Positions 1-64,000 of a stretch of DNA of 64,000 bases are shown here, piece by piece. Below the pieces are notes generated by a model. The model was given only the letters and a program-made list of their open reading frames with translations. It was not told where the DNA came from and searched no databases. A program made the translations under genes and the position numbers. The DNA is from Carpediemonas membranifera BICM. Taxonomy: Eukaryota; Protista; Fornicata. The stretch's first letter is position 1; the number at the start of each line of letters is the position of its first letter. The stretch lies in assembly GCA_019828565.1 (NCBI GenBank), contig JAHDYR010000012.1:1731780-1795779 (forward strand), written 5' to 3'.

Positions 1-3000
1 CGCGGGATCGAAGTGGGCCAGCTCGACGGCCTTCTTTGCAGTGTCGCGAAGTGCGGACAGTGCTGCCGAGGCGTCGGCCTTGGATACCGGCTCTCCACGC
101 TTGAGGCGCTCGAGCGGATCAGCTAGGCGGATGAAATCAGGGATGTGACGGCGGATGAAGCCGAATATTCCGACAATATGGGCAGCCTCCTTCGCAGTTT
201 GAGGCGTGCGGAGGGTGTCCAGGGAGGACAGGCGCTCCGGGTCGATGCGTACGCCGGTGCCAGATACAATCGCTCCCAGATAGCGGACCTCAAGAAGGCC
301 GATGTGCGACTTGCGTGCCGAGAGGCGGACACGGTGGAGTCGGAGTGCCGTGAAGAGCTCCTTGAGCGCTTCGAGGAGGCTCTCTGCTCTCCCTGCGTAG
401 CAGAGGAGGTCGTCGATGAACGCGAGGCACTTGAGGTTGTGACGCCGGCGGATGTCGTCCATACGGTGCTGGAACGCCATGGGACCGTTCATCAGTCCAA
501 ATGGGAGGCGATTAAACACGTAGCGGCGACCCTCGTGCTCGAAGCCCGTGAGACGAGACGCCTCCGGGGTCAGTGGCATTTGGTGGAAACCAGATGTGAG
601 ATCAAAAACGGCAAAGATCTCAGCGCCTCTGCACCGCTCGTACAGTTCTTCGGCCGTGGGCATGGTGTACACGAGGGGCTCCAGTGGCAGCGTTGAGCGG
701 CCGGTAGTCGACAACTGGGCGGAAAGGCGGGTCTGCCGCCGGCTTGCTCGTCATAAAGACGGGAGATAGCCAGTCCAGGTGGTCGTCGGTCGTCGAGATG
801 ATGTTGTTCTTTGTCATCTCCTTGATGAAGAAGTCCATGGCGTCCTTGTGCCCCTTCGACCTCATCGGGCGGACGATGGCGGACGGCTTGGCATCAGCAC
901 GCAGCTGGATGTCATACGGAGCGATATCTGCGCCGTCTTGGTGGATAGGGTGAAAGACGTCTGCGAAACTGCGGACCAGCTCGTCGAAGTCGTCGGCCAG
1001 GTCCCCCAGGTTCTCTCGATGGACTGTGGGGAGCTCCTGCGAGCCAGACGCGGTGTACATCTGGGCGAGCTCATGGAAGTCTGCCGGCTCAAAGAGCGCG
1101 GGCGTATCAACAGGTGTTGCCTTGTTGTGGCCAAAGTCGAGGCCCACCGCGCGAAGCGCTACGGTGCCATACAGGACTGCTACGGGCAGGTCGTTGACAA
1201 TATAGGCGGTCAGCTCGGTCGAGGCTCGGACCGGAATGTCGAAGTATGGCTCTGAGATGATGGGAGTGAGCTGTGCTGTGCCCACATACTCGCCGTGGAC
1301 ATCTCTCCAGCCGTTGACAGGGCCTGAGGCTGGTTTCACCTCGAGGGAGAGGTAGGCGGCAGCATCCGGGCGCATCAATATGGGGTACTGTTCAGCACCT
1401 GTGTCGAGTGACACGACCAGTGGTGGGCCGTTCCGCTGCGTGCGCATCACTGCGCGATATCGGTTCGTCGGAGTATCCGGTAGGCTGTCCAATAGGGGCT
1501 CGGTTGCGACTCCCGGCACGTATGACATGGGCTTATCAGCATCACGAGCCTCCCGGTTGCGTGCAATGCCAGGGAGGGCGAGATTGCGCCTCTCGGCCTC
1601 CTTCTTGACCTCGGGCATGACTGTCTTGCCTTGCTTATCGCACACTCGGTAGTGGTCGGTCAACTGCTTATTCTTCAGCTTGCTCGGATCAACGCGGAGC
1701 TGTTTGACAATGTTGCAGTCTTTCGTCGGGTGTGCGGTCAGGTGGAACGCGCACTTTCCGCCCGTCGTTCTCGGCGGGGGTGGTGCGAGTACGGGGCCCG
1801 AGCTGGGTTGTCGCTCTGGGGCCGTGTCGGACGATACTGGTCGCAGCAGCGGCTCGATACGGATCAAATCCGCTTGCAGCGAGCCGAGGGCCTCCCGTGC
1901 CTCATCTAGCATGGCGGTGACAGGCTCTGCCGCCGTGACGCGGTTGATAGAGCCCTCGCCCACCAGATATGCTGTGGTCGTGGCGTTTGGGGAGGCGAGG
2001 CCATGGAGAAAGGCTGTCTTGACCTCCGTGCTGACCTTGTTGTCGTGCTCTTTCCCGCTCTTGTCAGACCTGTCGGCAAAAACGAAGTTATAAGTGGAGC
2101 GGAATTTGGCGAGGTACTCCAACACGCTGCGGCTCGTTGCGAGCTTGTCGGAGGTGTAAATGGGGCTGGGAACGGCCCGGAGAATCTCCAGACTTTCGGC
2201 AATCGAAAAGTCCAAGAGGTCGCGTATCAGCCAGAAGAAATGCTCTGCCTGGGTGGCGAGAGCCTGGGCGCGATTCAAGACGGGTTCCTTGTTCTCCTTA
2301 ACCGACGGTGTCTCGGGGTTCGCCTCGAGGGCTTGCAGCTCTTTCACAAGCTTGATAGCCTCGCGGGCGGTTGTCTGCATATCAGCCTTCTCTTCTGAAG
2401 TGAGCTCGGTGCCGATACTCTTGAAGAGGACAATGGCGCGCTCGAGTGTCTCCAGCTCTTGGCGCTTCTTGCTGATGGCGTCCGGTGAGGGAGGCTTGGT
2501 GTTGGCGGTATCGCTCTTAACCGTGCGGTCCCTGGAATAGGGCACCAGCTCGGTAACCAAGTACTCAAACAGATCGTCGCAGGTCAACATCTTCACACCC
2601 TTGTCGTTGATATCCGTGTAAACTGTGCCGGGCTTGAAGTAGCCGCGAATAAAGTCTTCTACGGGACCAGGCGTTAGGAAATGTCGCAGGGGGTCCGGTC
2701 TCGTGGTTGTGTAGTCAGTATTAATATCTACCAATATCCCTGGGAGGGTCCAAACCTCTTTTTACTCGTAAACTCTTTCTCTTCCAAACCACAGTACTAG
2801 TACTTACCTATGGGTAGAGAACAGAAAAAACAAGCGCCGCTCCTGAAAGAGGCAACATTCAGCGCTTTCGTAGCTTTTACGACGTCACTGCGTGACTTTA
2901 AGGCTAGAGGAGGTAAGGCGAAGCTCCGCAAGCTTATAAGCCCGGAGATCCAGTCCTATGCATCACAAGTGCTAGGCTTAGAGACCCTAGAGGAGGTTCC

Positions 3001-6000
3001 GCTTCCTCAGGGTGATCAACATGACGACGAACCTTCCACTTCATCACGCAAGCTCAGAGAGAAGATCATCATGCAGCGACTCGCCGCTGCCTTGCGCCCA
3101 CCAGAAAGGAACAATGCCTGAACCTTATCAGGCTGCGCATCGCGGCGTTCACGCCGCTCGAGGTGTCGAAGCTCAACTCGCAGTTCAACACCTTGTTGGA
3201 GTGCCTTAACATGGACGAGGATGACACCATTCGTGAAGCCTACTTGCGGGCCTTTGCTGTGAAGGGCCAATCCCTCTACTACAGACTGAAGGAGCAGACT
3301 GAGGGTTGCTCACTGGCGGAGACCCAGCAATACACCATGAAGACGGCACGCGACGTAGCCGAGTCGGCTGAGTACCTTGCTCCGTTCACCGAGGCGATCC
3401 GCTCCGATCAGTCGCGCCGTCCGACAGCGCCCGTGCCAGGCGCCCATCCGCAACGCGGCCAGAGCCGTAACCAGCGCGACCGTCGTGACCGCCGAGATGA
3501 CCGCCGAGACCGCCCCTACGACCGTCGTGACCGCCCGCATGACCATCACCGCCCGGACAAGCGGTCCCGCGATCGGGCTCGCCCTACCAGCACGACCCCA
3601 ACCTGTTACAACTGCGGGGGCAAGGGCCATTTCAGCCCCGAGTGCCGGAAGCCCAAGTCCAAGTGTGAGAAGTGCGGGCGCGAGGGCCACAAGAGAGAGT
3701 TCTGTGACCGTATAAAGGTCCAGAACTATTCTTATTTGTCTTGTTTCGCGGCGTCTAGCAAACGCAGAGCGCAGGCTCTTCCGATTGTGTCAGGATCCAT
3801 ATACAGGACCAGCGCAGAGTCGATGTTGTTCGACTGTGGCGCGTCAGCAACCTTCATATCGCCGCAAGTGGCCGAGAGGTCCGGCGAAAAGATCCTGCAT
3901 TGTGACCCGGTCGAGGTGACGACACCGGCTGGTGTCATCACAGTCGACCAGACTATTTCCACCGAAGTAACCTTTGCCAAATCAGCTCTGGTCCCCCGTG
4001 GGTGCACCTTTACTACTCGTGCGTACCTCCTACCCTCAGAGTACGATCTAATCATTGGGTACCCTGATATGGTCACCCTGGGGATCCTTCCTCAGATTGA
4101 CGACTGCGAGGAGTCTGACGCCAATGACGCCGAGCAGGCTGAAGACGTCTCAACGGTCATTACTCCCCAGAAGTTGAGCCTATTCACCTTGTCTGACAAG
4201 TCGTCTTCCCTTCAGGACAGACTGCTCGCGCGGTTTGTCGGCCTGTTCGAGGACAGAGTAGGGCGTCCGAGTAAGCTCATCCCTTACGATCTAGTCTTGT
4301 CTGATGATGAACCCGTCTTTAGCCGCGAGTTCTTCATGCCGCCGGAGAAGAAGACACTTCTCCAGGAACACCTTGACGACCTGTCCCGACATGGCTTCAT
4401 CCAGCCATCAGCATCGGCTTACTCCTCACCGGCATTCTTGGTCCCAAAGGGGAAGGACCGTACCCGGTTCGTTATCGACTTCCGTTTGGTCAACGCGAAG
4501 ACTCCCCCGTTCAACTACCCTATCCCGATCATAGAGGATTGTCTAGCTAAGCTCAGGGGTAATACCATCTTTGCTACGCTCGACTGCAAGGCCGGCTACC
4601 ATCAGGTGGCACTGACGGACCGTTCTCGTCCTCTGACCGCCTTCGGGACTCCCCTTGGACGGTTTGAGTACACGACTATGCCCTTTGGTCTGCGTAACGC
4701 TGGTTCTCATTTCCAGTGGGCCATGGAGCAGGCTTTCTCCGACCTGATCTCGGCAGGGAAGTGCCTTATTTACATCGATGACATTATTGTCATGGGTCGG
4801 GACGAGCCTTCCTACATAAGGAACCTATGGGACGTCCTGAAACGTTGCCAAGAGTATGACCTACACCTAGGTCGCGATAAGTGCGTCTTCGCCGCGGCTG
4901 AGGTCGAGTTCCTGGGTCGACTCGTGTCCGGAGACACCGTGAGGATTGCCGAAGACCGCATCGACGACATTAAGAAGCTGAAACTACCGACCAGCAAGCG
5001 GTCCGCACAGGCACTCGTCGGTTTCCTCAATTATTTCCGTGACTTCGTGCCCAACTTCGCGTCCCGAGCTCATCCTCTGTTGCAGGTGTCGGCTGGCAAG
5101 GCCGAACCCGGTGGGCCGGGTCAGCAAGCGGCCCTGGGCGACGTTATCGCCGAGCTCCTTAAGCGGGTCTCCCTCGTTCACTTCAAGACGGACGCGACAC
5201 ATGTCCTCATGACCGATGCCTCAGACGTGGGATGCGGCGCCGTATTACTACAGGACGGGCAGCCGATCGCTTTCATGTCCCACGCATTCTCCGCGGTCCA
5301 GACTAGGTGGAGTACCACAGAGCAGGAAGCCTACGCAATCATCCTGGCCGTCCAGCGTTGGCGGAAATTCCTCTCGTGGACGCACTTTACCATCCGTACT
5401 GATCACCGCAACCTGCTGTTCATGGCCAAGTCCATCAACCCCAAGGTCCGTAGATGGTACGACCAACTAGCTGACCTCGATTTCACCATACGTCACGTTC
5501 CGGGTGTTGACAACGGGGCAGCAGATGGCCTTTCTCGCGTGTTCGCTAACACCCTCGATACCCAAGTCGCGGACAGGCTGCAGAAGGCGCATCACTTCGC
5601 CGGGGCTCACTTGTCCGCCTGGGCGACCAAGAACCTTCTTCGAGACTGGGGCGTACGTGTCCGCCAGAAGGACGTGGACGACTATATCGCCAAATGCCCA
5701 ATATGCCAGTTAAGGCGTAAGCCCCCGGCCTCTTCCGATGCGGGTTTGCACACCGCGGTCGAGCACCCCTTCGACCGAGTGGCCATGGACACTATGTCCG
5801 CTACCCCGTGCACGGTCGACGGCACGACCTATAAGTATATCCTCGTTGTAATAGACATGTGCTCACGTTGGACTGAGCTTGTCCCGCTCCAGACTACCCG
5901 AGCGGTCGAGACGTCCAGGGCGTTTGTCAATAACTGGGTCCTCCGATACGGCGTACCGAAGGTACTGCAGACGGATGGAGGATCCCAGTTCGTCAACGCA

Positions 6001-8832
6001 GTCTTTAACGACCTGAGTGCCCGACTCGGGTTTACAACGAGAAAGACGACGGCTCATCATCCCCAGTCGAATGGGTTAGTAGAGCGAGCGAATGTGTCGG
6101 TTAAGTCCATCCTGACAGCACGTCGTTACCAGTTTAGATCCAATGATTGGGTCCACAGCTTACCGATTGCCCAATACCTTGTTAACTCGACCCCTCGAGT
6201 CCCTACTCGACTCTCCCCAGCCGAGATCCTGTATGGCACCGAGATGCGAGTGCCAAAGGACATTACCGTTATCGCGCCGGGTGAGACGTATATCGTTGAC
6301 CAGCAAGAGGACTGGCTGTCCGAGGCCAAGGCGTACCGGCTCATGGCTGCCGAGCGCATTAAGAGCAAGCGGCTCCTACAGCAGTACAGGCCGGACGCCC
6401 GTGCCACGGTTTCGACTCCATACGTCCTGGTGGCTTACCCCGATCGACCACCCGACAAATTCGCCGCCGGCCTGCGTGGCCCAATGGCACTAGTGTCGGT
6501 GCACCAGGAGTACAACAAGGTTGTTGCCTATACTGTGCGTGACCTTGAATCTCTGAAGCAGTTCAGGGTCGACGCTTCCCGGGTCCTCCCGTTCGATCAC
6601 GGCGACATGTCCGTGGAGCAAGTTACTCGCTTGGCTAACACTGTTGCGGCCGAGTATATACCGAGCAAGATTGTGAAGTCCCGGCCCGACTCCGGTCCGG
6701 TCGAGAATCGCGAATACTTGGTTGAGTGGCTGGGCTATGAGCCGGACGAAGCTTCGTGGGAGCCATTCGAGAATGTCGATGGCTGTGACAAGTTTGAGGA
6801 CTTTCTTGAGCAGAGAGAACTACACCGTGCTGCGCACTCCAGGCAGTAAACGGATTCTCAATCAAGATTTATTGGTAGTCGTCATCGGACTCGTCGTCAG
6901 GGCCCTTGATCCAGTCCTCGAGCTCAAAGTCGATCAGATACTCGCGAGCCACGCTGACGGCAGCGAGGGTCTCGTCCAGACCAGTGCAGGTAGGGGCAGT
7001 GTAGCCCGCGTACTGAACGTGAAGAATGAGTCGGCGGTCGGATCCAGCCGTCAGGATCTCGTGACCCAGCACGTCAAGGACCTCGTACTCGCGCTCAGGG
7101 TCAGAGACCTGCATGGCCAGACCGAGCCGCTCCGGCAGGGACGGAAGCTCGTCCATGGCGCGGAGGTTAGCGACCAGGGCGGCCCAGTGAGTGGCGGTGA
7201 CTGAGACGTTCTCGCTACGCTCCCCGTGGAGGAACAAGCGGTAGTAGTCTGGGGCGAGGGCCAAGACGGCGACCCGGTACAGGGTGCGGCGGGCCAGGCT
7301 CTGGCCGCAGCCGAGAGCGCGGGAGAGCGAGAACAGGGTCTCCGGGGTGACGTACCTGTTTGAGCCGTTGCCCTTGAGATCGAAAACGCCGGCGTCAACG
7401 GCGTCGCGGACTATGCCGGAGTCGGTTTCGGCACGGCTGCGAGACGCCTCCCGCAGGAAGCGGAGCGCACGATGCTCTCGCTGGAGCTGGACCAGCAGGC
7501 CGGCTGACAGATCGAGCAAGCCGCCTGCGTCCTTGCTCCACAGCGTGCCGGTGGAGAGGTGATCGAAGATCCCCTCGAGGGGCACCTCAACGAAGTTAAC
7601 GTAGCCAGCCAAGCACCGTCGAACCACATCGGCGAGCTGGTCTGCCTGCTTCGTGAAGCACCCCTCCATCACACCCCCCACCGGCACACGGCAGAGCTCC
7701 CGAGCGGAAGTTGCCGGCACGGTGAAGATCCTAGGTAAGAAGAATAGAGGCGCACAAACCGCATCATGGGCATCTGGGAGGCATTCCCGCCGCTCTTGCG
7801 GATGGCCCTCTTCTGCAGGGCGCTCATCGTGCGGGCCTTATAGCGTTGCGTCCGAGCAATCGTCGCAAGGGCATTTTCGAGCACCTTGCGATAATCGTCA
7901 TCAGTTAACTCCATCGAAAGCTCACGAATTTGGTCGAGCGCACGCGTATCCGCCATGTTTGGCCGCTTTTCCTCAGGAAAAAGCGACATATCCTGCACTT
8001 TTCCCAAATGACGAATGGAAGTGCCCATAGTGATCCCCATGACGGACTATTCACAATATTTATATCTCAAACACAGTCCACGAGACTTCTACCGTCCGTG
8101 GAGCAGTGCTTATGATGTTGGTTAACTTTCGGTACAGCGCAGAACAAAAAGAGCCAGAACTCGCCAACGAAGCCGAATTGGGGCTCGAAAACCCCTTTTT
8201 CGGGCACTGTGTAAGAATGGGGCGGATCAGCCCAACGTACCAGAACTTTCTGTATGAGCGATGGCGAAATGCCTAAAAATGCTCGGGGCCAGAATTCCCG
8301 AGTCGAGCGCGAGCCCCAGAGTGCCCGCGAGGGGGCGGGGCTGTGGTACGTCCTTTTTATACTTATACAGGAGCTCCTGAACCCATATCTTAATTAGCAG
8401 CGCTGCATAGATCTTTTCCGAATCTTTTTGATATCATCCTCGAATCTTTCGGTCACACCTTACTACGCGTAATACCTCACCTGGAGGTTGCAATAAGACG
8501 TAATCCCAGAAGTTGGTTGTCGTTATCCCGTCGATAATTCCAATAGTGGTTCGGCATGAGCGAGCGTAATCCCAAGTTCGATTGGTGGCTCTAGCCCCAC
8601 GTAATACCAGATGTTGGTTGTGGTGATGGCCGCGCGACTGCTTGGCCATGGGGGGGAAGTGTAGTCAGTATTAATATCTACCAATATCCCTGGGAGGGTC
8701 CAAACCTCTTTTTACTCGTAAACTCTTTCTCTTCCAAACCACAGTTGTTTGGAAATAAGTTTTCATCTGATCGGTGAACGCCGCCCAAAGAACGAGATTT
8801 CGTTCGTGCGGGGCGTTAATATCGATAGTCAT
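1..8832 (-). CDS. A1 Gag-Pol (interrupted by B1; +1 frameshift near 680; continues past window start)
   Basis: ATG 8832 MTIDINAPHERNLVLWAAFTDQMKTYFQT joins in frame across the B1 insertion to TTRPDPLRHFLT (ORF 620..2734); removing one base near 682 restores ATEPLVYTMPTAEELYERCRGAEIFAVFDLTSGFHQ. Confidence 0.85.
2710..2793 (+). repeat. 5' LTR of B1 (84 bp)
   Basis: TGTAGTCAG...AACCACA, identical to 8660-8743. Confidence 0.97.
2810..6849 (+). CDS. B1 Gag-Pol: Gag, 2x CCHC, aspartic protease, RT, RNase H, integrase, chromodomain (one 1-bp frameshift near 3117)
   Basis: CYNCGGKGHFSPEC/CEKCGREGHKREFC, LFDCGA, YIDD, TDAS...EQE, HHCC and D-D-E integrase, GPY-like RGPM, C-terminal EYLVEWLGYEPDEASWEP; ORFs 2810..3121 and 3163..6849 join if one C is restored. 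Confidence 0.95.
6869..7956 (-). CDS. B1 antisense gene, 2 exons (7956-7760, 7730-6869), about 352 aa, C-terminal chromodomain-like module and acidic tail
   Basis: 29-nt intron 7731-7759 (GTTTGT...CTAG) joins ORFs 7669..8040 and 6869..7720 in frame (197+862=1059 nt); homologous to B2 antisense gene; EYEVLDVLGHEIL...LILHVQYAGY. Confidence 0.8.
8158..8180 (+). promoter_or_regulatory. Conserved non-coding motif AACTCGCCAACGAAGCCGAATTG upstream of B1 antisense gene
   Basis: Recurs at 53966-53980 (B2) and as reverse complement at 60318-60340 (B3), each about 190-200 bp from the antisense ATG. Confidence 0.6.
8660..8743 (+). repeat. 3' LTR of B1 (84 bp)
   Basis: Identical to 2710-2793, preceded by PPT. 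Confidence 0.97.
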
Positions 8833-8856
8833 TACTTTGTTTGCTGGAGAAGCTTC

Positions 8857-8912
8857 TGTAGTCTCAGTAGACTTCCGAGTGATCGGGGGTGTGCACTTTA
8901 ATGATCGCTACA
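8857..8912 (-). repeat. 5' LTR of A1 (56 bp)
   Basis: TGTAGTCTC...GATCGCTACA, positioned like the A2/A3 LTRs relative to gag; partner LTR lies outside window. Confidence 0.75.
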
Positions 8913-8916
8913 CACA

Positions 8917-8966
8917 TGTGGCACTGTGTGAACTAAAAGACAGGATGCAGTTTATGTCGTGCTACA
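8917..8966 (-). repeat. 3' LTR of A2 (50 bp)
   Basis: Identical to 13506-13555. Confidence 0.97.
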
Positions 8967-8990
8967 TTCCCCCCTAGAGCCGGCACATCA

Positions 8991-11900
8991 TTAGCGGCGG
9001 GGGCGCGGATGGTTGCGCGTGGTAGCTTCGAATCGCTTACAGGCGCGATCGAATTGAGGATGCTGGTCTCGATACTTAAGCAGGGCATCAAGTGTCATAC
9101 AGTCGGAGAAGGCGAGCTCTGAGTCTTCATCGTGCTCGAAGCCAAGCCAGTTCACCGTAACGATAGGCTCGTTGGTCTGAGAATCCAGTCTGTACTGGAC
9201 CACATGGTCGACAACCTTCCAGTTGCTGTCAGCGGTGAACGCTCTGGCCGCCTCGGCCATCGTCAGCGTCGGGCCCGTGTTGGGCAGCTTGGCCAAGCGG
9301 TCGGCGAAACGGATAATGGTCTTCCTGGTGACAGGATTGACGAGGACATAGGAATCGGGCTCCTCACCGTTGCCTTGAACGTAGTAAGGGCCTCTCATAG
9401 TGTACTGCAGTCTGGAGATGGGCTTGTCGCGCTTGACGAGCACCCAGCTCCCCAGAGGCAGGCTGGTGAAGCGAGCGGAGGGATAGTACTGGTCTTTCAC
9501 CCCCTTCTGACGGAGTTGGAACTCCTGGAGCTTACCGAGTACTTCCGCAGCGTTCTTCATGGTTTCATCGGTTATGGCAGTGCGAGTCGAAGGCTCGGCA
9601 TTCTTAACTTGGTGGTAGGCGAGTGCAGCAGCGAGTGCAGCTTCACGAGGCGTTGCACCGCCTAAAACTCTGGATGGCGTGGCGTTAATGTTGATTTCAG
9701 CCTGTATCATAGCTGAACGCCAGCCTGCGCGGGAGCAGTCAGGCAAAGAGGATAGTGAGATGCGGAGGTGCTTATTCACCTCTCTGTTCGTTCGCTCAAC
9801 GAGTGCATTACCCTCGTGGCGCTCGGGCGTCGTGTTATGGTGTATGATCCCGAATGTTGCGCAGAAATGGTCGAACTCCGCGTTGCAGAATTGTGTTCCA
9901 CTGTCGGTAACAATGGTATCTGGGCAGGCCCATCGTGCGATGATCTGCGAGCGAATTGCTCGGATGGTGGACCGCGCATCTAAAGTCTTGAGTGGGATCA
10001 GGTGAGTCAGATGAGTCGCGCTATCAATGCACGTCATGATGTACCGATAACCGTTGTCCGGTCGGTCGATCGGTCCCACTGTGTCGATGTATAAGGTGGC
10101 GAGTGGACGGGCAGGCGGGAGATGGCCCGGGTTGTAAGCCACGTTCGGCGTCGCTCGGTCTCGTTGGCAGGTCACACACCTCTTGATCATCTTGTCGACA
10201 TCGGTCCTGGCGCTTGCCCAGAGGAGACCTGCCTTCTCGAGGAGGGCGAGGGTGGTCTCGAGTCCGGCGTGGTGTCGATGGTGCACCATGAGGAAGCGCT
10301 CGCGCTTCTGCGTCAGTGAGACCCGATGTGGCGATGACGGACATTACGAACGGCAGGCGGCTCAGCCCGTCAGCGGCGGTGTTCATGTCGCCCGGTACGT
10401 GGACGATCTCGGTGACCGGGAACCGTGCGATCTCAAGAGCCCAGCGTATCACCTTGGGCGTATCCGAGCTAACCATCTGTACGAGGCAGCTGTTGTCGGT
10501 GTGCAGTATCGTCTCGGTCCCGATCAGTTGTGAGCGGAAGCGCTCAAGGGCAGAGTATACCGCAAACATCTCCTGTTCGACGATCTTCCAGACCTGTTGT
10601 TGCTTGTCGAAGCGCCTGGAGTAGAACGCGAGAGGGCGGTCGCCCTGCATAAGCACTGCGCCAATGCCGGTGGTTGAGGCGTCAGTATAGAGGTCCACGC
10701 GGCTGTTGGGGTCGAAGTGCGTCAGCTCGATCTGTCTGGCGACAGCTTGCTTGAGGCTGGTCATAGCCCACTCGAGCTGCTCCGGCTCGACGGTCTCACC
10801 GTTCTTCAGTGCTTCGAGCGGTGCGGCGAGGCGGATGAAATCTGGGATGTGCCTCCTCACAAAGCCGAAGATGCCGACAATGTGATGGGCCATCTTGGCA
10901 GTGCGAGGGGTGCTGAGCTTATGTATGCTCTCGACGCGGGCAGGGTCGATGCGGACACCGGTGCCGCTGACGAGGCAACCCAGATAGACGATCTCCTTCA
11001 GTCCGATGTGCGATTTCCGACCAGAGAGGCGTATGCGGTGCTGCTGGAGGACAGGGAATAGCTCGCGGAGGACATCGAGGAGCTGCTGGACAGAGCCAGC
11101 GAAGCACAGTATATCGTCTACAAACGCCAGGCATGGGAGCTTATACTGGCGGCGTAGGTCGTCAATGCGTTTCTGGAACGCCATGGGGCCGTTGGTGACA
11201 CCGAACGGAAGCCTGTTAAAGATATAACGGACGTCGTCGAACTCGAAGCCTGTCAGTTTGGCTGAGTCTGGGTCCATAACGAGCTGGTGAAAGCCAGCGG
11301 TGAGGTCGAATGAGGCAAAAACCTCGGCACCTCTGCATTGCTCGAACAGTTCATCTGCTGTGGGCATGGTGTAAATCTCAGGGCGCGTAGCGTCATTGAG
11401 GGCTCGGTAATCTAACACGGGCCGGAACGGGGGTGTAGCGGACGGCTTGTCCACCATAAATACGGGCGACAGCCAGTCGAGGGTGTCGGTCGTTGCCGAG
11501 ATGATGTTCTTGGCCAGCATGTCATCAATGAAGAGCCGCATGGCGTCCTTCTGCGCCTTATTTCTGATCGGGCGTAGAACCTGGGAGGGGAGGACGTCGG
11601 GCTTGAGGTGTATCTCAAAGGGTGGCAGATCGGAGCCTTGCTCGTCGAACGGGCCGAAGATGTCGGCGTACTCTACCACGAGCGCATGGAACTGCTCGGC
11701 GAGCGAGCCGAGGTTCTCATCGTATATAGTTGGGAGTGTCGGGGTTGACTCTCCGGGTGACCTGATGAAGAGGTTGAACAATGAGCGGAAGTCCGTAGGA
11801 TCTTTCGTCATGGATGGGGTCGACTCGGGCTTGGCCCGGTTGTTCTTGAGGAAGTCCATACCCACTGCGCGGAGGGCAACGGTGCCGTATAGCACAGCGA

Positions 11901-13480
11901 CAGGTAGGTCCTCTACGATATAAGCCGCGAGGGGCTCGGCAGCGCGGACGGGTATGTCGAAATAGGGCTGCGAGATGATCGGCGTGAAGCGTGTGGTGCC
12001 CACGTATTCTCCATGGACAGCCTTCCAACCATTGACGTCGCCGCGCTCGGGCGTGACTGTAAGGCCAAGGTACTCCGCCGCGTCGGGGCGCATGAGGATC
12101 GGGAACTGCTCGTTCGCCGTGTCCAGGCGCACGACGATGGCCTTGCCCTTGGATTCGGCTTGCATGAGAGCCTGATAGACCATGGTGCTCTCGGGCATGT
12201 CGGTCATGAGGGGCTCGACTTGATCGTCAGGGATGAAGGAAACCTTGCCGGGCCGCGGGGCACGCTTGACGGTCGCGGCGGCAGTCCCATAGGCCGGCTC
12301 CTTCAGCTTGCGCTTATCGAATAGCGCCTTGGCCGGGCCGTAAGGTTTCTTCCCGTGCTTATGGCAGGTGGCATAATGAGAGAGCAACTGGGCATCGGTA
12401 ACGTCCGGGTTCTGGACGGTCTTGTCGGTCAGCTGCTTACAGACGGTACAGTCCGCCGTGGTGTGCGTCTTGCTCAGGTGGAACGCGCATGACTTGCCGG
12501 ACGAGCCAGCGGGCTGGACTGGGCCCTGGCCGGGCTTCCTCGCCTCGGCGGCTGTCGGTCTGGCATGATCAAATGTGTATAGGGGCTCGATAAACTCCGC
12601 CTTCTCCTTAGCGAGAATCGCGTTATCGCGCATGGCGTTGATGAGGGTGCTGACGCTTTCACTCGCCCTGTGGATGCGATGATCGGACGTGCCTAGGAGC
12701 TGCTCCAGGCTCCTGGCGTCGAGGTGATCCATGGCGTGGACAAGGATCGTTTTGATCTCGATGCACAAGTCCGTGGATAGTTGTGGTGTCTCATCTGAGT
12801 CGTCAGGGAGGGTATAGGAGCGTATAAAGTCGCTCGAACTCGGCCAGGTAGGTGAGGATTGCTGAGAGCGCCTCCTGGCGCGTCCTGCGTGGACCAGGGC
12901 GGGACAGTGCCCTGAGTGCGGCTTTGCACTTCTCATCTCCAATGCTTGCACTCAAGCGGAACCACTGCATGAAGTTTTGTACTTGTCTGCAGATGACCTG
13001 GGAGAGTGTCATATTAGTCGTGTTAGTGGAGGAGGAGGCGTTGGCGGTCTTGAGCTTCTGACGGAGCTCCATCCGTAGGGTTCTGAGTTCCGCCTTCATG
13101 GGTCCCACTTCGTCCTTGAGGGTCTCGTCCTCTTCCGACATGGCGATGAGGGCCTGTAGATTCTCTATTTGTGACTGAGTGTGTCGTGTATCTGCTGACG
13201 TGGTCGTGAGAGGCTTGGAGAGGAACTCCTCAATTTCGTCACCCAGCCGTTGGAGGAACTTCTGAGGACCGGATTGATGTTTCAGCTCGGTGCCCTTGAG
13301 CGTGATATAGGGCACGTTGGGTCTATATATGGTGTGTATAACCTTCTCGCCAGCGCCAGTGAGGTGTCCTCTCAGGGGCGTGGGTTTCTTCTTCGTTTGG
13401 GCTTGCGTCTGAATTGCATCGCCCCAAGCGGCCCATTTTGCGATATCCGCAGTGTCGGGCGGCTCAATAGTCTTGTCCAT
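8991..13480 (-). CDS. A2 Gag-Pol with terminal chromodomain (1-bp frameshifts near 12810 and 10310)
   Basis: ORFs 12803..13513, 10024..12951 and 8991..10289 tile Gag (CAFH knuckle), PR (LDTAN), RT (FVDD), RH (YTDAS), IN (HHCC, DTVG/TDSG/ERTN, RGPY), chromo (WKVVDHVVQYR...VNWLGF). Confidence 0.93.
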
Positions 13481-13505
13481 GTGTTCTTGATGCTGTAGAA
13501 GCTTC

Positions 13506-13555
13506 TGTGGCACTGTGTGAACTAAAAGACAGGATGCAGTTTATGTCGTGCTACA
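13506..13555 (-). repeat. 5' LTR of A2 (50 bp)
   Basis: Identical to 8917-8966. Confidence 0.97.
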
Positions 13556-13561
13556 CACATG

Positions 13562-13612
13562 TGTGGCGTTAACTGAATGAAACTTCCAGAGGTGCACTTT
13601 ACGTCACTCACA
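13562..13612 (-). repeat. 3' LTR of A3 (51 bp)
   Basis: Identical to 22803-22853. Confidence 0.96.
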
Positions 13613-13634
13613 CTCCCCCTCAGATCACGCCACT

Positions 13635-16600
13635 CTACTCAGAGCGACTCTGGGAGGAGGTCTCAAAACGCTTACAGGCATCCGCGGCAGCGGAGTTGCC
13701 GGCAATGTACTTGACGAAGACGTCATTCGTCTTCAGATCTGCGGCGGCGTACCACTCGTGCTCATCCGAGTCGGTACCCACAAACGCGACATGGAACTCA
13801 GGCTCACCTGTGGCACGGAGGCGCCAGTCGTGAATAGCCTCAACGACGGCGAAGGTGGAGTCCGACATGAAATGGTGACGTGCTTGCTCCCGGGTCAGCG
13901 GGTGCGCAATACGGAACAGGCGGCTGGCGTGGCGGCGCACAACCACGTTGGTCACGGGGTTGAGCAAGGAGAAGGTGTCGTGCTCGTCAATAGACTCGAC
14001 ACGGTACGGGCCCCTCATCCGGAACTCCAACCGAGGAACGGGGCTGTCTCGGCGTACAAGGACCCAATCTCCGACTTGCAGGCTGTCGAACTTGTTCGAG
14101 GGGAAGGCTTGATCCTTGATCTTCTGGCGACGCTCTCTCTCCCCCTCAAGCCGGGCGAGGACAGCGATGGCCGCCTGCGACTCGGAGTCCGTTGGCGTGA
14201 CCGGAGTCTTGGGCATATGGTGCAGGGCAATAGCGGCGATGGCAACGGCGTATGGGGTTTGGTCGCCCAAGCGCTTCCTACAGGTTGCGTTCAGGTTCCT
14301 CTCCGTCTGCGCGAGGAGATCTACCCAGCGGCGTGAGTCGCCAATCGTGCTGGAACCGATGCGCAGCTGCGCATTGACTTCCTTGTTCGCTCTCTCGACG
14401 AGGCCATTGGCCTCATGACGGTAAGGTGTAGTCACGTGGTGCATGATGGCGTGGTGTTGGCACAGTTGTTCAAACTCTGCGGCGACGAAGCAGGGTCCAC
14501 CGTCAGTTTGAATACGGTCCGGGACTGTCCAGCGTGCGAAAATCTCACGGCTGACGGCTCTGCATACTTCACGGCTCGAGGTCGACTTAAGCGGTATCAG
14601 CCACGTAAAAAGCGACGCGTTATCGACAACTGTCAATATGTAGGCAAACCCTTCATCGGCCGGTGTCACGGGGCCAATGATGTCCATGTGCATGTCAGCC
14701 AAGATGGGGGCCGACGGGATGTGGCGCTCTGCGAACGGGACGTTGGGCCTAGCTCTAGCCTTTTCACAGGTTAAGCATTTTGCGATGCGGTCCGCAACCC
14801 AGCGGTCAGCGCCCTCCCAGTACGTACCGCGAACACGCAATAGCTGGAGGCAGGTGCCTAAGCCGCTGTGGTGACGGTCATGTACTGCCTTGAAGCGCTC
14901 CTCCTTAGCCTCCTCACTCAGCTGGTCTGTGACGAAGACAAGAGGTTGCGGCGGGGGCAGGCGAGATAGACCGTCGGCAATGGCGTTGTCAACGCCTGCG
15001 ACGTGGTGGATCTTCATGGTGCCATACTGAGCGCATTCGAGCGCCCAGCGGATGACCTTGGCGTTCGTGGCCGCAGTCATATAGACAAGGTTCGCATGGT
15101 CGGTGTGGAGGTGGATCTCCGATCCCAGTATCATGGGTGCGAAGCGTCGAAGCGTCGACACAAGGCCGAAACACTCCTTCTCGGTCGTGTTCCACGAGCG
15201 TTCATGGCCCGTGAATCGTCTGCTGAAGAACGCGAGCGGTACATCCCGTCCTTCATTCTTCTGGATGAGCACCGCCCCGACGGCGATGTTCGACGCATCA
15301 GTGAATACGTGAACTGGCTCGGCTGGGTCAAAGTGAGCCAGCTGGATCCTGTTGGTGATGAGGCTCTTGACTTCGCGCACGGCCGCGGCGATCTCATCGG
15401 CATCGACTTTCTCCTTGTTCGTCAGTCGCTGGATCGGGTCGACGACATCTGCGAAGCGGGGAACGAAACCGCGGAGGTATCCCGTGATACCGCTGAAGTG
15501 GCGTGCCTCCTCGGCGGTGCTGGGGACTGGTAAAGCGTTCACGTCCTTAACGCGCTCGGGGTCAACGAGGATACCATTCGGGGTCAGCTGGAACCCGAGG
15601 TACTGGACGCGGTCTGAGCCGATCAACGACTTCTTCCCTGCGATACGGACGCGGTGCTCCCGGCAGATGCGAAGCAGCCCGCGGAGCAGTTCGAGCAGTT
15701 GTGCTTCCGTTCCTGCGAACAACAGGACGTCATCAATGTACAGCGCACATCCTCCCTTGAGCGACTTCAGGAGTGACGCGATACGTTGCTGGAATACGAC
15801 AGGGCCATTGCGGACCCCGAAAGGGAGTCTGTTAAAAACATACTCTTTCGACAGATGGGCGAAACCCGTAAGCCTCTTGGCTTCCTCAGTCAGCGGCAGT
15901 TGATAAAATCCAGACGTGAGGTCAAGCGTTGCGAAGACAGTTGCCCTTTGAGCTTGGGCGAAGAGTTGCTCCGGCGTGGGCAGTGCCGCTCTCACAGGCA
16001 TCGTGACAGCGTTCAGAGCTCGGTAGTCGAGCGTAGGGCGGAAGGGTGGCGTGGCTCCAGGCTTGGGTATCAAGTTAAGCGGCGTGAGCCACTCAAGATG
16101 CTCAGCAGGCGAGATGACACCGAGCTCCAAGAGCTCTTCAATGATGGTCGAGGCAGCATCGCTGCGGGTCCGACTCATTGTGCGTGGCGTAGCGCGGTAA
16201 GGGGTGGCCCCCGGCATCAGCTCGATGTCATACGGCGGCAGAAGTGCTCCGCGGCGGTCAAGCGGGCCGAACACATCTGTATATTCCTCGATCAGGTGCT
16301 TGAATGCGACCGGATCTTGGAGGCAGTCACCGATTTGCGGCAAAACCGGCGGCTTCGTGTATAGCACAGCAAGATCCTTCACGTCGGCCACGTCGTGGAG
16401 ACTGACATGGGTCGGCAGGGGTGTGCCATTGGGGCGTAACTCGATGTGCAGCTTTTCGAGCAGGGAGCGTGACGCGAGCGCGTCGAAGCTGATAGCGTCG
16501 GTGAAAAGCAGTCGGCTCTCCAGGGCGACTTCGTGGAACAGCGGTCCATCGTGCAGCCAGCCAGGTGCATCTCGGCTGAGGTCGAGACGGGCGATGGCCT

Positions 16601-19600
16601 TGCCCGTCCCAATGCCATGCAGGGGCGTCTCCTCCCGAACTGCAGAGGGGAAATGGTGCAGGTGCCTCGTATGGACGAGGACGTCGTGGCGTAGATTGAA
16701 CGTATCTAGGCCCAGGTCGAGGTCGACGCCGCCTACACGGAGACGGCAGAACCACTTGTTGCATGCAGGTGCTGTAGCGATGAGAGGAGAGAGAGGATTT
16801 ATAGGGTTTGACCCGGGACACAAAATTGGATAAAACTAATCGACCCGAAGGTCTACACTACCCCCATGATGTTGGTAGGCATCATCTGCGTCTGGATAGT
16901 CAGAACTTTGATCCAACCCTTAAAGTGCACGACTCTAAGTTCGAGTCATCGCTGAACGAACGTATGAAGGGATGAAGTTGGCGAAAAACTGAAAGTGGGC
17001 TCAGTTCGTTGGCCGCCCTGGGGGAATGCGTTGGCGTAGTACCGGCTATGATCAACGTGCGTGGGCGGAGTTCTCGTCGGAACGAAAAGTTGCCGTCAGC
17101 AACTTGATGTCGCCGATCACGCTGGAACTTGTGGAATAGGCATCATATCTATAAAGGAGATCAATCCTTGTGTATCTGCCTATATGCAGCAACGGGGCGG
17201 TTGTATCAACCAAAAGTTGGTGGGATAAAGGAAAGCTCAGCGTGATGAGAATGATACGGTAAGTCTGTGAAGATTCTGCCGTAACTCTGAAGATAACTGG
17301 CTTGTCGGCGTGGAATGAAGCAGTTTGGGAGAAATGCCTCTCGAGGCCTTTGTGTGCAGCTTAGTGCCGAGGGCGCTGCGACTTGCTCCGCCCCCATGCC
17401 CGGCGGGCACGCGCTAGGAGGGGTATGACCTCTGGATGTGACCCGACATAACGGTCGAGGGCTTCAAGCTGATCTAGCTCTCGGGAGAAGGGCTCATCTG
17501 TGGACTCTTCCGGCTCGTAGTTGAGCCATTTGATGGTGAGAAACAGACGATTATCGTTGTCTAAGTGATGGTCAACGATGGCTTCAACTAGGTATTCGCC
17601 GGTCTGCCGCGTGGCGTACTCCGTGACTTCATCTCGTGTGAGCTTGGTGTAGAATGGCGTCAGGCGGTCCGCGTGGACGGTGAAGGTGGCTAGGGACACC
17701 AAGTCTTGTAGTTCATACGTATTACGGATAGTTCCCGCCCCCACAACCAGCAATGGGCCTCTCACACGGCGATCGAGCTTGGAAGGCTTGCTGGTTGGCC
17801 ATAAGAGGACATAGTCGTCGGCTTGGAAGCTCTGACCACTCTTCGGACGTCTTTCTTGCTGGGCTACGAGCATTTCCTCCTGTATTTGCGCCCAATTGTT
17901 GATGTCGGCGCGGAATTGTTCAATCTGCGCGGCAATGTGCGGCTCACTAGCGAGCGTTGTAGGATCCACCGGTGTGAAGTTCGCGTTAAAACAAAAGCTT
18001 CAGTGGGGACAATTTGCTGCGAGTGTTGGGTGTCGCGTTGAGGATATAGGTGACGGCCGGGATTAGGCTGGGCCACTCCGTCTTGTCTTGCCGGTTGTCG
18101 AAAAGCAGTGACCTCATATACTTAATGATCTCCGCGTTCTGGCGTTCCACTATGCCGTTGGCGGCTGGGTGGTAGGGCGGGGAGAAGCGGTGGGATAAGT
18201 CGAGACGTTCGTGGAGCTCGGCGATGGCCTGGGCTGTGAATTGAGTGGCGTTATCGGACTGTATCTCCTTAGGTCTGCCGAAATTGGCGGACCAATCGCG
18301 GATGGCAGCGGCAGCGGCGCTCGCCGAGCAAGTCACTGTGGGGTAAAGCTTAGTATACTTGCTGAAAGTGTCCACAAGGACTAGGAGATATCTCTCGCCG
18401 GTGTCGGCAACAGGGAGAGGGCCGAGCGTGTCTATCTGAATCCGCTCGAATGGAGCACTGGCGGCGGTGCGTCCCATGGATGTCTGTGCGGGCTTCGTAG
18501 GCCTTGTCAGCTGGCAGGTAGGGCAGGTGGAGATGACACGTCGAGTGTCGGCTACCATGCCTTTCCAAGTGTGGCCTGCCTCTCGGAGGTGCTCTACAAC
18601 GGCCCTATATCCGACATGGCCTCCACGTCGGCCGTGGAAATGCATAATTAGCTCCTCCCGTTCGGAGGGAAGTAGCGTGACAGATAGAAGGCGACTAAGT
18701 GCGTCGGCGGCGCCGTTGTCGGCGCCGGCCACATGCACAATGTCGAAGTCGTATGTCTGAAGCTGCAGGCGCCACCTCTGGACCTTGGGTGCTGTGGCGG
18801 TGGCCATAAAGACCAGATTACGGTGGTCGGTATGCAGTGTGAAGTGGCGACCCCTGAGAAAGTGTTGTGCCTGAGCAATCGCTGATATAATAGCGAAACC
18901 TTCTTGTTCATAGGTAGACCACCTACGTTGGACGGGGGTCAGAGTCTTGGAAAAATAGGAGACGACTTTCATCTCCGAGCCGGTCCCGGTAGTGAGCACC
19001 GCACCTATGCCTATGTCGCTGGCATCAGTAAACAGGTGAAGGGGCTGGTTTGGTTTCGGGTGGGCCAGGACCATGTTATCCAGGAGGGTCTCCTTGATCC
19101 GCTCGAGGGCTTGCTGTTGGGGGGCCTCCCAGCGCCACGCGACGCCGGATCGCGTTAGTGCTAGGATCGGCTCAGCTGTCACAGCGAAGCTCGGTATCAT
19201 CGGGCGGAAATAGTTGACGAGACCTAAGAGGCTGCGTACCTCAGAGATGTTTGAGGGGGCCTTGAGCGTGCGGATGGGTTCGAGACGATCGGTCGAGATG
19301 GATTTCCCTTCCGCGGAGACATGCCATCCGAGATAGTCGATGCTTCGGGCTGCGAGGATGGTCTTCTTGGCGTTGATCCGAAGGTTGGCGGCGTCGAGCC
19401 GTTCTAACACATCCCTCAGATTGCTGATGAACTCATCTTGGTCGTTACCGAAGACAACGATGTCATCAATGTAGACCAGCGCTCTTATGTAGAGAGCGGG
19501 ACCCAGGGCTTCCTCTAGGCATCTCTGGCAATGTATTGCGGCGTTCCGGAGGCCGAAAGGCATCCGTAAGTACTCGTATTTCTTCCCGGCAGCAACAAAT

Positions 19601-22600
19601 GCAGTAATGGTTCTTGCTGTATCAGTGAGTGGGATTTGAAGGAAGGCCTTGGACAAGTCTATTGCAGCGAAAAACTGCTTTCCTTCCAGGGTTCCCACGA
19701 GGTCATCAATGATAGGCAGGGGGTGCTCGTCAGGTCGGGTAATCTCGTTGACCCGGCGGAAGTCAAGGCACAGTCTTATTGTCCCGTCACGCTTGGTGAC
19801 GGCAACGATTGGGGAGTTGAACTGCGACTCTGAGGGTTGAATGATTCCAGTTGCCTCCTGCTCCTCAGTCTGCCGGCGAATTTCTTCGAGGACAGCGGCT
19901 GAGTAGCGGTATGGTGGGCAGTTGGTGGTCATTCCTTCCTCGAGGACAATGTCGAAGGGTGTGACCTTGGCTGGCGTGGCTGTCAGACCGCCGAACAGCT
20001 CAGGAAAGCGCCTTTGAAGGGCCTCGACTTCTGAAGCTAGCTCGGGCACCAGGCACTGGGGCTCCTGGTTATCGTCGGTCTCTATGACGTTGAGGTCCAC
20101 GTCCACCTCGCTGTCAGTGTCAGAAACGTCTGGTTCGCCCATATCAAAGCGAACGACGCCTAGCTCGTTAAGAAGTGGATAGCCAAGTACAAGTGGATGG
20201 GATAGCTGATCCAAAACTAGGAGGGGGCCAACGCCGTGAGTTGGCGCCCCGATGTCTTACAAACTCCAAGGTCGAGCTCCAGTATGGCTTCCTGAGCGGC
20301 TTTCATTATTTGGCCACTGCCAAACTGGACCTTGCGAGTCGTGGGCCGTACCGAGATTGGTTTGAGCTGCTCCAGGAGCTCGCGGCTAATAAAATTCGCT
20401 GTGGCGCCTGTGTCAAATAGCGCGCGGACACATGGCATCCCTGGGGTCGACACCGAGAATACGGCCTGCGGTGTCACTCTCTCTGGACCAGGCAAGGGAT
20501 CTATCGTCAACAGCTCAAAATAGGATGCCCGTTTATTACGGGGCTTCTTGTCACGCTTAGCGAAACAGTGGTCTATGTCATGGCCGACCTTGCCGCAGAA
20601 GGAACACGTAGGGCGCGGAGCCGCGGAGTGGGCGTTGGGGCCCGGGCGTTCAGCGGCGCGTAGGCGGTCCCCCTCGCGGGTGACCTGTTCCACGTGCCGA
20701 GCCTGCTCTATGGCGGCGCGGAAAGTGGCGTCTAGGTCCCGGCGATCCTGGTAGGTTAAGACGCGATCGCGGAGGCGCTCCGGCTGGATGTGCTGCACGA
20801 AACAGCGGACGAGTTGCTTGATTGAAGGGCGAACATCGCCGCAGTTCTCAAGCTGCGTCTGATATGCATGGACGTAACGGAGAACGTTGTCCTGAAGGGG
20901 ACCACGAGAGTGGCAGGTAATCCGCTCGAAGCGGTCAAGGGCTTCTCTGCGGTCGATGGGCTGGAAGAGAACGTTGATGCGGCGTAGGATGCGCGAGGAT
21001 TCGGCGTCCTCGGGGAAAACGGGAAGAGGATCAGGAATAGGTGCTTCGTCCTCGGTGTCATCATCCGTGGCGTCTTCGAAGTCTTCGTCGCTCTCATCGT
21101 CCTCCCTCAGCAACAAGGGCGTTGCGAGCGGGATCAGGAAGGGATTCTTTGAGAGCGGGGTCACGGAGAGCGAAGATTTGCCATACCGTACGGCCAATCA
21201 AGTGCTTAATAGGAATAGCACCGCCTTTGGCACGGTACGCGTAATAGTTCTCGCGGAATTCCTCCCACTCTTTCTGAGTAGTCTTGGTGAGGAAGGGGGC
21301 CATAAACAGGTCAATTGACTGGAGCTGATTCATCTTACTAGGTACCAGTAATTACTGTAGCGATGAGAGGAGAGAGAGGATTTATAGGGTTTGACCCGGG
21401 ACACAAAATTGGATAAAACTAATCGACCCGAAGGTCTACAGGTGCGAAGCGGGTCCGGACTGCTTCTTCGGCGAGAAACAGTGCCTTCTGACGGGTGCGG
21501 TCGGCCGCTACATCCGCGGTCCTGGAAAGGTCGATCTTGCGGCGTTCGGCCTCAGCTCGGACCTCCCTCATCGGCTTCCAGGCCGGGTAGTGTGTCTTAC
21601 ACTCACGGGCGTGCGCGACAATCTGGGCGTCAGATAGCTTGTCAATGCCCTTAACGAGGTCGGGACAGGAGTTGGTGCTGTGGTCTTTTGCAGCTGGGTG
21701 GAATGCGCAGACCTGGCGAGGAGCCTTCTTCGGCTTGGCATCCTTGGTCTCACGGTCAACCTGTGCGCTGGTTTCGGCGGGTACCTTAGCGGGCGGGGCT
21801 CTGCGCGCGTCACCCTCGGTGTCGTTGTGCTGGGTGCTCCGGGCGCTCTGGGCGGCATGGCCTTCAAATTCCCGGATTTCATCGCGGTAGCTACGAAGCT
21901 TCGCAACCAGCGCGGTTGCTCTCGACATCAGGTCGTCGAGGCAGAGACTGCCGTCGAAGTACGTTGTGGCGCCCTCACCGAACAGGCGGGTGAGAGCGAG
22001 AGGGGGGGCGTTCATGTGGGTGAGGATAATCTTAATCACGGCGGCGTTGATTTCCTCGCTCACAGCGGGTGCGGCATCGTCGCCGGTCTCGGCGAGGAGT
22101 GCGGTGTAGTTGTAGTCTCGGAGCGTCTGCTGAACTTCAGCGAGATACACGGCGGCATTGTCGATCGAGAAGTGCTCATGGCCTTTAGGCTTGCGCGACA
22201 GTTGGCGGAGCGCCACCTGGAGCTGTTCTGCGGGCGTCGCAGAGAGTGTCCGACCGACAAGGTCCCGCAGCCTGCGGGCCTGCTCAACCAGAGCTGCCTT
22301 TTGTTGCGCTCGCGTCCCGTGCGGGAACACTGGCTTGTAAGGCTTGATGAGAAGCATGCCGCGGGCGGCCTTGAGCTCCTCCAGCTCAGCCTCGGCCTCG
22401 GCACAGGTCTCGACGGAGGCTTCGTCGGTGCGGGCCTTGAGGAGTCTAATACCCTCCTCGAGCTGATCCATACGCTTCTTCCCTTCTTCTAAGGGGTCCT
22501 GATCGGGCTTGGGCTTCTTGAGGGTGTACGGTTCGGCTTCGGTTGATAGGAACGTCAGTAGGTCCGTGTGCGTTCGGAACTTGCGGGCGTCGGAGCCATC

Positions 22601-22780
22601 AAGTGGCAGATATGCGGCTTCCTTACTACGCAGCAGCGTTGTAAAGAAGTCATGATGTGCGGGCGTGAACAGGCTTGCCACAGGACACAGAACGTCCTCG
22701 GCTTGTAGGTAGTGCTGCAGCGACTCTACAAAACCATTCCAGACGGACAAGTCATCTGAATTGGGTAAGAGTGGTTTCAT
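13635..22780 (-). CDS. A3 single Gag-Pol ORF split by C1 insertion (22780-21441 + 16767-13635)
   Basis: MKPLLPNSDDLSVW...CAFHPAAKDHSTNSC...RTRFAP joins in frame to ACNKWFCRLRVGGVDLDLGLDTFN; RT YIDD, RH FTDAS, IN DIIG/TDGG/ERAN, RGPY, chromo-like end. Confidence 0.93.
16773..16857 (-). repeat. 3' LTR of C1 (85 bp)
   Basis: Identical to 21356-21440. Confidence 0.97.
17361..21333 (-). CDS. C1 Gag-Pol with chromodomain (1-bp shifts in homopolymers near 21105, 20225, 17990)
   Basis: CSFCGKVGHDIDHC, LFDTGA, YIDD, FTDAS, HHCC/DDE integrase, RGPL, EYLVEAIVDHH...IKWLNY across ORFs 21094..21333, 20217..21197, 17986..20214, 17361..17969. Confidence 0.93.
21356..21440 (-). repeat. 5' LTR of C1 (85 bp)
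   Basis: Identical to 16773-16857. Confidence 0.97.
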
Positions 22781-22802
22781 TGTTGTTGGCTCAACAAGCT
22801 TG

Positions 22803-22853
22803 TGTGGCGTTAACTGAATGAAACTTCCAGAGGTGCACTTTACGTCACTCACA
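22803..22853 (-). repeat. 5' LTR of A3 (51 bp)
   Basis: Identical to 13562-13612; abuts PRP31 ATG via the CATG TSD. Confidence 0.96.
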
Positions 22854-22854
22854 C

Positions 22855-23940
22855 ATGAATGTCAGTGATATCGATGTGGACGCTTTATTTGACAGTATTG
22901 AAGACTCTTCCGATACTGAAATGCAGCAAGAAGACGAGCTTCAGCTTCATGAAACACTAGATCTTGCGGTTGTCGAAAGACTTGTCGAGGAGTCTTTATC
23001 TTCAAAATCAAGCCTTTCCTCAGCGCTTTCACTGCAAAGACGTTTGAGACAAAGTCTTTTTGCACTGCAGGCGAGGCTCATTGGCCTGATCTCCTCCGCG
23101 ATCCCAGAGTACGACCGCCTTACACCCCCCGAGCTCACCACCCGCCAGTTCGTCCATGTATGCGCCTGCTACATCAACGGCCGGGATATAGACACGCTTA
23201 TAGACCAGGGAATTCTCAGTGAGCCCCAGGCAGCGCTCAGTCGTCTCGTGGTCCTCCGGGCACCCTCGACACCCGCCCCCTCACCGCTGATAGACGACAT
23301 GGCACGGTTCGCAGACGCCCTGGAGAATGCTGTCATACGACTTGACGACTGGCTTGCAAGTGAGACATTGGCTCGTTATCCCAACATTTATAATTTCCTG
23401 GCAAACCCAAGAGTTGCAAGTGTTCTTGCATCCTGCGTGCAGGACGACGAGGCGGGGCGGGTAAACCCAGGCGACGGGTTTGCACGACGCACTACAGGCC
23501 AGATCAAGATGGTGGGGAAGGCTTATAGACTATCGCAGCGAAGAAAGCCGCAAGGTGGGGTGCTCGCCGACATTGCGGCAGACATTGTTGAGGAAAACGG
23601 TCTAGATGAAAAGAAGATGGGCAATAGGATTCTGACCAAGCTCGCTAACAAATTCAAGCTCGTGGCAGCGGTTGACATCGCGTGTACCGATCCAGAGGGA
23701 AGTTTTGGTCAGAAGACGCGCGACCAGGTTCTTAAGGCATTCGAGAACTCCCTTGCTCCAAATCAAAAGATTACTCAACGCCAGCTGAAGATAGCGATGC
23801 CCGGGGATAAGAAGAAGCACCGCGCCGGCCGCAAGTACAATGCTCGCCGGAGACGAACCCAGATGACCGCTGTCCGCGAGCGGGCCAACCGGGTAGCCTT
23901 TGGTCAAGGATCGTCCTATGCGGCAGAGGGCATGGTGTGA
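22855..23940 (+). CDS. PRP31: U4/U6 snRNP protein Prp31 (Nop domain), divergent
   Basis: Nop-domain pattern (LANKFKLVAAVD...GSFGQKTRDQV) followed by Prp31 C-terminal motif KKKHRAGRKY...MTAVRERANRVAFG. Confidence 0.85.
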   Translation: MNVSDIDVDALFDSIEDSSDTEMQQEDELQLHETLDLAVVERLVEESLSSKSSLSSALSLQRRLRQSLFALQARLIGLISSAIPEYDRLTPPELTTRQFVHVCACYINGRDIDTLIDQGILSEPQAALSRLVVLRAPSTPAPSPLIDDMARFADALENAVIRLDDWLASETLARYPNIYNFLANPRVASVLASCVQDDEAGRVNPGDGFARRTTGQIKMVGKAYRLSQRRKPQGGVLADIAADIVEENGLDEKKMGNRILTKLANKFKLVAAVDIACTDPEGSFGQKTRDQVLKAFENSLAPNQKITQRQLKIAMPGDKKKHRAGRKYNARRRRTQMTAVRERANRVAFGQGSSYAAEGMV

Positions 23941-24237
23941 GCCCGACGATGACTGAAGCTTTGTGGCCACAGACGGTGTCAACCCTCATTGCCGTTGTTT
24001 AAACTGCACACTCCATTTACTATGTACCACAGGTTAGTCCACGAGAACGCCCTCCTCGTTGAACTGTGACCTTAAACTGCACCGTCCAATTTTTACTGTA
24101 TGTGTTCAACATGAGCCCTAACAGGGGCCATAGTCAGCCTAGTCGATTACTGACACTGGATGCCGCTCAATTAGAGGCAGAATAATTTGTTGGAAAAAAA
24201 ATGATCCTTTTCGCTCGGTTATTCAGTACAGTCTCAT

Positions 24238-24663
24238 ATGGCAACTAAGGAGATCGTTCTTCCCACCGTTCCCGCCGGAAAGGAGGTGGTAGCTGTTTGC
24301 CACCTTTATGCTTCCTACAACGACACCTTCGTCCACGTTACCGATCTGTCTGGCAAGGAGACGCTTTCCCGCGTCACTGGTGGCATGATGGTGAAGGCAA
24401 ACCGCGATGAGTCTTCTCCCTACGCCGCTATGCTCGCCGCCCAGAAGGTTGCTGAGCGCCTTCAGCAGCTTGGCGTTACTGCCATCCACATCAAGCTTCG
24501 CGCTACCGGTGGTGTCGGTTCCCGCTCCCCCGGCCCCGGTGCCCAGTCCGCTATCCGCGCTCTTGCTCGCACTGGCCTTAAGATCGGCCGCATCGAGGAT
24601 GTTACCCCCATCCCCACCGATAGCACCCGCCGCAAGGGCTCCCGCCGTGGTCGCCGTCTTTAA
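24238..24663 (+). CDS. RPS14: 40S ribosomal protein S14 (uS11)
   Basis: [21 protein letters not shown]...[12 protein letters not shown]...[25 protein letters not shown]. Confidence 0.99.
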
Positions 24664-24759
24664 GGTAGTAAATTACCGGTTGCTACGTTTCTTCTTTGCT
24701 TCTTTACTTTGGGACTCACACTGTCAGTCTCCATCTATCTGTCGCTCAGAACAATACAT

Positions 24760-26253
24760 ATGACGGGAAACAGCTGGTCCGACATACGACGACTGCCACC
24801 AGAGGTGCAGGAGGAGACTGACCACCAGACTGGCACCTTGGCTAAGGTGCACTTCGAATCTTCTTCCGAACGAAGAAGCCGAGTATCTTGGCAGATTCAG
24901 AGCGCGATGCTCTTTGACTTTCGGCTTTATATCGAGTACTTCGCTGATTATGGGTATATCGCCGCCGACATCATTTGCGTCGCGCTATTCTTCATATTCT
25001 GTCCGTTTATCATTGTTCGCCGCATCCGATCGCCAATGATGACGGTACATGTCCTTTGTAGTTCATTTTACGTATTTACTGCCATTTCCGACATCATAGA
25101 CCGCATCCAGGGCGACTACATCTGGCCTGAGCAGTACCCCTTTACCATCTTCTATTACTTGAGTTTTGTGGGCACAAACATGTCCGTCTTCGCCCCATTC
25201 TGCGTCCTACCGTTCTTGATCATCAGTGTCTTCCTGTCGCGACGTGGCTGGCATCTCAAGGGGCTCGACAAGTTCTTGCCCGTAATCGTCGTCGCCATCG
25301 TCGCCATCGCCATCCTCATCTCGGCCCTCATCCTCTTTGTCAGCCCCAGCAGCGGTTTCTTCGGCCCGCTGGAACGACGCGACTACGAGTCGATCATGAT
25401 GGACCGTTCGTTCCAGACCGTTTCCCGCTTTGGTCGGATCAGCGTCATCCTCGCATGGGGGCTCTTGCTGATGGTCACGTACCTCGGGAACTACCCCGTG
25501 TTGAACACCCAGATGCTCCACATGTTCATCGCCGTCCTCCGTCTCATCACGCTCTTCGCATGGCCATTTAGCACGGACCTCGCGACTGGCGAGGTCGACA
25601 TCCACTACATCGGCTTCGTCTTCCGTCTCTTCATCTCCTCAACAGCCCCTGTCGCCAACGTGGTCCTGCTGGTCACGGTCCCCATTCTAGTCTTCCCCAG
25701 CACAGTGGGGGAAATCTTGACAACCACCACGGGATGCAGGGCTCTGTTCGAGTTCCTCAAACTCGAGTACTCCGAGGAGAACCTGACATTCCTGTTCGCC
25801 ATCCGCCACGCCATCATCGCGGCGGGGTTCGACACGTTCTACACGCTCAAGTTCCTGAGGGAGGTCAACGCGACGTACCTCAGCGAACAGTCCGACCAGT
25901 GCGTCAACCTGCCCTCAGAGATCTCGAACCCCATCCGGATTGCCATAGACAAGGCGACCCAACCCGACGTCACCCCCGAGTTCGTCGAGGCGTTGTTCAC
26001 CCCAGCCATCGCTGACGTCAGAGCCATGCTCGACGGCAGCTGCCAGCGCTTCGTCAACACTGACCAGTATGCCGCCTTCCTCCGGCACCTACAGATTGTC
26101 GAGGACCTACCCCAGGACCATAGCGTGCTGGGCATGATCCTGCAGTGGATCACGCAGCGGGACAGGACGCTGATCACGCCGCTGGTGCTGAAGCAGCTTC
26201 CAGACGAGTACGCGTGGATGGTCAAGAACTCTGGCAGCGTGGGCATGTTTTAG
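24760..26253 (+). CDS. Multi-pass membrane protein with C-terminal RGS domain (7TM-RGS-like)
   Basis: Several hydrophobic helices, then ILTTTTGCRALFEFLKLEYSEENLTF...VNLPSE...LF...ML...QRF RGS signature; first ATG 24760. Confidence 0.85.
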   Translation: MTGNSWSDIRRLPPEVQEETDHQTGTLAKVHFESSSERRSRVSWQIQSAMLFDFRLYIEYFADYGYIAADIICVALFFIFCPFIIVRRIRSPMMTVHVLCSSFYVFTAISDIIDRIQGDYIWPEQYPFTIFYYLSFVGTNMSVFAPFCVLPFLIISVFLSRRGWHLKGLDKFLPVIVVAIVAIAILISALILFVSPSSGFFGPLERRDYESIMMDRSFQTVSRFGRISVILAWGLLLMVTYLGNYPVLNTQMLHMFIAVLRLITLFAWPFSTDLATGEVDIHYIGFVFRLFISSTAPVANVVLLVTVPILVFPSTVGEILTTTTGCRALFEFLKLEYSEENLTFLFAIRHAIIAAGFDTFYTLKFLREVNATYLSEQSDQCVNLPSEISNPIRIAIDKATQPDVTPEFVEALFTPAIADVRAMLDGSCQRFVNTDQYAAFLRHLQIVEDLPQDHSVLGMILQWITQRDRTLITPLVLKQLPDEYAWMVKNSGSVGMF

Positions 26254-27263
26254 AGGTAACATATAGCGTCACTGTCATAGTAAACCAACGGTTTGGCGGA
26301 TTTCCGGACTGCCGGAGAGACCCATGTGAGTCCGGCATTATTAAGCCGTGAGACTGAGAAGCTGTGACGCGAGAGGATGACTGAGGTCCTTCGCCCCGAC
26401 TCGGAGATGGCAAGATACCAACACCTAGCTGCATTGACGACGCAGACGGCCCCGATTGCTAAGTTTGTGTCGAGATACCGCGCTCGCGCTCGTTTCCTCT
26501 TCGGTGACGTCGATGCCGTTGATAAGGCCTTCGCGGTGGTCAAGCTGTCGACCAGCCTCGGGGCGAGCCAGGCAAGCGGACGGCCAACCGCGGGGCGATG
26601 ATGTCCCGGTCCCTCGCCCTCGGTGGCAAGCGACTTACCCCTGCAGTTGCCAAGAGGATCGCGGCAGCCATGGTCGACCTACTCAACCAGTATGCGGCCA
26701 TCCGCAGCATCGCCCGCGAGCTCACGCCGGATTGACAGGAGGCTGAGGAACCCGCTGACACTGTAAATGTACGAAGGTGACCCCGAGTGGGACCAGGCCG
26801 CGTTTCCTAAGCTGCTCGGGTGGATGAGATGACCACCAGAACCAAGCGGCGAACGTCCACAGGCTCGGGTGGGTAGTCAGGGTTACTGGGACCTAGACTC
26901 GCTTTCTCGCGCGGATTGTATGTCTAGGGTCAGCAGTGCCGATGTTCAACCCTAGGTGTCCTCGATGAGGGCGATCCAGCGGTAACCTGCTTTGCAGTCA
27001 AAAATGCAGTTCCCACGGAGCTTTACAAGGCAGTCCTCGATGATCGTGATAGGGTGAATGAACGGCGTTGTTTGCCGGAAACAACCGGATTGGGTCGCCC
27101 CATGCCCCGTCGCCCAGGCCATTATACTGTGCCCACACCATCTCAGACGATGGTACAGCGACCCATAACTGTCCGTAAGCCCTCATGATCTCGTTACTGG
27201 GCGTCGAACAAGAAGAAGACTCCGGAAAAATGGAGGAAATCTGGCAAAACTCCGCGACTCAAG

Positions 27264-29173
27264 ATGACGAAGCCTTCAAAGAACGGCGCTGTGAATGCCG
27301 AAATACCACAGAAAGAGGGCATTCCAGCGAATAATCCTTCTTCTGGGCCGCAGTTTGATTTTTGTGCCGTTTCTCACACAGGAGCGACAATGGAGAGGTG
27401 ACTGTGGTTCCGCGTCGCAGCTCTCGACTTGGTACGCCTACAGCCCCCATGATTCTGAAGAAGAAGGGATCTAGAGCAGGAAAGAAGCGTGTTGACAAGA
27501 TGAAACTGCCCAACGTGTGCAACAGACCCAAGAGGGTGAAAAAGAAGGTTGCGTACTATCAGTCCCCCGTCCCTTCGCCGGACGAGATCCTCAAGAAGAG
27601 GCGAGAGGACAATGAATACGTCTTCAAGAACCCCGGCTACGACGTCCTGATTGACAACCCGGACAGGATCCCAGGTATCATGATGCGGCGCGAGAGGAAC
27701 TATTACGACCCGAACTGCGTCTCCCTGCAGGAAGAGTGGGTGCTGTTCGAGGATTGGGAGAATCTAGGGGCAGCGGGTCCACTGTACCTGGGCCACGCCG
27801 TCGAGAACGAGTACGGTGTCGTCGCGATCAGTCTCACTGTTGACGACAACTACCTCGAACTATTCCTGCCCGCCACCCTCCTCGAGCGCATAGCCGGCGT
27901 GCCTCTGACGGATGTCCCGGTCACTCTCGACCTCCACGGCGGCCTCGTCGCCCTGGATGATTTCAGGCAGTTTATCAAGGAGCACAACGACCTGCTGCCG
28001 ACTGTTGTGGCCCACCCCTTCTGGCAGGCTGCGTCTCTCTTCGTTGATTACACGAGCACCGACTTCGCCGTCTCTCTCATTCGCTGCCCCGATGCCCACA
28101 AGCCCCTGCTGGACGGGGCCTTCGATTACATCGACAGATACACGAAGGGGCGGCAGCAGGTCTGGTCCCAGTACTGCTCGTGGTACAGCACGTTCATCCA
28201 CGCGGACCCGGCCTACAGACCCCGCATCCAGGGCGTCCTGTCACTGTTCGCCACCGAGTTCCTAGCCAAGCCCAGCAAGAAGCGGAGTGCCATCGAGAAG
28301 GTCGAGCAGCACCTCTGCTTCCTCGCCATGGCCAAGCGGTTTGAGATCCCAGAGGTCCCTGCCCTGCAACGTCAGTTCGAGGAGGAGATGGTGCCCCTTC
28401 TCACGGACTTCGACGACATATGCTCCTTCGACCTCACCAAGCCCAGCGCTTACACCTTCACCCGCATGGCGCCCCGGGAGGTGCTCGAAGAGCTGCTGAT
28501 GTTCTTCAACAGCCACGCCTTCTTCGCCATCACCGACAACCTCCGCTTCGCTCCCCCGGCCCTGGCGATGCCGCTCGGCGTCAGCCCCCTTGTGCGGTGG
28601 ATCCCGTTTATCCGCCGGTTCATGAAGGTCCCTGCAGACACCGAGCCGACGCCGACCCACGCCAAGCTTCTCGAGCAGCTGTTCTACACCAGCACTCACA
28701 TCATCTTCGCTCTGTCGCACTGGTGTTCGTATCGACTGCCGACGGAGTTGTTCTTCCCCGAGATCGACTACATGCGGCGCTACATCTGCATGATGGAGGC
28801 GTGCGAGCTGCTCAACACTGACTACGTCGCCGAGTACAGCCTCGCCATGTCCGTGTTCCACCTCGGCGTGGCTGACGCCCCCGTGTACATGGGCGGGGCA
28901 CACGACTGGCGCTGGGCGTGCGGCAGGATTGTCCGCGAAGCGTCTCTGTCCTCCGTCAAGGGCGCCCTCATCCGAGCTGGGCCGTGGGGCTACGAGAACA
29001 GGTTCCACGCCACGCTGCTCAGCATCCCAGCGCTGCACTACCGCTCGCTGCCGTTCGTGACCAGCCCGTACGTCGACGACCTCAGGGCCCTGCTCTCGCC
29101 CGAGGACAGCGATGACGAGACCGACTCCGAGGACGAGTCCCACAGCGGGTCCGGTGGCGAGGAGGAGGATTAA
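27264..29173 (+). CDS. Hypothetical protein, 2 exons (27264-27352, 27382-29173), basic N-terminus, acidic C-terminus
   Basis: 603-codon ORF with host-like GC3; 29-nt intron 27353-27381 (GTTTGA...CACAG) links an upstream ATG in frame. Confidence 0.7.
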
Positions 29174-29178
29174 AAGTC

Positions 29179-30040
29179 TTATTTTATGTTATGGTGCTCG
29201 AGCTGTCTCACGCTAGTCCCAGCGGGCGGCAGACCCGGGGTTGTGCAGCGAGTTGGCCGAGTCGAGGCTGGTTCAGCCAGCACACTGCTGTTGATGTCCC
29301 CTAGCTCGGCATCGGGGACCCTCTCAGCGAACCCTGCCTCCTCGAGCTCTCGCGCAACCGCGAGCGCCTTGGGCAGCATGTCCTAAGCGAGGTACCCTGC
29401 AGAATCCTCATCGAACGGGGGCGGGGGTGCCACCCACGGCGGTGTGTAGCCGCTCATGGTCCACTTGATGACCTCCTCTGGTGCGTTCATGGCGGCCAGA
29501 AAGTCGGGATCCAGCGCGCCACCCGGGCGGAAGGGGGCCTGAGGCACCACCCTCAGAGTCTGCGACGGCGTCTCCACGCACAGTGGATCGGCCCTCCCAC
29601 CAATCCGCCATCACCGCACGGACTAGATCCAGTACGGCGGCCTGGCCCTCCACGGTGGAGAGGGCCTGGGCGACCTCGGTGGGCTCGACGGAGGTCTCCG
29701 GAGTCTTCGCTATTCGGCTCGATGGGAGCTTGACCCCCGGAGGCTATGACCGAAGATGCCTCGACGTGATGTGCGAGGACTTCCGGCTGCCCGACGCCTT
29801 GCTGGGCGGAGGCTGATACCGGCTCGACAGGGGTCCGTACAGGCCCTCTGGAGACTTTCACTCGCATTATCCTATTCTGGTGTCCACGTGACGCGACCCG
29901 TGTATCTCCACAATCAAACTCACGATATGACTTGGCTTTTACCTCGTCTTCAGGAATACTTCCTCGGGATTTCGTGGAGAGCGTCGGAGGTAAGCCCGGC
30001 GGCTGCTCCGATCTTTTCACACCTGGGCCAGACGCCACGG
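29179..30040 (-). pseudogene. Degenerate DIRS-like (YR retroelement) gag-end/RT N-terminal fragment
   Basis: NAPEEVIKWTMSGYTPPWVAPPPP...ALAVARELEEAGFAERV resembles the DIRS RT N-terminus; internal stop, truncated. Confidence 0.5.
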
Positions 30041-30094
30041 GAGAGACTCGATCTCAATTCGACTCGACGCCAGTCAGAGTAGCGCAGCAGGAGA

Positions 30095-31036
30095 ATGAAT
30101 TCAACCGATGCCGCGCTATACTTCGAAACACAGCATGCAATCCTCATTTCTAGGGCTTTAGAGGCCATTTCATTCAACATTGCTACTCAGCAGGTCTGCA
30201 TTTCCGTGGAAGGGACCGAGGAAGAAGGAAGAGACCTCAAATTTGTCTCCATCTCTCCAGATCGCTGTCTTGAATGCAGCGTGTCTATCACAGAGCGTGT
30301 AATGAGCATCGACAGCGCTGCAGGCAGCGGGTTGTACACCATTGCAGACCAGACCAGCGACAAGGCGCCCGATGCCCAGCTGATACTCAACTCGCTCACA
30401 ACGTCGGGATTTGAGCCCTTCTCAGTACGGGTGTCGGACCTCCGGATGGCGCTGGACCTTGTACTGCCCCACTCGCCACCCCGGGTGACCTTTTATCATG
30501 CCGGGCAGGGGAAACCACTAGTAATCGTTATCAAGGCGCACGACCACGTCCTCTCGAGTGTCCAGATCGCCACGCAGCCCCTTATCCGCGATCTGATCGG
30601 CGTGGACTTCGACCCGACGACAGTCACACACACAGCGACGCTACAGCCGCACGCCCTGCCGATGGCATTTCCCCTCAAAGGCCGGATGAGGATAGACCAA
30701 TCAAACTTCGCCCGTATCCGGTTTGACGGCGAGTCAGAGCGCCTTGTCATCATGAGCGGGTCGTCCGAGGTGGAGGCCCAGACGGAGTTCCCCATGGATG
30801 CACCGATCACCGTGTTCGAGCGGCCGCCCGCCCGCGGGTTCGAGTCGGCGGAGTTCGGGTACAAGCCTGCGCACCTGGCGACGGCGGTGCTGAGTGCGAA
30901 GTACGCTCATCTGACCCGGTTGCTCATCACCAGCGAGGGTGTGCTCAACGTCGCCCACCTGATTCCTAGGGAGACCAACGTGCGGTGCTTCGTGCAGTTC
31001 TTTCTCATGCCGCTTGTGGACGCACTGCCGGGCTGA
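30095..31036 (+). CDS. RAD1: 9-1-1 checkpoint clamp subunit Rad1-like
   Basis: LEAISF, YHAGQGKPLVIVI, QIATQ...DFD, GYKPAHL...LLITSEGVLNVAHLI...CFVQFFLMP match the Rad1 pattern. Confidence 0.75.
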   Translation: MNSTDAALYFETQHAILISRALEAISFNIATQQVCISVEGTEEEGRDLKFVSISPDRCLECSVSITERVMSIDSAAGSGLYTIADQTSDKAPDAQLILNSLTTSGFEPFSVRVSDLRMALDLVLPHSPPRVTFYHAGQGKPLVIVIKAHDHVLSSVQIATQPLIRDLIGVDFDPTTVTHTATLQPHALPMAFPLKGRMRIDQSNFARIRFDGESERLVIMSGSSEVEAQTEFPMDAPITVFERPPARGFESAEFGYKPAHLATAVLSAKYAHLTRLLITSEGVLNVAHLIPRETNVRCFVQFFLMPLVDALPG

Positions 31037-31219
31037 TGGTCGCGCTGATTCTAGAGGATATCACTCGATTTGCAGTAGATTTGCTTTAGATCGGCGCTAC
31101 TCCTCGATCGTGTCGTTTGGGTCTGGCCTGTGGTTTGGGGGACTGCGCGCCAGTTAGGGTCCTCCCGAACGATGGATCTCTGGTGTGGCTTGCGGCTGGG
31201 GTGGGAGGTGGGAGGCGGG

Positions 31220-31243
31220 GTAAGGTAAGGTACCTTACCTTAC
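31220..31243. repeat. Perfect 24-bp palindrome GTAAGGTAAGGT-ACCTTACCTTAC
   Basis: Read directly from sequence. Confidence 0.9.
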
Positions 31244-32800
31244 AGGGTTCTTGTCCACTGCCTCGAACGCCGCAAGGAGGGCGTCCTTGTGCTCCTTGGT
31301 CAGGCAGACCCGCTGGTGCTCCTTCCGGGTGCCTCTCTCATCCTGCGAGTGCGAGGCGGGTGCCACGGCACCGTGGAAGGGGCGGGCAATTACCTTACAA
31401 TGTTCGAGATGCCTAACGCCGCCGGCTCTAGCGCAGCTAGCTTGCCGTGCCAAGACTCGACCTCAGGCAGCGGGAACTCCGTCGTACTGTCTTCTCGACT
31501 GTCACCAGTATCCAAGCGTTGCACGCGTTCTGCTTGTCCTTCGGGATGAACAGCATCTCCCGCCGAAGATCGTGGACGAGTCCCATGAACACCGGGGTCT
31601 GGGAGGCCTCGCTAGTCTTAGCATCCTTGAAGCGAAGGTTAACCGCCATACCGAGGGCACGGAGAGTGTCCCTGCTCGCCGTATACCTTGCTCCTTCGTG
31701 ACCCCGTAGACGCAAAGTCATTGATGAGATGGGCTGTCGGTATACCCAGTGCTCGGGCCGCGCACACGAGAGGCTGTGTGACTCTCGTGAAGAGGTGAGC
31801 GGAAGGCGAGGCGCCCATGGGGAGAGCTGTGAATGAGGTGGGGCCTCTGTCACTCTGGAATGCGGCTATGGACCTGGCCTTGTCGTCAATGGGGACTTGG
31901 TAGAACCCCTTCTCCAGGTAACGTGCACATCCAGCCATATTGCTGGTCGAGGAGTGTAGGCTGTCCCTCAAAGGCAAAGGGTTGCACGTCGAGGAACGCG
32001 TTGGGCCACCTCATGTCGGCGATCTCGCGGTGACTGCCATCGTGATTGGGTGCCGAAGAGCCCGATCGGCCGGGCGAGGACGGGGACCCCCTTGGGGTGG
32101 GTCTTGGCAATCCCGCTCTTCTTCAGCTTAGCGGCTATGGCTGTCGGCCATCCCACTTTCTTGCCATTGGTCATCGGCGAGGGGGACCCGTGAGGCCCCA
32201 GGCAGCGGGAACGCCCGCTTGGTTGCGGCGGAGATGACCTCGTCGCAGTAGCCCACCGCCGCGACGTGTGCGGAGACGCTGCGAGAGCCTGGCCGGCCTT
32301 GAAAGGTCCGACGGAAACCTCGGGAGCGCTCTTGTGTATGTAGTCCCGTGCCCTGGCCTTCTCTTCCTCTGGCGTCTCGCTCCAAAGGACCCTGACGGGG
32401 CCGAGGAATTCCGCGACATGAGCGCGGAATTCGGCCAGCTGGTTGGGGCGGCGCTTCTTGCAGGGTGTCGCAACCCACCTGGTGGGAATGCCAAGGATGG
32501 TCTTGGCTGGGGCCGGGCTGGGGTGGGCGTTAATGCCACCTGGGCCGGTGACTGGACCTGCGGGGCCTCAGGGCGCGGCGACGTGAGGGTGATGACCCTG
32601 CCGGGCGCAGGTAACTCGTCCCATCCATCCTCGATGTCGTTGGAGACCTCCTCGGGTGCGGTGTGGGGCACCGGTGTCCTGGGCTCCGGTTCTGCACTGG
32701 GTCTGCCTGAGGTGGCGTCCGGCACGAACATCGGGGGCACAATGCCGCTCGGGACCAGAAAGAGAGTACTGGGTTTATCATTACCGGTTTATTATTCGTA
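31244..32800 (-). pseudogene. Degenerate DIRS-like reverse transcriptase fragment
   Basis: IADMRWPNAFLDVQPFAFEG, LEKGFYQVPI...FTALPMGASPSAHLFTRVTQPLV...LGI...LIND, LRALGMAVN...SQTPVFMGLVHD across frameshifts. Confidence 0.75.
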
Positions 32801-33134
32801 GACACTGGCTTTCTTTATTTTCGGACTGGGTCCTCGGCTGCCGGCCACCCCCGCCGCTCGTGACGCGAGCCTTCTTCTTTCTCGGCGCGAGGTAGAGAGG
32901 CACCTCATGCAACATACTGGAGGTGATGTCGCACGTCGCCGCGAGCTTCTTCCGAATGATCACAAGCTCAGACCCAGACCGGACATTTATTGGGAAAGAT
33001 GTCGACACAGGTATGTACGATCCTGCACAGTCGGTGTAGGCTCTGGCAGCGTCTGATCCGGGTCTGATCTTCCGAAGTGTGTGTGAGATTTTCGCCACTG
33101 AAACAAGGTCTGTTGGTGCCGAAGCGGGAGAATA

Positions 33135-34277
33135 ATGCTTACTCCAGCTGAAAAGACACACTTGCTGAACTACAAGTACCAAGGCGGCGATAACTCTTTG
33201 CTTATGCGTTTCTTCCTGCGTCCGTTTATCTATAATCCCATTGTCCGCGTGTTGCCAAAGAACCTGGCTCCGAATGTGATCACAGTTGTTGGCATCCTTG
33301 CCACCGTCATCGGCTACCTCGTAACCATCTACGTCTTCCCCCAGTTCCCCGACGAGGACACGTCATACGCCCCCGTCCCGTGGCTCTCCTTCCTCCTCGC
33401 CGCATGCCTCTTCATCTACCAGACATGCGACAACATTGACGGCCCCCATGCCCGCAACATCGCCTGCTGCTCGCATGTCGGCGACTTCCTCGACCATGCC
33501 GGGGACCAGATCGCCTTCTTCACGTTCATCACCTCCCTGACGACAACCTTCTTCACGGGCCCGACCCTGCTGTCAGCCTTCTCAGTGCTCTCCGTGATGT
33601 GGGCCGGCTGGTTCGCGCAGTGGGAGACGCTGTACATGGGCAAGCTCGTCCTCGCCCCCATCAACGGGTGCATGGAGGGCATCTTCACCGGCGTCATGAT
33701 CCATGTCGGATTCGGCCTCTTCCCCGACATCCCCATCTCTCACGTCACCCTCCCCGCCGTCGGCACCGTCTCCGTCGGCCAGGTCATCGCCCTCGTCTCC
33801 GCAGTCGGCGGCGTCACCCTCGGCCCCACTGCTTCCCTCGTCTCCGTGTTCAAGAAGCTTGGGCCCCGTGCCTACGCCAGGTCCCTCATGACCCACTTCC
33901 CCTATCTCGTCCTCAACGGCCTCTGCTTCGCCACGGCCCTGCTCGACCCCGCCGTCAGGGCCCATGTGCCACACGCCTGGATGAGCCTGCACGGCGTCCT
34001 CATCTGCTATATTATCATGAACCTCATCATCCACCGCCTCGTCGGCCGGCCGTTCCCCCTCCTCCAACCCGCGATCCTCCTGGCCGTTGTCCCCTTCGCC
34101 GTGGCTGTCAGCAACAAGCTCAACCCGGTCCCCTTCGAGGTCAGGGTCAACGTCATGGTGATATGTGCCGTCTTCGCGGCTGTAATGTTCGCTGTCAAAT
34201 TCCTTAAGGTCGCCTCGGACATCTCTGCTGCCAGTGGAAAACCCCTCTGGACCGTCCCGAAGACAAAGCGGGACTAG
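33135..34277 (+). CDS. CEPT1: Choline/ethanolamine phosphotransferase (CDP-alcohol phosphatidyltransferase)
   Basis: YKYQGGDNSL...LAPNVIT...YQTCDNIDGPHAR...VGDFLDHAGD CDP-alcohol motif; multi-TM. Confidence 0.92.
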   Translation: MLTPAEKTHLLNYKYQGGDNSLLMRFFLRPFIYNPIVRVLPKNLAPNVITVVGILATVIGYLVTIYVFPQFPDEDTSYAPVPWLSFLLAACLFIYQTCDNIDGPHARNIACCSHVGDFLDHAGDQIAFFTFITSLTTTFFTGPTLLSAFSVLSVMWAGWFAQWETLYMGKLVLAPINGCMEGIFTGVMIHVGFGLFPDIPISHVTLPAVGTVSVGQVIALVSAVGGVTLGPTASLVSVFKKLGPRAYARSLMTHFPYLVLNGLCFATALLDPAVRAHVPHAWMSLHGVLICYIIMNLIIHRLVGRPFPLLQPAILLAVVPFAVAVSNKLNPVPFEVRVNVMVICAVFAAVMFAVKFLKVASDISAASGKPLWTVPKTKRD

Positions 34278-36131
34278 ACGCAATGTTCATAAATGGGTGA
34301 ATTTATGCTAACCAGTGACGGGATCCACAGGGAAGTTGACCCCCATCCAGTCCGGGTGCCGGCCGTTTACAGTGGGGTCGGACGTCAGGCACAACAGCGG
34401 CAGTGGCGGCAATGTGAAATTGTGCCTCCATCGCTCTTCGTGTAAAGCCGAATGACAAGCTGCCATAGCTTCTTCTTAGTGGTTAGCTGCTTAATTGTGG
34501 CTTCGGCGCCGTTGGACGAGCTACGCTGGGGGAACGACACGTTGACGTGATCGACTATGCGGTGGCCGATCCACTTGGACGAAGCGTCTGGGCCGGAGCC
34601 CTCAGTCGAGGCGGCGTTGTCAGGAAGGAAAGAAAGAAAAGAAAGAATTTAATGTGTCCTGCTGTGTAAGCTGAATGTCACAGTTTGTGTCACCCCTTCG
34701 AGGAACGCCTAAGCGTGTTGGTACCTCTACAGAGCACACCTAACACTTCCTAAGAGGGCGTGAACAACGGCCGTCAAGGCCTAGCTGGTACGCTAGAGGG
34801 ATCCTATACATGGCCACATTAATACCCCCAAAGTTAGGCTAACCCAGGTCTTACTCTTAGGGGCCCTTTGGGTCCCAGGTCTGCCTGGCACCTACAAAGC
34901 CTTGCCCTGCACGCTGCTGTCAGGGACCTTCCGTACGTTTCCCCTCTCCCCCGGGTCCCCTAGGGAGGTCCTGGGGTTTCCTCGACCCGCTCGCCATGTT
35001 TCAGGCACCCGCCAGGGCGGGTTCGGGTCTAGAGTTCGCCGTACCAGCTGGGCCGGGTTAGGAACCCACCGACGCCGCGTAGGTAGACTTCCACGGACTT
35101 GCCGGCTGCGTTCGGGCTCATCTAGCGCTGTCCGATTTCACTCCAGGTTCCCATTATCGGGGGGAGCTCCCAGGGGCGGTTGCCACGTCTTCCAGTGTTC
35201 CTGGCTAGGCGCCGGGCCACATCAGGATGGCCCTGCCTTCCCGGCAGGTTACCGACGGAGTGGGTAGCTTCTTGCGTCATCCAGTACCTCCGCCAGTCTG
35301 CCATGCATCATCCTCCTGGTGCGCCCCCACTGTGTGGGGAGGGGGTACCCCCTTGCGCGCCGGAGGGATGCGCCGGACCGCTTGTCCGGACGCTTGCGCC
35401 CTACTGGCCCAGCTGTTTTGCCAGGCCTTCCCTATTTCGTGCTTGTTGTATGCGATTGTCCCTTAGTGGTCCTTTGCAGCCTTCCCTCCGCCTGGCGCTA
35501 CCGGAACATGGGGTGTTGTCCTCATTGGTTCCAGGCCCGCTGCGCTTGGGGTCGGTGCTCGGGCCACCTTTCCAGGCCGCCCTGTGGGTTGGGCCTGTCC
35601 CCTCTTGGTGGTGGGGGAGTTGTTTCAAGTGTGGTGCAGGCATCAGAGTGCTCCCTTGCTGCGTGGGTTGGGTTGGGTGTGCGGCCGGGCGCTACCGGAA
35701 CATGTGGGGGGAAAACACCTCCCGCCGGTTCCAGGAGTGTTCCGCCCTGTGCCTTGTCTTCACCCAGGGCCTTCCTCCTAGGGGTCTGGGCCTGTTCTGA
35801 GGTTCATGAGGGCCTTTTTCCCGCATAATAGACCCTCCTTCACTGTTTCATCCTCCTGTTGCAGTAGCCAGTGGAGCTCCAATATGGCCCTGGAGTTATA
35901 CCACTCCCCATCTGGGCCGTGCCGCAGCCTACTTGCCATGGTGTGTGTTGCCGCAGCTTCCCAGCACTGCTCCCACCCACTTGGGCGGCCGACGCCCTGG
36001 CACTCCGCTATGATGTGGCTTTGTGTTCCTAGCGGTTGGTCTTCCAGCCACCCGGCTACTGCCACTAGCGCCTGCGCCTGGGGGGGGGTATAGTTGGAGG
36101 TAGTTGATCAATTCGCGTTCGGCTGCGAGTG

Positions 36132-36243
36132 TGTGGTGGTCATAGACCACACTAATCATTTATACAGTTTAAGCCATTTATTGGCACAAGGGTTTTCTCG
36201 TCTTCTTTCCCTGTAAAAGCATTCTCCGCATTAGCGAGGCACA
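36132..36243 (+). repeat. 5' LTR of B2 (112 bp)
   Basis: Matches 54533-54644 with one substitution. Confidence 0.96.
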
Positions 36244-36263
36244 TTAACGTTAATTCCCCTCAA

Positions 36264-39200
36264 ATGCTGAAGAAATCCGATCCCCCGTTGCTGAAGTCGC
36301 CAGATCTGAACGAACTGTTCATCTTTGTGGACAAGTTCAACGATTACCGCGCCTTAGGGGGCAAGCGAGACATTGAGAAGCTAATCGACAGCGAGGTTCG
36401 GGAGATGGTGACAGCAATCCTACCAGCGGACGATCTTGACGACGCGGAGGAAGAGATCCCTCTCCTCCTTAATCAACATCATCGTGCCGCTCGCTTCAGA
36501 GCCCAGAAGGACCTCAAGATCATCAAGCGCCTAGGACGCGCTCTCAGACCTACTCAAGAAGTCAACAAGCTCCGTCTCTTTAGAATCACCGCCAAGGACT
36601 TCTCCCCTATCGAAGTTGCTCGAGTCAACAAGAAGTTCCGTATTACCATGGCAGTCGTCCAACCCGAGTTCCCCCTCGAGACACTACGCGACATATACGT
36701 TCGTTGTTTCAAGTTCGGATCCAACCAGACGATGTACCGCATCAAGGAGGTGATCCAGGACATGTCGCTAGAAGATGCCATGCCGCGCGTTCTAGCCCTA
36801 TCCAGAACAGTCCAAGAGAGCACCGCGATCGCCAACGCGTTCCAGGACAAGCCGTCCAACGCCGAGCACCACCACACGAGCCGTAACTCCCACCGACGCA
36901 ACGATCGCAAGCCTCAGTCACGTCCCACCGAAGACCGTTCGCATGCTATCAACACGCGTCGACTAAGCCTATCGACAAGAAGGGCAGACGTGATCATTCA
37001 CAGTTCACTTGCTATAACTGTGGTGGTAAGGGTCACGCCGTCTACGAGTGTAAGAAGCCCAAGAACAAGTGTCAGAAGTGCGGGAAGAGCGGACACCTTG
37101 ACAGGTTCTGTAAATCCCCACAGTACTTGTCCTTGTTCTCGATGACTTCACACAAACGCAAAGATAGCCTACCTCTGTGCAAAGTTAAGGTCGAGGGTCG
37201 AGACGTCGTTGCCTTGATTGATTCGGGAGCCAACTGCTCCACTATATCCCCCAAGCTGACCAAGGGTATGACGCGTATATCAGATGAAGAGCGAAGCGTG
37301 CGTACAGCCAAGGGAACTATACAGTCCCAAGGTTCCGTGCAAGGGAACATCAAACTCATGCCGTCAGCCTTTACACCTAAGGCAGTGTCCTTCAAGCCGG
37401 AGTTGATTGTGCTAGATACTGAGTTCGACGTTGTCCTGGGGTACCCCCACCTTGTCGAGCTGGGAATCCTCCCCGACGTGAACGTAGAGTCAGGGGAATA
37501 CTCGGACGAAGTCCAGGTCCCCGAAGCTTTCAAGCACAACGCTGCCATTTTTAGTCTATCCGACCAGTCGACCAAGAGTCAAGCCGAACTGATCAAGAGG
37601 TTCTCCGATCTATTCCAAGACCGGGACGAACCTAGCAGGCTAGAGTCGTACGACCTCGTTCTGAAGGACGATCGGGTCGTGAACGCCAGACCTTACTATG
37701 TACCCCCAGCGAAGATACACGTCGTGAGAGAGCACATCGACACGCTGCTAGCCAAGAAATATATCGAGGCCTGCCAGTCACAATACGCTTCCCCAGCTAT
37801 GACTGTGCCTAAGAAGGGAGGCAAGTCGCGTTTCGTAGTCGATTTCCGCCGTATTAACGAGCTTACTGAGCCGTTCGACTACCCCATCCCTCGTATCGAC
37901 GAGGTTCTGTCACAGCTCGCAGGACAGAAGATCTTCGCGACTCTAGACCTGTCGTCCGGGTACCACCAGATCCATTTGACAGAACGATCAAGACCCCTGA
38001 CTGCATTTACCACCGTACTAGGGCAGTATCAATACCGACGGATGCCTTTCGGGCTGCGCAACGCAGGAGCTCACTTCCAGAAGGCCATGGAGCGCGCCTT
38101 CGCCGGGCTCGTGGGCAGCTCATGTTACATTTACATCGACGATATTATTGTCTTCGGCAGCGACGAGGCCGAATATCTCGCGAACCTCGAAAGAGTCCTG
38201 GACCGTGCGCGTAAGGTCAAGCTCCAGCTCAATCGCGAGAAATGCCAATTCGGCAGGCAGGAGGTCGAGTTCTTAGGTTGGGTTGTCAATGATGGGCAGG
38301 TGAGCATCGCACCCAGCCGTGTAGACGACATCGCAAATCTCCAGATGCCGACATCCATCAAGGGCATGCAGGGCCTAGTAGGATTCCTCAACTATTTCCG
38401 GGATCACATCCCCCATTTTGCGGAAATCGGACACCCGTTAATCAAAGCTATGTCCGGTCACACAAGTCTCGGCCTGACCGCCCAGCAGGAGGCCCTCGAT
38501 AAGCTCAAGCAGAGCCTTACCTCCGCTGACGCCCTAGCAATTTTCGACGCCACGAAGGAGCATTCTATAATGACCGACGCCTCGGGAGTGGGGTACGGCG
38601 CAGTCCTATTGCAAGAGGGCAAGCCTGTCTGTTACATGTCGAAGGCCTTCAACGCCACACAGTCTCGTTGGTCAACGATTGAGAAGGAGGCGTACGCCAT
38701 TGTGGCGGCCTTGCAGCGCTGGCGCAAGTTCCTTGCCTGGGGACCTTTCTCCATACTCACTGACCACCGAAACCTTACCTTCATGTACCGTAGCATCAAC
38801 CCGAAAGTCGGGAGGTGGGCCGATGCCATTTCCGACTTGGACTTTGAGATTAAGCACGTCGCCGGCCTGGACAATGGAGCCGCAGATGGTCTGTCCCGTG
38901 TGTTTACTATGTTCACTCGCAAAGCTACGACCGATGAGATTGAAGAAGCACACACCACCGCCGGCGCCCATCTATCTCGACGACTAACGACCGAGAAGCT
39001 TAGAGCCGAAGGGTTGTCGGTGTCGAGAGCCGCAGTCGACCAGGTGATTGCAGCTTGCCCGGTGTGCCAAGTCCTCGAGAGACCCCACGTCGATACACCG
39101 GATGGTCTGCATACCGCCGTTGATGAACCGTTTAAGCGAGTAGCCATCGACACCTTAGGTCCGTTCCCCAAGTCGCAGGGGTTCACGCACATCTCCGTCA

Positions 39201-40192
39201 TCATAGATATGTGTAGTAGGTGGACCGAGTTGGTTCCAGTTACAGGTACGACTGCGCAAGCCGCAGTTACGGCGTTCGTTAATAACTGGGTCTTACGCTA
39301 TGGCTGCCCCGGGGTCTTACAGACTGACGGCGGGCCCGAGTTTAACAATCAGCTCATGAAGTCCCTGGCCGACGAAATGGGTTTCCACACCCATGTTACG
39401 ACTCCACATCACCCGCAATCTAATGGCATCGTCGAACGGGCCAACAGTGGAGTTCTCAAAATCTTGAAGGCCAGAAAGTTCCATTTCCGGGACGCGGACT
39501 GGGTCAAGCACTTACCTGTCGCACAATTTATCGTCAATTCGACGCCCAGGATACCCACTCACCTCTCACCATCCGAGATCATACTAGGTGTCAACATCAG
39601 GATCCCGAACGAGATCATCATCTGCACCCACTCGACTAGCGCCAGAATACAGGACAGACGCGCGGCGGCTGGCCAAGCCATCCAGCTAGCGAAGGCTAGA
39701 ATTCAGGCAATGAGAGAGGACGCTCTCGCAAACGCCGCATCGTCACGTCAGGAGTTACTGTGCCGGTTCGTGTTGGTCAAGTACCCAGCCAGACCTCCCA
39801 ACAAGCTGATGCCAGGATGGCGAGGGCCCATGCGACGGGTCAGTGCGGTTAAGCAAGATGGCGTGACGGTCGCCTATGAAGTTCAGGACCTCAACCAGGG
39901 AAGCCAAGGCAAGATATTGAAGGTCGACGCCTCGCGCGTACGCAGATTTAACCCTGGCAATCTATCCGAGCGAGAGATCAAGGACTTGGCCGCCACGGCG
40001 AACGATGAGTGGGAAGTGGACCGTATTTCCAAATCGCGAGGGAACGGAACACGAACCAAACGCGAATACCGCATTCACTGGTCTGGTTTCGAGGACGAGG
40101 AGGCGACATGGCAGGATTGGGACTCCGTCAAGGACCTGGAAGCATTAGATATATATTTGAAGTCTGACCAAGCCAAACTGGACGGTCTATAA
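36264..40192 (+). CDS. B2 Gag-Pol with chromodomain (one frameshift near 36900-36945)
   Basis: Gag homologous to B1; CYNCGGKGHAVYEC in pol frame; LIDSGA, YIDD, TDAS, DDE integrase, RGPM, EWEVDRISKSR...EYRIHWSGF. Confidence 0.95.
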
Positions 40193-40234
40193 ATCTTCAC
40201 CACATCTAATCGCTCCAGCGTCAAGTCATCAGAT

Positions 40235-43200
40235 TTATTCGTCGTCCGACTCCTCGGTATCGGTCAGCTCGACCAACCAAGACGCGTCAGCGTGGCGCTC
40301 AAGATCGTGCTCAGCAAGATAGTCGCGCACACAACGGACGAGACAGAGATCGGCGTTCAGCCAGACGATGCTGAGGCCAGAGTAACCCTCATACTGGAGT
40401 ATGAGAGCGAAGGTCCCAGGTCCACGAGTCGTTTTGAGGAATTCATGACGGATAACACACGTCACGGTGTAGTAACGGTCCGGGTCCGAGACCTGAATAG
40501 GCTCCCAGTGGACCTCGTCACCGATCGCAGGCAGGTGACCCTCGCGACACAGCTCGTCGACCAGGTGTAGTGGTCCAAGACCCATCAAAAGATTATCGTG
40601 CAGTTTATGTAAACAGTCCATTGCTCGCCTCACGCCCCGCGTTCCGAGCGGGACGGAGTTGAGCATGCCGACTCAGTCGACCTTGATGGCGACAGACTCG
40701 TGCTGGCCATGTCCACCAGGCAGCCGCCTGTACCACGCCCGGGCGGAGTGACCGGATTTATCCAGTCGACCATGCCCGTGGCGACCCGGCACATCCTCTC
40801 GACCCCACGTCCATCTCCTGGGGCACGGACGCAATTAGCTAATGATCCACGCAGCGAACAACCGTTCCACAGTCGACTTGCACCATGCAGTCGCCCGGAC
40901 TCACGCGCCGGCGGCAACCAACACGACTGGACACATCGCTGCCCCGTTTGCCCGCGTCGAAGTGCCCACACTCGCCTGTCAGACCCCGCTCGCCAGCCTG
41001 CAGCACGGCGACACTTAGCCTGACCTTCTCCGTTGGAAATGTCCGGTATGGGAAGTTGACGAAACCAACCGGAAAAAGGCCAAAAGCTGGCAATCGGGAT
41101 TTATCGGATCTCATTGAAAGCTATTCGAGCTCGAAGCGAGCGACGGTGCCCCGCGGCGCCAGCATCCACCAAATGGTAATTTCAGGACCAAGAGTTCGTC
41201 TGCTCTGGGGCACGAGAGCAGAAATGGGAAGTATTCTCCTAACCCACTAGCCATAGGGCACATTGGGGAAGCAAATTGCTCCCCGGAGGAGATCGCCCGT
41301 TGCGAAGCAGGTTAGCGCCAGAGCGGGCCGGCAGAGGACAACTGGCTGCTCCAGGTGAGGTGCGCACCACCTCACCTGGAGCCCACTCCCCTGCCCTGTA
41401 TACCTCGCCGTGCGCCAAGCTATGTCGAGCAACAGATGATCGTCCTCGTGTGCCCAAAAATGCACAGAGGCAAAAACCACCCAAAAGGGAATAAGTTAGC
41501 CTCGGTAGGAAAGCGTTGACAGAATACACAGTACTCTAACAACAAACAAAACCTACCGCCCATGCTCCTGGGACCCACAAGGGGACCAGACGCAACTAAA
41601 CGCTCCTCGCACAAACCCACAAGGGAAATCAACGCGAACAAGCGTACTGCGCCACCTTTATGATTGAAACCCCTACCGTAACCGGTACCCGCAGTAGGCC
41701 CCAGAGGCACTGCGACACGATTGCCTCAGACAACTTAACTGGGGCCATATGGCAAAGTAACCCGAGAGCACCGGGACCGGCGGCCAATAGGCTCTCACTG
41801 GGAGGCCACTGGGCCACACTACTCCGGCGCCCGTGCTCTCATGCCGCCCAAGACCGGGCTTGTGGACGTCATTGCCACGAGAGCCGGGATCGCCGCCCGC
41901 CGCCGGCATAGGCAACAGGGCCACCACAACAGGCCCCCAGTACACCAGCCATACCGGACAACAGACCGGGAGCGCTGAGGGCCCCGTCCACAGCCCCACA
42001 AGAAACGCCCAGCCGAAGCCAAAAGGCATAAACCATCACGGTGTTTACCAGGACTCACAACCTCTTGGGAGTGACGCGACCCAGGAAGGAAACAACCGGG
42101 CTGCGACCACAAGATACAGGACGAGCGGCGTGAATGGCAACCAGCTGGTGCAGCCGGGCGTCTATGCGAGCACGAAGGCGCTTATAGACCCGCATTTGGC
42201 CCCTCAGCTCAGCGTCGAAACCCCGAGCCGACTTAGACTCGTGGGGACTCAGGTCCTCGTCACGGTAATTCTGAGCCAGGTAGGAAAAGGCAGCGGCACG
42301 CTCCCGCCACCGGCTGGCCAGGACGTCCACCTGGGCAAAATCGTCAGCTATGGTCCGCAGGAAATGCGCCTCCCAACCCCGAGGAGTCGCCGGGCCAGGA
42401 GTCGGGGACTCCCGAGAAGGAGCGGTGAAGCCCCTGCCGCCACAAGGCAAGGGACTACCCTGGGGCCCGGAGGGGAATATGGGATCCCCCGTCGGAGTGC
42501 GAAGAGGGCCCTGCTTCCCGGGAAAGAGGCGGCGCCCCCGAAATCGGAGTCCAGGCCGTACTCGGGCCAAGGACTCGATAGGGATCGGAGTGCATAACCC
42601 CTGGTAATGCACCTCCCCCTCTGGGGACCGCTGGGCAGCGGAGGCGCCGGCCGAATGGCCAGGAGGAGGCGTGAAGGTGGAAGGAGAGATGGAACGGACG
42701 CATGGGGAATAAGGGACAGCAGCCCCGTGTGGGGCGATGCTCCCTGTCCCTGCAATAAGGTTCCCTTTTGGGTTTTCGCCAGACATGTTTTGTGTGGAAA
42801 CAAGGTCCGCAACAAACCTCGCATACCTCGCCCCTGAACCATCCGCCCTGAGGAAGGGAAAGGAGCCATACAAGACCAGGACATCGCTGGCTGGCGCCCC
42901 TTGGAACCTCCACCAAACCTCCTCAAGCCCCTCCAAGAAGCTGGCAAAAGTGCACTTCCCGCCTTTTGCCACTCCAAATGGAAACAGGGGAATATCCCAA
43001 CAGGGACATGCCAGATAGGGAAGAAAGCATGATTTATGGCTTATTCGCCCTTAAGGCTGCACCCAGAAGGGATCTCAGGAAAACCAGAAGGGAAAAAGCA
43101 AATACGTCCATTATCCAGCTCGGCAACGCGATAGGATACGACAAGATTGTAGACCCAGAACAGGGAAGCTTTACAGCAAAGGAAGGCCCAGGGGAGCTCC

Positions 43201-46200
43201 GGAAAAGCCGGGCCAAGAAGCTGTTTGCATCACTTCCCCTCCTGAGACGGTACACAAAAGCCGCCCAACAGCCATACTGGCTATTCATTGAAGGGAACCG
43301 GCTGGACCTAGAGCAGGCGGAGACACTAAGCCGGCTTCGCCCAGGGTCCCCCAAATTTGTGTTCTACCCCAGAGTCCAGGCGGACTACTCCAAGTACGTA
43401 GCACATCCCCACCGGACGAGCCAGACGGCACCAGCTAGTGATCAACACACCCCATCACTTCTCCCCGTGGAGGAGGGCCTTGATCTCGGCCGAATCCATA
43501 ACCGGGACTTTTCGAGACCACGCCACACAATGACCTCGAACAGCTCCCAAAGCGTCCCAGACGCCTTGGATTGCGCAAACACCACCCCAAATGGGATCAA
43601 GGAGTCGTTAACGCCACTGGGCAAGCAACTGGCCACACCGGACGAATGGGACTGCATCAGAGCCTCAGCAGATGCGGCTATTCCCACAAGGGACGTTGCC
43701 ATGGTCTTCACCAGAGATGACGCAACGGACTTCACTGCCCGAACGGGAAAGGTCGCAAGGACGCTCCTCCTAGAGCTCGTGGCAACATCGCTGCAAGCTG
43801 CAGGACATTCTTCGATCTCAGGCAACGGCATCCAGACCAAGTACGGGATGGAGGCTGCAATGTGGCTCCTCCATGCCGCCGGACACGCCATCTCCGCGGG
43901 AGCTGCAGCCAGAGGGCTCCCCCTCACTAGGACGCGAAAACAAGAAGCTCTGGGCCGACCTAGGCCGGGAACTAGCCAAAGGGCAAGGCTACCACGCCCC
44001 TCACCCCCCGGAGGGAGGTTTCCGCAGACCAGACGGCACGCCCATCCAGATCTGGACCCAGGGCCCCGTCGAGGAGATCCTCATCTACAGCAGAACCGAG
44101 GGTGTGATGAGGCCAGTCTTCCCACCCCCACCCCTGGAAGAAGAGCCTTCGGCAGCAGAGGCAGACCTGAGGGAGGAGGTCAGAGACCTCATCCAACGGT
44201 GGTCAGTCCCCGGCTTCCCCGAACTCTGGTCGGCATGGGATAAGACCAGGCGTCTCTGGCCCCCACCCGCGAGGATTGCCCGCGAACTGGTGTCTGCCTC
44301 CTTTCTGACGCGCAACATCACTAACTACTGGCTCACAACGGGGCAGACCCAAGTTATAGAGCCCGTACGGGACGGGGCATCTCATGGAGCCCTGGGTACT
44401 AACGAAGAAGAAACCCCCCTGGGCCCGAGCGGCAGCAGGACTTCCGGCCCTGATGACACACCCACCACGCCAAACAAGGGCACATGCGGGCCCAGCATGG
44501 GAGCTAGCCCGCCTCGTTCCAATATCACCCAACGAGCCAACACCACCAGGCAGTTGATCGCTATGGTGGACTTTGAGGAAGGAAGAGCCAGATCCAACCA
44601 AGGATACGAGGCCATCATTTGCGAAGGGGCGGCACTGATTTTCGACCCAGCTAACGAGCAAATCCTCTACTACATGCACGGGATGCTTGGGGAAGACATC
44701 ACAGTGGATGCCCTGGACCAATGTCTGTGGGCCACGCACTACATCCATGGCTGCCCACCAGCTACGTTTGTCGACGTCACCACGGGCAAAGCCCCCAAGG
44801 GATACGAAGCAGACTTCCCCCACGCCAAGCGATGGTGCACCGAGATGGCTACAGAGCTGAAGAGACTGGAAGACGACTCGGGGCCACAGAAGACCCACGT
44901 CCACATCGTGGCTAAGGGAGTCGAGGCTGAGAGAAGCATCCTGACCAGTGAGAAGTTCGTCCCAGACGGGAACCTCCGCACCTGGCTAAGCTTACGCCTC
45001 ATGGATGAAACTGACCTCAACACGATCTTCCCCAACATCCTCGACACGCTGACCTGGTTCTACCCCCAATAGTGGGGAGAAGAGCCTCACCGGCCTCCCC
45101 TCCCGACCCCAGTCCGAACTGGGCCGGACCTGGACCAGAAGGTACCAACAGCGCCCGGAGGCAAAATTGGTGTGCCCCTATCACAAGCACGCACCCCACC
45201 ACTGCCACGGCGCCCTAGCAGATGTCTCCATATTCTACGCCAGACTAGCAACAGCGTTCTGGATGAGAGACAACCCAGGCTGGGACTGGGGGCAGGTAGA
45301 AGCCCACCTCACAGCCCTAGGAAGCATGCTCATGGGCAGGGAGTCGCCGTACCATGATGAATACAAGGACCTGGCGACCAAAGTCAACGCCAGACACGGC
45401 CTCGGCACCGTGGCGGCCGGTCGCCTAACCCCATTGTCCCAACAAGTCAACCTCTTTGGCACCAAGAACCCCAAACGGGGCCAGATTATCATGACCAACT
45501 GGGAGGAAAACGATTTCAGCTCCGGAAAGGGTATCACCAGAGCCCTGGAAGGAACAGCCGTGATCATCGGAAACCCAGAATCGCTCGCGAGAGTAGGCGA
45601 ACTAGCGCGACCCATCCTCCTGGAAATCCACTCGGAGTGGAACGGGCGCCGCCACGCTGTCCAAGACGGTTTCCCTTGGGCGAACCTGAGGGGGAGCCCA
45701 CGGAAATAGACGCGGAAAAAGATGCTTACTCTAGACGTCAGCGACACCAAAACGATGACCCTATCCCAAGCGGCGTCTTTGATGCCCGTCCACAAATTCG
45801 ACATAGCTGGAGGCCACATGGGCAGAGAAGCCAGGAAGAAGATCTTCAACTACTTCACGGAGGTCCCAGCCGACGATCGAGAACTCCTGGCCAACATGTG
45901 TGTCGACCCGGAGACAGGCTCCATCAACTTCCTCCCCTCGTTCCTCCCCCGGGACTGGGGTATCACGGATGAACCAGCAGAAAGAGGAAAGAGGCGAGTG
46001 GGCACCTTGAGGAGCGCCTCCTGGATAGGCAAACTCGCCCTGGCGGGCTCAGGCGTGGAACACCCAAAAGGGGGGAAGCCATGGGACACGCTGAACTGTG
46101 TTTTCCCGGAAGGCGCCAGCACTAACACCAAGAACAGACTGAGGACCGAGAGGAAGCAGGCGCTTCGAACAAAGGTGAGACGAAGGGCTACTGAACTCGC

Positions 46201-49200
46201 CAAGATGCTCCACAGGAGGACGGAGGTCTACCTGCCGAATGGCGGCATAGGGGGCCTATATGGCCCTCCACGCGGGCAAATTGTCACTGAACAACCGCAA
46301 AGTAGCAGGACAGAGCGAACAGAGCCCGGGCCCCCTCCAACTAAGAGCTGTGCCCCCCCCATACCCCCCAACCCATCAGCCAAGACCCGCCAGGTCAGAC
46401 AGGTGGACCAAGAGGACCTGCAGCCCAAAAAGAGCACGACAGGAGGACACCGACCTGGGCAGAGGCATAGCGGCCCTGCTGGACCAAGCCATGGCCCGGC
46501 GAGAAGCAGAGGTCAGACAACAGCTGGAAGAAGCTGCAGCCAGAACCATCAACGAGCTCAAGGCCAAAAAGCCAGGAGCTGGAGGAAGAACGGGAAGCCC
46601 GGAGAGCAGCCCAAGCTGCGTTGGACGAGATGCGGAAGGACCTCAGGAAGACAACGGAGAAGTGCTCGTCTCTAACCGAAGAGAACGAGGACTTACTCAG
46701 CCGCGCGGCCCGACTCTCGGCGACCAACGAAGCCCTCAGCTTCACCCTAGCAGCCAAGATGGATAACTTCAGGTCTGACCTGAGAAGGAAGAGAGGCGAG
46801 GAGAAGGAAGGAGAGTAGAAACAATCATAAGTAAGAGGTGCAGAGGGTAGTGTGATATAAGTCTGAGCTAAAAGTGTATATATGAACCAGCATGTATGGC
46901 CAGGCTGTGACTAGTAGGGCCTTAAAGTCCAAATGGACACCGGCGAACCATTCCGGCGGGAGCAAAAATGCAACACATTCTTTTTCAACAAACCCCTGTG
47001 CCCCACAGGGGCCGGGGGCAGGGTTACCAAAAGGTAAAAAGAGCCCTGCCTGTCCGGCAGGCTGTAACTCCAGCCTTGGGAGGGGCAACAACCACTGTCG
47101 CTCCCACCTAAGCTCGTTAGGTAATGGTCCTGCCATGCGGCGAGGAAGGAAGCTAAGCGGAGACCGGCAGCAATGCCGACAAGCATCGTGAGGCCCCGAC
47201 TGTGAAAGGGAATGGTATGCCCTAGGCCGGGAACTAAGGGAATACAGGCACAAGCCTGCCCAAAAAGGAAACGACTGCTCGGTTAGAGGCCTCAGCAACC
47301 CACCAAAAGGTACGCCCAAAAAGGGAATGTCTACAAAGAGCAGATTAGTGCGCGCAGGGTAACTCCCGCAGTTTATGTCAGAACAACCTGAATGAGAATA
47401 ATATCGCTAAACAGCGAAGGGCACCTAGCGGGCGCAAACGATTACAGCGGATCCATAGCTTTATCCATCCGCAAGAGGATAAGGACTGATGCGATCCTCC
47501 TCCAGGAAACCAAGCGGTACGGTAATACCACCATCCCTTGCTGGGTAGATCTCCAGTACGCCTGTGCAGGAGAGGTCAAGCCATTAGAGGCAACGCGCAA
47601 GCGACCCACAAAGGGACTGGCCACACTGATTAGCCCGCACTCCAAAGCGGAATGGGACGTAGGCGTGTCCGACGGGACGAACCCACGAATCCAAGTAAGC
47701 ATCCTCAAAGCATCGAGGGCCACGGCAGTCATCAATATCTACGCTCCCGATAGTGGATGTGCACGACCCGAGATTGAGGAGTTCGACCGGATGCTAGAGC
47801 AAACCGTCGCGAACTATGAGGGGTGTGACATCATCATCATCGGGGACTGGAACAGGAGGCCAGGGAAACTCAGGCAAGCAACTGCGATGACCCTCCAGCG
47901 ATGGAACCTCACCCCAATAGCACCAACTGCACCGACGTACGGGACTAACTCCCGAACGTCCACAATAGACTATGCAGCGGTAACAGGGGGTATCCAAAAC
48001 CCGGTTGTTAGGGTAATAGACAAGACCACAATCGGGCACTGGGGGTCGGCACACAAAGCCATAGAGCTCACCTGGGATAGCAACCCGACAGGGAAACCAG
48101 AGATATCAAAGAGACTGGAAATCCCACGGATCGATACGTGGCTGGTCAAACCCAGGAGAACAGGGCCCAAGCTAGAAGAGTGGCCACCACTAGACAGCAA
48201 AAATACCAGTGGACGAGATGGAGACTCTCATAAGGAAATGGTTGTCCACCGGGTTTGCTACTCCAGAAGGCACCCATTCGCTGTAGAAAACCAGGAACGT
48301 ATCCCTAGTGAGGTATGGGAACGGCTGGCCAAAGCCTCCACCTGGAGCAAAAACCGCCGCCAAAGATATCAAAAAGTCCCACAACGGAGCACTGAGCAGA
48401 TCATGGAGGACCTTCCAACATGACTGGAATGAGCAGGTTGAGGTTGGATCCCGTGATGGGTACAAAACGACAAAAAGGATCCTCGCAAACCAAGTGTTCC
48501 GCTTCTGGAACGAGAAGCAGCACGCCGGTCTCCCGGTGATGCTGAAGGCTGGAAACAAGATTCTAGCAAGGCAGAGGGAGATTGCAGACTCCCTCCAGGA
48601 GCAGTACGCGAAGGTAAGCTCCGGGAAGGAACCCACCTGGGAACCCACCTGGGAAACCGAGCCGGAAACGGACATGGAGGACCATCCGCCATCGCTTGAA
48701 GAAGTGACAGCGGCGGTCAAGTCCATAAGGAAGTCCTCGGCCGGAGGCCCGGACGGGATTATTGGAGATTGTCTGAGGGACCTCCCCGAGTCAGCGTACG
48801 AGGCAATCACAGTCCTGCTCGCGAAAGTATACGACAGCGGGACCATGCCAACCACATGGAAGTATGCAGCGGTGTCGCCTATCCACAAGGTTGGGAAGGA
48901 CAAGCTCACGCCCAGCTCGTACAGACCGATCCCCCTCACCCCCCCTCCTATACAGAGCCTACGGGAGGATACTGAAATGGCGCCTCAGGCCGACGGTGGA
49001 GAAGTTCATCCCCAGAGAGCAAGTTGGGTTCATGAAAGGGAAAACTGTAGTGGATCACATAGCCCTCCTAGCCCAACTCCACCAGTCCGGAAACCGTACC
49101 AGCGTCCTACTTGACATAGCAAAAGCATATGATACGGTCCCAAGGGACCTGCTGGTGAACAAGTTGACGCTCATGGGGGTACACCCAAGACTGACGAGGG

Positions 49201-52200
49201 CCATCCGAAATACACTTACAGAAACGTACATCTCGGTACGAGGGGCAAGCACATGGTCCAGAACAAACATGGGGGTCAAGCAAGGATGTGTGGTGGCCCC
49301 CACTCTGTTCATTCTCTTCACAGCTAACTGGCTAAGCCAGGCGGCACTGTACCTCCGGCATAGAGAGATCCCGGACCCCTGCCTCCCTCCAACGGACGAT
49401 AGGCCCAAAAACTGCCTCATTGCAATGTTTGTAGATGATACAAGCATCTCAGCCGAGACCCCGCAGCTCGCCGAAGAAGGCACAGACGCAGTGGTCAGGG
49501 TAATTGAAGCCCATGGACTCCAGACCAGCCCAGGCAAAAGTGTGGTGATAAGTACCGACGTAACTGCAGCGGTCAGCATCCAAGGAACTCCCACACTGGC
49601 GTCAGACTCAGCAAGGTATCTGGGACTCTGGCTAGCCAGCGGGAAGAATCCGTTGGCAGCATGCATCAAAAATGAAGACGTCACAATCCCGGAAATACCT
49701 AGCCCTGGCAGGAGAGCAGGGTGGACCAAAGGATCCACCCCGGCCGCCACCTCGGAATCCATCCTCAGAACCTTCCTCTGGCCCAAGATCGAGTTCGGGA
49801 TCGAGATCTGGGGGCCAAGCGCCAGGGGAAGAGCCATCTGGAACAACTGGCGCGGCCTAATGGCAGGCACAGGACCAGGGGGAGGAGGAGCCGCCCGTGT
49901 ACTAATGGGATGGATGTGCTGGGAGGCAGATATGGGGCAGAGAGCGGTGAGGCTCTATGAGTCTGCGCACGACCCGGACCGTCCGCCCCCCTAGGGAATC
50001 TGGACTGGGCGACAGCGGAGAGAGGATCGGTCTTACATCGCCTCTACCAATGGCGACGGAGCGTCCTCCAGGGCACACAGGAGGAGATGCCCGCCAGGGA
50101 AAGAGCAAAGAGGGGAGGCTGGACCCTCACAGCAGAAGAACTACTGCACACCGGGGAGCCGAACGGCCAAAGGGGTGGCAACAGTACTAGCCCCGGAAGT
50201 CATCCTCAGCATGCAGCAAGGGAAGAGACCCAAGAAACCAGGAATGATCAAGGGTGAGATGATAACCAGACGGGAAGTCAAGAGAGTAATCATGACTGCA
50301 TCCAACACACTCCCCTCCCCCAGCAACAGTGGCAGAAGCAGAGCCATACTTGGGAGCGCGATCGGCCAGCCCCAGGCCCTCCTGAGCAGGATCAAGCGGT
50401 GTTGCCCCCTATGTACCCTGGACTCAGAAGGTGACACCATTACTCGCCTGTACACTGTCACCAGAACCGCGGCGGAAACCACCAAAAATCCTCTCAGAAT
50501 GGGCATACAACCAGCCCCTGGGAACACAAAGCCACATCATCTGCCAATGCAAGGCGGTAGAACGCCCAGAAGGATGGAATGACATCCTGGCGGAGGCGCA
50601 TCTACGCACACAGTACCACGCCCTAAGGCAAGGGCAGGAGGCGGAGTGGTACAACTCAAGGGCAATCCTGGAAATGCTCTGGCTCCTCCGCAGCGAGGAC
50701 CATACCGTCAGAGAGGGACTGCAGAACGGCAGACGTGCCCTTCTGAACCTCCGAAAAGATGGGTAAGTACACCATCCCAGAATCCTATGACCTCTGGGAC
50801 CAGGGTCAAACTGGGACCCAACCCCCCGCCTCAACCGAAGCGGAGCGCTCCTGGGATCAGCGGGGGACGCAAGCCCCACGTATCCCGGTAGCACCCAGCC
50901 GCGGAAGGGGGACTCAACCCCGAACACTAATCTCGCTAACACACAAACGCTCACCCATACTGGGAACGTAGACAACATTCAGCCGGCAGAACCGGCACAC
51001 TCTTCACACGTATAAGAAATAACCCAGAGCCATAGGGCGGGGCACGTATGCACATGTATACACGTACGTGCGAGGTATCGGGGCGCAGCAGCCAAACAGG
51101 AGGGTAACCATAAGGCAACAATACCACCTGGGCGGCACCTGGACCAAATCAGAGCTGCGCCGAACGGCCCGGCACCCAAAACTTGGAACCAGCCGGAAGC
51201 TAGGAAGAAGCCCTATAGGGAACAAATCCTTGAGGAGGGGATCCATGCCGGAACGGAAAGTGTGGAAGAGCCCGAACGCAGCCGTGAATCATATAGCTAC
51301 CCAGCGATGATCGGTGGGTTTCATAACTGGCCCAATTGCGTGGTACGGCAAACGCCAAGCCCGAAACCGCTTCGGCGGGTGCCTGAAAAATTGCAAACTG
51401 GGTCGAATGGTATGGAGAACATATCCCTGAGAGGAGCCCTGTAGGGGGAAACCGAGCAGAAGGCCCCGGTGGCGGGTGTGCAGGGCAAGGCCTTGCGGGT
51501 GCCAGGCAGAACGGGGGCCCGAAGGACCCCCAAGAGTAAGACCTGGGTTATCCCGACTTTGGGGGTATCGGGCCAGCCAGTTGATAGGTCAACATGCAAG
51601 GGACTACCCAGCCTTACCAGCTGGACCCTGACGGTGATGGTGCTAACGCCCCCAACGTAGTATCAGGCTCGCTCACGAAGGGAAGTCAACACGCTAAGGC
51701 GTTCCCGGGGACATGGGGTGGTGCAAACTGGTAATTCCCTGATTTACACAGGTGTACAGGATACGTTAAATTTCTTTCTTTCTTTCTAGCCTGACCTTCT
51801 CCACGTCCGCTGATGCATGTCCGCTCTCATCGCACCGTCAATGTGGAGTTTGGCGGAGTGTGTCGGCTGGGCCTCATTCAGTTGACCCAGTCGACGGCAG
51901 ACCAGTCCACGCCTATGGAAGGCATAGTCACCTGTCACGTGACATCGGGACACGTCAGCACATGCTCCGGCCTGCCTAATGTCGGCAATCTCCACGACGC
52001 CTGCTCACCTGAGCCACTCTTAATCAGCTAATCCTCACTGCTCCTCCCTCCACATGAAGTGGCCCCCAGTTTCCTCGCCCTTGTTTCAGCTTGGGTGATG
52101 ACTGCCGGTTAGGGCAGCGCGCGTCCCGTTTCACCCAGACGATAACTGCCCCAAATCCGGCCCGGCCGCTCGCGCCATGGCGCAGCTCACCCGCCACGCT

Positions 52201-53774
52201 TCTGCCTCATTGCCAGTCCTCGACTCGCCCTTGTCTTACCCTGGGTGACGAGGGGCCGGCCCTGCCTCTCCCATGACTGGGACAGCCAGAACACAGCAGC
52301 TGCCACGTACTCCCTTCTGACACCTCGATGCTTGTCGACTCGACTAGAACGACGCGCGTTTCACCGCCGTCAACGGTCATTCTCATCAGCCCAGTTTCCG
52401 AGTACTTATCACCTCCGATGTGCTATACGTCCTATACGTCTCAGCTGTCGCTGTCGACAACATAATTCGCTTCGAACTCACGCATGTGAATCTTATCGAA
52501 CGTCGACTGATGGCACAATACCCGCTTCCGGAGTCCGCCCCGTTCTCATTAAGGCGGGGTAGAGTGCAGCACCCATGTGCAGCCGTCACGGCAACCATGA
52601 CCGCAGCATTTCCTGCCACTGAGAATCCTCATTCCCGTGTTCCTTCGCCGATCGGCGCTTCAGTCTCATGCTAAGCCATCTCAGGTCCCGCTCGAAGATG
52701 CCGCACCTCGCACCACCACCGTTTGCCGCGTTTCCCCTGCTTGATTTGACTTGGCGCATCGCCTTGGACGAGATCTCCGTCCAGTATCCTTCGCCCTCTC
52801 GGGTCCATCAGCAGCCGGATGTCGCGCATCCTCCATTTCATATCTGCCATATCTCTTTGATCTCTCGCAGACCGCTTACAGTATACCTTGTCTCGGATAT
52901 TACACTCCCGACTTCCAGTTTCCAGTACAGGCGTTGAGCGTGGGGGCAGTGTAGTGGTCCAAGACCCATCAAAAGATTATCGTGCAGTTTATGTAAACAG
53001 TCCATTGCTCTTCTTCCCATCCTGACCTGTGGGGACTATCACACCAGGGTCGCCCAGAAGGCGCTGGGAGCTGAGATGCAGCGGCTGATCCCGAAGAGTG
53101 CCACTCGGAAGTAATCGGGCGAGAGGACGAGGATCAGCAGGCGGTTGAGGTATCCGCGAGCCGTGGTATCCGACGTGACACCGGCAGCAGCGCGAAATGC
53201 GGCCACGAGCCCGGCAGAGTAGCGCCCACTACCGGTCAGGCTGATGTCGCCACTCCGGAGGGCTGCTGAGACGATATCGCCATCAGTGAGCGTCGGGCAC
53301 AGCTTGATCTTGAGGTGGGTCACCACCCCAGCGAGAGCGAACTGGCAGTAAGCCACGAGGTTAAGAATCTGGCGAGACTTCTTAACATCGGTGACTACCG
53401 CGGCGTCGTGGAGGTGACCCTGCTCAATGGCGTCGAAGATACGCTGAAGAGGCATTTCAATCGAGTTGCTGTAGCCATTCAGGCGCCGGGAGACCTCAGC
53501 TCTGATGTCGCGGGGAAGATTCATAGATGCTGTCACGGGTCGAGTAACACGCTCTGCGGCTTGTACACGGTGCCTGGATGAGTGGTTGATTGATATTTGT
53601 TACTTACAGGTTACCGGAGGCCAAGCGCTTGCGCTGAGTACGTGTTTGAGCACGAAGAGAACGACAGACGGCGGAATGAGCGGAAACAAGAGGCTTAGTG
53701 AGTTCCTCACCAATTTCGGCGGTTTTAGCGCGAATAGTATCCAGAATTGCTTCTACGGCGGCGTTGTCCGACAT
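40235..53774 (-). CDS. B2 antisense gene (exon1 53774-53608; exon2 53573-53044 + 40560-40235), about 340 aa, disrupted by D1
   Basis: 34-nt intron 53574-53607 (GTAAGT...CCAG); 167+530+326=1023 nt in frame after removing D1; shares PL.xIFD, L.PDY, QVSDP, QY.GY and acidic tail with B1 copy. Confidence 0.8.
42055..42786 (-). CDS. Possible antisense ORF in LINE 5' region (about 243 aa from ATG)
   Basis: Open 305 codons; C-terminal half reads as amphipathic helices; no recognisable family. Confidence 0.3.
   Translation of the reverse strand: MSGENPKGNLIAGTGSIAPHGAAVPYSPCVRSISPSTFTPPPGHSAGASAAQRSPEGEVHYQGLCTPIPIESLARVRPGLRFRGRRLFPGKQGPLRTPTGDPIFPSGPQGSPLPCGGRGFTAPSRESPTPGPATPRGWEAHFLRTIADDFAQVDVLASRWRERAAAFSYLAQNYRDEDLSPHESKSARGFDAELRGQMRVYKRLRARIDARLHQLVAIHAARPVSCGRSPVVSFLGRVTPKRL
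42978..46818 (+). CDS. LINE ORF1 region (frameshifted): DEDDh-like nuclease domain, helicase-like remnants, C-terminal coiled coil
   Basis: ORFs 42966..44243, 43873..45072, 45167..45709, 45722..46675, 46260..46766, 46621..46818 tile the + strand; VDFEEG...ICEG...YIHG...AKGVEAE...CPYH...HGALAD. Confidence 0.6.
47392..50766 (+). CDS. LINE ORF2: APE endonuclease + reverse transcriptase + C-terminal Cys/His motif (several frameshifts)
   Basis: MRIISLN, LLQET, NIYAP, IIGDWN, TIDY, SAH (APE); SAGGPDG, YRPI, LDIAKAYD, GVKQG, FVDD, YLG (RT); CPLC...HIICQC. Confidence 0.93.
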
Positions 53775-53965
53775 CAACTGAGTTGACGGCGACATATTCT
53801 GCACTTTTGGAACAATCGGTTTCAGGACGAAACCTAGAGCAGTAATAGGACGCCAAATCAAGCTAATTCATCTATTTACTAAGCGCTGTAGCCTATTAGC
53901 TCCATCGGAAGCCGATTGATGTTGTTAATGAAGTACGAGCGCGCCAGGAAAAATGAAAGGCCCAA

Positions 53966-53980
53966 AACTCGCCAACGAAG
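53966..53980 (+). promoter_or_regulatory. Conserved motif AACTCGCCAACGAAG upstream of B2 antisense gene
   Basis: Identical to first 15 nt of 8158-8180. Confidence 0.6.
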
Positions 53981-54532
53981 GCCTTTTGGAGCCTCTTAAT
54001 GCCTTTTTCGGCGTCTGCGTAAGTTTCAGCGCAAATGGTACAGTACTTCTTCTTATTCTTCTAGACGCCGAGATCAACCCTCGAATTACTTAGAAGCATG
54101 CGTAACACGTAATATTTTTCGAGACACGGCCATATGAGGCCGTGGAGGGGCAGGGATAAGCCTCTATGAATACGGGCGAACCCTAGCCGTCCGTTTGACT
54201 GTCATTGACGTCGGTAAGTTCGGACCCTATATGCGGTTCATGAGGGCGGCGAAGCCCTGGTAAGACCATCTTAACACGTAACATAGCAATTGCTTACACA
54301 GTGGATCCACGTTATCATATACAGCTGTCGGGTTTTATTCCCATGTCACCGTTGGTGATACCATAATTCCGTATCGGAAGACCGCGGGTCGGGCGTTGCC
54401 CACTCCACTGCCAATGGAGTAGACCGTTGCATAGCTTGGGTGGCACCAAACTATAACACGGATGACCCTAGGCCAACCTAACCCCCGTAACTCGTTGAGT
54501 GTCATGCCTATTACCCAGGCATGGAGGGGCAG

Positions 54533-54644
54533 TGTGGTGGTCATAGACCACACTAATCATTTATACAGTTTAAGCCATTTATTGGCACAAGGGTTTTCTC
54601 TTCTTCTTTCCCTGTAAAAGCATTCTCCGCATTAGCGAGGCACA
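54533..54644 (+). repeat. 3' LTR of B2 (112 bp)
   Basis: Matches 36132-36243; preceded by PPT. Confidence 0.96.
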
Positions 54645-56383
54645 AGTGTGCATATCGGGCATATTCTTTGGATACGGTCGCAGAGCATTTCCTGCCCAGG
54701 GTACCTCCTGCTTATGATGAGCGCGGCTCCTCGAGTTGTGTGGCTGTTGCTAGCGGAGGGGAGCGTGTTGGAGGCTGTTGCAACTACCCTCTTCAGCTCC
54801 CTCCTGAGCATCATCTCCCCTCTGATAATCTTTGGTTTCTTGGGTGCTCTCCCGCCTGCCATTGTCTGCATTGCCTCCGCAGCTAGCACTTCGGCGGCCG
54901 CCTTGGCTGTTCGGCTACCTTTGGTGACGATGTCTCGTGCTGTCATCTTCCATCCCCCGGCTATTGCTCTGGGTCTGGGTCCGTGAAGGTCGCTAGGGGC
55001 CAGATCTAGTACGTTGTCTGCTCACTTGTTCAGCTTTCCGATAACGGACTTGGGGTTCGCTCTTCCCCAGTCGAAGTCCGCTAGGGGCGATGGGCGGTCA
55101 GGGTCCCGGGCCGATTCGCGGATTCTAACCGCTCTTACACCCATGTCCGCTTCCCAGCACATCCATCCCATCATCAGGCGGGCGACACCCCTCCACCGGG
55201 TCCGGTTCCCGCCATGAGTCCTCGCCAGTCGTTCCAAAGCCTTCTGCCTCCTGGGACTTGGCCCCAGATTTCGATTCCGAATTCGATCTTTGGCCATAGG
55301 AAGGTGCGGAGGATGGACTCGGAGACAGCCGCGGGCGTGGAGCCTTTAGTCCATCCCACTCTCCGGGCGAGGGCGATGTACTTGTTCGACTGTTCTCTTT
55401 TCTTTTGCGATGCATGCGCTGAGCGGATGAGGGCCACTTGCTATCCAGAGTCCCAAGTATCGGCCTGACTCCGCTGCTCGGGTGGCCTCCCCTTGAATTC
55501 GCACTTCCGCATTTGGATTGGTACTTATGACGATGTTCTTTCCTGGGCTGATACACAGCTTGTGTGCCACTATCACTTCCACCATTGCGGCGGTGAGGGA
55601 CTCCGCATCATTTTATTTCTTTGCCGAGATGCTCGTATCGTCTACGAACATTGCTATGATGCCATTCCCGGGTCTGTGGTGGGTGGGGGGAAGCTTCGGG
55701 TCTGGTATCTCGCCGTACTGTATTCTGAGTGACGCCTGGCTAATCCAGTTGGCCGTAAATAGTATGAATAGGGTGGGGGCGACCACGCAACCTTGCTTGA
55801 CTCCTAGGTTCGTTTCGGACCATAGGTCGGATCCCCTTACCGCAATGTAGGTCCTCTCCATTTTGCTTTGTACTGCTCTGACTAGGTGGGGGTGTACACC
55901 CATATTGATCAGCTTGCTGACTAGGATGTCCCTGGGAACCGTGTCGTACGCCTTTGCAATGTCGAGCAGCACGCTGGTCCGGTCTCCTTCTTGGTGCAGT
56001 TGGGTTAGGAGGGCGATGTGGTCTATGACTGTCTTTCCCTTCATGAAGCCGATCTGCTCTCCGGGGGTGTGCCTCTCAACTGTTGGTTTGAGCCTCCATT
56101 TGAGTACCTTCCCATATGCTCGGTAGAGGAGGGGGGTGAGTGAGATGGGTCGGTAGGATCCTGGCAGTAGCTTATCTTTCCCTACTTTGTGTATCGGGGA
56201 GATGGAGGCGTACTTCCACGTGGTGGGTAGTTCCCCAGACTCGTATACTTTCTGGAAGAGGCATGCGATTGCCCTGTAGGCCGCCTGGGGGAGGTCTCTC
56301 AGACATTCGCCCGTGATACCATCCGGGCCTCCTGCCGATGATTTCTTCAGGGACTTGATGGCGGCCGTGACCTCCTCCTCCTA

Positions 56384-56636
56384 CTTACCTTACCTTACTT
56401 CTCTGGTCCGAGCTCTGAATTCCTCGGGTCTGGTTCTGGCGCGGCTTGGGGCGTCCTGGGGCGCGATCGCTGCCAGGGACGTCTCTCTGGCCCAGAATTC
56501 CTGGGGTGCGCCACATGAGGACCTGTGGGTCTGAAGTGTGCGATCAAGGGCGCCTGGTCTGAAGACTTCGCCACACTTGGGGCACCTCCATAACGTCGCC
56601 CTCTCCGCGTGGTACTTGCGCGCATCACCGGGGCCG
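56384..56636 (-). mobile_element. 3' remnant of a second LINE type (RTE-like) with (GTAAG)3 tail
   Basis: Minus frame reads WRCPKCGEVF...THRSSC then stops inside the (GTAAG)3 repeat at 56384-56398. Confidence 0.5.
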
Positions 56637-58036
56637 ATGTTCCTGGCTGCCCAGTCGATCGGTGAGCCATCGACTCAGATGACTCTGAACAGTTTGTATC
56701 TTTTCGTATCTACACGCGTTACGCAGCTTTCCATCTTGCCGGTCACGGCGCCGTTGATGTCACCCAGGGCATCCCCCGCATGCGTGAGGTCCTCCTCGTC
56801 GCCACGAAGTCGATCAAGACACCCGTCATGAACCTCCTCCTCCGGCCCCACGCCACGCGCGAGGACGCCCAGGCTCTTGCCGGTCTCTTGCGCCGTATCT
56901 CTTTCATGGACGTCCTGACGAAGATGGAAGTCGGCGAGCGGGTGGACCAGAGCAAGACGGCTTTCGGCACCCGCCGTGAGCGTGTCTTTACCCTGTACAT
57001 GAATGTCCTCGGTGAAGAAGACCGCAAGGCCCTGGGGCTCACGGTCGCCCGCGTCAGGCTGGGAGTCTGCCGGTTCATCGCGATGATTGCCTCTGGCCTC
57101 TCGCGCGAGCTCAACGCCGTCGACGATATGGACGACCTCGCCTCTGGATTTATCGACGATGAGGTGCATGGTAGCTCTAACGCTGCTGCTGAAGAAGCTG
57201 ACTCGGCCAAGGACGCCAGCAACGCCCGCCAGACCCAGGAGGGGCAGATGTACGGCGCCGACGACAATGGAGAGCCCGCCCGCACCGAGCGACACAGCGC
57301 TGCCGCCGTAGACGCCGACGGCGAGCTCCTCGAAGGCAACGAGAAGGTGCTCATCAACAAGGCCAAGCGGTCATATCTGGATCAGATTTCGCTGCCCGAC
57401 GACAACGACGACTTCTGCTGGGCATCATTCAGGGTGCCCCTCTCTGACCAGAGCGTGCTCATGACGTCGATGGCCGAGGAGCTCGCCAACAAGGTCAATG
57501 TCAAGGCCATTACCGGCGTCACGCGCGCCTCTGTCGGTGAGCCCAAGACCGTTGACGGCCAGACTCGTCAGGTTGTCGCGTGTAACGGTGTCAACCTCGC
57601 CACCGCCCGGCAGCACGACGAGCTCGTCGACGTCGACCACCTCTACTGCAACTGCGTGATGACAACTCTCGAGCAGTACGGTGTTGAAGCTGCTCGCGCT
57701 GCCATCATCAACGAAGTTTCCTCGATCTTCAAGGTCTACGGTATTGGCGTTGATGCCCGCCATCTCTCGTTGATTGCCGACCACATGACTCGAGAGGGCG
57801 GCTACAAGCCCTTCAACAGGCACGGTATTGACAACTCGCCGTCCCAACTTCACAAGATGACTTATGAGACCACCACCGCCTTCCTGACACAGTCGGCTCT
57901 GTACGGAATCTCCGACAACGCCGCGGGACCCTCGTCTCGCGTGGCGGTCGGCCGGCCCCTTCGGGCGGGAACAGGCATGGTTGACATCCTTCTCGACATG
58001 CAGGACCAGGAGCTCGGATGGAGCGTCAAGGAGTAA
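56637..58036 (+). CDS. RPA1: C-terminal part of RNA polymerase I largest subunit (exons 56637-56691, 56727-58036); N-terminal two thirds absent
   Basis: AAQSIGEPSTQMTLN/TFHLAGHG...GIPRMREVL after removing 35-nt intron 56692-56726 (GTTTGT...CAG); YGVEAARAAIINEVSSIFKVYGIGVDARHLSLIADHMT...PFNRHGI...KMTYETT is Pol I type. Confidence 0.88.
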
Positions 58037-58211
58037 TAAATCGGATTCGGATTGTGCGTGAGAGGTGATGATGCTGTGGCAGGTTGATTGTACGTTTGTG
58101 GGATAATGCTCTGAGACATCTTGAATAGCGCTGCACAGTGCTACAGAAGAAATCCATTTATAGAAATGTACAAGCTGGGCGGTAAATCAATCATGTATCA
58201 CAGCCACACGC

Positions 58212-59757
58212 CTAGTCAAACTTGGCGAGAACGTCCCGGCCAGCGTTCTCCACGCGGATCAGGCCATTCTGTATGTCCTGCAGCAACGCAAGGTCGTCGT
58301 CAGTCGCCACAATCTCGTCATCTCCGGCATTCCGGCGCATATTAGCATTAAACTGCGCCAAACCTGGCATGACTTTGGCCAAGTCGTCCATAAACTCAGC
58401 AACTCCGGCAGACTCGAGCTGACTCGGCTGTTCCGGAATAGGCTCAGGTTCTACGGCCTGGGCGGTCGACTTAGTCCTCATGAAAGCATCAACTGCGAGG
58501 CCAAGATTTGTGATTTTCACAGCGAGCTCCGCAGCGTTTTGTCTTTCTTCGAACGCGGCAATCGCCTTCCTCATACCGGCCGCGCCTTCGATCATTTCCA
58601 GTCTACTTGCCTCGAGCGTATGAACGTTTCTTGTAAGAATAGCGTTTTGGCGCAACAAGTGTGAAATTCTGGCATTGATCTCGCCATCTCTACTGTGATC
58701 GACGACCGGGATCTCAACGCGGTGCTTCGAAGACATCGGCCTCTCTCGCCGCTTCAGGTCTGCCGAGCGCATGCTTGTCCGCCCAACGGCAGAAGCTGAG
58801 CCGCTCCTGGTCATCTTGGTCTTCACCGCGCTCGACTTTGGGCGTGGGTCGACTTTCTTCGCTGGTGCAGTCGGGGTTGGCTCAAGACCGTCCTTGGCGA
58901 GCTTAACAAGCTCCTCAGCCCACTCGAAGAAGGACGAGACAGTGGTAGCGAGGCTTTGCTCGGTGTATGGTAGGTTGTACAGCTTGTCATAGGACTCCCG
59001 GAACGATCTGTAGCTGTCAAGACAAATGCGGAAGAACTGGTGCTCTTGGGCTTCGGAAAGACGGACCTCGGACTTCCCAGGGGGGAACATCTTCGCACGC
59101 CACATCCTGGCGCGGTTCATCTTTGAATCGGAAGAGGAAAACTGGGCTAGGAGGGTCGAAATGACGAGTGAACGCACTGGGAAGCCGCCTTCAAGCAAGT
59201 CGTCATCTGAGACGTAGGCTACTAGCTTGCCCTTGTTGGCTGCTTTCAGGACAATTGGTTGCGCGAGCGTCCAGGGTCTGCCACCGATGCGTGCGGCTTC
59301 GTCCTCGGAGAGGAGTGTCGGGCAGTTCGCGCCGGAGTCTGGGTCGACCAAGCGTGTTAGCCCGCGGATCTCGATCTCGACGGGGTCTGCCCATGTGCAG
59401 CTCACTCTGGGTTCTGAGTTGCGGGCAGTATCCTTCGGCGCCTGAGCCTGGGCCTTGGTTCCAACGTGTGAAGAATATGAAGAATAACTGCGGGCGTTTA
59501 CGTGTTGCCGCGACAGCTTCTTAATCTTCTCGTCCTTCTTCTTCAGTTGTGCCTTGAGGCGGGCGATCTCGGCCTTGAGCTTCGGTGTCTCGGCCGACTT
59601 GGGGGTACCAGTAGGGTGGACTGGGGCGGGCCAGTAGACGGGGCTCTTATGGCTACTACTATCGAGGTCCGCCTTCAGTCTCCGGGACGCTGTGGCGAGG
59701 TCCAGAAGGCGGAGCTCGGCCTTAGCCGACTCACCCACCGCGCAGGTGATGAGCAGC
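58212..59757 (-). CDS. Coiled-coil host protein, 5' end interrupted by B3
   Basis: Frame stays open with no ATG right up to the B3 LTR boundary at 59758; heptad-rich segments. Confidence 0.7.
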
Positions 59758-59878
59758 TGTAGTCCGTTAGGGACAAGAAAGCTTTACAGGGAAAAGAGAC
59801 GACACCAAATGTGTCGACAGAAACCTGAAGACGATGTAAATAATACAACTATGTAAATATTGGGTAAGACCCACGACA
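59758..59878 (-). repeat. 3' LTR of B3 (about 121 bp)
   Basis: TGT...ACA ends, adjacent PPT, similarity to B2 LTR; partner outside window. Confidence 0.75.
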
Positions 59879-60317
59879 CCGCCCCTCCATGGACCCCAAA
59901 GGGGCCATGGCCTCAGGCGTATGCCACTCGAACGAATGTGCGATGAGGGACTTGACCAGTCCCGAGACCTCCGATGCCACTCATTGGTCTACGAGACTCT
60001 GTACCATGGCAGGGTACAGGGTGAATGCCTTGTTCAAGTCGGGAGCCAGAATTGGCGGGGTGAATCTGAAAGATTCGGAAAATATCTGCGGATCTCAAAA
60101 TCCTATCGTGGTACCACTTGTTAGCGCGCTGTGTAATTAGAATGATCTTACGTGAGGCATTCCGCCCCTCCACGGTCGTAAAACGGCCGTTTGAATATTG
60201 ATTAGATCAAATGAGCGCCTAAAACTGCTCACTGTGATGATCTTTGTGTTTCTCTTGGTATGTACTTCACGTCGCCGTCCTTATTACATAGAGATCGAAA
60301 AACGTCATTAGAAGCCT

Positions 60318-60340
60318 CAATTCGGCTTCGTTCGCGAGTT
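60318..60340 (-). promoter_or_regulatory. Conserved motif AACTCGCGAACGAAGCCGAATTG upstream of B3 antisense gene
   Basis: 22/23 identical to 8158-8180 in element orientation. Confidence 0.6.
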
Positions 60341-60528
60341 CTCGCGTTTTTTGCTCTCGACGGTGCGACGTTCTCTCTCGCGGCTGCAAAAGGCCGCGTT
60401 CATCCTTAATAACATCAATCGGGCTTGAATTAGCCGTAAAACAGTGTCTTTCAAGTTCCATTGAGGTTGGTTGCTACTTCTTTCGAGTTGTTGTTTTCTC
60501 AGTGAAAACGGGAAGTGACGAACAAGCA

Positions 60529-61773
60529 ATGTCCGACGTACGTGAGCAGATTACGCAGATGCTGGCGCTATTTGATGAGGAGAAAGCCCGAAAGGCCTTC
60601 AAACGCTTCTTGAACCGCTATCTCGATCGTGCCCGTTTTTTCAACTCAGCCAGCGACTACCACGCTTTGTTCAGCGCACCTGCTCCTACAAACGTGACAT
60701 CTATCCGGGACACCTCTACTGAGAGCGTTACGAGTGCTCCGGTCACTTCTTGTGTGCGTTCGCCGACGCCGGGCGGTGACGAAAGCCCGGAGGAGGCTGA
60801 GACGGTGAGTGGTGATGCTGGCTCTCCACGTGAGAACCGTGGTGACTCGTGCGAGGCCGAGACCGCTCGTAGCGATAATGAATCCCGGCCAACGGGTCAC
60901 GGCGACTCGGGGTCGGGTGAGGAAACCGAGGTCTCGCCGCTCTTCTCTCTGGAGGAGATGATCACCGCTGTTGCCGCAGAGGGCGTGAGTTACATCACTC
61001 TAGACATGTCTGGTACCTTGCGGGCGCTCCGCGCCGGGATGCTCAACTCATATGGGCATCTCGCCGCAACGGAGAACGCTTCTTCCGTTGCGCGTGACAT
61101 CTGTCGCGATGGTCTCGTGTTGCTGGCGCTATCGCGCGAGTACCACACTCGGGCTATGTGTGGTCGGCCTGGCGATCCCACCGATCAGGATCTGGTGGCT
61201 TTGCACCTCCGCCGCCTCGACGCGACCTCGCGTACGCTCTGTCATCAGGGTTTGCGCGAGCGTATTCAGCTTCTCTCGGGGCGTGGTCACACCGTCATGA
61301 CCCCTCATCTGCGTCGCGCCATAATGTTAGGTAATGACCCAGACCTGTATGACATGATGGTCGTGGGCCACGCGCAGGGCATCCTAGACGCTGCTGACGT
61401 GCGAGAGTTCAGCCGCCAATACATTGAAGCAATCCGGACCCCCACTGGTTTCGGTCATGTGCGCCACTCTTTGATGGACAACTTCCTGTTCGATGTCCCC
61501 AGCAATGACGTCCTGCCCGTCGCGCTCGATCATAACGAGCCACGTCGTGTGTATGTGCTTGAGGCAATCGTTGGCCACCATCTGCATGAGAATTCCCTGC
61601 GTCTGCTCGTGCACTATGCTCGACGCGAGTACAGCTCGATTATCCTGGCAACCGAGGCAATCCGTGATAGTCAGGCTGGGGTCAAGTTCTTTGCTGCTCA
61701 TCCCGAGCTAGTTCGCTATTGTACCCGGTCTGAGGACGCGAACGGTGCTCTCAGCGGGGGTGTTTTGGAGTGA
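60529..61773 (+). CDS. B3 antisense gene, about 414 aa, C-terminal chromodomain-like module
   Basis: Same position/orientation as in B1/B2 (tail-to-tail with pol); DPDLYDMMVVG resembles APDYYRLFLHG; VYVLEAIVGHHLHENSLRLLVHY. Confidence 0.75.
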   Translation: MSDVREQITQMLALFDEEKARKAFKRFLNRYLDRARFFNSASDYHALFSAPAPTNVTSIRDTSTESVTSAPVTSCVRSPTPGGDESPEEAETVSGDAGSPRENRGDSCEAETARSDNESRPTGHGDSGSGEETEVSPLFSLEEMITAVAAEGVSYITLDMSGTLRALRAGMLNSYGHLAATENASSVARDICRDGLVLLALSREYHTRAMCGRPGDPTDQDLVALHLRRLDATSRTLCHQGLRERIQLLSGRGHTVMTPHLRRAIMLGNDPDLYDMMVVGHAQGILDAADVREFSRQYIEAIRTPTGFGHVRHSLMDNFLFDVPSNDVLPVALDHNEPRRVYVLEAIVGHHLHENSLRLLVHYARREYSSIILATEAIRDSQAGVKFFAAHPELVRYCTRSEDANGALSGGVLE

Positions 61774-61806
61774 GATAAAGGTTTGGATTGAGTAGCTGCT
61801 GAAGGT

Positions 61807-64000
61807 TTACAGACCGGCTCGCTTGGCCTCGTCTGACTTCAGGAATATGTCTAGCGCCTCTAGGTCCTTGACTGACGAATAGTCTTGCCACGTGGCCTCT
61901 TCGTCTTCGCACCCAGCCCAATGGACGAGGTATTCCCGCTTGGACATCGGGCCTCGACCTCGAGATCGACTGATTCGCTCAACTTCCCACTCGTCGTCAG
62001 CCGTGGCTGCGAGTGCTTTGATCTGATCTTCTGTCAGCCTGCCGGGATTGAACTTCCGAACTCTCGATGCGTCTACCGTGATCGCTTTCGAGTTGTCCTT
62101 CTCAGCTAGGTCTAAAACCTTATACGCGACAACGACACCGTGTTGTTTCACTCCGGCGAGCCTTCGCATTGGCCCTCTCCATCCAGGTGACAACTTGTTC
62201 GGTGGTCTAGAGGGGTACTTGACTAGGACGAACCTGCTAATAATCTCATTCCTCGAGGCAGTAGCCTTTGCGAGGGCGTCCTCTCTCATCGCCTGGACTC
62301 GGCTGCTGGCGAGTTGGACAGCCGCTGCGGCCGCTTCCCTGTGAGACTCACTCGCGCTCGCTGTACTAGAATCAGTCACATACACGTTCTGTGGTATTCT
62401 CAGGTCGTACCCGAGAACTATCTCGGCTGGTGACAGGCGTGTAGACGTGCGCGGGGATGAATTAACGATGAACTGGGCGACAGGTAGATTCTCGATCCAG
62501 GTTGACCCTCTGAGCTGAAACTTACGCGCCTTGAGGATGCGTAATACTTGCTGGTTGGCGCGCTCTACCATCCCATTGGATTGCGGGTGGTGAGCCGTGG
62601 TAATATGGATCTTGAACCCCATCTCATCTGCGATGCGCTTGAAGAGTTGGTTCTTGAACTCTGGTCCTCCGTCGGATTGGAGAACCTCAGGGCACCCGAA
62701 ACGCAATATCCAGTTGTTGACCAGGGCGTCCGCTGCTGCCGCGCCGGTGGTACTCGAAGATGCGACTAGCTCAGTCCACCGACTGCACATGTCGATCATG
62801 ACTGTGATGTAAGCCTTGCCGTCGACGGAGAGGAAAGGCCCCATCGTGTCAACTGCCACCCAACGGAACGGGCGATCTACGGCTGTGTGCAATCCTGACG
62901 GGCTGTCAACCGGAGGGCGTCTAATCACCTGGCACACCGGGCAGTTTTCGATGACCTTGCTGACAGTCTCACGTGATACTGACTTGCCTTGGTCCTTGAG
63001 TCGTTCAGTAACTACACGTCGGGAGAGGTGGGCCCCGGCGGTGAGGTGTTCTGCTTCAACGTCATCTTCTGATGCGGACTGCATAACGTACACTCGCGAT
63101 AAGCCGTCTGCCCCACCGTTATCAAGGCCAGCGACGTGCTTGACGTCGAAGTCCATGTCGGACATAGCCTCAGCCCATCTGCGGACCTTGGCGTTAGTCG
63201 ACTTGTACATGTAAATCAGGTTGCGATGGTCCGTGAGAAGGGTGAACTTTCCCCAGGAGAGGTACTTGTTCCATCGCTTAATGGCGGCGACGATGGCGAA
63301 TGCCTCCTTCTCTCCGACCGACCATCGCGATTGCACTTGGTCAAAGGCCTTGCTCATAAAGCACACGGGTTGGCCTTCCTGCAATAGCACAGCGCCGTAG
63401 CCTACTCCTGACGCGTCGGTCATGATGGTGTGTTCCTTGGACGCATCGAAGATGGCGAGTGCTTCTGCTTGGGCGAGGAGTGTCTTGACTTTGCGTAGGG
63501 CTTGCTCTTGCTCGTCGCCATCCAGCGGGATCTTGGAGGCCATCGCTTGAGTTAAGGGGTGTACTACTTCTGCGAAACCAGGGACATGATCCCGGAAATA
63601 GTTAAGAAATCCGACGAGCGCTTGCATTCCCTTGACCGACTTAGGCATTTCGAGATCCAGGATGTCTTGAATGCGGTCCGCTGCGATGCGTTGACAGCCA
63701 TGGGATATGACCCTGCCCAGGAACTCGACCTCGGCCCTCGAAAACTGGCACTTGTCACGGTTGAGTTGTAACTTGATCTGTCTAGTACGCTGCAGCACGC
63801 TCTCCAGGTTCTTGAGGTAATCCTCCTCGTTTTCCCCGAAGACAATGATATCGTCGATATAGATATAACAGGCGTGACCAACCAGTTCGGCGAAAGCCGA
63901 CTCCATGGCACGCTGAAAGTGAGCTCCTGCGTTCCTTAGCCCGAAGGGCATCCTAGTGTATTGATATTGACCTAGAATGGTGGTGAACGCAGTGTACTTG
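61807..64000 (-). CDS. B3 Pol (RT, RNase H, integrase, chromodomain), partial
   Basis: MPFGLRNA, YIDD, TDAS, DDE, RGPM, EWEVERISRSR...EYLVHWAG. Confidence 0.96.
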   Translation of the reverse strand, partial: KYTAFTTILGQYQYTRMPFGLRNAGAHFQRAMESAFAELVGHACYIYIDDIIVFGENEEDYLKNLESVLQRTRQIKLQLNRDKCQFSRAEVEFLGRVISHGCQRIAADRIQDILDLEMPKSVKGMQALVGFLNYFRDHVPGFAEVVHPLTQAMASKIPLDGDEQEQALRKVKTLLAQAEALAIFDASKEHTIMTDASGVGYGAVLLQEGQPVCFMSKAFDQVQSRWSVGEKEAFAIVAAIKRWNKYLSWGKFTLLTDHRNLIYMYKSTNAKVRRWAEAMSDMDFDVKHVAGLDNGGADGLSRVYVMQSASEDDVEAEHLTAGAHLSRRVVTERLKDQGKSVSRETVSKVIENCPVCQVIRRPPVDSPSGLHTAVDRPFRWVAVDTMGPFLSVDGKAYITVMIDMCSRWTELVASSSTTGAAAADALVNNWILRFGCPEVLQSDGGPEFKNQLFKRIADEMGFKIHITTAHHPQSNGMVERANQQVLRILKARKFQLRGSTWIENLPVAQFIVNSSPRTSTRLSPAEIVLGYDLRIPQNVYVTDSSTASASESHREAAAAAVQLASSRVQAMREDALAKATASRNEIISRFVLVKYPSRPPNKLSPGWRGPMRRLAGVKQHGVVVAYKVLDLAEKDNSKAITVDASRVRKFNPGRLTEDQIKALAATADDEWEVERISRSRGRGPMSKREYLVHWAGCEDEEATWQDYSSVKDLEALDIFLKSDEAKRAGL

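Follow-up and report, generated by a model that had tools for sequence, protein, structure and literature searches.

Carpediemonas membranifera belongs to the Fornicata, in which it is related to Giardia and branches early. In other organisms, several retrotransposons are known to integrate at defined positions near transcription units. Ty3 of Saccharomyces cerevisiae relies on TFIIIB to integrate within a few base pairs of the sites at which Pol III starts transcription, and the Dictyostelium elements TRE5-A, DGLT-A and Skipper-2 target tRNA genes. To our knowledge, base-pair-precise targeting by LTR retrotransposons is limited to Pol III genes (Ty3, Dictyostelium), whereas only broad preferences have been described for Pol II promoters (Tf1, MLV), and we know of no tRNA-targeting element in Dictyostelium that gives the flanking gene a replacement promoter. 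Tf1 of Schizosaccharomyces pombe, a chromovirus whose integrase possesses a chromodomain, targets Pol II promoters (see also PMC4600332).

The A elements of C. membranifera described here are Ty3/gypsy-type LTR retrotransposons of approximately 4.6 kb with LTRs of 43-56 bp. They belong to the same superfamily as Ty3 and, like Ty3, are positioned to nearly the base pair by what appears to be a promoter-bound landmark and not by the target sequence, with variable target site duplications (TSDs). Unlike for Ty3, the landmark, an 11-nt motif with the sequence GTGCA(C/G)TTTAT, precedes genes that code for proteins (Pol II); insertion takes place between this motif and the ATG, thereby replacing the 5' UTR, the LTR itself bears the landmark, which results in head-to-tail stacks, and the orientation bias is strong. 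With Tf1, the A elements share the Ty3/gypsy type, what may be a chromodomain-like integrase tail, the apparent preference for Pol II promoters, the sparing of open reading frames and a compact host genome. However, Tf1 lands at Sap1 or nucleosome-free sites in a broad window, approximately 100-400 bp ahead of ORFs, and has LTRs of approximately 350 bp, whereas the A elements use a window of approximately 4-8 bp inside the 5' UTR, at a fixed distance from the 11-nt motif. The Dictyostelium elements, which likewise inhabit a compact protist genome, also insert beside a transcription unit with a specific position and orientation and form nested or adjacent clusters at a single landmark, but their landmarks are Pol III genes and they insert approximately 15-50 bp upstream or downstream of these.

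One such locus is the start of a PRP31-like gene, where members of four different tiny-LTR families, all on the minus strand and separated by gaps of 4-6 bp between neighbouring LTRs, have inserted within six bases immediately 5' of the start codon. An earlier note on this sequence had described a stack of three elements, A1, A2 and A3, and had predicted either the original PRP31 promoter or further stacked elements upstream of the window, by which we mean the whole stretch of 64,000 nucleotides analysed here. A1 to A3 are indeed present, but the count is four, as a further element, A0, lies upstream of the window. The features are as follows, with coordinates relative to the window:

-6499 to -1810, minus strand: A0 element, fourth member of the stack, upstream of the window; TSD CATG/CATG
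-1805 to -1750 (L001 7975-8030), minus strand: A1 3' LTR, upstream of the window; flank CATG
1 to 2709, minus strand: internal part of A1 (pol); matches A2 pol at the protein level (C1:1731375-1733865)
2710 to 8743, plus strand: Ty3/gypsy element nested in A1; 84-bp LTRs, TSD GTTG (2706-2709 and 8744-8747)
8744 to 8856, minus strand: 5' internal end of A1; the palindromic, primer-binding-site-like block AGAAGCTTCT adjoins the LTR
8857 to 8912, minus strand: A1 5' LTR, 56 bp, 54 of 56 positions identical to the A1 3' LTR
8913 to 8916, no strand: spacer CACA, right copy of the 6-bp A1 TSD (CACATG, extending into the first TG of A2) and left copy of the A2 TSD
8917 to 13555, minus strand: A2 element, 4,639 bp; identical 50-bp LTRs (8917-8966 and 13506-13555), flanks CACA/CACA
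13556 to 13561, no strand: spacer CACATG, in which the right-hand A2 TSD (CACA) and the left-hand A3 TSD (CATG) overlap
13562 to 22853, minus strand: A3 element; identical 51-bp LTRs (13562-13612 and 22803-22853), flanks CATG/CATG
16773 to 21440, minus strand: B-type Ty3/gypsy element nested in A3; identical 85-bp LTRs, TSD GGTGC, PR/RT/RNaseH/IN in ORFs 17986-21197
22854 to 22857, no strand: right copy of the A3 TSD, CATG, which includes the PRP31 start codon (ATG at 22855)
22855 to 23940, plus strand: PRP31-like ORF, 361 codons, intact from the first ATG, which lies 1 nt past the LTR edge

The LTRs of A2 and A3 are exact repeats, and A1, A2 and A3 all encode PR-RT-RNaseH-IN on the minus strand. 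As the earlier note had claimed, the spacers read CACA and CACATG, and the elements share one orientation; the assigned TSDs of A2 (CACA) and of A3 (CATG, with the PRP31 ATG in its right copy) were likewise found on both flanks. The LTRs and proteins of A1, A2 and A3 had been described as different, and this holds at the nucleotide level, with an identity of at most 67% over partial alignments and no alignment for A3, compared to 99-99.9% within a family. Without its nested element, A1 has a length of 4,676 bp and is 99.0% identical to the copy on C28, while A3 without its insert measures 4,619 bp. The reading frame of A2 is broken into three ORFs in the stack, and the A2 copy on C67 forms one open frame of 1,516 codons. 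The PRP31-like ORF matches Nop and Prp31_C, both near the Pfam curated cut-offs.

Replay of four ordinary integrations into the empty site ...AAACATG|AAT, in the order A0 (TSD CATG), A2 (CACA), A3 (CATG) and A1 (CACATG), with TSD lengths of 4, 4, 4 and 6 bp, reproduces all 29,558 observed bases exactly. The flank of the A1 3' LTR, which had been predicted to be CACA, is CATG, and corresponds to the right TSD copy of A0. The flanks of A1 fit a 6-bp TSD, CACATG, which shares bases with both neighbours, namely the terminal CA of the A0 LTR and the initial TG of the A2 LTR. Two other readings of A1, namely that it is a recombinant of two copies or that an unprocessed CA end caused its unmatched flanks, were dropped, as the 6-bp TSD replays the sequence exactly. 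The fully emptied PRP31 site is ...GTGCACTTTATGTCGTCTACAAACATGAATGTC and not ...CACATGAAT, as had been proposed from three elements. Between a B-type LTR and A0 lie 45 bp, which carry the motif and end in ...CTACA; this stretch may be the native PRP31 promoter or the tail of an older LTR, in which case a fifth element might once have belonged to the stack.

Genome-wide, we examined 22 A-clade insertions; approximately 5-8 further A-clade copies lie outside this set, with C6:683059, C10:111284, C34:84768, C40:58247, C68:375412, C54:840824 and C45:36928 as the positions concerned. Thirteen of the 22 are located 24-31 nt downstream of the motif, 11 of them with at most two mismatches and two with three. 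Among the 19 insertions with a known 3' flank, ten have the motif with at most two mismatches on the gene-sense strand at a distance of 25-31 nt, and one more has it with three mismatches at 25 nt; two further copies, both from the family with 43-bp LTRs, show the motif at 25-26 nt in the opposite configuration. The distance between insertion and motif is 24-28 nt in 12 of the 13 cases, with a spread of approximately 3 nt in most, whereas the next ATG follows at 1 to 24 nt, and the reference point for insertion is therefore the motif and not the ATG. Motifs with at most two mismatches occur at a background of 2.9e-4 per position-strand (537 kb position-strands of examined sequence), which gives a binomial estimate of approximately 1e-20 for 11 of 22 insertions. 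Nine of the 22 insertions lack a good motif at the expected distance, which counts against motif targeting. The insertions are position-specific in the manner of Ty3, with a fixed distance to a promoter-like element and with TSDs of unrelated sequence, and they are not random genome-wide, as would have been expected had the claim of strong targeting to the same few bases at the 5' end of a Pol II gene been wrong. The first ATG beyond the 5' LTR opens long ORFs, of 887 or more codons (Sec16-like), 605, 233, 248 (RabGAP-TBC), 251 and 361 codons (PRP31). The motif-associated insertions show an orientation bias of 11 to 2, which could result from selection rather than from the integration mechanism.

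The motif has 1,103 exact copies in the genome, compared to seven for a reversed control, and nine copies in the window, where 0.75 are expected. Several host start codons follow it at 22-59 nt, and as the genome has it in front of many start codons, it is probably a core promoter or initiator that gives very short 5' UTRs. Motif sites independent of the elements precede true N-termini, such as that of a gene in which position 5 of the NEPRO_N profile aligns at residue 4 and the ATG lies at +30, and a His_Phos_2 gene has its ATG at +59. At 35 sampled motif sites, an ORF follows downstream in 34% of cases compared to 15% at random positions, a modest signal, and some exact copies fall within genes' coding sequence (pyruvate kinase, Pol A-like and dynein). 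A mirror-image test of ORF directionality was uninformative, with 18 sites of which most were already disrupted by elements. A literature search for Carpediemonas retrotransposons, promoter motifs or transcription signals returned nothing relevant; in Giardia, a relative, bidirectionality is an inherent property of promoters (PMC1885649).

Every A-type LTR also carries this motif, facing outward and antisense to the element, 22 nt from the LTR edge, or 15 nt in the 43-bp-LTR family. All of these LTRs have the form TGT...ACA and are far shorter than usual, and in six otherwise dissimilar LTRs the motif block is the sole conserved part. On the plus strand of the window it is found as GTGCACTTTAA at 8891-8901 in the A1 5' LTR, as ATGCAGTTTAT at 8945 and 13534 in A2 and as GTGCACTTTAC at 13592 and 22833 in A3, the last copy beginning 22 nt before the PRP31 ATG, compared to 24 nt for the presumably native motif. 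An outward-facing motif in an LTR of 43-56 bp leaves the sense transcription of the element itself unexplained, which counts against the explanation that we favour below.

Based on these findings, we propose that motif-guided integration, together with an LTR-borne motif that re-creates the target, is the probable explanation for the PRP31 stack. Integration would be directed to a set distance past the motif, with a staggered cut at approximately +19 to +27 from its first G, and the intasome is likely tethered to a factor or initiation complex assembled on the motif. The A elements would then do at Pol II genes what Ty3 does at Pol III starts. In the usual orientation, in which the element is divergent from the gene, the 5' LTR would set a fresh motif near the native distance from the displaced ATG, and this motif presumably keeps the displaced gene expressed as a replacement promoter. 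As every A-type LTR carries the outward motif near its edge, each insertion would re-create a target for integration 4-6 bp outside the edge of its 5' LTR, and the elements would therefore stack. Accordingly ordered, A0 would have used the motif upstream of it, A2 the motif in the A0 LTR, A3 that in the A2 LTR, and A1 again that of A0. Among the alternative cues named in the earlier note were the transcription start complex and the terminus of a resident LTR; these two prove to be one and the same cue, as the promoter-like motif is present at host genes and at LTR edges.

Other explanations for the stack have to be considered. The elements could home to, or recombine with, the ends of resident A-type LTRs, in which case the link to genes would be secondary and the seemingly native motifs would be relics of old solo LTRs. 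Three of the four stack insertions adjoin an LTR end, the sequence preceding A0 (GTGCACTTTATGTCGTCTACA) is similar to the final 16 nt of the A2 LTR, a 37-bp motif-bearing unit flanked by a 9-bp direct repeat lies upstream of the A0 copy on C10, and the A0 copy on C21 adjoins the LTR end of another element. We nevertheless regard homing to LTR ends as unlikely, since the motifs at C67, C54, C16, C1:157k, C28 and C14 are accompanied neither by an LTR start nor by the AGAAGCTTCT block or a coding remnant, the motif is also found upstream of ordinary genes, and the insertion point follows the motif even where host motifs lack an edge or where, in the 43-bp-LTR family, the motif is 15 and not 22 nt from it. 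Essentially random integration followed by selection, in which only copies that happen to sit between a promoter motif and the ATG and have an outward motif in the LTR are harmless enough to survive, would suit a gene-dense genome of 24.2 Mb with 8,300 predicted proteins (PMC8516963), and selection for a replacement promoter would be expected to produce the observed excess of one orientation. It seems quite improbable to us, as it should leave copies in 3' intergenic DNA and across the whole interval between motif and ATG, whereas the motif distance is fixed while the ATG distance varies, both orientations share one motif distance, and the high identity within families leaves little time for purging.

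The stack TSDs, CATG, CACA, CATG and CACATG, could also point to recognition of a CA-rich or CATG word, and a CA-rich sequence had indeed been suggested as one possible cue. This was rejected, as the eleven TSDs at other A copies (TCACGA, TTGATG, AAATT, CCAATT, GTCTC, ACAGT, CTAG, GAGTT, CGTCG, AGCCG and GGCCG) have no word in common with the stack or with one another; CA and TG recur at the stack junctions because the abutting LTR ends (TG...CA) become part of the target, and we give sequence specificity next to no credence. That repeats were mis-joined head to tail in the assembly is highly improbable. The LTRs of the four families cannot be aligned with one another, which leaves no repeat across which sequence could have been collapsed or mis-joined; every element comes with an LTR pair of its own and with a TSD that fits one common replay, and the published assembly has a long-read coverage of 83x (PMC8516963). 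Both long reads and RNA-seq data were generated for this strain for the published genome (PMC8516963).

Returning to motif-guided integration, several diverged families share a window of approximately 4-8 bp whose position is given by a short motif resembling a Pol II promoter, essential genes such as PRP31 have their 5' UTR replaced without being broken, and the elements stack because their LTR of approximately 50 bp carries the same motif. If confirmed, this would provide a natural system in which to study the reading of a Pol II initiation complex by an intasome, a candidate for the core promoter of C. membranifera, and an example of mobile elements that cancel their own damage by promoter donation. 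We tentatively speculate further that the whole clade might be a Pol II analogue of Ty3, although we would not expect this broader view to hold in full: the integrase would dock on an initiation complex at the 11-nt core promoter and cut where transcription starts or right beside it, the LTR of 43-56 bp would be a portable, outward-firing or bidirectional promoter copy given to the host gene, and many host motif promoters would be LTR relics. If true, mobile elements would drive promoter turnover in a genome with minimal promoters.

Further features of the A elements concern their internal ends and proteins. TSDs of 4-6 bp were found at 15 copies. A 10-nt palindrome without a TGG start forms the block adjoining the 5' LTR (AGAAGCTTCT, or ACAAGCTTGT in A3), and the 12-mer gives 24 matches, at A elements only; a purine run (GGGGGGAA or GGAGGGGAA) adjoins the 3' LTR. 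The ORFs of A2 and A3 contain RVT_1, RT_RNaseH, rve and Integrase_H2C2 in this order, in keeping with the protease-RT-RNase H-integrase arrangement of Ty3/gypsy elements. In the element nested in A1, ORF 3163-6849 encodes the domains PR, RT, RNaseH, IN and Chromo, the last of which is recognised by Pfam. In the integrase tail of the A elements, Pfam Chromo gave no match, and A1 has a match to Integrase_p58_C (GPY/F). A profile built from the C-terminal 100 residues in five families aligns with the chromodomain of the element nested in A1 (hhalign 93.3%, E 2.7e-7), and the best PDB matches of the same profile are the chromodomains of HP1, CDY and MPP8, although with E-values of 0.14-0.46 only. 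Judged by these profiles, the integrase tail appears to consist of a GPY/F module followed by a divergent, chromodomain-like end.

We set the element borders in the window by exact direct repeats and also examined the preceding 9.8 kb of the contig (locus L001). Window positions 1-22857 are nearly all retrotransposon sequence on the minus strand, which ends at the ATG of a PRP31-like ORF. The features are as follows, negative coordinates lying upstream of the window start (TSD, target-site duplication):

-6499 to -1810: A0, identical 51-bp LTRs, TSD CATG on both sides
-1805 to -1750: A1 3' LTR, 54/56 identical to the A1 5' LTR, flanked by CATG
2710-8743: chromodomain-bearing gypsy element nested in A1, TSD GTTG
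8857-8912, minus: A1 5' LTR, exact direct repeats
8917-13555, minus: A2, 50-bp LTRs, exact direct repeats
13562-22853, minus: A3, 51-bp LTRs, exact direct repeats
16773-21440: B-type gypsy element nested in A3, TSD GGTGC
22855-23940: PRP31-like ORF, Nop and Prp31_C matches

The exact-repeat LTR pairs of A2 and A3, together with the A1 5' LTR, bear out the stack of A-family elements that the earlier note had claimed at the PRP31 ATG, and the look upstream revealed a fourth element, A0. The CACA predicted to flank the far end of A1 was not found there; the 3' LTR is flanked by CATG instead, which is the right TSD of A0. To the left of A0 lie 45 bp (...TTAGAATGTGCACTTTATGTCGTCTACAAACATG), which could be the tail of an old LTR, and beyond them the LTR of a B-type element. 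According to Pfam, A2 and A3 encode reverse transcriptase (RT), RNase H and integrase in the Ty3/gypsy order, and without their nested elements A1 (4,676 bp) and A3 (4,619 bp) fall into the same size class as A2. On the other side, the stop of the PRP31 ORF at 23940 adjoins GTGTGAG, which could be a splice donor. The 300-bp spacer to RPS14 (24238-24663) contains two short TG...CA units (23962-24031 and 24065-24111), the first preceded by GAAGCTT and both carrying the reverse-oriented motif TAAACTGCAC; these are candidate solo LTRs from A-like families.

To reconstruct the stack, the natural element sequences were inserted in sequence into the empty site ...GTCTACAAACATG/AATGTC: A0 (TSD CATG), A2 (TSD CACA, the final CA of the A0 LTR plus CA), A3 (TSD CATG) and A1 (6-bp TSD CACATG, the CA of the A0 LTR end, CA and the TG of the A2 LTR start). 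The output equalled the observed 29,558 bp exactly, and therefore all four are ordinary integrations inside one 6-bp interval. A0 inserted first and A2 before A1; A3 may have preceded or followed A1. Other copies of these families also show TSDs of 4, 5 and 6 bp.

The genome searched comprises 24,237,836 bp in 69 contigs (window at G000:C1:1731780-1795779); the published assembly is described as 24.2 Mb in 69 contigs with an N50 of 905.8 kb and a GC content of 57.1% (PMC8516963 Table 1). A protein search, combined with a pattern search for the 5' LTR-adjacent block AGAAGCTTCTGT (24 hits versus 1 in the control), identified only about 25-30 A-clade copies. Flanks were obtained for 22 insertions, 19 of which are covered by the test on the 3'-LTR side. 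The TSDs of the examined insertions have no word in common, and hence neither CATG nor CA-richness, which the earlier note had put forward as a targeting cue, is the cue. The strong site targeting claimed in the same note does hold. Antisense to the element, the promoter-like motif GTGCA(C/G)TTTAT occurs with at most two mismatches in 10/19 insertions, starting 25-31 nt before the first base of the LTR (25, 25, 25, 26, 26, 26, 27, 27, 28 and 31 nt), and one further insertion has it with three mismatches at 25 nt. In two copies of the family with 43-bp LTRs, the motif lies 25-26 nt away on the opposite side, facing the 5' LTR, and the distance is therefore the same in both orientations, with orientation relative to the motif biased 11 to 2. 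Given a background rate of 2.9e-4 for motifs with at most two mismatches (537,140 position-strands of fetched sequence), a binomial estimate puts at ~1e-20 the probability of 11/22 insertions having the motif, on either side, inside a 7-nt window. No good motif stands at the expected distance in 9/22 insertions, some of which adjoin LTRs of other elements or sit in a tandem repeat. Two A2 copies lacking GTGCA sit exactly on CAAATT or CCAATT, with TSDs AAATT and CCAATT (L004 3899-4621 = C54:612,899-613,621; L008 2676-2689); downstream of one of them, at 24 nt, begins an ORF of 233 codons. Immediately upstream of an A0 copy, a 37-bp unit with the exact motif is flanked by the 9-bp direct repeat CTTGATGAA (L010 2390-2435 = C10:88,390-88,435) and is perhaps what remains of a further small motif-delivering mobile unit.

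Exact copies of the motif number 1,103 genome-wide versus 7 for the reversed control, and 9 versus 0.75 expected in the window; among 40 sampled sites, ~40% lie in repeated families and the remainder are unique. At motif-associated insertions, the first ATG follows 1-24 nt past the 5' LTR and opens a long ORF:

beyond A2 on C67: 887+ codons, Sec16-like
beyond the first A2 copy on C54: 605 codons, no Pfam match
beyond A1 on C28: 248 codons, RabGAP-TBC
beyond the 43-bp-LTR family at C1:157k: 251 codons, no Pfam match
beyond A3 in the window: 361 codons, PRP31

At the second A2 copy on C54, a 233-codon ORF begins 24 nt past the element, and the motif is degenerate (4 mismatches, 24 nt). The native distance from motif to ATG at these displaced genes is 22-38 nt. 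At one independently sampled motif site, a NEPRO_N protein has its true N-terminus at the next ATG (+30), as a histidine phosphatase probably does at another (+59); a general test for ORFs downstream of motif sites gave a modest difference (34% versus 15% at random positions). Based on these sequence features, we infer that the motif is a core-promoter element or an initiator, the 5' UTRs being very short, a reading that agrees with Giardia, a relative, whose promoters are inherently bidirectional (PMC1885649). A literature search on Carpediemonas retroelements or promoters found none. At three sampled sites the exact motif lies inside coding regions, namely those for pyruvate kinase, family-A DNA polymerase and dynein heavy chain (L037, L049 and L060 = C1:612k, C2:387k and C3:392k), each followed by an in-frame ATG; these could have arisen by chance, or could mark internal promoters or truncated copies of genes. 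Elsewhere, opposite-strand motif pairs face each other ~121 nt apart, in tandem every 1.8-1.9 kb (C1:1302249-1306057; C3:344921-359953), and a same-strand array has a period of ~1.9 kb (C1:954729-962325).

Across the six A-type LTR families, one block alone can be aligned, [G/A]TGCA[C/G]TTTA[T/A/C]. It is always antisense to the element and lies 22 nt from the edge of the LTR or, in the 43-bp family, 15 nt. When the element has the common orientation, the block of the 5' LTR ends up almost as far from the displaced ATG as the native motif was: 22 nt now versus 24 nt before insertion for PRP31, 25 versus 22 for the C54 gene and 41 versus 38 for the C67 gene. The LTR block is itself a fresh integration target: 24-28 nt from the block corresponds to 2-6 bp past the LTR edge. 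The spacings in the stack match this range exactly, with A2 and A1 at 24 and 26 nt from the motif of A0 and A3 at 28 nt from that of A2. Stacking would thus arise because the block of each LTR re-creates the target just past the LTR edge. The insertion sites of the chromodomain and B-type elements nested in A1 and A3 are not at the motif, so motif-site insertion is a trait of the A clade. Only the 43-bp family is seen in both orientations, and its motif is near-palindromic (ATCAAGTGCAGTTTA). The palindromic GTGCAC core, and bidirectionality as in Giardia, may account for how an LTR of 43-56 bp accommodates the sense promoter and poly(A) signal that the element itself needs.

LTRs across the A clade measure only 43-56 bp (L014/L015/L016 = C16, C1:157k, C63; window 8917-13555). 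Nucleotide identity between families is at most 67% over partial alignments, with A3 aligning to none, against 99.0-99.9% among the copies of one family. Intact copies have a single open frame from nt 16 to ~nt 4,560 of the 4,640-bp element; the polyprotein frame opens at nt 1-16, runs to ~50-80 nt short of the 3' end and takes up ~98% of the element. The frame of the window A2 is broken into three ORFs (245, 975 and 450 codons), and its 99.9% identical copy on C67 (L002 2681-7320) has one of 1,516 codons; likewise, the A0 frame in L001 is split, but A0 on C21 keeps an open one of 1,532 codons. The last 300 integrase residues are conserved over five families (62% mean column identity). The A1 integrase has a GPY/F module (Integrase_p58_C match), and by hhalign the tail matches the nested element's Pfam-positive chromodomain (93%), with chromodomains also as top, though weak, PDB matches. 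The A clade thus appears chromovirus-like, in the manner of Tf1. Beside the 5' LTR, at the usual position of the primer-binding site, all A copies have a block with a 10-nt palindrome (window 8845-8856, 13494-13505, 22791-22802), which is AGAAGCTTCT in five families; A3 has ACAAGCTTGT instead, changed on both sides with the palindrome kept. The genome hits of the 12-mer AGAAGCTTCTGT are confined to A elements, and the tRNA-type TGG start is absent from the block in all A copies. The palindrome suggests an unusual mode of priming or RNA dimerisation.

A second nested cluster occupies 36131-54644 of the window, where a 12.4-kb unit splits a gypsy element that has a chromodomain, 113-bp LTRs and pol at 37127-40192. 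The 62-bp terminal repeats of this unit (40565/52949) carry the motif in sense orientation, and it encodes APE-endonuclease and RT ORFs of the non-LTR type and has a strong positive AT skew.
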